A stretch of 64,000 nucleotides of DNA. It comes from Selaginella moellendorffii (lineage: Eukaryota; Plantae; Lycopodiophyta). How positions within the stretch are numbered: position 1 is the stretch's first letter; every line of letters begins with the position of its first letter. The notes under the pieces are model-generated. The model was not told where the DNA came from. It saw only the letters and a list, made by a program, of their open reading frames with translations, and did no database searches. The stretch is from assembly GCF_000143415.4 (NCBI RefSeq), contig NW_003314369.1, forward strand, positions 1 to 64,000. Direction: 5' to 3'. Below are positions 1-64,000 of the stretch, one piece after another. A program made the translations under genes and the position numbers.

Positions 1-120
1 GGGACTAGATTTTTTGACTGATTTTAAGTGAGTGGCTGAAAGAATGCACAGATCAAACAGCGTGCACGTTAGTGCTACATGAATAAAAAACGTGAAATGT
101 GATCTCTGTTGGATCAGTGG

Positions 121-128
121 TATAAATA
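121..128 (+). promoter_or_regulatory. TATA box (TATAAATA) of the MpaB-like gene
   Basis: TATAAATA about 100 bp upstream of ATG 222; a related motif (GATAAATA) is kept in the inverted promoter copy near 2370. Confidence 0.6.
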
Positions 129-221
129 CCCCTTCTCTTGCCCATGTTTCACCAACCTAGTTCTTTCTTTTGCACGCACAGATTTTAGATCAAACAGTTT
201 TCACAACGCAACCATTTCAGA

Positions 222-1265
222 ATGGCTGCAATCTTGTTGATGATCGTGTTGCTCGTGATGGCTGCAGCATGGAAAATGGTGTGCATTGGCAAGAGAAAAG
301 AGAGAGCGAGATTTCTAGCGTCACTCCACCCCGTGAGAGATGCCCACAAGATCTTGTGGTATATGTACTCGGTGGAATTCCCCTTCCTCTCACAAAAGGC
401 GCTCGAGTTTGGCACCATCCGCACGCTGGGCATCCCCGGGATCACAAATTTGCTCTTCAAGACCAAGTACGGCCTCAAGGATCCCGAGAAGCGCGCTGCC
501 GAGACCAACATTCTGGTGAGCGAGATGATCCACCACCACGTCGACAGCGATCGCGGCTCGTACGCGGTGAGGAGATTGAATGGAATCCACAACAAATTCA
601 AGATCCCAAACGACCAATTCGCCTACGTCCTCTGCCTCAACGTGATCAGTCCCATTGATTTCTCCGAGAAGTTTGGATTCCGCAAGTGGACCGACAACGA
701 GAAGGAGGCCGCGTATGTTGTGTGGCACGACGTGGGCGTGAGGATGGGCATCACAAACATCCCAGACAGCATTTCCGAGATGCGAGAGTACATTCGCGAG
801 TACGAGGCCAAGAACGCCATCTTCACGGACAAGAACAAGAGCATCGTCCAGGATCTCAAGCATCTGGTGCTGGACGCGTTTCCTCAGCCCGTGCAGCCGC
901 TGGTAGAGACTGGGATCTGCGCGCTCATCGATCCCACAATCAGGAGCGCTGTTGGATTGGAAAAGCCCCCCGTGATCGTGGAGTGGATCATCTTGGGTGC
1001 GTTCAAGCTGCTGGCCGGGAGCTGCGTGTCCGCATTTATGCCTCCCAGACGTGTGGAGGATGCGAAGGGCAGCATTGAGGTGGACTGGTGTCCTAATCCC
1101 GCTGCCAATCCGGAAGAGTACCGGCAGCTCAACGTGAATGTGTATCGGCCACCAGCATTTGAGAAGGGATACAAGCTGGCGGAGCTGGGAGTGCTGAAAT
1201 CCGGCAAGATTGGACCATACTACGATGGGGGATTACGTTGTCCCTTTCAGCAAATGCATGCATAG
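222..1265 (+). CDS. MpaB/DUF2236-like (latex-clearing-protein-like fold) membrane-anchored oxygenase, intronless
   Basis: 347-aa ORF with N-terminal hydrophobic anchor and motifs EFPF..KALEF, KRAAET, RLNGIH..FKIPNDQFAYVL, W.DVG.RMGI..IP, recognised from memory as typical of the MpaB/DUF2236 family. Confidence 0.75.
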   Translation: MAAILLMIVLLVMAAAWKMVCIGKRKERARFLASLHPVRDAHKILWYMYSVEFPFLSQKALEFGTIRTLGIPGITNLLFKTKYGLKDPEKRAAETNILVSEMIHHHVDSDRGSYAVRRLNGIHNKFKIPNDQFAYVLCLNVISPIDFSEKFGFRKWTDNEKEAAYVVWHDVGVRMGITNIPDSISEMREYIREYEAKNAIFTDKNKSIVQDLKHLVLDAFPQPVQPLVETGICALIDPTIRSAVGLEKPPVIVEWIILGAFKLLAGSCVSAFMPPRRVEDAKGSIEVDWCPNPAANPEEYRQLNVNVYRPPAFEKGYKLAELGVLKSGKIGPYYDGGLRCPFQQMHA

Positions 1266-1349
1266 AAATACCTTAAATAAATTGTTATGGTTTTGTTATT
1301 ACTTATTAATCCAATTGTTTATAATTATAAGCATGTTTGCTCGTAATCT

Positions 1350-1421
1350 CGCCGTTGCCGGGGATCGAACCCAGGTCGTCCGCGTGACAGGCGGAAATAC
1401 TCACCACTATACTACAACGAC
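1350..1421 (-). tRNA. trnD-GUC: tRNA-Asp(GTC)
   Basis: Reverse complement GTCGTTGTAGTATAGTGGTGAGTATTTCCGCCTGTCACGCGGACGACCTGGGTTCGATCCCCGGCAACGGCG: 72-nt cloverleaf, anticodon GTC at 1386-1388, close to plant cytosolic tRNA-Asp. Confidence 0.95.
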
Positions 1422-2084
1422 ATCAGACAACTAATAGAACTTAATTTTGGTTCGCGGAAGGAACCCTTGGGTATTATGAATGTCTGCGTTGAGCGGTTGC
1501 GATTGTCTCGGGGCCCTTTGGATCCAACGACCAGTACCTGCTCTCCATCCGACGCACGAGTGTGTGCCACGCACGCGGGCCCCCTCTGGACGGCGTGGAT
1601 TGCCGGACGCTTGACAAGCAGCTCAATGTGGTGCGTGGTTTTTGGGAGAAACGGGACAGTGTGGTGAGGAGCCGCTTACGAAAGAGTGAGCACGCCACTC
1701 CCGGTGTTCAGGTTTGTGATCTTATTGTTATCCAGCTGGACATTAACAAGGGATGAAATCAATTGCTGAACAGACATTTTAATACTTGATAGAGTTGAAT
1801 ATATGTTTAAATGATTTCTATGTCCTTCTAAAGTGAATTTCATGGACTGTCGGCTCAGGAAACGTCTGCACAGCTCTTGGGGATGACAAAAACTCCACCT
1901 CCGAGTGAGTTCCAAAGTCTTGGCCTCTTACATGACCTTCGCATAGATATCCTGCAGCAGTAGCTCAAGTAGCACAAAGCAGAGAAAACGAAAACGAACT
2001 TTACCTCGCGCAAGCTGGCTTTGATCGGTGTAGGAGCTATGAGCACACCTGGAGATTCATGTTGGCACAAACTAACCAAGATAT

Positions 2085-2410
2085 GAATGGTGCCAAACTC
2101 GAGCGTCTTTTGTGAGAGGAAGGGGAATTCCACCCAGTACATATACCACAAGATCTTGTGGGCATCTCTCACGGGGTGGAGTGACGCTAGAAATCTCGCT
2201 CTATCTTTTCTCTTGCCAATGCACACCATCTTCCAGCCATCATGAGCAACACGGTCATCAACAAGATTGCAGCCATTTGGAAATGAAAACTGTTTGATCG
2301 GTCCTGAAAACAGCTTTTGCTTTCTACACTCCTCTGTGGGTTATGAAACAGGGGCAGGAGAAGAGGTATTTATCCTACAGAGATCACATCTCACATTTTT
2401 AATTCCATGG
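2085..2410 (-). pseudogene. Inverted partial copy of the MpaB-like gene (promoter plus first ~65 codons)
   Basis: Reverse complement matches ~78-420; translation MVCIGKRKDRARFLASLHPVRDAHKILWYMYWVEFPFLSQKTLEFGTI; small frameshifting deletion near the start. Confidence 0.9.
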
Positions 2411-5232
2411 TTGCCCGGTTTATTCCGGGCACGTAACCAGTATGTCCCATAAGTTGCACGTTTTCCATTAGCTGGTCCATGCTGGTCCTACCAAAACGTT
2501 TACACATCCTTGTTTACAATGTGCAAGTCAACGACAAATCACTTGCAAGCCTAAGACCACCCAAAAAGAATAACATTGCCGAACCCTTAGCATGCTTTTC
2601 TACCTGGTTATCTACCTGGTTTGTTTACAGTCCATTTGTGCCCAATGGGGTGCAATCTTGTAGTATCTGGTGAGTATTTCCACCTGTCACCCTGGCTATC
2701 CAATGGGATCGCCACCATTGGATCTTTGGAGCCAATCCCAAACTTTTTCTTTCTCTGGGTATGAATCTATTATCTCAAAGATCTCTAGCCCATATGTTTC
2801 ACCAGTCAGTTCTTTGTTTTACAGGCATTCGTGACAAATGGATTGTCTCACAAATTCATGACCCACTAATAATGAACTGTTGTGATTTTCTCCTTTTAAA
2901 AATTTCTCTACTCCGTTGCTAATTAAATTTTAATATAATTATTCTTAATTATCACTAATATAAATCATGTTATTCTTAGGCTTTCCTGTACTCCTCTTTC
3001 TCAACAATTATAATTGAACTTTTGCCTCTACATTTCAGTATCTTGCTCATGTGCAACTTCTACATAAAAAATCAGAATAAGGAACCATACAATATTTCTG
3101 GCCACTAGAGCTTAGTCTAAAGCTTCAACCATAAAGGCACTACTTGTTAAATATTGGACATGGTTATATTAAACTTGATCATTACATTTCATTAAAGAAT
3201 ATTATAGATACAGGATAATATAGCACATTCCTTTATATTAAAGATTTATTAGTTATTATTTATTTAAAATGAAAATTTTAATTTATTTTAATTTTAATTT
3301 TATATATTTATTAAAATATTTCTAGTAAATTTTTTATTTTATTAAAAAATTAAATAATTTTTTAAAAATAAAATAAAGCATTATTTTCCAAAAACAATTA
3401 GTACTACATAGTGTAGCAAATTATCCTACAAGAATCTAAATTGTCACCTAGGGGACTACTAAATATGCCCTCAATGCCTCCAGAACAACTAAGCATTTGG
3501 GTTTATACTACACAAATTCTAAGGATATAACTCAAGAGTTGTTGTGTAGTGTATTGGGATGGGGAGGCATAAAAAATACCATCCTTTAGAGGTCTTCGAT
3601 GTATGCTACAAAGTTAAAGAGGCTAGAGTAATAGTAATTAATAACTCTTTATATAATCTCTTAGAGCTTTTTAAAGGAGTTTTTAGCTTCAAACCAATTA
3701 TGCAACTATACAATTTTTGAACTGTACTCAAAATGAGGTATTGCTAGCTAGTAGTCTTCTAAAAGATAAGGAGAGTAAAGACATTGATAAAAGTGAGAGA
3801 GGGTGTAATAAGGATAAGAAAATAATAGTAGGTGCTTGTTAGTTTTTTTTGGAGCTAGATCTAAATAAGATTTTAACTCCATCCCAATGTAATATTGTTG
3901 CAATTGGTACCCATGTCCAAGATATGCCTATCATAGCCAATGGCAGTGAGATTGGAGCTGAAAAAAAGCTTGATGAATAGATGGTATAGTTGCTCAGCAA
4001 TCAAAGTGAAGTGCCGAGATTGAAGAAGTAACTGCTTCTTCTCTTTACTAGAGAAATCTAGAGGATACTTGCCACTCCATGGTACCACTTAAGTATTGCT
4101 TCAACCTAGAAAACCTTTACATCCACTTGCTCCTTGCTAACCACCTAAAAAAGATGAGCATCTGGAAGCTCATCATCCACTCTAGTAATTCCATTCATAG
4201 TAGAAGTTGGCAATCTTGAAGATGATCAAACATATTATGACTTCGTCTAGGCTTCAACATAATCTTGAACTGAAATTCTTGTAAAATCAAAAGCCACCTT
4301 ATCACCCTTTTTGTCCTGCACGGCTTTAAGATAAGATATTTCAAGGCCTAATGATCCAAATAAAAAACAAACTCCTTTCCCAGTGGAATGATTTTCACTA
4401 TGTGTCAATATCACCAACTCCTTCATGCTCTGTTGCTGAATAATTCTTCTCTGCTATTGGGAGTTGTTGGCTATGAAGATGATCCCATCTGCAAATTTGA
4501 GCCAATTGCCACTGCTGAAGCATCCATATGGACATGAAAATCTCGAGACCAGTCTAGCATCTTCAAAATTGGAGCTATGACTAGAGCTTGCTTCAACACC
4601 TCAAAAGCTTGTTGTGGGCAGTCTGTCCAATTATACTTGACGTCTTTGCACAACAACTCTATTAGAAGCAAAGCTTTCTCTACATAACTATGCATAAACC
4701 TGCAATGATATTCTATATGACCCAAGATTCCTTGCAATTGCCTCACATCCACTAAAGCTGGTAATGCTTGTATCAACCTAGTCTTGCTAGGATCAATAAC
4801 TAAACCATTATGTGAAACAATCCGACCTAGCAACACCCCATGTGTCACTCCAAAACTGCACTTAAATGGATTTAACAAGATCCCAAATTGCCTATATCTG
4901 TTAAAACATAACTTTTCCAAGTGTTGTAAAATATGCTAAAATCATCCAGAAATACCTCCATAAAATCCTTATTTGGCTAAAACACTACTCTCTGAAATGT
5001 TGCTAGAGCATTGCATAGGCCAAAAGGCATAACTCTATATGCATAACACCCTAACTCTGTCACAAAAGTGGTTTTCAGTTGATCCTTCTTTGTTATTCGC
5101 ACTTGACTATAACTACTGAAGCCATCCAAAAAAGAATAGAGCTCATGCCCTGGCACTAAATCCAACATTGTATCAGTAAATGGCAATGAAAAACCATCCT
5201 TAATTATTGCATTGTTCAACTTTCTGTAATCT

Positions 5233-6860
5233 TGTGAGACACAAAATCCCTAGGCCCCAAAGTGGAGCCGGAATGGTGCCACGTGGTAGTGGCCGAAGTG
5301 AAAGCCAAATGAGTGTAACACCTTTGGACCGAAAGCTCTGATTTGAAAGGTTGAGAGCGGGAGTGGAACTCCTAGTGAAGGGCTCGAGGAACAAGTACGA
5401 AGCGAGCAATAAGCGAGGTTCCAAAAAGGGACCCGAGTTGGAGTTTGAGATGGAGTCCGAGATGGACAGAGACGGAGTCCGAGATGGATCCAAGATGGAG
5501 TCCGAGATGGATTCCGAGATGGAGTCCGAGATGGACCCAAGTTGGAGTCCGAGATGGAGCCCGAGATAGACCGAGATGGAGTCCGAGATGGACCCAAGAT
5601 AGAGTCTGAGATGGACCGAGACGGAGTCTGAGATGGAGTCCGAGATGGAGTCCGAGATGGACCCGAGATGGAATCCGAGATGGAGTCCGAGAAGGACCCA
5701 AGATGGAGTCTGAGGTCGACACCGAGACCGGGACCGAGACCAAGACCGGGACCGAGACCGAGATTGAGACCGAGACCGAGATCGGGACTGAGACTGAGGC
5801 CGAGGCCGAGGTTGAGGCCGAGTCTGAGTCCGAGTCCAAGTCCGAGTCCGAGTTCGAGTTTGAGAGGGTGAAAGCCCAAAGCGTTTGTCTCCCAGACCCT
5901 GGGGGGTTTGGTGAGCTCCAAAAGTATAGTAAGGGGGAGGACTGCAGTGGAGCTAGTTTGGCTAGGAAAGGCCAGTTTGGCCCAGGAAGGTTGTACCCAG
6001 TGTTAGGTGATGAACTGCCCACTGGGAAGTCCAAGACTAGAGTGAACACGGATTGACAAGCGGGGTAGCTTGGTGAAGTGTTCAAGAGCTGGCTTTAGTT
6101 CCCCCGGGAGATCGACTGGCCGATGCTCCCAATCCAAGTGTGGGTGGCACTACTTACTTGGATACTAGGTGTGGCTCAACGGAATCTCGCTCTAAGCCCA
6201 TGGCTAGAGCACCCAAAGGTGGAAGGCAGGGAGAGTACCCACGAGGCTTGCATAAGGCCACGGTGTTCCGAAACGTTGTCCCGAAGGCCCAGACTGTGGA
6301 AAGGAAGAGGAGTAGTCCTCTGGTGTAGTGACCAAGGATACAGTCGTGTGGTGAGAAAGTCCCAGAGGACCGTGGGACTTGGTGGTCGGGCCTGTGGGCC
6401 TTGATCCAGTGGCAGTGTTGGCGAACACGGCCAAGGACAAAGAGGGACTTGGTGGGGACTAGAAAGGAGATATTGGGGAAGGTTATTCCCCATGTCTGTG
6501 GGCATCCTAAGGATGTTAAGGAGTGGATATGGGATGACCACTCATGGACGGATGGCTCAGTCTTGGAGAGACAGGATTGCAATATAGGTGGTGTTGGACC
6601 ACCGATGTGACCAAGGTGAATGGGCATGGCTTAGCGTAACGGGCTGGTATGTTGGTGGTGTCTTGGAGTGTCAGTCATGGGATCAGACACGTGGAGCACT
6701 TGGACCAAGTGCAAAGGTTAAGTGGTATAGATGCTATTCTCGGGGCTAGCAAGCCCCAAGTCCTGAGAGGGACTTATAGAGGTTGTGAATGAGACTTCTC
6801 CAAGTGGTTGGAGGTGCAGTTAAGTGACTAAAGTAGAATGGAAAAAACTAGTCGCTTATA
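5233..6860. mobile_element. Solo LTR (1628 bp) inserted in an RT gene
   Basis: TGTGAG...CTTATA ends (terminal CA mutated to TA), 5-bp TSD AATCT at 5228-5232 and 6861-6865; removing it rejoins the RT motif VD-YRKLN. Confidence 0.88.
5440..5860. repeat. Tandem array (CCGAGATGGAGT)n followed by (CCGAGA/CCGAGT)n inside the solo LTR
   Basis: Directly visible degenerate 12-mer and 6-mer repeats. Confidence 0.9.
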
Positions 6861-8744
6861 AATCTACAAAAACCCTAAGTTGTCCATTCTTCTTCTTAAC
6901 CACAAGAATAGGAGAAAGACACTCACTAATTTCCACCTCTAAAATAAATCCTACTTGCAACATCTCCTCTCGCACTACTCTTGAATAATGTGGATTGGTC
7001 CTGTAAGGCATCTGACAAATAGGAACAGCTTTAGGTATCAAAGGAATTCAATGGACAACCAGCACAAGATCAATGCCTTACATATCTTTATATTTCCACG
7101 CAAAAACATTTATATACTAGCATACCAACTTCACAAATTGCTTTCTTAGCTCTCCTTCCAACTCTCCTCCTATCTTCACTAGTCGAGACTCTGCAGTTTC
7201 AAGGTCTAAATCCACTAGCTTTGGAGACTTGATAAACCTATTGGTCTTCCCTACTTGTATAGCTGGTTTGTCACCAATTTTCTATGGTTTTTCTGCCAGA
7301 AAATGGTTTGGATACTCAAGCAACTTCTCCTCATCTGTTGGCTTTGAAAACTCAAACTTAACTATGCTACAATCTACATCACCTCTCTACACTCATCCAA
7401 TGCTTTAGATGAGATCACCATAAGTTGGCAAGGAAGAATATTGTACCCAAGCTGCTTCCTCATTTTCCTTGCTAGAACTTCAGCTATTTGAAATATTATC
7501 CTCAACCTCATCACTTCCAAAAGTAATATCACTACTATCATCCTCATAATCAAGTTATTTATCCTTAGGTTGAGCTGATTTTGGAACTCCTGCACAAACA
7601 CTCACTCAAACTGGCTATATAGCTCCTCTGCCAGCAATAGATGCTTGAAGTTGTCCCTACAAAGTTGGTAGCTTTGCTTGCTCAAAATGTCAAGCTAAAG
7701 TTATAGTTGCATTCAGATCCATTGGTTCATGACACCACACATAAAAAGAAGCATTCTTAAGTAGGCCTTGCCAAAAATATCTCACTTCATCATCTGTTGC
7801 AGAAGTTGGTCCTTTTTTGATAACAACCTTTGGAACCTCATTGCATACCTTTGTATAGTTTCTCCTGGCTATAAGGTGATTGTGTTGACCTTATTACTTA
7901 CTCTTTAATGAAATCCTACAGGTCTAAAAGCATTTTAAAATGCTTACTTCAAGGCATCCTAGTCTGCAAAAGCTACTTGTGCCACTGCCACAACATACCA
8001 CTCAGCTGTGACATCTTTCAATGTTGCTGGAAAAATCTTTGGTGCAAAGTTTGCTCACTGTTTGCTATATTCACATTCTCAAAAGTCATCACATGATCAT
8101 CCAGGTCACTGCACATTATGTAGCTGGGATACTTCATCCGACTCCGAATGGACCATCATTTATAGCCTACTATCAATAAAGGTAATGCTGAGGACTAGTT
8201 TCTTGAACCCCACCCAAGCCACAATGCAAGAAAACATACAAACAAAACAAAATGAGACCATACAATCAATATAGGCAATGCAAAATACATCATAAGTGAT
8301 TTGAAAACATACTAACATTGATCTTAATCCTTAGCTTGGACACTAGCTACATGGAAAATAAAGACTTTACTTCACCAGGTGTAGAATATACAAATGAGAC
8401 GAGGCTTTCTAGGGAGACTACCACAGCAAGCACGATCTTGCCCCAACTCAAGTTTGGGCCTATAAATGAAAAACATTTCTAGCAAAGACCAGCATTAGTT
8501 GTAATAGAAAAGGGAACAAAATGAAATATACATGTAACAAAGCTGGAATAAAAAAAAAGTTAGAGAAAATACCTCTTCAGATGTGTGGCATTAATTGGAT
8601 TTGGCAACTTATGACCTAATATAGACCAATCCATGGTAATTGAATTTTTTCCGGATAAGCAATTGCATCATCCAGCCTCCAAACCAAGTTCCCCGAAACA
8701 AAAGTCTCTCCTCACTACTTAGTATGTGCTAGTGTTGTGCAAAG

Positions 8745-9891
8745 TGTAAGGAACCAACTCGCCGAGGTGTCGTAGGCTAAAGGATCCCCGAAAGCATGAC
8801 CAAAATGATAAAGAGTTCATCGGATGGGACAAAGTCTGAGATCGAGTCCAAGACCGACTCTAAGACCGAGTTTGAAATAGAGTCCGAAATCGAGTCCGCG
8901 GCCGACTCGGAGGCCGATTTCGAGACCGAGTTTGAGACCGAGTTCGAGACGGAGTCCGAGATCCGAAATCGGGTCCAAGACCGAGTCCGAGGTCGGGTCC
9001 GAAATTGGGTCCGAGATCGAGTCCGAGACCGAATCCGAAGTCGGATCCGAGATCGAGTCCGAAATCGAGCCAGAGACTGAGTCCGAGTACTAATACGGGT
9101 CAAGGGGTGAAAGCCCAAAGCGTGCGTCCCCCAGGGGGGGGGGGGGGGGGGGGGGGGCTGCAGGGGGTTCCAAAAGTATAGTAGGGATAGGGAGGTTTAG
9201 GAACCAGTTTTGAAAGAACTCTTCAGTGGGGCTTCCAAACTGACTTAAGGTTGGGATTGGGACCGAGGGGCCTTGGGTGGGAGTGAGCATGGACTTGGTT
9301 GGTGCCGGAGGGGCCATCCAAGGAAGTGCTCAAGAGCAGCTCCCACTCTCGACAGGGAAATCGATTGCGGTGCTCCCGGCTCATGTGGAGTGGTGCCCCA
9401 CTTGAGTACCATGCGGCTCATTGGTCCTTGACCTTCTTAAGGGCTTGGGCCTTCCTTCGGGATGGAAGTGGGGGGGTAGAGGTACCCATACCGGGCCGCT
9501 AGACCACAGTGTTTCGCCCCGGCGTCCCGAAGCAAGTGTTGCACTCAAGACTTGGGATTTAGAGGGTCCCATGATCAAGTCTTGTGGTACCAAGGGATGT
9601 TAGGAACCTGGACGCTTGGTGTGTTTGGCTGCTTGTGCTTGCGGGGAGTGTAGCCGAACCTTAAGTCCAGTCTAACCCGGGGAGGGGGATTGGGAGTGAT
9701 TTGGGAATCCGTGGATGGATGGCTAACACTCCGTTGCTCGTGTAGTGAGTAGCTGAAACCAAGTAGGACCAAGTAGGAGCTGGTACCATAGGCGAGAACC
9801 TTGGCAAGGGAACTTAGCAAAAGCCAAGGCAGTGTTGGACGGATAGACGAGGTAAGCTGGCAAATTGGAAAGGAAAAATTTGTGGCTCACA
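8745..9891 (+). repeat. 5' LTR of chromovirus copy 1
   Basis: Direct repeat of 15854-17004 and 46378-47535; contains a hexamer array at 8835-9088 and a poly-G run. Confidence 0.95.
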
Positions 9892-9894
9892 ATT

Positions 9895-9906
9895 TGGTAT
9901 CGGAGC
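9895..9906 (+). promoter_or_regulatory. Primer-binding site for tRNA-iMet
   Basis: TGGTATCGGAGC 3 nt after the LTR end; canonical sequence is TGGTATCAGAGC. Confidence 0.9.
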
Positions 9907-9950
9907 ATTTTCCTCAGTTCTAGTGAAGGATAGAGGTGGATTGCTGGGAG

Positions 9951-12900
9951 ATGGCAAAGGCAAGGCGAAAGCGAACCAAGGCGGAGACGGAACCTCCTCC
10001 AGAGCTGGAGCCTCCGGTCGAACGAGAGGCTATGGATGAGGAATCCTTGCATGAGGAGGACTCCAGTGAGGAAACTTCCAAACAGGAGTCCGGTGGCGAG
10101 GTTCGGTCGTCCAAGGCTCGATTGGATATGCTAGAAGGACAGTTGGCACAGACCAATGCCCTGCTGGAGACTCTCGTATGCATGACGAGAAGTGGAAGAA
10201 AAAGCGAAAGACTGCGGATGTTGGCAGCGTAGAAGGTGCGGACCATTTGGTAGGGACTGAGGCAGAACCAAACAAGGTTGAACAGACTGAAGTGGAATCA
10301 GTCCCTCAGGCAGTTCCCAAGTACAAACCAAAGCCCCCACCGGTCTTCAAGGGAGTGAATGACTATAAGGTGGTGGAGGATTGGTTTTACAATATGGAGG
10401 ACTACTTCCGAGCGTTGCAATTACCAAGCTCACAGAAGGTCCCATGTGCAAAACCATACTTGGCAGATAATGCCAAGTCTTGGTGGAGAACAACAGAGGC
10501 CAACGAAGGACCGGTGGCCACTTGGGACATGATGAAGGCGAGGATCCGCGCGACTTACATTCCTCCGAATGCTACTCTGCATCTAAGAGACGAGTTGAGT
10601 AGGCTGAAGCAGACCGAAACCATTCAGGAGTATGTGAATGGGTTTATGGCAAAGAGGATACTTATCACGGACATGGGGTATATGGATGCGTTCCATGCCT
10701 TCATATTGGGCTTGCAAACCTGGGCTCGAAGCGAGGTGATGCGTTGGAACCCGACCAATTACAAAGAAGCGTTGGATGTGGCTATCAAGGTGCATTTCAA
10801 CAATAACCTGCGAAAGGGGAACACGACGGGGCCGGGGTCCATGTTTAACAAAGGGGCCAAACCAAGGGGAACATATAGCAAGAGGAAATTCAAGAAGAGT
10901 TTCTCTAAGAATGAGTCCTCAGGGTTCCGGAAAGGCAAATCCGGTGGCCAGCGAGCAAGTACGTGGGGGAGTCAAGCAAAAAGAGACAAACCCACGGATA
11001 AGAAGGTCAAGTCGTTTAGTAGCATGGGAAACAACGTATGTTACAACTGCGGTGAAGCGGGACACTTTTCGAGGGAATGTCCCTACCCAAAGAAGGCCAG
11101 AGCATATATGGCCATTAAATTGGGTGAAGTCCAAAATGAGGTATGTGATCTAGTCCCTAGCTCAAAGTTACTTATTACACGAGCAACTTTGGTAGAGAGT
11201 CGTTCGCGACATCTACTAGCCCTCCGAGGGAAGCTCGGAGGTAGCTTTGTTAAAATCCTTATTGACACGGGTGTTTCGGATAATTTTGTGGCTACAGACA
11301 TAGTCCGGCAAGCCGGACTAATGGTGCAGCGGCTGAGCGAACCAAGGACTATAGAGTTTGTTCAAGGTAGCTAAAGCACCGATGAGGTACTTTGACAAGC
11401 GAAAGTCGAAGTAGGGACTTGGAAAGTAGACATGGATTTCACCATGTTGGACATGGCGGGATTTGACGTGATCTTTGGGATGGATTGGTTCAATCGGTTT
11501 GTGGTAGCCCTGCATGGACAAGGTAGGAACCTTGTGGTATTAGCAAATGCCCAAGGAAGAAGATCCAGGGTGGAGGCCCAGGATCTAAAGGTAGGGCAAT
11601 GCAAGGCCAAAGATTCGTGCCTAAATGTAGCGCACCTTATCTCTCTCCCCTTAAGCCAACTGGAAAAGGGGCAATTGCTTGATGAGAAAGCCCTTAGTGG
11701 CTATTTTATCCCCATTTATCCCCCAAGGTTCCAAGGATCCACGGCGACAGTATATCCAAATCTCATCCCATGATCATATGCGCTACACTAAACCTGGTGT
11801 CCACGAGAGGACAACTCACTAAAGGGATAAAGGTTGCATTTTTGTGCTTACTCTCGGTGAGAAGTGACAAAAAGACAGAAACGGAAGAAGTACCTTTAGT
11901 GATCCAGCGGGTGTTGGACCAATTCTAGAATACCATGCCGGAGGAGGAGCTACCGGCGGGGTTGCCCCCCGCACGACCGATAGAACATAAGATTGAGCTG
12001 GTCGAGGGTGCTGAGGCGGTGGTTCGTCCACCCTATCGTTTGAACGAAAAAAAACTTGCGGAGCTCAAGCGCCAACTAGAGGAGTTGGTGGACAAAGGGT
12101 ATGTTAGGTTGAGCAAATCACCGTATGGGGCACCGGTGCTATTTGTGAAAAAGAAAGATGGATCTATGCGCATGTGCATAGACTATCTGTTGCTTAAAAA
12201 AAATATACAAAGAAGAACAAGTACCCTTTGCCAAGGATTGAGGACCTGTTCAATAGGTTGGGAAAGGCAAAATACTTCTAGAGGATTGACCTTAGGTCAG
12301 GATACTACCAGATCAGGGTAGCAAAGGAAGATGTCGAGAAGACAACCTGTCGAACGAGGTATGGGAGCTTCGAGTTTTTGGTGATGCCCTTCGGGCAATG
12401 CAATGCGCTGGCAATGTTTTCGGCGTCGATGAACCATATCTTTGTACCCTATCTGGATCACTTTATGGTCGTCTATATTGACGACATCCTAATCTATAGC
12501 GAAACGCTAGAAGAGCATGCCAAACACTTGACGAAGGTGTTTGAGAAACTAAGGAAACACCAGCTGTATGCTAAAGAGAGCAAATGTGACTTTGCTCAGC
12601 AAGAGGTAAAGTTTCTCGGGCATGTGGTGGGCAAGGACGGGCTCAAGGTGGACCCTGAGAAGGTCCAAGCAATCCAGGATTGGGAGCGACCATCGAATGT
12701 ACACAAGTTAAGGGCATTCTTGGGGCTATACAACTACTATCGAAAGTTTATCAGACACTATTCGAGAGTAGCACTACCCTTAACGGACCAAACGGGAAAA
12801 GAGAAGATGGTATGGACAGCAGAATGCGAGGCGGCATTCGTCCACCTCAAGGGGAAGTTGAGGAAGGCTCCTGTGTTAGCGTTACCAGACTTTGGTAAGG

Positions 12901-13765
12901 ACTTTGAGGTAGAAACGGATGCTTCAGACTTTGCGTTGGGCACAATTTTGAAACAAGACAACCATCCAGTAGTGTTCTTCTCGAAGAAGTTGGACAAGGC
13001 TCAACGGAAATGGCCTGCCCACGAGAAGGAATTGTTTGCGGTGGTCAAGGCGCTCAAGGAGTAGCGACACTACCTTGGGAGACACTTCAAGGTTTACACG
13101 GACAATGTGGCAACGAAACACTTCTTGTCACAGCCCAATCTGAGAGGGAAACAGGGCCAGTGGGCCAATGCTTTGGCCGAGTTCGATTGCAAGATTTTGT
13201 ACAAGCCTGAAAAGAGCAACATCATGGCAGATGCGCTAAGTCGAAAAGTGAGCTTGAAGTTAGTGATATCCAGCACAACAGCAACCTTTTGGGATGATGT
13301 GCGGACAGCATATGAGAATGGTGGTCTAGCACAAGAAGTGTTGCTGTAGAATCTAAAGGCACAGGAAGCCCACAAAAGAGGTGAGCTGCCAACATAAGAG
13401 AAAATGGGCTATGCAGAACGCAACGGACTCATCTATTACAAGCAAACAAAGGTGTATGTTCCAGAAGGGGAACTAAGGAAGGTAGCCTTAGAAGAGTGTC
13501 ATGACGGACCTCTTGCGGGACATGGCAGAGTGCCCAAGACAATGGGCTTACTCAAAAGGAAGTACCACTGGCCAGATATGGCTAAGGACGTCCAAGACTA
13601 TGTAAAGACATGTCCAACATGTCAGCAGGTCAAAGCCGTGATTAAGGCTAGTGGGGGCTTGTTACAAAGCATCCCAATTCTAGATCGTCCGTGGAAATGT
13701 CTTACGATGGACTTCATCACGGGACTCCCTCCAAGCGAGGGGTTCGATGCGATATTTGTGGTGGT
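9951..13765 (+). pseudogene. gag-pol of copy 1 (Gag, PR, RT, RH, N-terminal part of IN), disrupted
   Basis: ORF pieces 9936-10232, 10178-11374, 11935-12321, 12378-13064 and 13404-13765, with frameshifts and stops. Confidence 0.9.
11626..11787. mobile_element. 162-bp insertion with 9-bp terminal inverted repeats (mini solo LTR / TRIM-like)
   Basis: TGTAGCGCA...TGCGCTACA ends, 5-bp TSD CTAAA; absent from the paralogous site at ~42880. Confidence 0.9.
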
Positions 13766-15687
13766 CTCACCTCACCACGCCCTAGTATGGGGTCGGGACT
13801 TGAACCCAGCCTTGCTTTACTAGGGGGTTGGGACTCGAACCCAACCTCCATAGAATACGTCTACGGATTCGACATCCCCGCAGGGAGTCGGGCGTAGTTC
13901 CCTACGTCTGGTGGACCTAGCTAACCCATGCTAATTAGCTTACCTTCAGCGTGCCTTCGGGTCCCAACATATGCCATTGCTCAACTTCACAAATATATAC
14001 TTTAATTGAACTTTGCATAAGTACATAGAGTTCTGCCTCGCAGAAATTCCTCCACTAGATCTCGAGCGTTCGCTAGGTTCTCCTCCGGTTCCCATGTTGC
14101 TTCGCAGTGTGGAAATCCTTTCCACTTCACATGGAACTCTCTCACCTCGCATCCTTGTCGCTTGCTCTTGCGCGCATTGAGGATGGCCTCGACTTCGTAT
14201 TCCTCTTCCCCTTGGATAACCTCAGGTAAGGGTCTTAATTGGTCCTTGCGAAGCGGGTCCTCAAAATACGGCTTGAGTAAGTTCACGTGGAACATGGGGT
14301 GCATCTTCCCCATCTCTCAAGGAAGTCGGAGACGGTAAGCCACTTTACTGATTCGAGCCTCAATCTCATAAGGCCCCGCAAACTTGCTTAAGGAACTCAA
14401 GATCAATTCATTTACAGGAATACATGCATTTTTACCTTTGGGTCGACTTCTGGCTGATCCCACTTGGTAGCTTGAGGTTCTTGGTGTTCAGCCACACCTT
14501 CTCCCCAGCTTGGAACTCTACGTCCAAGCACTTCTGGTTTGCGTACTTGGTTTGCCTTTATTGAGCCTGTTCCAAGGAATCCCTCACTAGATTCCAAATG
14601 TTGAGTCTTTCCACCGTGAATGCCTCCACTACGGGTAACTCTCCATGATACTCGGCTACACTGAGTTCCACAGGACTTTCAATAGCTCGCCCATTGATGA
14701 CTTCCCATGGACTCACCCCGATGCTCGAATGTGGTGAGTTGTTATAACACATTTTCGCAAGTCCCAAATGACTTACCCAATCGGTCTAGTCTCTTGAGAC
14801 ATAGCATCGCAAATAATCCTTTAGTTGCTTATTCACCCTTTCCGTTTGTTTGTCAGTCAAGAAGTGTTAGTGCCATCAAACTTGACTTAATACCCAATAC
14901 TTGTCTGTGGGTGGTAGGCTATGCTAAATTTCAACTTGGTGCGATACTGTTCCAAGAGTGTTCTCCAGAACCTACTGGTGAAGATCTTATCTCGATCCGA
15001 GATAATCCGGACCAAAACCAAAACCCGAGTTAGGTGGGACGTGGTAGGAGCTGAAGTTGGGACCACAGTGTGGGAGGCCCTTGGACGGGCGAGATGGGAG
15101 GTATGGCGGGCTTCCGGGGTACAGGCACTCTGGGAGGCTCGGAACCGCAACCACTTCGAAGGGCAGTGCGCTCGGATTTCAGCGATCATGGCGAATTGGT
15201 GGAGGCTCACACTGGCTGCTATCCGCTTGAGGGACACGCTGCTCCAGGAGCATGGGAAAAACAGGGAGGCGCTCACAGCTTGGCAACAACTATGGATTCC
15301 GTGCTACGGGACTGAACACGAGGGGGAGGTCAAGTGGAAATGGAGACCTTCGGACACGGTAGCAAAGGAGGCTCGACGTGGCGATCTGGCACTGGATGCA
15401 CTGCGGAGGCGACGACCACAGCAGCCACGTTTGGAGGGCAGCAATCACTATTAGGTAGAGAATTGCAGGACAGCGTAGTTGAGTGAACAGCGCTAAGGGA
15501 TTCTCGTTTTTTGTATCAGTCCCTAAAGGACTTGGAGAAATGTACATACATGTTGCATCGATCTGAGATAATCTCTTCTGGCCTTCCCCACACTCGAACC
15601 ACTTGTTCAAAGAGCAGCTTTGCCACACCTTCCGCATCCACTTCCATTGTGGTGGGTATGAAATGTGTCATCTTCGAAAATCGATCC
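13766..15687 (-). other. Internal inversion carrying integrase core, chromodomain and part of the 3' UTR of copy 1
   Basis: Reverse complement is collinear with ~44849-46204 of copy 2; re-inverting restores VVVDRFSK. Confidence 0.92.
15008..15557 (+). mobile_element. 5'-truncated LINE (non-LTR retrotransposon) 3' end
   Basis: 16-bp TSD TCGATC(C/T)GAGATAATC at 14992-15007 and 15558-15573; W-rich LINE ORF2 C-terminal motif [16 protein letters not shown]; absent from copy 2. Confidence 0.8.
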
Positions 15688-15853
15688 GAGTATAGGGACA
15701 CCTATATTCCGTTGTCATGGGCTCTTGGCCGGGGAGGCTAACTTAGGCACACCACTAAGTGGGGGGATGCCCCCGGAGACATGGTCAACAAATCGTAGGA
15801 TAAAAAAGAGACGTTCGATGTGGGCATCGAACTTCTTCTATGGGTGGTGGAGT

Positions 15854-17004
15854 TGTAAAGAACCAACTCGCCAAGGTGTCGTAGGCTAAAGGATCCCCGA
15901 AAGCATGACCAAAATGATAAAGAGTTCATCAGATGTCCAAGACCGACTCTAAGACCGAGTTCGAGATAGAGTCCGGAATCGAGTCCGCAGCCGACTCGAA
16001 GGCCGATTTCGAGACCGAGTTCGAGACCGAGTTTGAGACGGAGTCTGAGATCTGAAATCGGGTCCGAGACCGAGTCTGAGGTCAAGTCCGAGGTCGGGTC
16101 TGAGATCGGGTCCGAGATCGAGTCCGAGAGCGAGTCCGAGACCGAATCCGAAGTCGGATCCGAGATCGAGTCCGAGATCGAGCCAGAGATCGAGTCTAAG
16201 TACTAATACGGGTCAAGGGGTGAAAGCCCAAAGCATGCGTCTCCCAGGGGGGGGGGGGGGGGGCTGCAGGGGGTTCCAAAAGTATAGTAGGGATAGGGAG
16301 GTCCAGGAACCAGTTTTGAAGGAACTCTCCAGTGGGGCTTCCAAACTAACTTAAGGTTGGGACTGGGACCGAGGGGCCTTGGGTGGGAGTGAGCATGGAT
16401 TTGGTTGGTGCCAGAGGGGCCATCCAAGGAAGTGCTCAAGAGCAGCTCCCACTCCCGACAGGGAAACCGATTGCAGTGCTCTCGGCTCATGTGGAGTGGT
16501 GCCCCACTTGAGTACCATGCGGCTCATTGGTCCTCGCCCTTCCTAGGGGCTTGGGCCTTCCTTCGGGATGGAAGTGCGGGGGGGGGGGGTAGAGGTACCC
16601 ATACCGGGCCACTAGACCATGGTGTTTCGCCATGGCGTCCCGAAGCAAATGTTGCACTCAAGACTTGGGATTTAGAGGTTCCCATGATCAAGTCTTGTGG
16701 TACCAAGGGATGTTAGGAACCTGGAAGTTTGGTGTGCTTGGCTGCTTGTGCTTGCGGGGAGTGTAGCCGAACCTTAAGTCCAGTCTAACCCGGGGAGGGG
16801 GATTGGGAGTGATTTGGGAATCCATGGATGGATGGCTAACACTCCATTGCTCGTGCAGTGAGTAGCTGAAACCAAGTAGGACCAAGTAGGAGCTGGTACC
16901 ATAGGCGAGAACCTTGGCAAGGGAACTTAGTAAAAGCCAAGGTAGTGTTGGACGGATAGACGAGGTAAGCTGGCAAATTGGAAAGGAAAAATTTGTGGCT
17001 TACA
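15854..17004 (+). repeat. 3' LTR of chromovirus copy 1
   Basis: Direct repeat of 8745-9891, preceded by the G-rich tract TGGGTGGTGGAG. Confidence 0.95.
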
Positions 17005-20000
17005 CAAAGTTGATGAATTTGAATGCATAGCATAGCTCAATCCAGTCTTCATCCAAACAAAGGAGTTGATCTGCTCGATGTTGAGTGGAAGTTAAGCATC
17101 ACTGGACAAAGGATCTACTTCTTCTACAAATACTTGATATGCTGGTAATTGCAGCTGAATGGGGAGCACTGCTTCAAGCCCGTAAACCAGCTTGAATGGT
17201 GTGAAACCACTAGGAAGCTTCTTTATTGTCTTGTAATCCCAGAGAGCATGTGGCAGATAAGTGTTGCCAATAAAGATTGGCCAAGACTCTAAGGTATTAT
17301 CAGTCAGATCCAGTTGAAGTAACTCTAGATGAGCTGCTATACCATCTACTTGTACTTGAAGAATATCCACAAGAGAGATATTATCTAAGGGAGTAATGTT
17401 TTCTTCTTCCAGAACTGAGTCTTGAACTGACATCCAAAGGCCTTGTTTTGCTAGTGCATCTGCCACTGCATTAGACTCTCTAGGTACAGCAACAATATCC
17501 CATCAATCCAACTCAGTGAGGAATGACATCAACTCCCCGTGCAAACGTTGTAAACAGTGACTGAGGACTTTATATGTGCCAGTACTTGTCGGACCAACAG
17601 TTGAGAATCTGATTTAAGGCTCAGCCAATGAACTAGATATTGTAAGGCTCTCCAAACCACCAACAACATTGCCTGATACTCCACTTCATTGGAGGAGGAT
17701 GTAGAAACGACCATTGATATGGAGAAGAGTGTGCCTCCAGTGGGAGATATGAGGACAACACCAATACCACCATGATCCAATAATTGAGAAAATGCTCCAT
17801 CAGAAAATACTCTATACTAGTGGCTCATCTGTATCCACAACACTAGAAACAGTTGTATTAGTGTAACTTGTAACCATACATGAGCTTAGAGTGTCATTAG
17901 AAGTAATACAACTACTAGAAATGTCTACTACACTCAAAACTGGTAAGTTGGCTCTATATCTCACCTTCTCACCCATCATCCATCCTTGAAGTACTGTATC
18001 TTTTGACTCATGTGTCTCACAACCAGCAAAACTGACACCATTGCTGAGTTGAAAGTATCCTTATCAATTGGAACTATGTCTGATGCTTGCAATTGACCTT
18101 CCTATTATATAAGGTGGTGGTTACATTTCCCACTAAAATGTGCATCAAACCTTGATCCCAGAATGTATGAGAAAAAACTCTATCCAGCCACTCTCATCCC
18201 AAAAGTAGTGAATATGACTGAACTGAATCTACCCAGCCATCCTGTGCAAAATCTACTACTAAAATATCAAGTTGAACCTGCGCTCCGTCCACATCATTCA
18301 TTCCAGCTTTAATCAATCCAGCAGGTTTGACCTGATGCTGAGCAAACATCTTAAGGATTGAGTGTTGGAATCGATTGGCAGCTGCTGGTAGATGTGTGTT
18401 GGCATAATATTTGTTCTTGAGCTAGAGTCCATGATTGCTTTAGACACACGTTTGCCATTGATCAGTGGATTGCAATAGAAAGCCCCTAGATCAACTGGAC
18501 ATGAGTGATCCACCACATGGATTCCTGTTTGATGCAGATTACACATCAGATTCTCAGTCATCTACGGGGCTACTCTAGACAAAGAAAGCTGGTCCAAAAG
18601 GCGTGGAGCAATGTGAAGAAGTTGTGCTATGGTGATTGTCGGCCTTAGTAGCTGTAAATCCTCAAGTAAGGAGTATGGTGGCACGAGCAAATGGGCAAGA
18701 TCAATAGCAAATGAAGTTGGTAGTGATTGCAAGGAGTGTAGTGTTTGTGCAAATTTCTTGTCTACCTGAGAGGAACTGATGTTTGGGTCCAAAGTAGCTA
18801 GTCCTAAAACCTGAGCTGTGACTCGACAAGTTAGCAAGCATTCTTGAAAAGGTTCTCTAGCAGCTGCCTGTTGAGATTTTGTAGCCATAAGAACATCCAT
18901 GGATGCTTCCTCTGGTTCTTGAAATAAATCCACCAAAGAGATCTACTCATCTTCCAACATATGACCCTTGACCAATTTCACTGGAAGTAAAGGATCATCT
19001 TGTTGTTTGCATCCTAAATAGGGTGCTATGGTTGGATCCAAAGCATCTGGTTGCTGCAATATGGATCTTTCTCTCCTTATTTATATTTACCCAAGCCCAT
19101 GCCTAATATCCATCCTTGTTTTTGCAACAACTAATATCCCTTGTTATCTTTAGATATTCTTGCTCTCCACGTTGGATCAAGCTCTACCAAACAGATAGAG
19201 TTCTCCACCTATACATGGTTGACCTTGGAAGATGGCAAACTTCTAGCAATTGTAGCTGTCTATGTCAGCATTATTGTGTGATTTGGTAGTGGCCTCAGAG
19301 CATACACTTGAGTTGGCAGAGGAGGAGGAAGTGCCAAGGGCATTGGAGGTGTAGAAATTCGATGTTTTTGCTGCAATTGGAATGCTTGCTGCTTGATGAA
19401 GCATCAATCCTCAGTATGACCTAGCTTACTGCAATAGAAACAAGCAACTGACAATTGATAAAAAGCTGGTGCAACTAGTGCTTGCCAAGCTGGTTGAGCT
19501 GATGAAGGCCACTGAGTTGGAGTGGACCACTGAGGGGAAGCATACCCTAGAGGTGCTGCATTGTGATATTCTTAGGGAAAGCCATGCCCACTACCTTGTG
19601 GACAATAAAAACTCCCAATTTGTAAAATTGGAGCAAATGCAAGCAATATCAACCCTTTGGAGTAGCTAGGCATCATTGCTAGAGTCTCCAAAGGTGTAGA
19701 ACTGACAGTATTGCCAAGAACAGAATCCTGTCCTAGTTGTGTAGCTGCAGCTTTGTAAGGAACTTCTCCTGACTATCAATGATCGTCGTTAAGACCATGG
19801 TTATCATTTTTGTAATATCCTACATGCAGGATTCTAGGGAGATTGACGTGTCTCATTGGATGTTAAAAGCAGATGCAGAGGAAGTGGATCCCATCTCAAT
19901 GAGATACTTGCATTCTTGTGTCTTTGCTTCCACTATTGCCGCTTCAACTGTTGTTGGTTCCTTGTGGTGCACATTCCTAGCCAAGTCAAGATGTAGAGCA

Positions 20001-20598
20001 TCACTATATGCCCGGACCACCTCAAGCTTTTGGCATCAACTCCTTTATCATTACACTTCTGGATATAAGCTTGGAAGTGTTGATTGAACTGCTGCAAGGA
20101 TTCATGCGGCTGCTGACAAAGGAGGTCTAATCCTACCATGACACTATCTTTACTTTCCGAGGTCTCAAACTGTGTCAAGAACAACTTTGTGAGGGTGCCA
20201 AAGTCTGCTGCTTGCTATTGCGACACATTCAACTACCATAATAATGCCTGCCCCAAGAGAGACAATCAGAAATAAGCTGCTTGTGCCTTGTCTAGGATAG
20301 CCATTGCCGCAAGGAATGATTTGATGCTCTCCACATATAGCTGAGGATCTTCTTCAACATCTCCTTTGAATTTGGGTGGGATAGCAACTGTGTGAGCATC
20401 AAGAACGTTCTATCATCTCCTAGCTAGTGTAGGTATAGCACATATCTTCTTCTTTGTTAGCGGCAACTTGCAAATTTCTTGGAATTCTTCTCTGGAGATT
20501 TGAATCCTAGATCACATTTTTGTTGCTAGCACAGAAAATCACTCTCTCCCCATCAGTGTCCCAAGACAGTTCATGAAGATCTTGACTGCATGCACCTA

Positions 20599-23500
20599 TG
20601 TCGCGAATGTGACTTCAGGTATCGAAAGTTACCTGTCGGCTAGTCCTTTCGGATATTCTTTCCTTACTGCCATGATGGCAGGAGGTCGGTATTGCTGGAC
20701 CCGTTATCAGTCTCCGCCTAAGCTAGTTGAGAAACTGGTCATCACATGTGCACTTAGACCGGAAGGGCACTAAGGAAGGAAATCCTAAGTTGTCATTTAG
20801 TCAAGCAGACTTGACACGGTGATGAGAAACTCATGATGTTGGCTTGAGTGTTGGGAACCCCCGTGATATTGAGCTTGGTCCCTCAATATTTGCTAGATGA
20901 TAGCTTACTGTGTCTACCAAACACCCTCGCTATCATGCCCTTAGCGTTAGTCTCAATTCGGTCCCAAATGCTATTTATGGAAAGTGTCCAGATTTGCTCA
21001 TTTGGCATATCTACGGAATGTAGAGATCGGTCTGAACACAATGGTGTTCGTCCCATGTCCAAATTCGCAATCTAGCGCCATTCCATATTTAGTAAGTTTC
21101 GAGCTTGTCCCAGAGACTAACTCTTGGTACTAAGGGTAGGCTTGGGGTGAAAGCCCAAAGCGTGTGTTCCTCAAAAGGGGGGGGGCTATGGGGGGTTCTA
21201 AATGTATAGTAGGGATAGTGGGTAGGTCGGGCATGGCCGACCAACCTGAGGCATAGTCTAGCTCCCGCTTGCGTGCCTGTCCTTGTTCTGCGTCCGGCTT
21301 GGGTCTAAGCCCAAGTTCCATTCCATGCTAGTTGGTGGAGTACCCATGTCCTCACGTTAGGCCACCAGTATGCCAAAATAGCGCCAGACTCCATTTGGCT
21401 CCGTTTTGAGCAACTAGCATCCCAATGCCAAGACTAGCATGCAAGGACTGTTCCAAGTCGCTCCGGGCTCCTGTCCCTTCGCTCCTTGGGCTTTATGCTC
21501 GGGAGTTGCTCCGTGGTTCGGTTCCGTCACTCCTTGGCTCCATGCTTGGGAGTTCGGCACCGTACCTTCGTTTAGTGGCCCAAGGCCCTGAACCTCAGGT
21601 TCCTATGGACACGTGGCGTGGACACGTGGCATGGACATGTGGCATGTGACACATGGCATTTGTCACGTGGCACAAAGATGGTTTAGGTACCGCTTCGTGG
21701 TGTTATCCTATGGTAAATCACCATAGGATAAAGGGTCAAAACCACGTGCGCTACATTTGGTATCAGAAGATGAGTCTCAGCGAGTACTATTCAATGAGAT
21801 TGGGCAACTAGTCTTGTTGCATACGCAGAGATGAAAACAATGATCCGAGTGGGTACACGTTTGGTGCAAAGGGTTCACATTCGTTCCTTGGGTATGGTTT
21901 TGGTTACCTTTTGTACCTAATAATGTGAGCTTGCTCTTGGGCTCATAGGATGGATTTGAGATGCTCCGTTAGCATGAGTTTACGCTTGGGCTCGTGTGTG
22001 AGGCACATTAGCAACTCGAGGTTACACTTTGAGTTGGCAAGATTAATGTTAGCCTATCAGTGGTTCCATGAGTTGTTCCTTGTACCGTGGGTAAAAGCAA
22101 ACTTTCCCTGGGTTTGCTATGAGTGGTAAATAGGCTGGTCCGTAGCTATTTAGCACGGCACTAGTGGATCCTTCTTAGGCATGATTACAAGTGGATCAAT
22201 CAAGACTGTAGGGATAAGTCTATTGATTTCAAGTAATTGTTGCTGTGCTCTCTCATAAACTTTTCTTAGATTGAACTGAAGGCAGTGCGAATGCAAGCTT
22301 GAGGTTTGGTCAAAAAGATGAGACCGAAAAGAGAGTCATCAGGGACGAAGGATCAAACACATAAATCATCTTTTCTTCTTGGAGAGATGATTTGCAACGA
22401 GGTGTTAACTCATTGCTCGTGTTCACATTATGCAATCAAGAGTCCCTACCTTGATGCATGTTGGAAATGATGGTCTTATAAGTGGTGAGTCGTGGGATGT
22501 ATAGCGGTGAAGCACTATACCATTTTGCCTAGACTTGCTATTGGAAGACTTGAGTTACAATGCTCAATTCTTTTCCCGGGAACCTTGCTATTGTTCCTTG
22601 AGTAGCTTGGTTGGATTAGTTTTGAGTTTGGTCGGAAAAAGAGTGGCATGAGCTTGTCTGTGTTGTGAACAAAAGTTAGTGGTGTTGGGTGTTGTAAATC
22701 TCTATCGGTGGAGTGTGGCATTTATGTTGCATTTTATTGAATTGAGTTGGCACTTGATATTCACATAAACCTTTGAAGTAGTGACATAGGCATTGCTTGT
22801 GATGTTACTCAATTGATGATCAAGTCATTGTGATTTTCATATCATATCTATGTGATAATGAGCAATGTGTTTACAAAGTTGCTTGGTTAAACGATGATCA
22901 ACCCCAAAGTGGTTGATGGTGATGCTAGTCTACTTGCATGAAGTAGCATTATAGTAGCTTTGACTGGATTCTCGATGGTGGTTCATTATGCTAAGCTTAA
23001 GTTGGTACCTTGTTTCCTTGAGGGTTTGCCCATAAAGTGTTGGAAAAGGGGTTGTAGCATTCATTTGCTATGACTTGTCAGTTGATCCGTTAGCACTTGG
23101 AGTAGATTATTGGATGGAGAAAGTGTGTAGTTGAGGCATTGACATTGTTAGCACTTGTGCTAGTGGAGATGATATTGTTATTTCGAGTGATGAGGAATTT
23201 TCCTTAAGCTTGATTTTCCATGTCATTTTTTTTGTTAGTGTTTTAGCTTCACATTGGATCTTGAAGGTGGTTGAAGAAGAGTGTTAATGCAATGTGGATA
23301 TCCGAAGATGTGGTCTTCGTGATCAAGCCTTGGGAGTCTGGAGTTAATGTAGAAAAGTGGTTGTTGCACTTTTCTAGAAAGGTGACCCTTGTGCCTTTCT
23401 TTTGTAGCGTTATGCTTGGTGGCAGGTTGCACTTTGCATTTCGTTAGACTTTATGAGAGTAGTGAGCTCTCACTGATCTTGACTTGGTCTTGGAGGCCCT

Positions 23501-26500
23501 ACTCCTTGGCTAAGGATGGTGATGTTCAACTTAGTTGTTTGAGTTTGAGATGTTGGTACCCGTACTATAGCTTTGACTATGAGGAGGTTGTGTACCGATA
23601 TGAGTTCATCTCATGGTCTTCACTTTAGTTTCGACTGAGTGTTGATCATGTATAGCTAGTCTCTTCTAAGGCATGCTCAAAGTTGTTGGCTAAACGCATT
23701 GGTGAGCTTATTGTGGTTGAGTTGGATTCGAGTAGTCATTTAGTTCGTGCTTATCCATGAACTTTTATCTCATACCTGGGGTATTACGTTTATATTGGAC
23801 AAGTATATGACTCGATGATATGAGTTTAGTGTTTAGGTCTTATAAAGGCAAGACAAGTGATTGTCGGTTGCTTTGCAACTAGTGATTGCTTGTAGACTTT
23901 GTCAAGGGCTTTTGACATTTGCTTCACTCGATGATGATTTAGCAATGATGGGCTTGCTTTATCAGATGGGGTTGCGGAGGATCGTGTCGTTAGACTTACA
24001 TGGGTTTTCCATGTTGGCATGTCGACTCTACCTCTGTTGATATCATTTGGTTGTGTTTAGTTCATAGTGTTGGATTTCATTGAGTCTTGGACGTAGTGAT
24101 TCACTCCTTGAGGAAGTTTTATCTGTAACTGAGTTTTGCTGAAGGATTGGTCTCGGATACTAACTAAAGTATTTTTGACTTTGGTTAGCTTAGTTGTTAG
24201 AGAGATTTGAGTGGTGATTCACTTGTGCTTTCTTCTAACTTTGTTATGGTGTTGATGGCATTGAAGTGATGCCTTGTCGTTGACATTGTTGATGTTAAGA
24301 TTTGAGTGAAATGAGATGTCTCTTTATAAGATGGGTTTGGGGTTTCATTAGTTTTAATGGAGATAGTGTCGATGATTTGGCTATAGCTTTGTGTTATTAG
24401 CATTCGCACATTTGTTAGTTAGCAACTCTGTTGACATTCAAGTGAACTGAGTGGCAAGTTTGAGTTAGTTGTGTTCTAGACGAGATTATTTAGTAAAGGT
24501 TGAGCTTTGACTTTTCCTTGAAAAGTGGTTCAGTCGTGGACTATGCTAGCTTTATAAGAGGAAAGAGTTAGTGATTGAATCCTTGCTGAATTTCAGTTTA
24601 GATATATCAATCATTAATGATTCTTCTTGTGCTTGCTATGAAGTGAGTTATGTTTTGCTATAGATGGATTCATGGAGGATCGTTTGGTGATCACTTGTTG
24701 AGCATAGCTTCGTTATGTTTAGCTTTTGAATTGATGCAAACATGCTCTTCATTAGCTTTGCATTATGTAGTATAGCTTATGGATGTGTTGAGGAGGATAT
24801 TGTGGATTGTGCCATGATTTCTTCTTTAGCATTGAAGTTAGTTTATGCGAGACTTGTGATCATTGTTAGGAAAGACTTGGCTATAGACTTCTTCGAGCTT
24901 TTGGTTCTATGAGTTTTATGCTCATTGTTCCATTTGTTAGAAGTTGTTGGGAAGGCATTTTGGCTCATTAGCTTCGATGTTGACGTTAGTTTTTGCATCT
25001 AGCAATCATTGGTGATGATTGACTATCATCTAAGATAGTTGATTATCCTTGTCAAGGGTTTTGCTTGATTATTGTTGGTATAAAATGATTTGCTGTTCTT
25101 CGGGATAGTAGATTCTTTCTTTGATGATGATTATGCATTTCTCTATTGATAGGATGATTGATGATCTTTCATGATGGTTAGTTGTTCTCTTTGATGGCTT
25201 ATAGCTTTTCGCAATACCACATGTTCTTTGTGGTTTGCTCTGGATTGGTCTCTTGGGTTTGAGACATCAGTAGGATGTTGCTGACACTTGCTTAGGCAAC
25301 TTGAGTTCCTTGGTATTGTTGGCTGGGATTTATTCAGATTGGCTTTTGTGATAGTTGGCAGGATTGAGTGTTTGTTGGTTTTACCGCATTCATTTTCTTC
25401 TATTGGTTGTTGCTCGAGTTAGTTTTGATAGATTTGGATGTTATTTCCTTTGGGTGATACATTCGCAAGCATTTTGCTTGTCAGTTAATAATACTTTGTG
25501 TTCTTTGAGTTATCTTTCGTAAGTTGTTTGGCATTCTATCTGCGATGTTTGATAGTTAAGTTTTATCATTGAGTTTCTTTGATAATATCCTTGCTATTGA
25601 ATTTTGTTGAATGGTGATTCCTATGTTTACCAATTATGATAATCTTGGTGGTTCCTATCCTATACTACTGGTTTATCGGATGATAACTTACTTAGAATAC
25701 TTTTGTGTTCTAATCTAAGATTTCATCACTGGTAATCAAGTCTCTAAGATATCATTGTCTCTGACTTTGATAATGTACATCTATTGATCTTTGAGTTTGG
25801 GCCAGTAATGGGCAGATTGGCTTCGGCACTTTGTGTGCATGTTGAAATCTTTAGTCATGGGGTAGCTACTGTCGACTGGTCACATAACCCGCCTCTCTGT
25901 CGATGTTCTTTATTCCGTTGAAAGGGCGTGACCGTGTAAACAACTCTAACTACCTGTTTACAATAGTCTATCTAAACCTTACCGACGGGTTTGGTTTCTT
26001 TGCTCATGAGGGTTGGGACCCCTGGCTCCTCTCTCTATGTCTCTGTGGGCAGGGTATATCACACTTTTGTAAGTTGGATGACAACCAGAGCAGCAAGGGT
26101 GGCTGACTCCGTTGGTCATTTCCTTGTCGGCGACGGCCGGAAGGTGTCTGAGCTGGTAGCGCATCCGCGTTAGATAAAGAGGTTGCCTCCTAACTCATTT
26201 AAGTTGGTGCATTTCTCACATAGTGTGAATACCGTGAACTTTTTCTGGAGTTTTTTCCTTGGCGGTATTCTAGACTCGAGTGTGCATCGACGAGGACGTC
26301 GATCTTCCCTAGGGGGGGAGAGTGTCGCGAATGTGACTTCAGGTATCGAAAGTTACCTGTCGGCCAGTCCTTTCGGATATTCTTTCCTTACTGCCACGAT
26401 GGCAGGAGGTCGGTATTGCTGGACCCGTTATTAGTCTCCGCCTAAGCTAGTTGAGAAACTGGTCATCATATGTGCACTTAGACCAGAAGGGCACTAAGGA

Positions 26501-27050
26501 AGGAAATCCTAAGTTGTCATTTAGTCAAACAGACTTGACACGGTGATGAGAAACTCATGATGTTGGCTTGCACTTGCTAGTGTTGGGAACCCCCGCAATA
26601 TTGAGTTTGGTCCCTCAATATTCGCTAGATGATAGCTTACCATGTCTGCCAAACACCTTCACTATCATGCCCTTAGCGTTAGTCTCAATTCGGTCCCAAA
26701 TGCTATTTATGGAAAGTGTCCAGATTTGCTCATTTGGCATGTCTACGGAATGTAGAGATCGGTCTGAACATAATGGTGTTCGTCCCGTGTCCAAATTCGC
26801 AATCTAACGCCATTCCATATTTAGTAAGTTTCGAGCTTGTCCCAGAGACTAACTCCTGGTATTAAGGGTAGGCTTGGTACCTTCGTTTAGTGGCCCAAAA
26901 CCTCAGGTTCCTATGGATACGTGGCGTGGACATGTGGCATGTGACACATGGCATTTGTCACGTGGCACAAAGATGGTTTAGGTACCGCTTCGTGATGTTA
27001 TCCTATGGTAAATCACCATAGGATAAAGGGTCAAAACCACGTGCGCTACA
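20599..27050 (+). mobile_element. Non-coding LTR element (LARD-like)
   Basis: LTRs 20599-21755 and 26323-27050 (TG...CA), TSD ACCTA, PBS TGGTATCAGA after 21755, PPT AGGGGGGGAGAG before 26323; 4.6-kb interior with no ORF over ~85 aa. Confidence 0.9.
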
Positions 27051-27689
27051 ACCTAGAACCCGATCCTAAAACTCTTCGATCCATCTTAAGATTACTGATC
27101 TATAATAGTACTTTCTATTTCCTATTAGCTGATCCATCCGGAAGGATCCCAAAACTATCCCATTTTTTTCATACCTTCCTTACAAGAGCTTTATGTCCCG
27201 AATGTAGCAGAAAAGACCACCCAAGTAGCAGCCTCAAGATCCAAAGGCCACTCACATCCCTGTCTAGTGTGCCAAAGATGAGAAGCTATTTCATTTCCTT
27301 GCTTCGAAAAGGGGTACAAAAGTAGTGACCCTACTCTCTCTCCTCTCCTTTATATCACCATACATGTCCATCCATACATTTATTCCATACTAGCATGCCA
27401 CGGCATCATCTCTAACTGCTAGCTGCTGGGATCCCTTGGAATATCTTGAATATTCTTTGAATCCTCTTTTTCTTCCACGGAAACACTCAAAACTTCAAAA
27501 ATCTTGGGAAATCTATGAAAAGAGAAAACCACAACCACAATTGATCATTGACACCATAACATACATAAAATCTACTTTATAGTAACCATAAAGAATTCTC
27601 TGCTTACAATAGCATTTCCTTCCATAGGGGTTTCCCTTGCAGCCACTCGCATGAGTATTACAAATGTATCTTGAGTAACTGATTAACTA

Positions 27690-28200
27690 ACATATGGCCC
27701 AACCACATATGAGAACCCCAGGCTCATTGGCCCCAACATCCACAATGCCACAGGATACGCTACCAGGCACACCCTCACAAAATACAGGACAAGCGTGCAC
27801 TCGCTGCCTGTCGAACTTCACCCCACGAGAGAAGCAGTACTGCCCACTATGCAAAACAGATGTAGAGACTGTGTCCCATGTCGTCTATGACTGCCCAGCA
27901 TAAAGACAACACAAGATTCACCCCTCGTTCTTGTTTCTTCTCTTAACCTTCTGCTTACCTTTTTCTGTCTTTGCACCAGGTTCGTGCCAAACTTCACGCT
28001 GCTGGTTTCGAAGACGTCAATGCCTCGGACAGAAAGGTGGACAAAAAGGTACTCGGACACACATATTTTTGACATTTAAGCTCAAATGGCACACTAAAAC
28101 TATCTCTTGGTGTTGGGCGCTACACAGCACAAGAACAGAACGAAAGCAGCCTGTATTCAAGATTTCAAGTTCTAACATTCATCTCTCGTCTGCTGGGATA
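27690..28200 (+). mobile_element. Decayed LINE ORF2 C-terminal fragment
   Basis: zf-RVT-like CPLCKTDVETVSHVVYDCP followed by a W-rich segment. Confidence 0.6.
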
Positions 28201-28524
28201 GAAGATTGGCTTGAGTGCCAGAAAGGCGCTTGACCATGTCCAGGCAAATCACAACAACGATGGGAGCAGCAAAGGCCAGCGCAGTTGCATCACGATCAAA
28301 GGATTGGATACATGCGGCTGTGGAGTTTTGGAGTGAAGCAGAAAGTTCTGTAAGTTTATGTGAGTCAGTCTCTTCCAAGTTGACCATTGTTGACTGGAGG
28401 GTCTGCGTAGATTCTCCTTGTGAACTGGTCCACTTTGATGAAGTATCTCACAAGCTGTACGCTATTACTTGCAATCTTTTTGTTTTTTCAATAATTACAG
28501 CAATGCTATTTACTAACATTTGTC

Positions 28525-28890
28525 GTCAGTTTGCTTTATTTAGATAAATACCTTTTGGACGTTGGGTAGGGTCTCCGTAATAGTCTAAATGTCTCAAGCA
28601 GTGCTGTACCATGCAGAGCTCACGCCCGCCCATGAAGGAAGCCCCACCCGAGAAGATTTCAAGAGGGCAAGTTGGATCAAACTGCGGTAAAAGACTTGTG
28701 GCGAGCCCTCCAATTTTCTTGATTTTAACAATCACAAGATCCAAGGCTTGCTGTTTTACCATCTAGTTAAGGGACGAGAATCTCTTGAGGGAGCTTCATT
28801 TGATCGATTAAGTAAACCTTATAGGCTAGATATGATGTTCCATATGATTTGATTTACTCTTTAAACATTGGGTATCTGCCCTAATTCCTA
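28525..28890. repeat. Local segmental duplicate (second copy at ~32922-33338) of an unidentified gene fragment
   Basis: Near-identical blocks; minus-strand peptide KIKK.GGLATSL..QFDPTC.LEIFSGGASFM..HLDYYGDP in both. Confidence 0.8.
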
Positions 28891-28950
28891 GAAGTAAAGT
28901 ATATAACATGAAATACCTTCTCGTTCTTGTTCTTTACCCAGGGCACAAGA

Positions 28951-30000
28951 ATGCAGCGCGTCTCGAGAGGCGATTTCATGGCGGAGCTGGAGCTCGTCTT
29001 GTTAAAGCTGTCCGCGATCGATCTGTGCCAGGCGAGGTGCGTGTGCCGCGAATGGCGACGAGCAATCGACGCTCCCAGCTTCCGGGAAGGGTATGCGCGC
29101 TCCCATGGCTGCATTCCTCATCTTTCCCTCAGGCTCGCCGAATCCCTCTTCGTCAAGCCAGTCGACAATTCCCCGCGCAGCGAGTGGCGCCTCTTCCAGA
29201 CGCTCCCAGAGGGCATGACCATCGCCAGCACCGACGCGGGCTTGCTGTGCCTGGCCACGTTTGGGGACTTGGATCGGCCCTCCTCCATCTACGTGTGGCG
29301 CTACAGCGATATCAACTCCTCCCCGGTGAGAGTTCCGTTGCCACCAGTGCCCATCGACTGGAGTCGCATGGTGGTGTACACCCGCGACAGGGATCGATCG
29401 ACGCCACAGTTTCGCGTGGCTATCTTCGACAGGCCCTCGCTTGCGTTCTACGTTTACGACTCAGCCCTCAGCCAGTGGTCCGTGCATGGGGACTTGTACC
29501 CGTCGGGCCGGAGGGGCGACCCAGACATGGGCTGTACCATTCACAACAACGGCTTCTATCCGATGTTGCATCACGGTGTGGCGGTGATCCTTTGCACGGA
29601 GACGTGGAGGGTCTTGCGATACAACATGTGGGACGGTTCGTGGAGCATTGCGGATCTTGACACCACCGAGTTGGAGTTGGGATCCAGGTGGGCGTTTGTG
29701 CTGTTGGATCCGGGCCGACTTTTCGTGCTGAGCGAGGACGACAACACGGAAGATTTGGAGGGACTGATCGTCGCGGAGATGCAGGGAGAGAAGTGGCAGG
29801 TCGCGTCGTGCTGTGACGACCTTGGCGATGTGGAACTGTGCGAGGACTTGATATGCACCGATGGGAGCAACAGCATATGGCTGGTCGACTCGGACTGCTC
29901 ACGCATCATGCACTTTGGAGTGGTTTCCAAGTGCTGGTCGGAGGTGGAGACACCAGACACTTTTCAAGGACACAAGGAACTCGCGTGGTTTTCCTGTTAA
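28951..30000 (+). CDS. F-box protein, intronless
   Basis: N-terminal F-box ELVLLKLSAIDLCQARCVCREWRRAI; C-terminal beta-rich FBA/kelch-like region (ASTDAGLLC, VYDS...W); ATG at 28951. Confidence 0.85.
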   Translation: MQRVSRGDFMAELELVLLKLSAIDLCQARCVCREWRRAIDAPSFREGYARSHGCIPHLSLRLAESLFVKPVDNSPRSEWRLFQTLPEGMTIASTDAGLLCLATFGDLDRPSSIYVWRYSDINSSPVRVPLPPVPIDWSRMVVYTRDRDRSTPQFRVAIFDRPSLAFYVYDSALSQWSVHGDLYPSGRRGDPDMGCTIHNNGFYPMLHHGVAVILCTETWRVLRYNMWDGSWSIADLDTTELELGSRWAFVLLDPGRLFVLSEDDNTEDLEGLIVAEMQGEKWQVASCCDDLGDVELCEDLICTDGSNSIWLVDSDCSRIMHFGVVSKCWSEVETPDTFQGHKELAWFSC

Positions 30001-31189
30001 GTAAGTTGTTTCTTTCTTTCTCCTGTTTTTTGTATAAGGTTTTGTCTCCTCCTCTTCTGGCAGCACTCTTATGCGGGTATACAAGTTGAGCGAAATTTAT
30101 GTCCTGCCAACCGTCTCCTCTTTGCTGCAAAAGTTTTCTGTGTGACCACCACTTTTTGTTCCATAAACCTAGCTTCGTTTGATCGTCTAGATCAACGTAT
30201 CTTTTTAAGCGGGTCCATGATTGGAAAGAAAAAGTATTCCTTAAGCAAAACGGAAGTCAATTCCATAAATGAAATAAATAAACCTTACCTTTTAGTTTAC
30301 TTTTTATATATTTACTAAGTATGCCATTTCATAAGTGAAAAATATATTAAAAGTTTTATTTTGACTTGCATCTGATTTCATAAGCTAATATGGTGCCTCT
30401 TGTAGACAAAAGGCTACTTCTAAAGAATGTCAACGTTAGTCACTGCTAGAGATGCACGTATTATGTTGTTTCATGGAGGCAGCTGCATGAGAACTTCACT
30501 GCATTGGAATGGCTTGTCGTGTGCAATAGGGACTTGCTTAATGAGAGCAGTTGACAACAGTTTTGGAATGTTGTGCAAGGATTGGATTATTGCAGTTTGT
30601 TGAGGCTGTAGGCATACACAACAGGCACCAAATTTCTCTCCATTGCAACATGCATTCACCTGCAGCACTTTGAGGAGTTTTGTAGGGTGGCAAGAGATGC
30701 CAAGGATGCCAACCTCTAGCACATGTTTGAACAAATTGTGTTTGTCATGGTTCTACAACAGTGAAGAGGAGCTGTAGGATAAGCTTTTGGCTGCCATATG
30801 CCACTTTAATGAGTTTGAGCTCTTTATGGTATTGCAAAGCATGGCACTATTGCGGCACAATTTTTAGAATGTGTTCAGCATGCATATAGGAATTTTTATA
30901 CATATGTAAGCAACATATACATAGTTGTATGTAGAGCTCAAGAAACTTATGTATGTGTAAATGGTGGGTCAAAACATTTATTTTCCAATCCACAAACAAG
31001 TGGAACTTTACATACTTATTTTCCACATGTTCCAGAACAAATTCAGTCAAGCCAAGCCATGGGATTAGCAAGCTAGTTTCGCCTTGGGTTTCTTCACCTG
31101 CAGAATTCATAAAACCTCCATTACAGTGGTTTGAGGTGCATTTCCTTCCAATTAAAGGCAAACTTGAATAAAATATTCTTGAGGTGTTC

Positions 31190-31920
31190 ATCCTACACTT
31201 TGCAGACCAGTTCGATTACATCTGCACGTCTTAGAAATAATAGGACAAAGAGTACCATTTGTCTGCTTCACTTGTCCATTATAACAAGGATAATATGGAA
31301 TAGATTTTCTGTGCTTCAAACTATAAAATTCAGTGAATGCAGCGACCACTTCGTTTAAGAAATAAAAACCTCTATCACCTACTAATTCCAAAGGACAACC
31401 AAACCTAGTAATAATTTACTCATACAAAAACTCAACAACTTTTCTAATTGTAGCTTCCTTCAACATTTTTACCTTGGCCCATTTGGTCACATAGTCAGTA
31501 TAAATTAATATGTACTTGCAATGAGTATGCTTGCTTGTTGGAAAAGGCCCAAAAAAATCAATTCCCCATTTCTCGAATGGCAACATTGGCAAAAGTGGCT
31601 ACAATAGCATCATATGTCCTTTTGACGGTTTCTCAATCTTTTGACATGGATCCCAACCCCTCACAATGAAATATTTTGGTGCATAGTTGGCCACCAATAT
31701 CCTGTCCTCTTTACCAACTCGATTTTAGCTTCCTCACGAAGATGTCCTCCAAAAGGTGATTCATGACATGCAGAAAAAACTTTAGATACCTCATGAGCTA
31801 GCACACACCATCATTTCCCACATGGTAAAGTTGCCCACCATCAAACTGAAGTGCCGAGATTGAAGAAGTAACTGCTTCTTCTCTTTACTAGAGAAATCCA
31901 AAGGATTACTTGCCACTCTT
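31190..31920 (-). mobile_element. Gypsy integrase remnant, related to the 3873-8050 family
   Basis: WGIDFFGPFP, YYPCYNGQVK; shares FSSKEKKQLLLQSRHF with 3873-4088. Confidence 0.75.
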
Positions 31921-32034
31921 CTCTTTACTAGAGAAATCCAGAGGATTACTTGCTGGATCCATGGCGACATGGAAATGGGGCAGCACGCAGTGCGTGGGGC
32001 GATTGGATTGGAGGAATCGCCCAGGGTTTCATCC

Positions 32035-32830
32035 GTAGTCATGCTACACTGGCTATGTGATCTTGCACGGATGACATCGAGGAGGCCTACCGTCTCATTG
32101 TTTCCACTCTGATTTCTGTCGTTCTTACCAGGCGTGTTCATTTCAAACTCCAAAGGTATTTGGCTGTGCAAAATAGGCGAGCTGTGTCAATCAGGTTCTC
32201 CAAGGCCTGGGAGCAGGATGGTTTTGGATCCTAAGAGGTTTGTTTCAGCTATGGCTTAGATTGCCATTGCAATTTGAGGAGGCAGAGCTGAAGATGTTAC
32301 ATATCTGGTAAACATTGGTTTTGTTCGTGTTTCTTCAATCTGTGATTGCTTCGGGAGAGTCAGTAAACCGGTTTGTGATTCAATCGGGATATGTTTTGTA
32401 CCCTTTGCGAGTATCATAAGATTGTCTTTACAGTCCACCTGTACCCAACTGAGGAGTATGGGACTCTAAACTACATAAACTCGTAACCAGCGGGGCGTGC
32501 CGCTCGACATCACGTATGTTTCACTGTATATTCATTCATTATCCGCGGCAATCCTTTCAGAGCATCACTCGTTGGATTGGAGAACCGTTAAAAGGCCCGC
32601 TATCCTCCATTCAAGTGTAAGTGTGTAACACAAAGTAGCGATTTCTAATAGAGTCCGATTACAATGCTGTTTAATCGCTCAGTGAAGGTTTGCTGCCCGT
32701 GTTCCACAGTTGATCATTTAATACTTTCACAGATCATTGAGTCATTTCATTCAGTTGGTGCGTTTGAATATGTGGAAGTTTCCAGTAGGTCATTGCTCGC
32801 GCGAGAGTGCTATAACCATAAAATTAAAAA
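32035..32830 (+). pseudogene. Degraded partial duplicate of PRMT5 5' exons and introns
   Basis: Blocks such as cacggatgacatcgaggaggc, actccaaaggtatttggctgtgcaaa, cagctatggcttagattgccattgca and ctatcctccat match 55560-56800. Confidence 0.85.
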
Positions 32831-33344
32831 AAGAGTATGCCAGCAACTCTTTTCCTTCCACGAATTGAGGTAACTTTCTAGCTCCTAGAAACAACTGGTC
32901 CATACGCTACTGATACTCCACGTCAGTTTGCTTTATTTAGATAAATACCTTTTGGAAATTGGGTATATCAGTCATGCAAGGGCTAGGGTCTCCGTAATAG
33001 TCTAGATGTGTCAAGCAGCGCTGTCGCTCCGGGAGCTCACGCTTGGGCGGGCGTGAGCTCATGAAGGAAGCCCCACCCGAGAAGATTTCAAGAGAGCAAG
33101 TGGGATCAAACTGCGCTGCAAGACTTGTGGCGAGCCCTCCAGTTTTCTTGATTTTAACAATCACAAGATCACGCAGCCGCGATACAATTGTAAGGCCTGC
33201 CGTTTTACTGTACAGTTAAGGGACGAGAATCTCTTGAGGGAGCTTCGTTTGATCGATTAAGTAAACCTTATAGATTAGATACGATGTTCCATATGATTTG
33301 ATTTACTCTTTAAACATTGGGTATCTGCCCTAATTCCTCAAGAA

Positions 33345-33960
33345 GGCCCATTCTGGGCATATGCTACGATCATCGGGACTGGCCCTAGCTTCGATTGTGC
33401 TGCGGCATCCTCGCGAGGAGCTCCATCAGTTGGGAGACGCAGCCAATTGCATCTATAACTCACGAGACGATATCCCTACCGGGTTTTAACACCATATGCC
33501 CCTCTTGGGCATTTGTTGCAATTAGGAACGACATCCCATCTGGGCATTTTATCTAATCTCTCTGTAGCTTCCTCGACCCCTCCATGGTCTCCAAAAGCGG
33601 AGAATAGGTCTGTCTAAGTTACCTCGTGTCGCAAGGGCATTCGACAGAAGATCTTGTCGGCTTTCTCCAGATGCCCATTGAAGGCATAGCTCTCTCCGAG
33701 AAGCCACACGTCACTGTGCTTCACAGCGGATCTCAGCGATGTTTCTGGTGAGTTTTGGAGGACTCTTGATCCATTCTATGCGATTTTGTTTCCAGATACT
33801 TTCGTTTTCAAGGGACTTCCTTCCCGGATGGTTTGCTGAGCCACGCGTTTCTACTCAAGCATTACCTCTCTCCGAGTTTGGGGAACTCTGTAAGCAACCG
33901 GTTTCTAATCTTGTGTCTTTCAGAAGCTTGGAAATTGTGAAAATTTCATCGCTACAGTGA
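33345..33960 (-). pseudogene. PPR-protein gene fragment
   Basis: Minus-strand peptides IVAYAQNG and EEA..LDKMPRWDVV, typical PLS-class PPR motifs. Confidence 0.5.
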
Positions 33961-33969
33961 AAAGTATGC

Positions 33970-34790
33970 TGTGGCTGCATTCCTCACCTTTCCCTCAGGC
34001 TCGCCAAATCCCTCTTCGTCAAGCCAGTCGACAATTCCCCGCGCAGCGAGTGGCGCCTCTTCCAGACGCTCCCAGAGGGCATGACCATCGCCAGCACCGA
34101 CGCAGGCTTGCTGTGCCTGGCCACGTTTGGGGACTTGGATCAGCCCTCCTCCATCTACGTGTGGCGCTACAGCGATATCAACTCCTCCCCGGTGACAGTT
34201 CCTTTGCCACCAGTGCCCATCGACTGGAGTCGGATGGTGGTGTACAGCCGCGACAGGGATCGATCGACGCCACAGTTTCGCGTGGCTATCTTCGACAGGC
34301 CCTCGCTTGCGTTCTACGTTTACGACTCAGCCCTCAGGCAGTGGTCCGTGCATGGGGACTTGTACCCGTCGGGCCGGAGGGGCGACCCAGACATGGGCTG
34401 TACCATTCACAACAACAGCTTCTATCCGATGTTGCATCACGGTGTGGCGGTGATCCTTTGCACAGAGACGTGGAGGTTTTGCAATACAACATGACCAAGT
34501 TGGAGTTGGGATCCAGGTGGGCGTTTGTGCTGTTGGATCCGGGCCGAATTTTCGTGCTGATTGAGGATGACAACACGGAAGATTTGGAGGGACTGATTGT
34601 CGCGGAGATGCAGGGAGAGAAGTGGCAGGTCACGTCGTGCTGTGACAAGCTTGGTGATGTGGAGGTATGTGAGAACTTGATATGCACCGATGCAGCATAT
34701 GGCTGGTCGACTCGGATGGCTCACACATCATGCACTTTGGAGTGGTTTCCACGTGCTGGTCGGAGGTGGAAACACCTCCAGACAATTTTT
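33970..34790 (+). pseudogene. F-box paralogue pseudogene (F-box lost, frameshifts)
   Basis: Near-identical to 29105-29960 with deletions. Confidence 0.9.
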
Positions 34791-34983
34791 CTTTTTATTG
34801 TTGTTTAAATACATTTACTAATTTTCTATCAATGTAGATGAACACATGTATGCTTAGAAAGTCAAAAACATACTCATTGAAAAATATGTTAAAAGTTTGA
34901 TGAGTATTTTTATTTTTACTTGCATCTGATCTTATCATTAAAAATATGCTAATATTAATTTAAAATAAGCAAGAATTTCCCTT

Positions 34984-37900
34984 TGTGAGTGCATGGAATA
35001 TGGAAAGGGAATACAGAAATGTACATATCAATTAACCCAAAAACCATAGCTTATATACAAAAGTGAGTAGTCCGGATTGAAACCAATTTGACGGCTACCA
35101 AAATCCCACTACGCTAATATTAGTATATGGCATCATAGCCGTACACTTGGCCCTCACATCATCCCCTCCTCTCGGAATAATGGAAGACCATCAGAGTTTT
35201 CTTATAGACGGGCTGGGATCTGGAGGAACATCAAGAGGAGGCATTGGCGGATCTGTAGATGGTATTAACTACTCCTGATCCCTTTGTATGAAGTGTTTTA
35301 ATTGCTGCACATGCACAATATTTGGAGGATCGGCTTGCTGGATATCATGCCGAACCTCATAAACTTGTGGTCCAACTTGCCGCAACACCCGATACGGTCC
35401 TTTCCACTGTGCAAGAAGCCCCTTAGATAAACCACGTACCGTAAAATGGGAAAAATGGACTAACACTAAATCATTCACTTTGTACTCCGCAAGTGGACGA
35501 TGATGGGAGTTGTAGCGTTGTTGTTGTCCCACTTATATATGGCCTAAGTGTTTGGCAGATTCCGCTCGGACAAGTGGAAGAATGCTCGTCAAATATTGAT
35601 CCCATGATCTAGCATCCGTAGCTCGTGGCAATCACGAAGGTAAACCTAGCTCCATTGGTAATATTGGATCATGACCATATAAGAATTTATATGGTGAAGC
35701 ACCAACAGAACTCTGCACCCCAATAACATATGCATACCGAAGAGACGGCAAATAACCATCCCAATCCGAATGCTGAAAGTTCACATACTTCGTAATCATC
35801 CCCTTGAACGTCCGAACGAGCCATTCCACCAAACCATCTGATTGTGGATGATAAGCACTCGTGAAAGTGTGGTGAATCCCCAACCGAGACGTCAAAACAT
35901 GAAATGCCTCAACCATAAATGTGGGACCATTATCCGAAAGAATCCGCTCTAGACAAGAATGCTAGAACACCACTCAATTGAGGAGGAAGTATCCAAGAGC
36001 AGTTGCAAAGGCGCTAGCAAGAACACCAACTTCCACCCAACAAGTCAAATAGTCATAAACAATAATAACATACTCATTGCCAGTAGTCGACCGTGGAAAA
36101 GGTCCCATAAGATCAAACGCCACCAACTCAAATGGACGGGAAACTGCAATTGACTCCAACCGTCCTTCTGCAGCCCGAGGGGGAGTATTACGAGCTTGGC
36201 ACCAAACATAGCTACGCACATACCGGATAATATCACGTTGCATCTCCGGCCAATAGAAAGACTTGCGTAGCTTCTCGATTACATGACGATGTCCTATATG
36301 CCCACCTAGAACAGGAGAATCATGGTAGGCATGGAGAAATTGCGGAATAAAGATAAAAGGCACCACTAGCCATAAATGATCATCAAGATCTGTCCCCACA
36401 AAATAAAGAAGGCTATTTTCAAGACAATATTGAGAATGTAAATGCCGGAAAGGAAAGTCATCAACAAGTGATACAGGATTCTCAAAACTATCTCGAAGCC
36501 TTCGAATCCACAGCTCAATCTTTTGAGCCTCGCGAACCTCATCAAACGAAGGTAGATCTTGCTTTGCACCTTGTGGACACTGAACGTCAAGTACAACAAT
36601 TGCTGACGGCACAAAATCCTCGTCTAGAAAATCCATAAAACGCCTGAGATACTGCACCTTGCCCAAGAAGCGTTGCACATCATTCACACACTTCGGAGTA
36701 GGGAATTTTAGAACAGACACAAGTTTGTCAGGATCAACTTGCAAACCCTCACGAGAAATACGGTACCCAAGATAAGTTGTGTCCTTGGATCCAAATACGC
36801 ACTTCGACCGCTTCAGCTTTAAACCAACGTCGCGTAACCGATCCAACACTTTACAAACATCACGAACGTGCTCCTCCCATGTCCCCTCCGAGTGGATCAA
36901 GACATCATCAATAAAGTCAGCAGTCACCTCCGGCATATCGTAAAGAACCTCGTCCATCATCCATTGAAAAGTTGCTAAAGCATTGTTTAAACTAAATGGC
37001 ATCACCAAGAACTCATACAAACCAAATGGTGTATAAAAAGCAGTCTTAGGAATATCTTCTTCGGCTATCGGTACTTGCCAGTACCCAAAAGCAAGATTTA
37101 GCTTGGTGAACCAACGACTTCGCCTTAGATGATCCAAGAGATTAGCAGTGTGAGGAAGAGGGTACACATCCGGGATCATTACGTCGTTTAATGGACGATA
37201 GTCGATGCAAAAACGAATACTCCCATCAGGCTTCGTCACAAGATAAGGTTCACATGCCCAAGAACTCCACGACTTCTAAATAACACCCTTCTCCAACATT
37301 TCCTTGACATTTGCACGTAAAATCTTGATCTCCTTTGGTGACCGACGACGAACAGGAACCTTGATTGGACAAGCATCCCCAATTGGAATTGGATGACGTG
37401 TGGCAATTTTGGCTCCAGACGATAGGTCAAATTCAAAGAGATCAGAATACTCCTTCATGAGCCGGTCAACTGCTGCAACACAAAGATTGTCGGAAGGATC
37501 GGAAAAGGGAAGAGCAGAACAAGATGGAAACACAGGAGGAAATAGTGGGGGAACAAAAGTAATGGAAGCAAAGGTAGAAGTAGAGGGACGAAGAGGTACG
37601 GAAGTGAAAGGAATGGATTAAACATAAGGAAGTATGAGACAAGGGGGAGAAGCCTCAAAGTCACATTTGGCATGATTGCGCTGCAACCAATCCATACCAA
37701 GAATGAGGTCAAAAACTTGACTCGACACCACCCGCAACGACTGCAACTCAAGCTCGAGATCGCCCACACGCACAACTAGATCTGCCTCATCCCATGCACA
37801 TGCATGTGTACGACAGTTGCCATAAAGAATGAAAACTGGTTCCACTGCACGACGCAAGTGTAGACGACAACGTGTGGCAATAGGTCGAGCAATAGAAGAT

Positions 37901-39062
37901 AAACTCAAACCTATATCAACCAACACAGAGAGGATAATAGGAGACCTCTTGTTATAAAGACGAGCTTGGAAAGTAAACACTGGATGAATTGGTGCCGAGT
38001 GAACCCCTTGATGATACTCCCGAAAGAAAGATGGAGGGGTCACTGACTTATTCGCGCAAGGTCCCTCCATTACTCGTGCGACTCCTCGTTTCCCGGATGT
38101 ATCTCGGTGTCCAAACCTTCCACGACAGCAGCACCAATAGGACGTTGCTGACGCCAAGGTCTCCACCTAGGAAATGGGGTCGCCAATCCGGAAAACGCCG
38201 GCAACACCGATAAGTATGACCAACTTCATCACATGCCCAGCAGTGAACATCACGGCCACGACCACATCCTCGCCCTTGGCCTTGGACTCGAGCAGTAGCA
38301 GCATCAACCTCCATTGGAACAGGACCATCACCCACAAGAAGTGGAGTTGAAGGACGTGCAGCGAGAAGTGGAAGAGGCGATGTCTCATAACATTGTGCCA
38401 AGCGAAGAGCATCATCAAGGGTGGCAGGAGCAAGTGCATGCACAATTCTGACAAGATCTTGATGAAGTGCTGGCCACAACATTCCTAGCTTGATCCGCTT
38501 TGACATATTTGGCTCCGCACGAAGCAAAAGACTTCGGAAACGAACACCAAATTGCATCACCGACTCAAATGGCCCTTGGTGAAGACGATGCAATTGTTAG
38601 AAGGCATTGTCACAGTCGTCAGCATGTCCAAAGGCACGTTTGAAAATGTCTGGGAGAACACTCCAATCCTCACGAGTGGCTGCGCTCAAACCATTGTACC
38701 ACTGCAACGTCGTCCCTTGAAGACATGTGGGAAACTCACGTAAACGTCAAGTATCATCCCAAGAATGATATGTGGCAATCATTATGAAGTGATCGAACCA
38801 ATGGTACACATCATCCCCAGGATTCCCGCGAAAGAACTCCGGCCAAACGCGAGGATTAGCACCAAAAGTAGGAGGAGTTGTACTACGTGCCGTGAATGCC
38901 GCCATCAACTGAGTTCGGTTGTTCAATTGCAAGTGCATAGCATCAAGCAATTGTACCAATTGTTGCTCCAGAGTCAAAGGAGGAGATTGTTGATCTACTA
39001 TGAAGACAAACGAACTGCTAATATTAGTATATGGCATCGTAACCGTACACTTGGCCCTCACA
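34984..39062 (-). mobile_element. Short-LTR Ty3/gypsy element with 4-bp TSD, RNase H absent
   Basis: 3' LTR 34984-35158 (175 bp, TG...CA), 5' LTR remnant ~39018-39062, PPT GAGAGGAGGGGA, TSD CCTT; gag (PVPMEVD, CWACDEVGH), protease LVDIG, RT FIDD, integrase DLMGPFP and YHPQSDGLVE, WKGPY. Confidence 0.9.
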
Positions 39063-39301
39063 CCTTGGCAATATAATATAAAATATTTTCGAGAAGTTAA
39101 CATCATACTATCAGATTAATTATTATAGATAAATCCAACCAAAGATCAATTATTTTAACTAAATCTAACCATAGAAGTGATTCATTACCACATAGAAGTT
39201 GCTAAAAGGGAGCTAGATGCACAATAACAGCTTTAGTTGACATTTTCATAAATCCTTAAATATCCTAAAAAAATGTTTTGGAAATAGGAAATTATTAAAA
39301 G

Positions 39302-41180
39302 TTACTCTCCATTTAAATTGTAATAGCCAGATTGAGCTAAACAATGGAAATGATCATCACATACCATATGAGGTGAAGGAACATCAGGGTGGACGTTGAA
39401 CACTACCTGTTGCAACTGATTAAAGGAAGGCTCCTCAAACTCTGCAAGAAAGCCCTTGTCCAGCACCTGGCACCGGATGGTAACTACCAAGTCCCCATCC
39501 TCCTCCTGGGCAGCAGCCGACCATGGCAGATCCATCCCGGTCACCTTTACCATTGTATACAGAATGCCCTCGAGATCTGCTGAAGCATCAATCCCATTGC
39601 CCAACATCGAGTTCATGGAGCCAAACTCACACTAACACAATTGTCTGACACAAATACAGCAATCCTGAAGTCGAGAAGGTAGAACCTCTCCAAACCAACT
39701 CCTTCCTTGCCCTCATGGTAAGCAACCTTCCTGGGGCTGATGTCCCTGTGGATAATCCCCAGCTTGTGCAGCTTTAGCACCGTCTCCAGTAGGCTGGCCC
39801 CCATCTCCGTAGCATCTCGGATAGGAAGCGTCTTGCCATGTAGCAATTCACCAATATAACTCATGAGCACGATTGGGCAGCTTTTCCAACGAAACAGCTG
39901 TAAAGCCATGCCAAACCACAGTATATTAGTGATCCCAATTGAGCTCTTCAGCCAGGTTGAGAATGAGATCCGTGTTGCTGCCAGTGGATGCAAGATCAGC
40001 TATTGGAAGACCAAATCCTTCGGCTGCAAACTTGGCTGCATCACCTGCTGCTTGCCATCATCCAGCCGAACTAGATAGCAGCCTCCACAGAAGAGGAAGT
40101 TCACGTACATGTGGACGAGCTCCAGCTCCCATATCTCGCCTAAATTAGACTGCACAACTTAGGGAAGGCTCCAGCTTTGGAACACTAGCTCCTCATGGTG
40201 AAATGGTTGCCAAAAAAGTGCAAGGCACAGAAGATCTGGAAGAGGAGTTCCAGCAGTGCCAAACTATCCACATGCACCACTCCTGGTGTCACACCTGCGG
40301 CTCCATCACTCTGCAAGCTCCTTTGACAATATGAGAGACAGGCACAGATTTATTACCTATGGTCACATTCACAAATGATGCAATTGCATTTGTGAATACA
40401 ATCATAAGTAATAAATCTGTGCCTATAGACACATTGCCCAACACCACCTTCTTCTTGGCCCAAGCACCTATCCGGCGCTTCTTTGCCCTGTCCAGAACCT
40501 GGCCACACCCCTCAGCAAGCTTGGATTTGTCATTTTTAAACTCCACGTAGATGTCGCACCACTCGTAAGCATTACCTGATACCACCCTGGTCGGATGGAC
40601 GATGCCAATAGCCAAGTCAGGTAAGCTGGTGTCGGCCACTGCTGATCTTGCAAGTTTGGAACCGGTAGCACTTTCTGAAGTTGCGGGTGTCAACATTTTC
40701 CGTGGTACAGTGGCCAAGTACCAGTTGTGCTGCATGCTGGTAGACCTTGCCAAGATCATCGTAGGAGTCATCCAGCTCCCACACGCACTGGCAGATTTGC
40801 CAGCAGTTTGGATGGGAGCCAGATGACTCCTATGATGATCTTAGCATCACCGCTTGATGTCGGCCCGTACCTTTGTGAGGAGATTTGGGACGTTCCTTGC
40901 AAGCATTTTCACAACCGGCCCGATTTCAGCATCACTGAGCCCAAAGATGGCCGCGGTGGACTGTCACAATCCGTCCATCATTCTGATGCGCATTTTCCAA
41001 GTATGAGTACGAACTTTGCTCGCGCGGAAGATCTGCACAATGAGACCGAAATACACAAGCAAGAAGAAAAGCAAGAGAGGAACTTACTGATTATTGCTCT
41101 TGCCCTTACCGCATCCGCCTCACGCGCCCTTGCCGCCTCAAGCACCTCAAATGCCTACTTTGATGTGGACTATGTTCGAC
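39302..41180 (-). pseudogene. Decayed PD-(D/E)xK nuclease plus FunK1-like kinase gene (Crinkler-effector-like architecture)
   Basis: LPDLAI...IYVEFK...GQV (nuclease-like motif) followed by LHKLGIIHRDISP, YLLDF and ADLEGILY (FunK1-like kinase); frameshifts; GT-AG intron at ~41035-41088. Confidence 0.6.
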
Positions 41181-44100
41181 AATTTATGATGAGGACAGAC
41201 ATTCCCTGATCACACGGACAAGTGGTGCCACGTCAGCGAGTTCTTTATTGGAACCTCCTCTGATTGGAGACTGCTATAGCTTGGGATGCAATGGCTCGAG
41301 CAAGGTAAGACAAGAATTTCGTGTTTAGTGATTTATCAAGCACCACACCTTAGGAAACATTGAGAGTAGCATCAACAAAAAAATTCTTTACTCGGCATAA
41401 ACCAATGCCCTGCTGAAGACTCTCGTGCGCAAGCTAAAGCGTGACGAGAAGCAGAAGAAAAAGCAAAAGACTGTGGATGCTAGCAGTGCAGAGGGTGCAG
41501 ACCCTTCGGTAGGGACTGAGGTAGAACCAAACAAGGTTGAACAGACTGAAGTGGAATTAGTCCCTCAGGCAGTTCCCAAGTACAAACCAAAGCCCCCACC
41601 GGTCTTCAAGGGAGTGAATGACTATAAGGTGGTGGAGGATTAGTTTTACGATATGAAGGATTACTTCCGAGTGTTGCGGTTACCGAGCTCGGAGAAGGTC
41701 CTATGTGCAAAACCATACTTGGCAGACAATGCCAAGTCTTAGTGGAGAATAACAAAGGCCAACGAAGGACCGGTGGCCACTTGGGAAATGATGAAGGCGA
41801 GGATCTGTGCAACATATGTTCCTCCGAATGCTACTCTGCACCTAAGGGATGAGCTGAGTAGGCTGAAGCAGACCGGAACCATTCAAGAGTATGTGAATGG
41901 ATTTATGGCAAAGAGGATACTGGTCACGGATATGGGTGATATGGATGCGTTCCATGCCTTCATATCAGGCTTACAAACCTGGGCTCGTGGTGAGGTGATG
42001 CAATGGAACCCGACCAACTACAAGGAAGCGTTGGATGCGGCCATCAAGGTGCATTTCAACGATAACCTGTGAAAGGGGAACATGACGGGGTCGGGGTCCA
42101 CGTTTAGCAAAGGGGCCAAACTAAGGGGGACGTATAGCAAGGGAAATTCAAAAAGAGTTTCTTTAAGATCGAGTCCTTTGGGTTCCGGAAAGGCAAATCC
42201 GGGGGCCAGCGAGCAAGTACGTGGGGGAGTCAAGCGAAAAGAGACAAACCCACGGATAAAAAGGTCAAGTCGTTTAGTAGCGTAGGAAACAACGTATGCT
42301 ACAACTGCGGTGAAGCGGGACACTTTTCCAGGGAATGTCCCTACCCGAAGAAGGCCAGAGCTAATATAGCCATTAAGTTGGGTGAAATCCAAACTAAGGT
42401 ATGTGATCCAGTCCCTAATTCAAAGTTACTCATTATACGAGCAACTTTGGTAGAGAGTCATTCGTGACATCTATTAGCCTTCCGAGGGAAGCTCGGAGGT
42501 AGCTTTGTTAAAATCCTTATTGACACGGGTGCTTCAGATAATTTTGTGGCTGCAGACATAGTCTGGCAAGCCGGACTAACGGTGCAGCAGTTGGGCGAAC
42601 CAAGGACTATAGAGTTTGTTCAAGGTAGCCAAAGCACCGATGAGGTACTTCGACAAACAAGAGTCGAAGTAGGGACATGGAAAGTAGACATAGATTTCAC
42701 CGTGTTGGACATGGCGGGATTTGACGTGATCTTCGGGATGGATTAGTTTAATCGGATCGTGGTAGCCCTGCATGGACAAGGTAGGAACCTTGTGGTACTA
42801 GTGAATGCCCAAGGAAGAAGATCCAGGGTGGAGGCCCAAGATCTAAAGGTAGGGCAATGCAAGGCCAAAGATTCGTGCCTAAACCTGGTGTCCACGAGAG
42901 GACAACTCACTAAAGGGACCAAGGCAGCATTTTTGTGCTTACTCTCGGTGAGAAGTGACAAAAAGACAGTAACAGAAGAAGTACCTTTAGTGATCTAGCG
43001 GGTGTTGGACCAATTCTAGGATACCATACCGGAGGAGCTACCGGCAGGGTTGCCCCCCGCACGACCGATAGAACATAAGATTGAGCTGGTTGAGGGTGCT
43101 GAGGCAGTGGTTCATCCCCCCTATCGTTTGAACGAAAAAGAACTCGCGGAGCTCAAGCGCCAGCTAGAGGAGTTGGTAGACAAAGGGTATGTTAAGTTGA
43201 GCAAGTCGCCGTATGGGGCGCCGGTGTTATTTGTGAAAAAGAAAGATGGATCTATGCGCATGTGCATAGACTACCGGTTGCTCAACAAGTATACAAAGAA
43301 GAACAAGTACCCTTTGCCAAGGATTGAGGACCTGTTCAATAGGTTGGGAAAGGCAAAATACTTCTTGAGGATTGACCTAAGGTTAGGATACTACCAGATC
43401 AGAGTAGCAGAGGAAGATGTTGAGAAGACAACCTGTTAAACGAGGTATGGGAGCTTTGAGTTTCTGGTGATGCCCTTCGGGCTATGCAATGCGCCGGCAA
43501 CATTTTCGGCCTTGATGAACCACATCTCTGTACCCTATCTGGATCACTTTGTGGTCGTCTATATTGACAACATCCTGATCTATAGCAAAACGCTAAAGGA
43601 GCATGCCGAACACTTGAGAAAGGTGTTTGAGAAACTAAGAGAACACCAGTTGTATGCTAAAGAAAGCAAATGTGACTTTGCTCAACAAAAGATAAAGTTT
43701 CTCGGGCATGTGGTGGGCAAGGACGGGCTCAAGGTTGACCTTGAGAAGGTCCAAGCGATCCAGGATTGGGAGCGACTATCGAATGTACACGAGTTAAGGG
43801 CATTCTTGGGGGTATGCAACTACTACCGAAAGTTTATCAGACACTATTTGAGAGTAGCCCTGTCCTTAACGGACCAAACAGGAAAAGGGAAGATGGTATG
43901 GACAGCAGAATGCGAGGCGGCATTTGTCCACCTCAAATGGAAGTTAAGGAAGGCTCCCGTGTTGGCATTACCAGACTTCGGACTCTGAGGTAGAAACGGA
44001 TGCTTCAGACTTTGCGTTGGGGGCGCAATTTTGAAGCAAGACAACCATCCAGTAGCGTTCTTCTCAAAGAAGTTGGACAAGGCTCAACAGAAGTGGCCTG

Positions 44101-45069
44101 CCCACGAGAAGGAATTGTTTGCGGTGGTCAAGGCGCTCAAGGAGTAGCGACACTACCTTGGGAGACACTTCAAGGTTTACACGGACAATGTGGCAACGAA
44201 ACACTTCTTGTCACAGCCCAATTTGAGAGGGAAATAGGGCCAGTGGGCCAATGCTTTGGCCGAGTTCGATTGCAAGATTTTGTACAAGCCTGAAAAGAGC
44301 AACATCATGGCAAATGCGCTAAGTCGAAAAGTGAGCTTGAAGTTAGTGATATCCAGCACAACAGCAACCTTTTGGGATGATGTGCAGACAGCATATGAGA
44401 ACGATGGTCTAGCACAAGAAGTGTTGCTGCAGAATCTAGAGGCACGGGAAGCCCACAAAAGAGGTGAGCTGCCAACATAAGAGAAAATGGGCTATGCAAA
44501 ACGCAACGGACTCATCTATTACAAGCAAACAAAGGTGTATGTTCCAGAAGGGGAACTAAGGAAGGTAGCCTTAGAAGAGTGTCATGACGGACCTCTTGCA
44601 GGACACGGTGGAGTGCCCAAGACGATGAGCTTACTCAAAAGGAAGTACCACTGGCCAAATATGGCTAAGGACGTCCAAGACTATATAAAGACATGCCCAA
44701 CATGTCAGCAAGTCAAAGCCGTGACTAAGGTTAGTGGGGGCTTGTTACAAAGCATCCAAATTCTAGATCGTCTGTGGAAATGTCTTACGATGGACTTCAT
44801 CATGGGACTCCCCCCAAGCGAGGGGTTCGATGCGATGTTCATGGTGGTGGACCTATTTTCGAAGATGGCACATTTCATACCCACCACAATGGAAGTGGAT
44901 GCGGAAGGTGTGGCGAAACTGTTCTTTGAACAAGTGGTTTGAGTGCGGGGAAGGCCAGAAGAGATTATCTCAGATCAAGATAAGATCTTCACCAGTAGGT
45001 TCTAGAGAACTCTCCTGGAACAGTATCGCACCAAGTTGAAATTCAGCACAGCCTACCACCCACAGACAG

Positions 45070-45116
45070 GTATTGGGTATTAAGTCAAGTTTGATGGCAC
45101 TAACACTTCTTGACAG
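45070..45116 (+). other. 47-nt GT-AG intron in the integrase core (copy 1 equivalent 14854-14900, minus strand)
   Basis: G|GTATTG...CTAAC...TTGACAG; removal gives AYHPQTD(R)Q(M)ERVN. Confidence 0.85.
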
Positions 45117-45534
45117 ACAGACAAATGGAAAGGGTGAATAGGCAGCTGAAGGATTATTTGCGATGTTATGTCTCAGGAGACTAGACCGATTGGGTAAGTC
45201 ATTTGGGACTTGCGAAAATGTGTTATAACAACTCACCACATTCGAGCATCGGGGTGAGTCCATGGGAAGTCATCAATACGCGAGCTATTGAAAGTCTTGT
45301 GAAACTCAGTGTAGCCAAGTATCATGGAGAGTTACCCGTAGTGGAGGCATTCACGGTGGAAAGACTCAACATTTGGAATCTAGTGAGGGATTCCTTGGAA
45401 CGGGCTCAACAAATGCAAACCAAGTACGCAAACCAGAAGTGTCTGGATGTAGAGTTCTAAGCTGGGGAGAAGGTGTGGCTAAATACCAAGAACCTCAGGC
45501 TACCAAATGGGATCAGTCGGAAGTTGACCCAAAG

Positions 45535-45586
45535 GTAAAAATGCATGTATTCCTGTAAATGAATTGATCTTGAGTACCTTAAGCAG
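45535..45586 (+). other. 52-nt GT-AG intron before the integrase GPY/F motif (copy 1 equivalent 14384-14435, minus strand)
   Basis: AG|GTAAAA...TTAAGCAG|G; removal gives SRKLTQRFAGPYEI. Confidence 0.85.
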
Positions 45587-46377
45587 GTTCGCGGGGCCTT
45601 ACGAGATTGAGGCATGAATTGGTAAAGTGGCTTACCATCTCCAACTTCCTCAAGAGATGGGGAAAATGCACCCAGTGTTCCACGTGAACTTACTCAAGCC
45701 GTACTTTGAGGATTTTCTTCGCAAGGACCAAGTAAGACCTTTACCTAAGGTTATCCAAGGGGAAGAGGAATACGAAGTCGAGTCCATCCTCAATGCGTGC
45801 AAGAGCAAGTGACAAGGATGCGAGGTGGGAGAGTTCTATGTGAAGTGGAAAGGATTTCCATACTGCGAAGCAACATGGGAACTGGAGGAGAACCTAGCGA
45901 ACGCGTGAGGTTTAGTGGAGGAATTTCTACAAGGCAGAACTCTATGTACTTATGCAAAGTTCAATTAAAGTATCAATTTGTAAAGTTGAGCAATGGCATA
46001 TGTTAGGACCTGAAAGCGTGCCGAAGGTAAGCTATTTAGCATGGATTAGCTAGCTCGACCAAGCGTAGGGAACTACGCCCGACTCCCCGCGAGGATGTCG
46101 AATCCGTAGACATATTCTACGGAGGTTGGGTTTGAGTCCCAACCCCCTAGTAAAGCAAGGCTGGGTTCAAGTCCCAACCCCATACTATGGCGTGGTGAGG
46201 TGAGGAGTATAGGGACACCTATATTCCGTTGTCATGGGCTCTTGGCCGGGGAGGCTAACTTAGGCACACTGCTAAGTGGGGGGATGCCCCCGGAGACATG
46301 GTCAACAAGTCGTAAGATAAAAAAAAAAAGAGAGACGTTCAATGTGGGCATCGGACTTCTTCTATGGGTGGTGGAGT

Positions 46378-47535
46378 TGTAAGGAACCAACTCTCCAAGG
46401 TGTCATAGGTTAAAGGATCCCCGAAAGCATGACCAAAATGACAAAGAGTTCATTGGATGGGACTGAGTCGAAAATCGAGTCCAAGACCGACTCTGAGATC
46501 GAGTTCGAGATAGAGTCCGGGATCGAGTTCGAGGCCAAATCAAAGACCAAATCAAAGACCGAGTTCGAGACCGAGTTCGAGACAAAGTCTGAGATCCAAA
46601 TTGGGTCCGAGACTTAGTTCGAGGTCGAGTCCGAAGTTGGGTCCGAGATCGGGTCCGAGATCGAGTCCAAGATCGAGTCCGAGACCGAGTCCAAAGTCAG
46701 GTTCGAGATCAAGTCCGAGATCGAGTCCGAGATTGATTCTGAGTACTAATACGGGTCAAGGGGTGAAAGCCCAAAGCATGCGTCTCCCAGGGGGGGGGCT
46801 GCTGCAGGGGGTTCCAAAAGTATAGTAGGGATAGTGAGGTTCAGGAATCAGTCTTGAAGGAACTCTCCAGTGGTGCTTCCAAACTGACTTGAGGTTGAGA
46901 CTAGGGCTGAGGGTCCTTGGGTGGGAGTGAGCAGGAACTTGGGTGGTGCCAGAGGGGCCACCCCAGAAAGTGCTCAAGAACAGCTCCCACTCCTAAAAGG
47001 GAAACCGACTGTGGTGCTCCCAGCTCATGTGGAGTGGTGCCCCACTTGAGTACCTTGCGGCTCATTGGCCCTCGCCCTTCCTAGGGGCTTGGGCCTTCCT
47101 TCGGGATGGAAGTGGGGGGGTAGAGGTACTCATATCGGGCTGTTAGGCCATGGTGTTTCACCCCAACATCCTGAAGCAAGTGTTGCACCCAAGACTTGAG
47201 ATTTAGAAGGTCCCATGATCAAGTCTTGTGGTACCAAGGGGTGTTAAGAACCTGGAGGCTTGGTATGATTGGCTACTTGTGCCTGCGGGGAGTGTAGCCG
47301 AACCTTAAGTCCAGTCCAACCCGGGGAGGGGGATTGGGAGAGATTTAGGAATCTGTGGATGGATGGTTAACGCTCTATTGCTTGTGCAATGAGTAGTTGA
47401 AACCAAGTAGGACCAAGTAGGAGTTGATACCATAGGTGGGAACCTTGGTGAGGGAACTTAGCAAAAGCCAAGGCAGTGTTGGACGGATAGACGAGGTAAG
47501 CTGGCAAGTTGGAAAGGAAAAATTTGTGGCTTACA
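46378..47535 (+). repeat. 3' LTR of chromovirus copy 2
   Basis: Homologous to 8745-9891; TGTAAG...TTACA ends. Confidence 0.93.
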
Positions 47536-48464
47536 CCAGGATTTGCATGCAAAACAATGTCAAATGGTGTGTACACAATTTTAATATACCAATGGCTTAC
47601 CGTGAGGAGGTGAGTACCACATCAATTAGCATAGTATGAAGATTAGGCTTAAACCCAAGTCAAACGTAAAACAAAGAGCAATACACCCCTGCAAAAGCCA
47701 ATTTAATATCTTTGATGGTTAGCTATACAATCCAACCACTATCCCTATTAGACACTTGAACCTTCTCCTTTACATCCAAAAATATTAAGACTCAAATACC
47801 CTTTAGTTGTCACTAACAAAGAGTTAGCCACCTTTGTTGCTCCGAGTACCAATTGACTTACAAAGGAATGATACACCCTTGTCTATAGGGATATAGGGAA
47901 AGAGCTAGAGGCCTAACTCCCCTGAGTAGAAATCAATTTCATCGAGAAGATTTAGACAATTATTATAAGTTAGTAGAAGAAATTGTTTATATGACCATAC
48001 CCCTTTTAAAAAATGAGTCAATGAGAGAGTGGTAAGAACTTGTGATCAGTCGATAATAGTTATCCTTATAATTATGAATTAAACCCATTCACCGAAGTGT
48101 CAAAGTCAACCTGCCAACACTGACCCAAAACTAATGAACGAAAGAAACAAAACTTGTGAATTTAAAGAAATGTATTACTTTATTGATTTGCAAGATTTAT
48201 TACAAAGGTTACAAAAACTACTGTTTATTATAATTTTCATACTCCGTGATAAGCTCACGGGCATGTGTAAGATTCCTAAGAGGCTCCCAAGTTAATTCAC
48301 AAGTTAAGTAACCTTTTCACCTAACAAAATATTCCTTCACACAAACCCATCTCCAAATAGAGAATCTAATATATTCTCAGGTGCACCATCCACAACATTT
48401 GGTGGTAGATGAATCTCTCCTTGCCGTACAATATCCATAGTGTACGGTGCCATAATGTACAGTG

Positions 48465-48720
48465 TATGATTTGGAGGGACTGATCATCATGGAAATGCAA
48501 GGGGAGAAGTGGCATGTTGTGTCATGCTATGACAAGCTTGGCGATGTGAAAGTGTACGAGAACTTGATATGCACCGATGGGAGCAACAGCATATGGCTGG
48601 TCGACTTGGACCACTCATGCATCATGCACTTTAGAGTGGTTTCCAAGTGCTGGTTGGAGGTGGAGACACCTCCAGACACTTTTCATGGACACAAGGAACT
48701 CGCATGATTCTCCTATTAAG
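48465..48720 (+). pseudogene. 3' fragment of a third F-box paralogue, with duplicated downstream flank
   Basis: DLEGLII.EMQGEKW...ICTDGSNSIWLVD matches the C-terminus of the 28951-30000 product. Confidence 0.85.
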
Positions 48721-49219
48721 TAAGTAAGAAGTTGTTTTTCTTTCTCCCTGTTTTTTGTATGAGGTTTTGCTGAAAGCGTTGAGCATACCTGGCTCTTATG
48801 CGGGTATACAAGTTGAGTGAAATTCTGCCGACCGTCTCCTCTTTGCTGACAAAGTTTTGTGTATGACCACCACGTTTTGCTCCAGCTTGGTTTGATTGTT
48901 TGGATCAAGCTATACTATTATATGATTTACTTTTTAAAAATTGATTCAGTCCACTAAGATAGATCAAGGAGGTCCTAAGAAAAGTATTATCAAAAACTGA
49001 AGGTACTCATTTTCTTTAAGAAGTAGATGTAAAATAAACAAAGGTTACTTTTTACTTTACTTTTATTGCTGTTTAATATATTTACTAATTTCTTGAACAC
49101 ATGTATGTTTAGAAAGTCAAAAACATACTCATGTTAAAAGTTTGATGAGTATTTTATTTTTACTTGCATCTATTAATAATAGGCTAATATTAATTAAAAT
49201 AAGCAATAATTTCCCTTGG

Positions 49220-49660
49220 CAACGGATTGATGCCCTGCATTTTTTCCGAAGGCATACAAGGACTGGGATATTCCTTTGCAGATGCCTCTGCACCGAGTTT
49301 TTCTAGGAGCAGCTTGGCGAAAATCCAACTTTTCCATTGAAAGACCTAATTAAACTAGGAGGCAGGAAACAAAAAAAAGGTGCCTGGAAACATTCTAATA
49401 TCGATCAAGTCAACTTGGATTCTCAGTGTGTTGAAGGATGGTGGAGGTGAAGTCTGTGTTGGGATCTTTGCAATGGCACACCATTGATGGAAACGTTGGA
49501 GTTTGGATCCTCAATGCAAAAATCCTGGAGAAGATGCACAAAAAGAGTGCGCTGTTGGTATATGAAATTGCAAAAACTCAAGACAAAATACTTGGTATGA
49601 ATCTGTGACCTCTGCTCGACAGTATTTATTTGCAGTGCTCAATAGTGTCGAGAGACAATT
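49220..49660 (-). pseudogene. Inverted degenerate germin-like gene copy including its promoter
   Basis: Reverse complement gives caggatttttgcattgaggatccaaactccaac...ttcacctccaccatcctt...gacttgatcgatattagaatgtttccagg, matching 50815-50995; upstream part matches 50660-50735. Confidence 0.8.
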
Positions 49661-49739
49661 TTTTTACATATACAAATCATTTTCCAAAAAGTTGTTTGAG
49701 AAGGTTTAAACGAGTTTATTAAGTTTGTGATAACACTCA

Positions 49740-49772
49740 ACCCTTAGATTGCTGGTTCGATTCCGGCAGATT
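49740..49772 (+). pseudogene. Remnant of a tRNA-Tyr 3' half
   Basis: ACCCTTAGATTGCTGGTTCGATTCCGGCAGATT resembles plant tRNA-Tyr ATCCTTAGGTCGCTGGTTCGAATCCGGCAGGT; no 5' half visible. Confidence 0.5.
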
Positions 49773-50734
49773 AAATATTAATTTGATAAATCAGCTAGAA
49801 GCAAACCCAGAAGAGCCTTGTCTCTAACCCATAAAAGCTTATAAAATTCAAAGAGCAAACAGCAAGCCAGATCTAGGATAGTAACCTTTTCTCTTATGTT
49901 CATTAGCGTCTCTTTGTGTTTCTACTTTAGTCAGACTTCCTATCAAATTATATTATTATATTTGTCATCAACACGTTCCTCATTCTTTTATTCAAGTATC
50001 TTCGCACCTCCTCACAATCGTGCTGTGGGCCAAGCAGGGAATGAGGAGGACTTTTTATGCTTAGAAGATCAGCCAGTGACGAGAGCCTTGAAATCCAAGA
50101 GGTGGCCCAAGTCTGGCCCCACCTTATAAGGATGAAAGCTCATTGATCCAGTAGCTTGGACAAAACAATCTTTGTAACACTTGCATGCACACATTTTGAG
50201 AAGATCTGAGGCATTAACAATTAACACAACACACTTCTAAGTACAAAAATAATTCAAGGCTTGAGCCTTTTAATCCACAGCCCTTGGGATCACCTTGAAT
50301 GGAAGTGAATTGAGTCATTGCTGTGCTAAGTTAATTCTTCCAAGCGGAGTTTTTCCGTGGCTGGATCTCTGTCAACTTTTCAAAGTGTGCACTGTTTACC
50401 GTGGAGATTTGCGGTTGATAGAGGTTTCCTTTATTGTTGAAATTTCAGTTCTAGAAACGTTTTAAAAAGTCTGATTTATAAGTCTCCGAATTTTCCATGC
50501 TACCTTTCACGGCTCCTCTTCTTTTGAGCTCGTTCACTCAAGATCCACTACTTCACGCCAACGGGTGACATGACATATCGTTGTCTCTGCATAATGTATA
50601 CATGACCATGAGAAACAATTAAAAATTATAGCTCTCGATGCCATTTCTGCGAATAAATACCAGCGAGCAGAGGCCACAGATTCATACCAAGTAGTTTCGT
50701 CTTGAGTTTTCACAATTTCAAGTGTTCTATACCA

Positions 50735-51388
50735 ATGGCTCTCATCAAAATTGTCACGGTGTCATTCTTTCTGTGCTTAACTATTATTGGAGTGTTGGGC
50801 GATGAGGATCCTCTCCAGGATTTCTGCGTCGAAGATCCAAACTCCAATGTGTTCATCAACGGAGTTCCTTGCAAAGATCCCACCACAGTCACTGCCGATG
50901 ACTTCACCTCCACAATCCTTCGTCAGGCTCCAGTCATAAACAACACACTGCGAATCCAAGCCGACTTGATCGATATCAGACTGTTTCCAGGCCTCAACAC
51001 GCAGGGACTCTCCATTGCTCGCCTTGCATTCGGTCCATTTGGCGTGAATCCTCCGCACAACCATCCCCGAGCGTCCGAGGTCATCTGGCTCCTCCAAGGA
51101 CGCCTCTATGTTGGATTTGTGTCAACTTCCAACCGGTTGTTTGCAAAGGTTTTATATCCCGGTGATCTGTTCATCTTTCCCAGGGGACTAGTTCACTTCC
51201 AGCGAAACCTGGATAAGTCGGACACGGTTGCGGTGGCTGCGCTTGGAAGTCAAAACCCAGGACGAACAGACATTGCTAGAGCATTGTTCCAGACCACTCC
51301 AGACATCATGAACGAAGTTCTGGAGGCAACTTTGCAGGTTGACGAAAATGAGATTGATGAGTTACGACGTGGAGTGAGTCGGACTTGA
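50735..51388 (+). CDS. GLP: Germin-like protein (cupin), intronless
   Basis: Signal peptide, DPLQDFCV, GLNTQG, germin box GVNPPHNHPRASE, FIFPRGLVHFQ. Confidence 0.95.
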   Translation: MALIKIVTVSFFLCLTIIGVLGDEDPLQDFCVEDPNSNVFINGVPCKDPTTVTADDFTSTILRQAPVINNTLRIQADLIDIRLFPGLNTQGLSIARLAFGPFGVNPPHNHPRASEVIWLLQGRLYVGFVSTSNRLFAKVLYPGDLFIFPRGLVHFQRNLDKSDTVAVAALGSQNPGRTDIARALFQTTPDIMNEVLEATLQVDENEIDELRRGVSRT

Positions 51389-51713
51389 TTCTGGACAAAA
51401 GGTCCAAGTACAAAATGCTTGCAAAAATCTCAATAAAGCTCTTAGTTCAAAGGGGAACGCCAGGCAGATTGAACTATAGTTTTTCAGGCCTTTCCAAGAT
51501 TTTTGTGCCGCTTCTTACAAGCATGGATGGAGCATTCCAGTAGAGAAATTTCTGGAGTCTTGCGCCATTCCAGATTTTAGTCGAGCAATCAATATTTTGA
51601 TAGAGCAATGTGATCCTGGAATTAGGGTTTTGGCCTAATCCACCAACACTCTCACATCAGGGTCCAGTTGATCGACATCACAAGGTTCCCAGGCCTCAAC
51701 ACACAAGGGTCCA

Positions 51714-54700
51714 TTGGGAGTCGATCAGCTGACGTGGCATGTCCACGTGAGTTTGAGTCATGTAAAAAGAGTCGGAACACAATGAACGAGCTCATGAGTG
51801 TTATGTCCATCCCTTTTCACATCACAACATGGTATCGGATTTCGGGGACGATCCTGGTTGGTTGATTTGACGTTGCTGTCACGGCCGCTTCAACCCCACC
51901 ACCGCCGCTGCTGCCGCCGCCGCCGCCGCCACCAGTCTTCTCTCACGATCTTCTAAATCGATATTTTACATAGTAACCCTGCCCTATTATATTGGCGGCG
52001 ATGGAAGCTCTGTGGCACGAATTTCTTCACATGGGCGACAAGAATCAGGCTGATCCTCTCTGTGAAACGAGCGTGGAACATCGTTGATGGGACTTCGCAC
52101 GATCTTCGTGGCCCAAGCAGTAAATTCTTCCATGTTGCTGAATCATGGCGCTTCACATGGAAACGGATGAAACCATTGCTGTGTACGTGGGACGGATTCG
52201 AGGGCTAATGGCTGAATTGACTGGTGCTGGGTCTCCTGTCACGGACGATCGCGCCAGGGCGTTGCTGCTTGCAACCGTCACGCCTGCATTTAGCACGCTC
52301 GCATCTGTTCTATCTCACATGGCCATGAACTTTGATCGTCACTATTGCCACAAACCTGGACACTTGGCGAGGGATTGCAAGAAGAAGAAAGCTGATCGTG
52401 CTAAAGCTGCCAAGAACAAAGACAAAGAAAACAAAGACAAGGGCTCTGGGACTCCTCGTAAGCTCTTGATGGCTCGCTCTGCAAGCAGCAGCCACCAGCC
52501 CGTGCTCGGACCAGAGCTGTGGCTGGATTCTGGAGCGTCATTCCATATGACGCCCATGGCTTCCTTGTTCTTTGACTACCAAGAACCGTGTGAGCGTGAC
52601 GCCGTGGGACTCGGTGACTCCTCTGCTCACGACGTGCTAGGCAAAGGAACAATCAGGGTTCAGCTCTCTTCTGGAGAAATCCGGGAGATCTATCCTGTGT
52701 CGTATGTTCCGGGACTCACACACACGCTGCTGTCGATTGGAACTGCTGCTCAAGTAGGCTTCGATACTCTGTTCACAGCACAGGGAGCGTTGCTGGATGC
52801 CGAGACTGGAGACAAGGTCGCTTTTGGAGTTCCAGTTGATACGCTCTACCGCCTGGATGCTCACGTGATCCTTCCACCTGTGACACTTGCAACCTGGCAC
52901 GAGCGCCTTGGTCACGTGAACGAGCAACAGCTCAAAAAGGTGGATGTTCCTGTGGCGCTTGGGAGTGCGCTGCCCTTCTGCGAAGCTTGTGTTGGTGGAA
53001 AACACGTATTTCCTTTTCCACAGATTTCTCATTCTCGAGCAAGTTCTGTTCTTGAGTTAGTACATTCGGACGTTTGTTCGATTATGGTTGAATCTTTGGG
53101 AGGCAAACGTTACGTCGTCACCTTCCTGGATGATTACACGCGGTACCTGATCGTGTACCTGCTGGCTCATAAGTCAGAAGTGTTCTCCTGTTTCAGCCAA
53201 TACAAGGCTTTGGTAGAAAAGCTACACGACTGTTTAGTTCGTGTGCTCCGCTGCGATCATGGAGGAGAATTCGTCTCTGGAGACTTCGAGACGTTTTGTG
53301 CTGAAGCTGGGATCCAGCGCCAGTATGCTGTCCCTGATGCACATGCCCAGAGTGGTGCTGCCGAGAGGGTGAATCGCACCATCATAGAAGCTGCATGCTG
53401 TATGCTGCTTCACGCGGGAATGCCGGCTGCTTTCTGGGGAGAGGCAGTTAACACGGCTGTTTATGTTCGAAACCGGTTGCCAACACGTGCCCTGCCTGGG
53501 AAGACCACTCCTTATGAGCGTTGGACTGGTCACGCACCTGGTTACGATCATCTCCGCATTTTTGGCTGTTTCGCCTATGCACACGTTCCACACAAGCAAC
53601 GCCGAAAGCTGGAGTCAAAGGCTGAGCCATCCATTTTCCTGGGATATTTGGAAGGCATGACAGGATATTGCCTTTATTCTCTCAAGCGCAAGACTTTGCT
53701 GGAAGGACGGGATGTGCTCTTTGATGAGAGCAAGCTCTACAAGGATTGCACTGAAATTCCTGCTCCTACTTTCGTGGAACTCCAGCTGGTGGACACAGTT
53801 CACGTGACTACAGCTCCTTCTCAAGTCCCATTGCTGCCTCTTGCTCCTGCTGATGGTAACGTGGTGGTTCCTCCAGCACTGCCACCATGCCCTTTAGCTA
53901 CGCCTCTGCAAGAATCTCCTCCAGTGAGAACATTTAGCTTCTCTGAAGAGCTGATGAACACTTACTTCAAGGGCGACGAGGAATTTCAAGCTGCTCCTGA
54001 GTTCTTCCTCGTCTCATCTTCAGTGGGAGCTGGACGTGGATCATCACCTTCAGTGGGAGCTGGAAGCAGGTCGCCAACTTCAGTGGGAGCTCTCCCAGAC
54101 TCTCCACTTGTTCCACCACCTGTGATCCACCCTCCAGCACGTCCTGAACCACGGCGCTCTGCTCGAGTTCCCGTACCATCGAGGCTGCAACTGGAAGCTG
54201 AGCAATCTCGTCCCTTCTTTAGTTTTGGAAAAATTAAAAAGAAAGGAACGCACCAGGCTAACTTCGTGGCTGCTAATCCAGAGCAAATCCCCATTCCAGC
54301 GAATGTTGACGAGGCATTAGCTAGACCTCATGCTGCCCAATGGCAAGAAGCCATGAATGCTGAAATGCATTCGCATGAGCGAAACAATACAATGACAAAG
54401 ACAACCTTACCTGAAGGTGCTCACCCTGTGAGCTCGAAATGGATTTACACAGTCAAGTACAAACCTGATGGAACTGTAGTAAAGTTCAAGGCCAGGTTTG
54501 TCGCGCGGGGATTCAGCCAGATTCCAGGTTTGGAATACATGGAGACGTACTCACCAGTTGTGAAGTTGACCTCTGTGCGAGTGATCCTTGCACTGGCTGC
54601 CAAGTACGACCTGGAACTGCACCAGTTGGACGTTCGCACTGCTTTCCTGCACGGCAAGTTGAACGAGGAGGTCTACATCAAGCAACCACCTGGATTCGTC

Positions 54701-55124
54701 AAACCTGGTGAGGAACATCTTGTTTGCAAGCTCAATCGCGCCCTGTATGGGCTTAAACAATCCCCGAGGGTTTGGTATGAACACATTGATGCGTTCTTCA
54801 AGAGCCTGGGGTGTGTTCCTCTTGCAGTGGAAGGAAACGTGTACCTGTACAAGTGTGGTGACGATTTTCTCCTGGCTTTGGCTTGAGACTCCTTTGAACG
54901 CCATCGCGCTGCACTGGGAGTCTGCTCTCCATCTGTTTCGGCTGAGTGGGAGGGGTAGTCCATCCTCTCAGCTGATCGAGCCAGAGTGGGAGTGTCGAGA
55001 TCGATCAGCTGACGTGGCATGTCCACTTGGTCATGAGTCATGTCCCTTGGAGTCATGTAAAAAGAGTCGGAACACAATGAACGAGCTCATGAGTGTTATG
55101 TCCATCCCTTTTCACATCACAACA
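51714..55124 (+). mobile_element. Ty1/copia retrotransposon with short LTRs, internally deleted
   Basis: LTRs ~51714-51829 and 54993-55124, TSD GTCCA(T), PBS TGGTATCGGA, PPT AGAGTGGGAG. Confidence 0.92.
52145..54886 (+). CDS. Copia polyprotein (Gag knuckle, PR, IN, partial RT), truncated before YVDD, RNase H missing
   Basis: CHKPGHLARDC, WLDSGASFHM, WHERLGH..CEAC, LVHSDV, KARFVARGF, LDVRTAFL, LYGLKQS. Confidence 0.9.
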   Translation: MALHMETDETIAVYVGRIRGLMAELTGAGSPVTDDRARALLLATVTPAFSTLASVLSHMAMNFDRHYCHKPGHLARDCKKKKADRAKAAKNKDKENKDKGSGTPRKLLMARSASSSHQPVLGPELWLDSGASFHMTPMASLFFDYQEPCERDAVGLGDSSAHDVLGKGTIRVQLSSGEIREIYPVSYVPGLTHTLLSIGTAAQVGFDTLFTAQGALLDAETGDKVAFGVPVDTLYRLDAHVILPPVTLATWHERLGHVNEQQLKKVDVPVALGSALPFCEACVGGKHVFPFPQISHSRASSVLELVHSDVCSIMVESLGGKRYVVTFLDDYTRYLIVYLLAHKSEVFSCFSQYKALVEKLHDCLVRVLRCDHGGEFVSGDFETFCAEAGIQRQYAVPDAHAQSGAAERVNRTIIEAACCMLLHAGMPAAFWGEAVNTAVYVRNRLPTRALPGKTTPYERWTGHAPGYDHLRIFGCFAYAHVPHKQRRKLESKAEPSIFLGYLEGMTGYCLYSLKRKTLLEGRDVLFDESKLYKDCTEIPAPTFVELQLVDTVHVTTAPSQVPLLPLAPADGNVVVPPALPPCPLATPLQESPPVRTFSFSEELMNTYFKGDEEFQAAPEFFLVSSSVGAGRGSSPSVGAGSRSPTSVGALPDSPLVPPPVIHPPARPEPRRSARVPVPSRLQLEAEQSRPFFSFGKIKKKGTHQANFVAANPEQIPIPANVDEALARPHAAQWQEAMNAEMHSHERNNTMTKTTLPEGAHPVSSKWIYTVKYKPDGTVVKFKARFVARGFSQIPGLEYMETYSPVVKLTSVRVILALAAKYDLELHQLDVRTAFLHGKLNEEVYIKQPPGFVKPGEEHLVCKLNRALYGLKQSPRVWYEHIDAFFKSLGCVPLAVEGNVYLYKCGDDFLLALA

Positions 55125-55524
55125 GTCCATCCCTGATCATCCGAGGTCATCTATTGTCTCCAGGGACGCATCGACGCTGGGTTTGTGACGACTGCCAACA
55201 GGCTGTTCGAGAAGGTTTGATATCCTGGGGACTTGTTTATCTTTCCTCGAGGGCTGGTCCGCGGATGACCCGGTCAGCGCTCTCGCTATCGTCACTCTTG
55301 GTCCTGGTCGCACGGATGTGGCTAGGGCTTTTTTCCAGACTCAAGAATCTGATAACCTGAACGAAGTGATCGAAGCAGCTCTCCAAGTTGACGGAAGTGA
55401 TTAAGAGTATTTGTTAAAGGTAAGAATTTGATTTTTTTAAAACTAAATCAAGGAGGCATCGCATTTTCTTAACTGGTATCTGCCCTAATCTCATGAGGGT
55501 TTAGGGTTTTTTGAGGGGATTGCG

Positions 55525-58500
55525 ATGCCGCTGGGGCAGCGCGCCGGCGATAACAGCGAGTCGCGCTACGCCGGCTGTGAGATCCTACGCCACACGGATG
55601 ACATCGAGGAGGCGCTATCGTCTAGCCTCTCGGCTGGATTCGACTTCATCGTTCTTCCTCTGGTGAGATTATAGCACAAAGTTTTAGTTCGTGTTCTAGG
55701 TTGTGTTCTTATTGTGTGCTTGGCAGACTAATCCGGAGTATAGGCCCAGTAAGAATGCGGGCTTGGTTCCACCGTTTTGTGGATCGGACCTGGTGTTTAG
55801 CTCGACGCAGTGGAGCAGCCATGTCGTTGGTAAGTGTAGCGCTTCGTTTCCAAATGGTTATCGGATTTTACTTCTTGTTCTAGGACGAGTAAGTGACTGG
55901 ATTGACTTGGATGGTGATGACGACGTTGCTCGTCTGGATTCGGAGCTTGTGTTGAAGAAGGAGCTTAGCTGGGCTGGGCATCTCTCTGTACAGGTTTGTG
56001 TTCGTTTGTAGACTTGGATGTGGTTTCTACTGATTCGCTCTTGCCAGGCGTGTTTACTTCCAACTCCAAAGGTATTTGGCTGTGCAAACTATGCGCGCTG
56101 CGTCAATCAGGTTCTCCAAGGCCTGGGGAACATGCAGGTTTGTGTTCGATTGCTCTTTCTGGATGGTTTTGGATCCTAAGAGGTTTGTTTCAGCTATGGC
56201 TTAGATTGCCATTGCAAACTCCGGAAATGGAGGAGGCAGAGGCAACTGATACTGAAGATGCTGCATATCTGGTAAACGTTGGGTTTTCTTTTTTTCTCAA
56301 TCTGATTGCTTTGGGCAGAAGAGGGATCCAATATCAAACCGCTTGCTCAATGATTCGTGGGAATGGTGGCATATGTTTCGTACACTTTGCGAGTATCATA
56401 GCCAGCTGGGCGTCGCGCTCGACATCACGTAACTTTCACTCTTGTCACTGCATATTAGCTCACTGTCTTTTCAGAGCATCACTCCCTCCGGCGAGCGCCA
56501 TCAAACGCTGGATTGGAGAACCGCTAAAGGCTGCTATCCTCCATACAAGTGTAAGTGTCACACAAACACAGGGTCGCGATTTCTAATAGCTAATGTTTAG
56601 GCCTTCTTGACGAACAAACGAGGATATCCTTGCCTGTCAAAGCGTCACCAGAGTCTGATTACAATGCTGTTTAATCACTCAGTGCAGGTTTGTTGCTCGT
56701 GCTCTTTGTGTTTCACATTTGACCATTGGACAGGTTATTTTGTCCGGTGAGTCATTTCATTCAGTTGGTGCGCTTGAGTATGCGGCAGAAAATGGAGAGC
56801 TTGGGCAAGGTGTGCTCTGTTAGTCACTTGATAACTAGTTGATTCCTCGTTTTGAAATCAGACAATGGAAACTCTCAGGACCCTTTAATACTTTATCGCG
56901 ATTATGTTGCAAACCTCTATCGCAAGCTCGACCCATTGACTACACAGGAACAATTCGAGGTGATTTTTACCCATGATCTTTCTTCTTCCTTCTTAAGACG
57001 TATAATTACCACATTACATTTGCAGTTAGGATACCGAGATTTCCTGCAAGCGCCACTACAGGTATACCGTAAATCTTATGTTTCTTAAAACATTTTCGCT
57101 CGTTCTTTTCTTTTTCTTTCCAGCCGTTGATGGATAATTTGGAGGCGCAAACCTACGAGACCTTTGAAAAAGATGCCACGAAATATGATCAAGTTCGTCT
57201 TTTCGTTTTACCTGTAAATGCATCGAACCTACATTGTTTATGTTAACACAGTATCAAAACGCTATACGGGCAGCCTTAGTAGATCGGGTGTCTGATGCAG
57301 AGGCATCTACCAAAACTATTGTAAGTATGATGGTCAGTGTTTCTGGGATAATGACTTTTTAAGTTTCAGGTGCTTATGGTGGTTGGCGCTGGAAGAGGAC
57401 CTCTTGTGCGAGCTTCGCTCAAGGTATGCAAGCGTCTTTATAATTCTTGACTTCCGTTCGTTTATCTGAAGGCTGCTGAAGAATGTGGAAGAAATCTACG
57501 TGTCTATGCGGTTGAAAAGAATCCCAACGCTGTTGTTACGCTTTCGGTAAATTCCTTTCTGAAATTTCTCTTAGTTTTTCATCGGCTTGCGTGTGATCAG
57601 AGGCTTATCAAGATCGAGGGATGGGAAGATCTAGTAGAACTCGTTTCTTGCGACATGAGGCACTGGGATGCTCCCGAGCAAGCAGATATTTTGGTATATC
57701 ACCAAATTGCATATTTCTGTCCTCATATTGTGTGACAGGTTAGTGAGCTCTTGGGATCATTTGGAGATAACGAGCTCTCTCCGGAGTGCTTGGACGGCGC
57801 TCAACGGTTTTTGAAGAAAGATGGAATTTCTATTCCCTCATCGTAAGTGACAGAACTCAAGTCTTCGTTTTGACAGGTTTTCTTGCAGATACACAAGCTA
57901 TATAGGTCCCGTTACGGCATCAAAGTTGTACAATGACGTACGTACCTGTTTGCTCGAGCTAGACAGCTAACCTGGTGGACCTTGTGCCTTTACAGGTCAA
58001 ATCTTACAATGACCTTTCGCATTTTGAGACGGCTTATGTTGTAAAGCTGCACAATGCGGCTCCTTTGGCTGCCCCTCAACCTGTAAGTGTTATGCCAGGT
58101 CCAGAACGGCAGACAACTCTTTGTTTATTTACAGGTTTTTACATTTGTACACCCAACGGACAACACTGACAACAGGAGATACAAGCGGCTCGTTTTCAAC
58201 TTCTCACCGGATACAGGATCAGCTCTAGTTCACGGTACTGTTGTCTTCGACTGTTTATTCACCCGCAAATCAATGTTTACGTTTCACTCTTACGCAGGAT
58301 TCGGAGGCTACTTTGACGCTGTTTTGTACAAGGATATTCACCTCGGCATTGAACCATCTACAGCAACACCAAACATGTTCAGCTGGTAAGCTTGGCAAAT
58401 GGAGATGCTGGAGTCGGTTCTATTTTTCTTGCAGGTTTTCTATATTCTTTCCTCTCCGCACACCAATATACGTTCCTGCCGGTGCTTTGTTGGAGCTCCA

Positions 58501-58665
58501 CTTTTGGCGCTGTGTTGCTCCTACCAAAGTAAGGCCTCTCTGTTTCTCCATGTCCACTCTTACATATATTTTTATCCGCAGGTGTGGTATGAGTGGAGCG
58601 TTACATCTCCTACCGTATCTCCTCTTCACAATCCCAATGGTCGATCTTACTGGGTCGGTTTGTAG
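55525..58665 (+). CDS. PRMT5: Protein arginine N-methyltransferase 5 (SKB1), more than 20 short exons
   Basis: MPLGQRAG start; exons encoding [66 protein letters not shown] and GRSYWVGL*; telo-box TAGGGTTT upstream. Confidence 0.95.
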
Positions 58666-58764
58666 CTTGGGGAGTTTTCATTTTGGCAACTTGTGCCTCT
58701 AGTATTCTTTCAAAAGCAAGGTATCAGCTTTTCATATCTCAAGCTTCCGTATAGCTAAACGTTG

Positions 58765-60730
58765 TCATGGCCAGCCCCCTCGTGATCCTTTGCGGCGAAG
58801 GTACCCCATCTTGACAGACCTCTCAAAGTCCCAGTGGAGATTATCGTTTTTCAAGCACCAGAATGACCATCCGAGCGACGCTCCAGCACCAAAAACTTCG
58901 AGCTGGGCAGTGGCATAGGCAGTGTAGTCCGAGCTCGAGGCACCAGTTACGTTCAGCTCGTTTGTCCATTCACCTTCCAAGAAAAAAAAAAAGAAAAATC
59001 AGATCTCTTCTTCCATGTAAAACGATCTTCTTACCAACAAAGATGGCCGGCCCCCCAGTGACGCGAAGAGAATCTAGCTGCTGCTTCCTTTCATTGTAAA
59101 CGTAGTCTATGTTCCACTGGACAGATTTGCCGTAGAATGTGACGTAAAAGAGGTTGTAGAGATGGATGTCAAGCGCAACGTTCGAGTAGCCATTCTCTTT
59201 TGTCAAAAGATTGGCGAGCTCGTTTGGATCAGCTCCAATTCTCTGGCACATAATCACGTATGCGGTCGAGGTGTGCTTCCGGACTGTCTGATAGCCTAGA
59301 GTGTAGTACTGCTTGAGAGTCTCGAATGAAACATCGTCACTTCTAGGCTCGTTTAAGAGCTCGATGCCAAGCAAGGCAGGATTTTTCGAGTACCTGGTGG
59401 AGTGGTATACTTAACAATGAGGTTTTGGAGAGAATGTAGAGCTCAACGATACCTGGAAGCAAGAAAATCGATCACTTGGATGGTTTGAGAGATGTACTTG
59501 GGCTGACTCCAAATGGAAACTCCGTCGCGTGTTCCACTGTGCTCCCACGGGTTTTGTGATCCAGGAGCTCCATGAAGATCAATGATAACTTTCATGTTGT
59601 TCATCCTGGATCGTAAGAAAAATTATCAGAGCTTGAAAAAGGCGAGAACGAGGAATCTAAGTTACCCGGCCCATTGAAAAGCATTGTCAAGAGCTTGCAG
59701 AGAGCCTCCAACAAAAGGAAAAGGTGGTTTTGGATCGTACGCTATCCACCATCCGACGGGGATCCTCACGGCGTTGATCCCGTTGGATGCAAGGAACTTG
59801 AAATCATTCGCGGTCACAAGGCCGTTTCTATGTTGCTGGAAACCAAAGAACGAAACGCATTCAGATATGTGACACGAAACTTGCTTGGTACCTCGAAGAT
59901 TGCCGGTGCTGCAGCGAGGCCATAACCATTTGCCAACTGAAACTCTCCTCCAAGGAGGGTGTTGACAAACATTTCGAAAACGGCAGGATTGTTATCCCAG
60001 CCTGGAGTTCCTTTGTAATCTGCTGTAAGTTGGCTTGGATCCTTTGCCTGTGAAGTACAAAGGTAAGGAGGAAAGTTCAAGTAAAAGAAGCGCAAGATCT
60101 TTCGGACCTGTAAATACATGCCGCTGTGAGCTCTGAGGTGAACTCTCTTACTCGAGCTCGGGTCACGAATAATCTCGAAAGTTTCCCACATATCTGGTGA
60201 AGATTTGGAGGCCTCCACGGCGCCTTCATCTGAAGCCGAAACAAAGTCATTGTTGGAGACACGTAGCTGGAATCTAGTGCTAGTAACTCTCCACAGCTGC
60301 ATAAAGAGAAAAAGAAGATTAAGAAGATGAAAGAAAGGTTTTCTACGCGAAACGCTTTACCTTGAAAGTTTCCCACTCTGAAGCTGATGGTCTGTTGACA
60401 GAAATCTTCTGTCCACCTCCGCCATCGGCAGACACGAACAATCCAAGTTTGAGGGATCTCAGCTGGATTTGTGTTCCATCCTAGTTTTAAGAAATCGTAG
60501 AGAGTAAGCAAACCAGCAAGCAAGAGATGGAAGAAAGGAAAGAAAAGTACCAAGAGGTCTTTGTTTGGAATTCCATCAAAGAGAGACGGTTTGATCCATT
60601 TCTCGATCACTAGCCATCCTCCGAGATTGACCGCACGGATTTTTCCAAATGCTTCTCCACCTTTTCCATGTGAGAAGAAGAAACAAAACAAGAGCGCGTG
60701 AGAAAGGAACAAGACTAGAAAACGAAGCAT
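58765..60730 (-). CDS. Glycoside hydrolase family 5 exo-beta-1,3-glucanase-like protein, multi-exon
   Basis: Signal peptide, [20 protein letters not shown], fascin-like insert, [37 protein letters not shown]. Confidence 0.92.
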
Positions 60731-61344
60731 CGATCCGTCCAACTCTACAAGCGCATACCGTGATGATCCGACGCATTGGTGATTTGCCTTCCAGAAGCTG
60801 AAAAACCGAAACGCTCACAGTCAAGTAAAGAACGAACCCAAAGAAAAACTCCATGACTAACCGCTGAGAAATGGGAGAAGCAGCAGCAAGAGCAGCGGCC
60901 GCGCCGGCATTTTGGAGTGCCCGAGAAGGGGCAAAAAAACGGCATTTGTAGCATACGCTGGATCCAGAAACAATGCCAAGAACAGTGTAAAGGGAATTTC
61001 CACTCGCACTGCCCCAATACCCGAAAGTCAATGTAAGATTTGTAGCTCCTGCGCCGCGCTGCCGCGCCATTCAACCGCACAGAGCACGAGCACTGCGATC
61101 CAGGTAGAAAATTTATTTTAGGGCTCCTGGGTTTTGTAAAGATTCTTATATTCTTCTAAGAACCCTAATTTTAAAGTTACCCATGGTAATGGTAACTAGG
61201 ATAAAATAAGGGCACGTAAAGTTTGATGGGATCTAGGTAGGTTGGTGGGCAATGTCGAAACCATTGAGTCGAGGGTATACAAATCTTAGGGCTTGAAATT
61301 TTTTGCCGGCCATGGTCGCCAATGGCGCAATGAAGTAGAGGCCA

Positions 61345-64000
61345 ATGTCAGGGTTTGGGAGGGGTGGAGGGAAGGGCGGCCATGGACGCGGTAGCGGCGG
61401 CGCCGGAGGGATCGCGGCCCTCCGCCGAGGTATGCCGCCCAAGAAGAGTCAGCAGCAGCAGCAGCTCTCCAAATCCGCGGGAGCTGCGCCGCGCAACGAT
61501 TCCAGCTCCTCCGCCAGTGCCCTAGAGGAGTCCTTCCAGCTGGTATGCGCTCCGCAGGGCTCGTCGCAGTTCGCGATGATGATCCGCCTCACTCCCGGAT
61601 TGCTGGATGAGCTCCGCCGCGCCGAGGCCGAGGGCGCGGCTTCCAGCATCAAGTTTGCGAGCCATCCTAGCGGCGGTCATGTAAGTTCTTCGCTCTAGCC
61701 TAGACATTTATTTCTGGCATTCTCGATCGTGCTAGGGAGTGACTGATGGGTGTCTTCTCTTCACAGCTATTAAAGGTGGGACACGAAGAGTATAAGTTCT
61801 CGTCAGCGCCAGAGCCGGGGGAGCTTTGCGACGTTTTTGAGGAGCAAAAGGCTGGAGAGGACGGGCAGGGAGTGCTCGCGTCAGTGGGATCTGTGTGGAG
61901 GAAGATTGCTGTGCAGCGAACTCTCAGCGCCAGCGAGAAGGACAGAGTGAAGAAGCGCTCGGTTGAGGCGGAGCAGCAACTCAAGTCCCGGAAGTAAGTT
62001 CTCTCGTGAGATGTGTAGCATTTATCTTTCCATTCATTTGTGCGTGCTTGCAGGGCCATTCTCGTGGATTCTTCGCTGATGAAAGCGGAGACGGCTGCAC
62101 CGGGAGATGGTAAGTCTTTTCAATGCTTCTGCTGCAGAGTTTTCCTCACCACGATTGTTTGCACAGCTGCTGCCAGAAGACCTCCAATAAAAGGGAAGAA
62201 GGAACCGCCACCGAAGAAACGAAAGGTCACACCGGCAGGTAAGTTGCTGTGAGGGTGTTCTTAATTTTGCTGAAGAAATAAATTTTTTAGTGGTTCCTGC
62301 TAAGTCTAAGCCACCTCCTGCTCATTCTGCCTCAGTACCGTCTAAGGAGAAAAATGGACCGCTACTAACTGCGGAGCCGGCTGTGCCTCCGGCAGCTCGC
62401 TCTCCGCCTCTAGCTGCGACTGCATCCGCTCCTCCGCATTCTCTGCCAAGTGTGGAGAAGCGTGCGCTTGTCGAGGAGATCACCATCGGAAGCGCCTCGC
62501 CAGCTAAAGCGGTTCCAAAGGAGAAGGAAAAGGAGAAGGAGAAGGAGAAAACGTCGGCGGCTACAACACCCGAAGTTCATGTCAAGACGACGACCTCTGC
62601 CGGAGGAGCCGCAGGAGGAACAGTGAACATGACTGAATTGCGAAACACCATAATTGCTTTATTGACCGAAACCCCGAGGGGAATGAAGGTACAGTTTTAG
62701 CTGCATACACGAAGCTCATCCTTGGTTTTGCAGGCTATTGAAAAATCATTAAGCGAAGTAATGCCGCAACCGGACAGAAGGAACATCGAGAAGATTTTAA
62801 AATCGGTAACTTTAGTTTTATATTCTACATTTTTTCTCTACTTATGGTGTTTCATGCCTACAGATCGCTCTATATAAAGCTCCGGGAAAATACGAACTCA
62901 AGCCTGGAGTTCAGCCGGAAAGTTATACAGGGCCATCTCCTGGAAGTGGCAGGTATGTTTATATTTCAAAGGCGCTCTTTTGTGCCGATCCGTAAGAATT
63001 GTTTTTTCTTCTTCAGTTTACCAGATGCAACGGCAGTGGACTCTCCTGAATCTCCTGCCGGTGCTGCTGAATCCAAGGCGGATGAGTTTGCGAAGTTACC
63101 TGCCGCAGGTGTCGAAGTAGAACGGATAGATATCGGGGAAGAGGATGAGAGTCCGGCGAAGTCACCAGTGCTACTAGAACATAAAACCAACGCCATACAA
63201 GAAAAGGACGAAGAGGAGGGAGAAGTTCAACCGGGAGGAACTCCAGGGGACGATGCTAATATTACTGTAGAGCCTTTGGAGGAGCCGAATCCTCCCAAGG
63301 CTGCGGCGAGCAGTGGTTCTAGTAGCACCAGTGGCAGCGATAGCGACTCTGATAGTGAAAGCGATAGCAGTAGCGGAAGCGGAAGTAGTGGAAGTAGTGG
63401 CAGCGAATCCAGCAGTAGCAGCGACGAGGAGGACGAAAATGTTGATATTGTGAGCGACGACGATAACCACAAGCCGAAAGCCAAAGCAGAGAAAAGGTCT
63501 CACAAATCCAAGCCTGCGAGTGCGAGACCTGGCTCCGAAAGAAAGACTCCTGACGAACTTCACAGAGATAAGGACTCCGAGGACATCGACATTGTTGACG
63601 CAGATGATAGCTCCAAACTCAACTCTATCGTGGAGAGAATAACGGAGACTATACCGTTAGAGGTTGACATTATTCCATGCGATGGTGACTCACCTGAAGA
63701 GGCACTGGAAGTCAAGAGCGACGTGCCTGAGTTGCCAGCTCCTACTCAAAGTCAGAGTCGACCGCGTGAAGACGAGAAGCGAGAAAAACCAGTCGAGCCT
63801 CCGGTCTCCAAGGCGCTGGAACAAAACTCGAGAGAACGAGCTTCTTCACGGGCACATACTGATAAAAAGTTGGAACCACATACACGAGACACCACTTTTG
63901 AAGCAGCAGAGGCGAGGAGTTCTGGCCCCGAGGCTTATCCAAGGACATCATCTGGACCTGAGGCTCATCCCAAACATTCTGGACCCGAGACTCATCCTCG
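61345..64000 (+). CDS. At3g21290-like (dentin sialophosphoprotein-related, putative ELL/occludin-domain) protein, runs off the window
   Basis: EESFQLV..FAMMIRLTP, CDVFEE..GEDGQG, WRKIAVQRTL...KSRK conserved N-terminus; Ser/Asp-rich tract; GT-AG introns. Confidence 0.75.

Follow-up and report, generated by a model that had tools for sequence, protein, structure and literature searches.

Element copies and the divided integrase gene

Two copies of one Ty3/gypsy chromovirus were found in the window, i.e., the whole 64,000-nt stretch of Selaginella moellendorffii DNA that was analyzed (contig NW_003314369.1, positions 1 to 64,000). The copies and the sites assigned to them were as follows.

8745..17004, + strand: copy 1, an LTR-to-LTR element with an internal inversion and two nested insertions
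9895..9906, + strand: motif resembling a primer-binding site, downstream of the 5′ LTR in copy 1, assigned by sequence
14854..14900, - strand: intron 1 in copy 1, in the inverted segment, acceptor TG, 46/47 letters shared with copy 2
14384..14435, - strand: intron 2 in copy 1, in the inverted segment, acceptor AA, 50/52 letters shared with copy 2
41394..47535, + strand: copy 2, a decayed Ty3/gypsy chromovirus, 87-93% alike to copy 1, with RT, integrase, SH3, and Chromo Pfam matches
46364..46377, + strand: polypurine-tract-like site before the 3′ LTR of copy 2, assigned by sequence and position
46378..47535, + strand: 3′ LTR of copy 2, with TG..CA ends, a 12-nt repeat array, and G runs

Copy 1 had TG..CA ends, paired LTRs of approximately 1.15 kb, and the target duplication CAAAG on both sides. 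With this 5-bp target duplication, the copy is one that was inserted by retrotransposition. The two LTRs were 95.1% identical over aligned columns (K2P 0.051), and the primer-binding-site-like motif presumably corresponds to tRNA-Met. Copy 2 was without the 5′ LTR and the start of gag, and both copies had decayed through stops and frameshifts. The domain order Gag-(PR)-RT-RH-IN was recovered from Pfam matches to gag, RT, a weak RNase H linker, and integrase, and the tblastn alignment to a full polyprotein was continuous up to intron 1. The element had been called a chromovirus in the initial annotation, and the chromodomain at the integrase C-terminus (PF00385, 1e-14) agrees with that assignment. 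Its LTRs, gag, and RT set it apart from Ginger DNA transposons.

A crude scan found one TATA-like word per LTR and no sign of a BARE-like second promoter; the RNA reads were too few to map RNA ends. In a post hoc comparison, the polypurine tract (46358-46378) paired best with the exon end before intron 1 (45050-45070) at -23.0 kcal/mol, with the next pairing at -22.5; as 5 of 60 random probes performed as well, the pairing was given no weight as evidence.

The segment of copy 1 from the integrase to the 3′ UTR was inverted (13766-15007 and 15560-15687), and its breakpoints did not lie at splice sites. A 552-bp insertion in this segment (15008-15559) had a near-exact 14-nt duplication at its flanks and a 178-aa open frame with no Pfam match, and it occurred once in the window. 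Another insertion in copy 1 (11626-11782, 157 bp) resembles a short solo LTR: its ends are TG..CA, its terminal inverted repeat is 8 bp long, and CTAAA is duplicated (5 bp).

The integrase of copy 2 was divided into three coding parts.

44481..45069, + strand: part of integrase exon 1, with the H2C2 zinc finger and the core up to AYHPQT, including the first two Asp of the DDE triad; PF17921 (Integrase_H2C2) 4e-23, PF00665 (rve) 2.1e-09
45117..45534, + strand: integrase exon 2, with the catalytic Glu, the remaining core, and the linker; no Pfam match alone, weak match to the Ty3 integrase 7q5b (E 0.032)
45587..45968, + strand: integrase exon 3, with GPY/F, the SH3-like domain, and the chromodomain; PF24626 (SH3_Tf2-1) 2.8e-14, PF00385 (Chromo) 1e-14

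Intron 1 (45070-45116, + strand) was 47 nt long with GT..AG ends, interrupted an Asp codon in phase 1, and carried GACAG at both ends and a CTAAC branch-like site whose A was 14 nt before the intron end. Intron 2 (45535-45586, + strand) was 52 nt long with GT..AG ends, interrupted an Arg codon in phase 2, and was located at an AG|GT site. The two inserts thus had the positions, sizes, GT-AG ends, and CTAAC site given in the initial annotation. Its further claims on coding also held: excision of both introns yielded a single frame (AYHPQT|DRQMERVN ... KLTQR|FAGPY ... chromodomain), and retention of intron 1 led to a stop after four codons (TAA, 45081-45083). Retention of intron 2 led to an immediate stop (TAA, 45536-45538). 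The chromodomain was in frame only once both introns were removed. After intron removal, the spacing from the second Asp to the Glu was 35 residues (D-35-E). A random insert of either size would have GT..AG in some equivalent register with a probability of approximately 0.007, and both inserts would with a probability of 5e-5.

In the six residues around junction 1, gaps were absent from all 120 homologous integrases; junction 2 was reached by 86 homologs, of which 75 were likewise gapless there. The nearest homologs (49-52% identity) were uninterrupted at the intron 1 site. When 268 homologs were examined for a retained-intron reading, 34 had no HPQT-type motif, and none of the 234 with the motif (220 canonical and 14 other) had such a reading. 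A DNA pattern search for a donor straight after AYHPQT retrieved 37 metagenome loci and one viral locus, and none of these 38 matched integrase. Protein searches retrieved no family member above 52% identity and no match for exon 2 alone.

Copy 1 contained both inserts at the matching positions with mutated acceptors, as had been claimed from the letters of the window. Apart from the loss of both acceptors in copy 1, there was one difference between the copies among the other 95 intron letters. For comparison with the host, 22 introns were taken from a predicted gene, which we take to be PRMT5, and 21 were kept after one mis-called 82-nt case was dropped. These predicted introns were 45-66 nt long with a median of 53 nt, so the description of the 47-nt and 52-nt inserts as host-like in size was appropriate. 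With a matrix built from the 21 host introns, the element donors scored 6.3 and 6.4, which is mid-range for the host (0.4-9.1), and the acceptors scored 8.3 (intron 1) and 2.0 (intron 2) in a host range of 0.7-14.8. The T content was 33-34% in the element introns and 22% in the exons, with a host intron median of 41%.

Short direct repeats flanked both introns (5 and 4 letters fit either side), a pattern that would fit insertion accompanied by a duplication or by repair. Apart from copy 1, the introns matched nothing else in the window (best further match 12 nt), so that a source among introners was not evident. As the nearest homologs are continuous at site 1, a gain of the introns in the lineage of this element would fit the alignments. 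Two clean frame-restoring introns are as expected if the integrase had to stay working at each gain. On the - strand of the window, a different Ty3/gypsy element (35350-39115) was without these introns, as its integrase aligned in one piece over the homologous positions.

Selection was assessed by comparing copy 1 and copy 2. With a mutation-context control, exons 2 and 3 had 22 silent changes vs. 20.6 expected (P 0.39). The raw pN/pS of 0.41 in these exons was considered as a sign of selection and was rejected, since it vanished under the control. RT and gag likewise had no excess of silent changes (P 0.09 and 0.06, respectively), so the two-copy test lacks power.

Spliced RNA and intron-bearing family DNA

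Four runs were mapped across the whole of copy 2. X21, X22, and X23 were recorded as RNA-seq, and X18 (9 records) was only guessed to be RNA, having two loose ends in common with the three known RNA runs. The element was barely expressed, with 71, 27, and 43 reads in approximately 12% of the three RNA-seq runs, and most of these reads fell on an LTR fragment within another transcript. Two joints only were listed in the RNA, and they corresponded to intron 1 and intron 2. The exact 47-nt GT..AG skip of intron 1 was found in two studies, namely in a single raw read from X21 and in an X18 contig (depth 3.1). The first mate of the X21 joined read was on the minus strand, which is the sense orientation in the usual stranded library. 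The exact 52-nt GT..AG skip of intron 2 was found in one study, in a 734-nt contig of X18 (guessed RNA). This joined contig had 59 differences from copy 2 and was therefore approximately 92% alike, which is the level between copy 1 and copy 2. X22 and X23 had no joint at the introns, and their depth there was under 1. X19 and X20, also guessed to be RNA, gave 6 records, none of which was spliced; they kept intron 1 (two), entered intron 2 (three), or stopped short.

Because spliced joints occur in RNA, the two integrase inserts are genuine spliceosomal introns. As far as a mere three joined records can show, splicing does take place but is incomplete. The junction reads proposed as a check in the initial annotation were thereby found as exact skips (two records for intron 1 and one for intron 2). 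Two further fragments were seen inside other transcripts. A fragment of the element's LTR (46996-47350) was embedded in a transcript of other origin, and its loose ends were identical in all four runs mapped; an exon 2 fragment of the element family (45201-45559) was part of another transcript with a depth of 77.8 in X19 and the same loose end in X20.

Intron retention in the family was evaluated with the DNA run X1, of which 8606 records were mapped on 44895-45794 in 30 depth bins. The summed depth inside the introns matched that of the flanks, at 1.03 and 0.81 million, respectively, vs. a 30-bin median of approximately 0.79 million. A search for intronless copies had been suggested in the initial annotation; no exact intron loss was present among the 15 of 22 DNA joints listed, all of which were irregular rearrangements with depths of 129-287. 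Of the remaining seven, two could be assigned to different joints, and five, all weaker, fell outside the listing. Of the three conditions set in the initial annotation for refuting its reading, the lack of spliced reads and the lack of the inserts in family members were thus not borne out; on the third, the decay of splice signals, the two copies compared offered only the loss of both acceptors in copy 1. Old copies carry intron 1, as records only 81-86% alike to the window copy spanned it with no skip. None of the eight splice-site letters was among the 40 of 288 variants listed, which indirectly indicates that most family copies keep GT..AG. Records crossing both introns were also present in X4, a run with another organism label. 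The DNA depth, together with the breaks in the published consensus discussed below, establishes that the introns are family-wide. A few intronless copies are possible, because contigs drop rare variants and five joints were outside the listing.

SM1-Galahad, known systems, and explanations for intron retention

The element is most likely SM1-Galahad of S. moellendorffii, matched on host, lengths, and ORF and LTR layout rather than on the consensus sequence. SM1-Galahad was described with hundreds of copies of approximately 7.5 kb and LTRs of 1076/1146 bp with G runs of 11-25 (Novikov et al. 2012, PMC3350952). The window element occurs in the same species or one very near it, as the best matches of a host gene were from S. 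moellendorffii at 94% and 70% and the next named match was from a fern at 39%. It is 7.53 kb long without the nested insertions, and has LTRs of approximately 1.15 kb with main G runs of 24, 17, and 9. The published consensus ORF of 3885 bp (1295 aa) stops in the integrase core with no chromodomain, and two more open ORFs of 316 and 309 bp follow, the last with the chromodomain (PMC3350952). In the window element, counted over both copies with two gaps of copy 1 treated as insertions, the distance from the gag ATG to the intron 1 stop was 3885 nt, and the next two frames were 318 and 309 nt. As the lengths of the frames agree exactly (3885 and 309) or nearly (316 vs. 318), the breaks between the published SM1-Galahad ORFs are the two introns. 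The available text of that paper treats the pieces as extra ORFs, with 0 occurrences of ‘intron’ and ‘splic’ (PMC3350952), whereas the same breaks are spliced introns here. The SM1-Galahad introns were thus previously unrecognized in the searchable literature.

In the same account, no intact SM1-Galahad copy was found, and the sister family SM2-Galahad, with one intronless 4731-bp ORF and LTRs 99.7% identical, was described as intact, young, and abundant (PMC3350952). The Galahad family was placed there in the Galadriel clade (PMC3350952), and some Selaginella chromoviruses are unclassified in REXdb. The initial annotation was correct on the introns, their splicing, and the chromovirus assignment; it had missed this published family with the same ORF breaks, as well as the intronless SM2-Galahad as a possible source of integrase in trans and the precedent of BARE1.

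BARE1, a barley Ty1/copia element, has a 104-nt GT-AG intron within its ORF that persists in genomic copies, and a separate pool of uncapped unspliced RNA, arising with the use of two promoters, is packaged (PMC3735527). It therefore resembles SM1-Galahad in keeping a small intron in its DNA copies, and as it does so by means of a packaged unspliced pool, the arrangement reported here is not a wholly new system. Splicing of BARE1 occurs in gag and turns Pol off, whereas the two introns here are in the integrase and splicing would turn the integrase on (PMC3735527). Ogre, a plant Ty3/gypsy element, is similar in that partial splicing permits the full polyprotein while the intron stays in the DNA; however, its single intron of approximately 274 bp lies between the Gag-PR and RT-RH-INT ORFs, outside a catalytic domain, and Ogre is not a chromovirus (PMC6317226, PMC12786077). 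In EVD and other Arabidopsis Ty1/copia elements, alternative splicing also tunes the ratio of element proteins, but it is centered on the protease and makes a short gag RNA; the consulted part of that study reports no conserved splicing in Ty3/gypsy (PMC5580714). Penelope-like elements keep introns after retrotransposition as well, although they have no LTRs and no DDE integrase, and their retention was ascribed to an unusual mechanism (PMC8557442). Ginger1 DNA transposons carry Gypsy-like integrase genes with 1-4 GT-AG introns, a likeness drawn from their description without comparison of intron positions, and differ in having terminal inverted repeats and no RNA step (PMC2836005).

The element differs from Ogre, BARE1, and EVD in that its integrase core and GPY/F motif are interrupted by two introns of minimal, host-like type. 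The literature searched yielded no description of an LTR element with introns in its integrase; Repbase and subscription journals may mention them. That LTR elements transpose via RNA was classically demonstrated by the disappearance of an intron placed in them, and Ogre and EVD are the only intron-bearing plant exceptions named in the part of a 2025 review that was consulted. Little is known of the sorting of translated and packaged RNA outside BARE, according to the available text of PMC3735527.

We lean slightly toward a retained-intron switch like that of BARE1 or Ogre, in which the unspliced RNA would be packaged and reverse-transcribed and the doubly spliced RNA would be the sole source of complete integrase. 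The unspliced RNA would be translated into Gag-PR-RT-RNase H and an integrase stub without the catalytic Glu, and the spliced RNA into the full polyprotein with DDE, GPY/F, and the chromodomain. The spliced RNA would be excluded from reverse transcription, as in BARE1. Such exclusion, rather than a later loss, is suggested by the scarcity of intronless SM1-Galahad copies, since the intronless SM2-Galahad is viable in the same genome. Integrase dose would thereby be limited, and the element would depend permanently on host splicing. In favor of this switch are the exact skips in RNA, the presence of the introns in other RNA and in the family DNA, the matching breaks of the published consensus, the two clean frame-restoring introns, the mid-range donor scores, and the precedents of BARE1 and Ogre. 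Weighing against it are the thin RNA support, with X18 only guessed to be RNA, the loss of both acceptors in copy 1, the missing excess of silent changes in exons 2 and 3 (in a test that fails for RT and gag as well), the failure to find an intact SM1-Galahad copy in 2012, and the single TATA-like word per LTR. Whether an autonomous element gained two host-type introns and kept them through hundreds of retrotranspositions by barring its spliced RNA, with splicing gating integration, is a question on which we are evenly divided. Three products could then result from splicing: a dead integrase stub, the complete enzyme targeted by its chromodomain, and, where intron 2 is kept, a catalytic core that has no chromodomain.

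In the main rival reading, the introns would be passengers, with SM1-Galahad RNA packaged unspliced, integrase supplied by SM2-Galahad or another relative, and splicing incidental in old copies. Such supply in trans would be in line with the existence of an intact, young, abundant, and intronless sister where no intact SM1-Galahad was found, with the loss of both acceptors in copy 1, and with the failure of the two-copy test to reveal purifying selection on exons 2-3, and the available account of BARE2 offers a precedent of parasitism on a sister family. We regard it as somewhat unlikely, because each insert is an intron whose exact removal restores the frame (5e-5 for both by chance), and exons 2-3 retain the Glu, GPY/F, and the chromodomain and can be aligned over the length of full integrases; ORF2 and ORF3 are open as published. 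The selection test fails for RT also, and supply in trans must still explain the absence of exact intronless copies among the DNA joints listed.

Separate RNA pools would not be needed if splicing were rare in the cells of mobilization and packaging were proportional, so that intronless copies arose rarely or were missed. We consider this quite improbable: an intronless copy should be fully autonomous like SM2-Galahad and would presumably have multiplied in the course of many cycles, and old copies that are 81-86% alike already have intron 1. The element donors score like host donors, although the introns are T-poor for the host and the second acceptor of the window copy is low (2.0). Spliced and unspliced RNA records were both seen, at very low counts, and the five DNA joints outside the listing are also compatible with rare intronless copies. 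Still further from our expectation, and very improbable, is that the element does not retrotranspose with these inserts as working introns, the copies having spread by duplication at the DNA level or the joined RNA having come from rare intronless genomic copies or another family. The small number of RNA records, with one run only guessed to be RNA, and the DNA joints outside the listing leave some room for this. Against it stand the paired LTRs, TG..CA ends, and 5-bp target duplication of copy 1, the joined contig at the within-family level of approximately 92%, the joined read from a run recorded as RNA-seq, and the listed DNA joints, which are irregular deletions and not these introns.

A high-copy chromovirus with two minimal integrase introns is a built-in reporter of which RNA is copied, as translated and packaged RNA can be told apart by the size of the PCR products obtained from total, polysomal, and particle RNA. 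The introns also explain the lack of ‘intact’ SM1-Galahad copies. ORF-based annotation will score active LTR families that bear introns as broken, especially in genomes with tiny introns.

Other sequences in the window

Another LTR element (20599-27050) had a primer-site-like motif and a T-rich interior of approximately 4.5 kb, in which no frame of at least 110 aa and no match to a gypsy polyprotein was found; it is possibly non-autonomous. LTR-like sequences of three different elements shared a motif (5866-5923, 9105-9162, and 21145-21202); in two of the three, a G run and a TATA-like word came next. A similar short-unit repeat array was also present in the 5.4-5.9 kb region. Between two germin-like (cupin) sequences lay a Ty1/copia element (51721-55124), whose LTRs were short and whose 914-aa frame broke off within RT. 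An inverted, degraded duplicate of a germin-like gene start (49382-49663 and 50621-50992), with arms 80-90% complementary, could form a hairpin RNA. An mpaB/Lcp-like oxygenase gene was accompanied by an inverted partial duplicate (189-1265 and 2087-2405).

Follow-up and report, generated by a model that had tools for sequence, protein, structure and literature searches.

Retroelement RNA is known to contain structured cis elements, and plant viruses to contain T-arm mimics; both are established kinds of signal, and we draw on them, here as throughout, from the accessible parts of the papers cited. In bromoviruses, the tRNA T-arm mimic is box B, which undergoes modification in vivo and is required to recruit the template (PMC4083346, PMC5869524, PMC13191261). 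The packaging signals described for retroviruses lie in the 5′ leader; zinc knuckles of NC recognize exposed G, as in the GGAG tetraloop bound by HIV-1 NC and in the RSV SL-C tetraloop, and the HIV GGAG loop can be replaced without a packaging defect (PMC7599994). Ty3 packaging depends on UTRs or POL, and the packaging sequences of Ty1 and Ty3 are not precisely defined (PMC4974528). How plant LTR retrotransposons choose and move their own RNA is largely unknown (PMC12786077), and a compact folded UTR with T-arm mimics offers a concrete target for the question of RNA selection.

Such a UTR is present in the window, a stretch of 64,000 nt of Selaginella moellendorffii DNA that was analysed as a whole (Table 1). 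It belongs to a decayed Ty3/gypsy element that, by Pfam matches and translation, carries gag, a CCHC knuckle, RT-RNase H, integrase and a chromodomain, in the layout of a Galadriel-type chromovirus (gag, RT-RH-INT order, C-terminal chromodomain; clade definitions from PMC6317226). The element occurs twice. Copy 1 has LTRs at 8745-9891 and 15854-17004 that are 90% alike, a Met-type PBS at 9895-9906 and a 5-bp target duplication. An internal inversion (13766-15687, matching 44849-46204) cuts its hairpin H5 after the first base, and a 550-bp insert at 15008-15559, flanked by a duplicated 14-bp stretch, is probably a LINE fragment. In the second copy, the 3′ copy hereafter, the pol stop codon at 45966-45968 and the start of the 3′ LTR at 46378 enclose a UTR of 409 nt, which the hairpin module fills, so that its initial placement between pol and the 3′ LTR was borne out. 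The chromodomain is best seen in the copy 1 counterpart (14002-14313, reverse strand; Pfam Chromo, E 1e-16).

Judged from its features rather than by alignment, the element is very probably the known Selaginella family SM1-Galahad of the Galadriel clade. The two agree in length (~7.5 kb), in LTRs of >1 kb that are ~90% alike and contain a poly-G tract, in the Met PBS, CCHC knuckle, type I chromodomain (CHD_I) and high copy number, and in the host (PMC3350952). UTR structure is absent from that description, the words hairpin and untranslated occurring 0 times in the accessible text. SM-Tcn1, with 5.7 kb, 440-bp LTRs and no PBS (PMC2864245), was considered and ruled out.

Table 1. Coordinates of the retrotransposon features in the window
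Feature	Position	Strand	Basis or remark
Copy 1, full-length decayed element	8745..17004	+	
Copy 1, module 5′ part (H0 to T2)	13766..13970	-	within inversion
Copy 1, module 3′ part, pre-PPT hairpin (15813-15832) and PPT	15688..15853	+	
Pre-PPT hairpin of second LTR family, 7 bp, loop AGGA	26286..26303	+	no T-arm motif
pol end: chromodomain region and stop codon	45759..45968	+	translation; broken here
3′ UTR, pol stop to 3′ LTR, 409 nt	45969..46377	+	strongly folded
H0, 8 bp in copy 1	46030..46051	+	one mismatch in 3′ copy
H1, 6 bp	46063..46078	+	loop GGAA in 3′ copy
H2	46080..46100	+	two rare changes in 3′ copy
H3, 8 bp, 5-nt loop	46103..46123	+	
T-arm mimic T1, 7-bp stem, 7-nt T-loop	46124..46144	+	
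T-arm mimic T2, outer 8-bp stem, asymmetric internal loop	46145..46190	+	fold of copy 1 counterpart
T2 inner stem (T-loop 46166-46172)	46159..46179	+	
H5, 10 bp, loop GACA	46204..46227	+	
Multibranch domain, three short hairpins	46228..46306	+	stronger on + strand
Pre-PPT hairpin, loop NGGR closed by G-C, 8 bp in copy 1 (15813-15832)	46337..46356	+	two changes in 3′ copy
Polypurine tract (PPT)	46364..46376	+	sequence; adjoins LTR
3′ LTR, TG...CA, with poly-G tract	46378..47535	+	

The window holds further elements and genes. An LTR element at 20599-27050 has a Met-type PBS, a PPT and a T-rich 4.5-kb interior without long ORFs, and an insert in its 5′ LTR (21144-21560) looks like a portion of the Galahad LTR. 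Other decayed gypsy elements and a copia pol ORF (914 codons) occupy 35278-38600 (-), 4219-5285 (-) and 52142-54886 (+); the gypsy elements among them show neither a chromodomain match nor T-arms. An ORF at 189-1265 encodes an mpaB/rubber oxygenase catalytic domain (PF09995, E 1e-10), a family known mainly from fungi and bacteria, and a germin-like gene shares 96% identity with a protein of Selaginella moellendorffii and at most 53% with those of other named genera.

The UTR folds well beyond chance. The predicted fold of 45970-46378 has −154.4 kcal/mol (z −4.42), a stability equalled by 0 of 100 shuffles, and 46000-46320 gives z −5.1. Three successive 150-nt windows from 46000 reach z −3.2 to −4.3 on the + strand, a run that is unique among 62 windows, with lone windows in gag-pol and the LTR also below −3. 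Perfect-stem matches number 9 in 46000-46305, some of them overlapping registers, against a mean of 1.7 and a maximum of 7 in 1000 shuffles; elsewhere in the element, 19 bins of the same size (306 nt) hold 0-5 each. The 3′ half is stronger on the RNA strand (46200-46305: z −3.71 on + against −1.84 on −). The dense structured module proposed in the initial annotation was thus upheld, and its named stems are all present: H1, H3, T1, the core of T2 at 46163-46175, H5 and H2, the CGAC...GTCG hairpin. Copy 1 retains them, as had been claimed for most, with 10 differences in 243 nt. Its inverted piece nevertheless folds weakly (z −1.3) and the T-arm part at only z −0.8. The two copies also differ in shape: two separate T-loops are predicted in copy 1, whereas in the minimum-energy fold of the 3′ copy the T1 and T2 regions pair with each other. 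For long-range pairing, no perfect 10-mer joins the UTR to the 5′ LTR, leader or 3′ LTR, and one joins it to pol.

The tetraloops did not keep their initial reading as GNRA. The fourth loop base of H1 (46072) is G in 82% of family depth, giving GGAG; GGAA was seen only in the two window copies, and GNRA is therefore not a family feature. In the GACA loop of H5 the R position is taken by C. H2, in copy 1 as in the bulk of the family, carries a UNCG-type tetraloop with a C-G closing pair.

At the centre of the module, two helices on the genomic-RNA strand are tipped by a tRNA T-loop. The GUUCRANYC loop sits at the stem tip, on the replicating strand, in T2 of both copies and in T1 of copy 1 and of 87% of family depth. 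T1 of the 3′ copy carries T at tRNA position 56 (46133), found in 13% of depth in run X1, where copy 1 and the other 87% have C; the likeness of the two loops to the T-arm/B-box consensus, as first claimed, thus holds, except for that base in the copy from which it was claimed. Shuffling the UTR produced a T-arm mimic in 19 of 20000 trials and two in 0 of 20000, a test in which the arms are not independent, because T1 and T2 are identical at 22/27 positions and probably derive from one duplication. Their stems of 5-7 bp exceed what a DNA B-box needs. No variant is listed at ≥1% at A58 of T1 (46135), hence no trace of m1A misreading. Exact T1 patterns had 0 matches in viral contigs and 0 in prokaryote genomes. 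The 23 double T-arm matches in viral contigs were rejected as unrelated, since 20 of the 21 scanned with ARAGORN are tRNA clusters with repeated tRNA 3′ parts; in these phage clusters a second T-arm often lies 21-51 nt past the first, as if tRNA 3′ parts had been duplicated. A lone 7-bp T-arm-like hairpin without a tRNA call lies in A/T-rich DNA at 49748-49768 of the window.

The module is not a recognizable tRNA. ARAGORN calls none there, its sole call being a distant tRNA-Asp(GTC) gene at 1349-1422 (-), and the Rfam search that had been suggested gave no significant match to the module (no tRNA at E 10), nothing coming near threshold (best ~15-16 bits against 42.5). The T-arm sequence does align with mascRNA/menRNA (RF01684), which is the best or second-best match, at 14.6-15.8 bits against the threshold of 42.5 (E 6.3 and 0.95); the acceptor stem in the window is poorly paired. 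We accordingly rejected a cloverleaf or mascRNA-like fold, there being no D-arm and a weak acceptor stem. The only good A-box match, at 46148, ends ~5 nt before the second B-box, and no T4 run occurs from 46100 to 47540. A tRNA gene, SINE or Helenus-type promoter was rejected on these grounds (no cloverleaf, A-box at ~5 nt instead of ~30-60 nt, no T4). Helenus TRIMs, one family of which lives in the same host, are LTR elements with tRNA-like sequence, but they are tiny and non-autonomous and carry in their LTR a complete promoter of A-box and B-box (PMC10886601), whereas the Galahad copies have T-arms only, in the UTR of an autonomous-type element. Compared by eye, the tRNA-derived TRIM Helenus-1_SMo has the B-box alone in common with the module (PMC10886601).

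Variation across the family was taken mainly from contigs of run X1, which give 4352 records over 45930-46400 and at least 40 of 41 variant rows, depth serving as a rough weight. Run X7 bears a different organism label and has the same common letters, so that we did not count it as independent. Relative to the family common state the 3′ copy carries several rare changes, among them one mismatch in the T2 outer stem, at 46188. The list of variants at ≥1% covers only the middle of these positions, short of the 3′ side of T2. Fourteen of the 27 variable sites classified lie in CG/CHG contexts, and 6 of these 14 break a pair, a pattern that the methylation decay of dead copies would produce. The 12 other sites at ≥1% comprise 6 that are unpaired, 4 that keep their pair and 2 that break it, with one further site at 0.1%; where the rare share is ≥5%, 7 of 7 are unpaired or pair-keeping. 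The respect for pairing among non-CG/CHG variants is only suggestive, the list being censored by thresholds and transitions often preserving pairing anyway via G-U. A few reads from other runs fall on the UTR (4 in X22 and one contig in X18), and X23 and X24, each sampled to ~12%, gave 0 reads on 46100-46200.

A sister subfamily is visible in loose ends of 30 letters (27 contigs of X1, and X7; agreement 0.82-0.88). By eye, it has a different spacer between the arms, keeps both T-loops, carries a second arm that is a near copy of the first and shows one A-U to G-C swap in the outer stem; pairing persists in the stems of H3 and H5, and H2 seems to have been replaced. The subfamily thus appears to retain both T-loops with one compensatory pair. 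Separately, a probable solo LTR at 5233-6856 shares its short tandem repeats with the Galahad LTR, and its first letters resemble the loose ends past the PPT in X1 and X7, which suggests a sister family with a common pre-PPT block and another LTR.

A comparison of the two window copies gives 10 differences in 243 sites of the module and 191 in 2973 sites of pol, so that the conservation of the module does not significantly exceed that of pol (p 0.17). The LTR has 126 differences in 1138 sites (p 0.0005), and the 5′ stretch of the UTR has 14 in 95.

To place the module among relatives we used 87 related loci, including the best 80 of 573 metagenome matches, 50 of them with a chromodomain match. 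No sense-strand T-arm occurs in any of the 87 (508,525 bases), 5 chance-level matches lie on the opposite strand, and the best blastn hit of the UTR against these loci has E 0.052. A B-box-like word in one locus (L093) was rejected, as it lies in the LTR and has no stem. In another (L106:3718-3906), one hairpin directly follows the next at the start of the LTR (z −7.2 over 229 nt). The window element falls, in an RT tree of 42 rows built without a named Galadriel reference, into a 100/99 clade with 9 loci and proteins of Cinchona and Sesamum. In all 9 loci the PPT lies, by eye, within ~110 nt of the chromodomain match; the T-arm module is therefore dispensable for close kin, and the long folded UTR is most simply explained as a gain in the Selaginella lineage.

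A second structure, outside the region first noted (46000-46305), has a much wider distribution. Immediately before the PPT a hairpin exposes an NGGR loop, with a perfect stem in copy 1, and relatives carry such a hairpin 24-33 nt before the LTR (for example L031:4925-4946, L034:7475-7496 and L093:2880-2901). The PPT was called blind to the hairpin, with a call in 33 of 50 loci and none in 17, and some miscalls, judged by eye, counted as misses; the hairpin is found in 12 of 33 loci, 2 of them doubtful (L062, L072), against 35 of 1485 control places. Selection by the GGRC motif alone recovers 21 of 35 sites against 258 of 2945 controls, and stem pairs 3-7 of the motif-selected sites are Watson-Crick above shuffles (p 0.0002-0.004). 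We then aligned 18 loci with three window sites, having dropped L080 for a wrong PPT call, re-anchored the 3′ copy by hand and added 26284-26305 after its hairpin was seen. In this alignment 72% of cells pair and 6 of 7 pairs change on both sides; covariation is 0.605 against 0.207 and is reached in 0 of 500 shuffles, which ignore kinship among rows, with slid controls at 0.15-0.24. Median RT identity among 19 of its rows is 46%, one close pair standing at 87%. The pre-PPT pairing is under selection across distant gypsy elements. By eye, the hairpin is also in both Ajax TRIM internal sequences and one Helenus family, and is absent from several other Helenus internal sequences and from SM-Tcn1. 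It likely acts in RNA selection or plus-strand priming.

This hairpin is the finding of wider import, because it covaries across elements whose RT sequences are only ~46% alike. It is testable in model gypsy elements that bear one, and annotators could use it to mark 3′ ends. It goes unmentioned in the accessible text of PMC11381356, PMC5371799 and PMC3362945. In the open-access literature, judged mostly by titles and the openings of abstracts, we found no description of the Galahad UTR fold, of T-arm mimics in LTR-retrotransposon UTRs or of a pre-PPT hairpin, and closed papers, repeat databases or supplements may have them. The T-arm mimics in a structured retroelement UTR and the covarying pre-PPT hairpin may thus be new.

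Taken together, the data make it probable, though well short of certain, that the module is a selected RNA structure. As for its job, we tentatively favour RNA selection or packaging through Gag, which by analogy with known systems we put slightly below an even chance. Gag of the element would select, through the folded UTR, the genomic RNA to be packaged and reverse-transcribed. In the Selaginella lineage a tRNA T-arm, or something resembling one, would have been gained and then duplicated, the T-arm domain being built upstream of an older core, the pre-PPT hairpin. Each T-arm would sit at a helix tip without a D-arm, as in bromovirus box B, and could be a substrate for the host enzymes that make m5U54, pseudouridine 55 and perhaps m1A58, while the tetraloops that expose G would be bound by the CCHC zinc knuckle of Gag. 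The RSV SL-C loop reads UGCG, and matches of four-base loops are cheap as evidence. We count for this reading the folding beyond chance, stronger on the RNA strand in the 3′ half, and the CCHC knuckle in Gag; against it count the weak fold of the T-arm part of copy 1 and SM-Tcn1 of the same host, which by eye has neither the T-arm nor the pre-PPT hairpin. T-stems longer than a DNA B-box needs, the sister subfamily and the variants that respect pairing also speak for it; the lack of T-arms in the 87 relatives, a divergence not significantly below that of pol, the 5′-leader location of the retroviral packaging signals and the missing trace of m1A misreading speak against it.

The strongest competing explanation, itself rather unlikely, is that the T-arms are passengers: a captured tRNA or SINE fragment, duplicated in the UTR, spread with the family, the hairpins being a by-product of G/C-rich, template-switched sequence and only the pre-PPT hairpin being functional. 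The likeness of T1 to T2, the absence of T-arms from 87 of 87 relatives, a module no more conserved than pol, the A-box-like word at 46148 and a tRNA-derived TRIM in the same host (PMC10886601) all fit such a history. It leaves eight adjacent helices that are not tRNA-like to be explained, however, as well as the apparent rebuilding of the T2 helix by a compensatory pair in the sister subfamily; moreover, neither ARAGORN nor Rfam finds a tRNA remnant, and the likeness to Helenus-1_SMo, by eye, stops at the B-box.

Control of RNA stability or translation, with the T-arms drawing pseudouridine and m1A writers and the structure shielding the UTR from decay or small-RNA silencing without any role of Gag, strikes us as improbable. 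Both loops fit the GUUCNANNC / GUUCRA motifs of mRNA targets of TRUB1 and TRMT6/61A, but those modification data come from human and yeast and the reported effects on stability conflict (PMC11019747). An m1A in the template would also be expected to hinder reverse transcription.

We give even less credence to a nuclear export element akin to CTE, MTE or RTE, the analogy drawn in the initial annotation. The IAP and musD export elements do occupy the same position in their elements as the module, and tRNA export receptors, against this reading, need free RNA ends. Like the module, the MTE of musD and the RTE of IAP are structured cis elements that function in LTR-retrotransposon RNA, but they act through NXF1 and no T-loop is mentioned in the accessible accounts (PMC3362945, PMC12786077). 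The predicted fold of the module, set against theirs, shows no kissing loop or pseudoknot, and Rfam gives no match to CTE, RTE or MTE. Although export of plant LTR RNA is unstudied, a review states that TAP/NXF1 is not used in plants and that most plant LTR elements are intron-free (PMC12786077); since the element itself shows no sign of an intron, the analogy is weak and a CTE-type export role is poorly supported.

Least likely of all is a DNA-level role of tandem B-boxes binding TFIIIC, as an insulator or internal Pol III promoter, a reading also raised at the outset: two B-box matches in the family common state and TRIMs with tRNA-type promoters in the same host speak for it, yet it fails on geometry (the A-box and B-box lie ~5 nt apart, and 1.4 kb of sequence contains no T4 terminator), the stems reach beyond the B-box, and Helenus and Cassandra keep their promoters in the LTR, not the UTR (PMC10886601).

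The Gag-based reading can be widened into a joint proposal that, as a whole, we regard as unlikely, and as a little less likely than the passenger history. Ty3/gypsy elements of plants, fungi and animals would share an undescribed NGGR pre-PPT hairpin as a core replication signal, as its retention even in tiny non-autonomous TRIMs would indicate, and the Galahad lineage would have added a tandem T-arm mimic, modified by the host and read by Gag, as a retroelement counterpart of box B. Box B comes from an unrelated virus, is recognized by protein 1a and not Gag, and occurs as one motif per RNA rather than a tandem pair; its function and modification have been shown, whereas those of the module are predicted. 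Both, nevertheless, present an isolated T-arm mimic on a bulged stem-loop of a replicating RNA, in box B within the intergenic region of BMV RNA3 and the 5′ UTRs of RNA1 and RNA2, and if the proposal is true, a retroelement and an RNA virus have reached the same tRNA-mimic trick.
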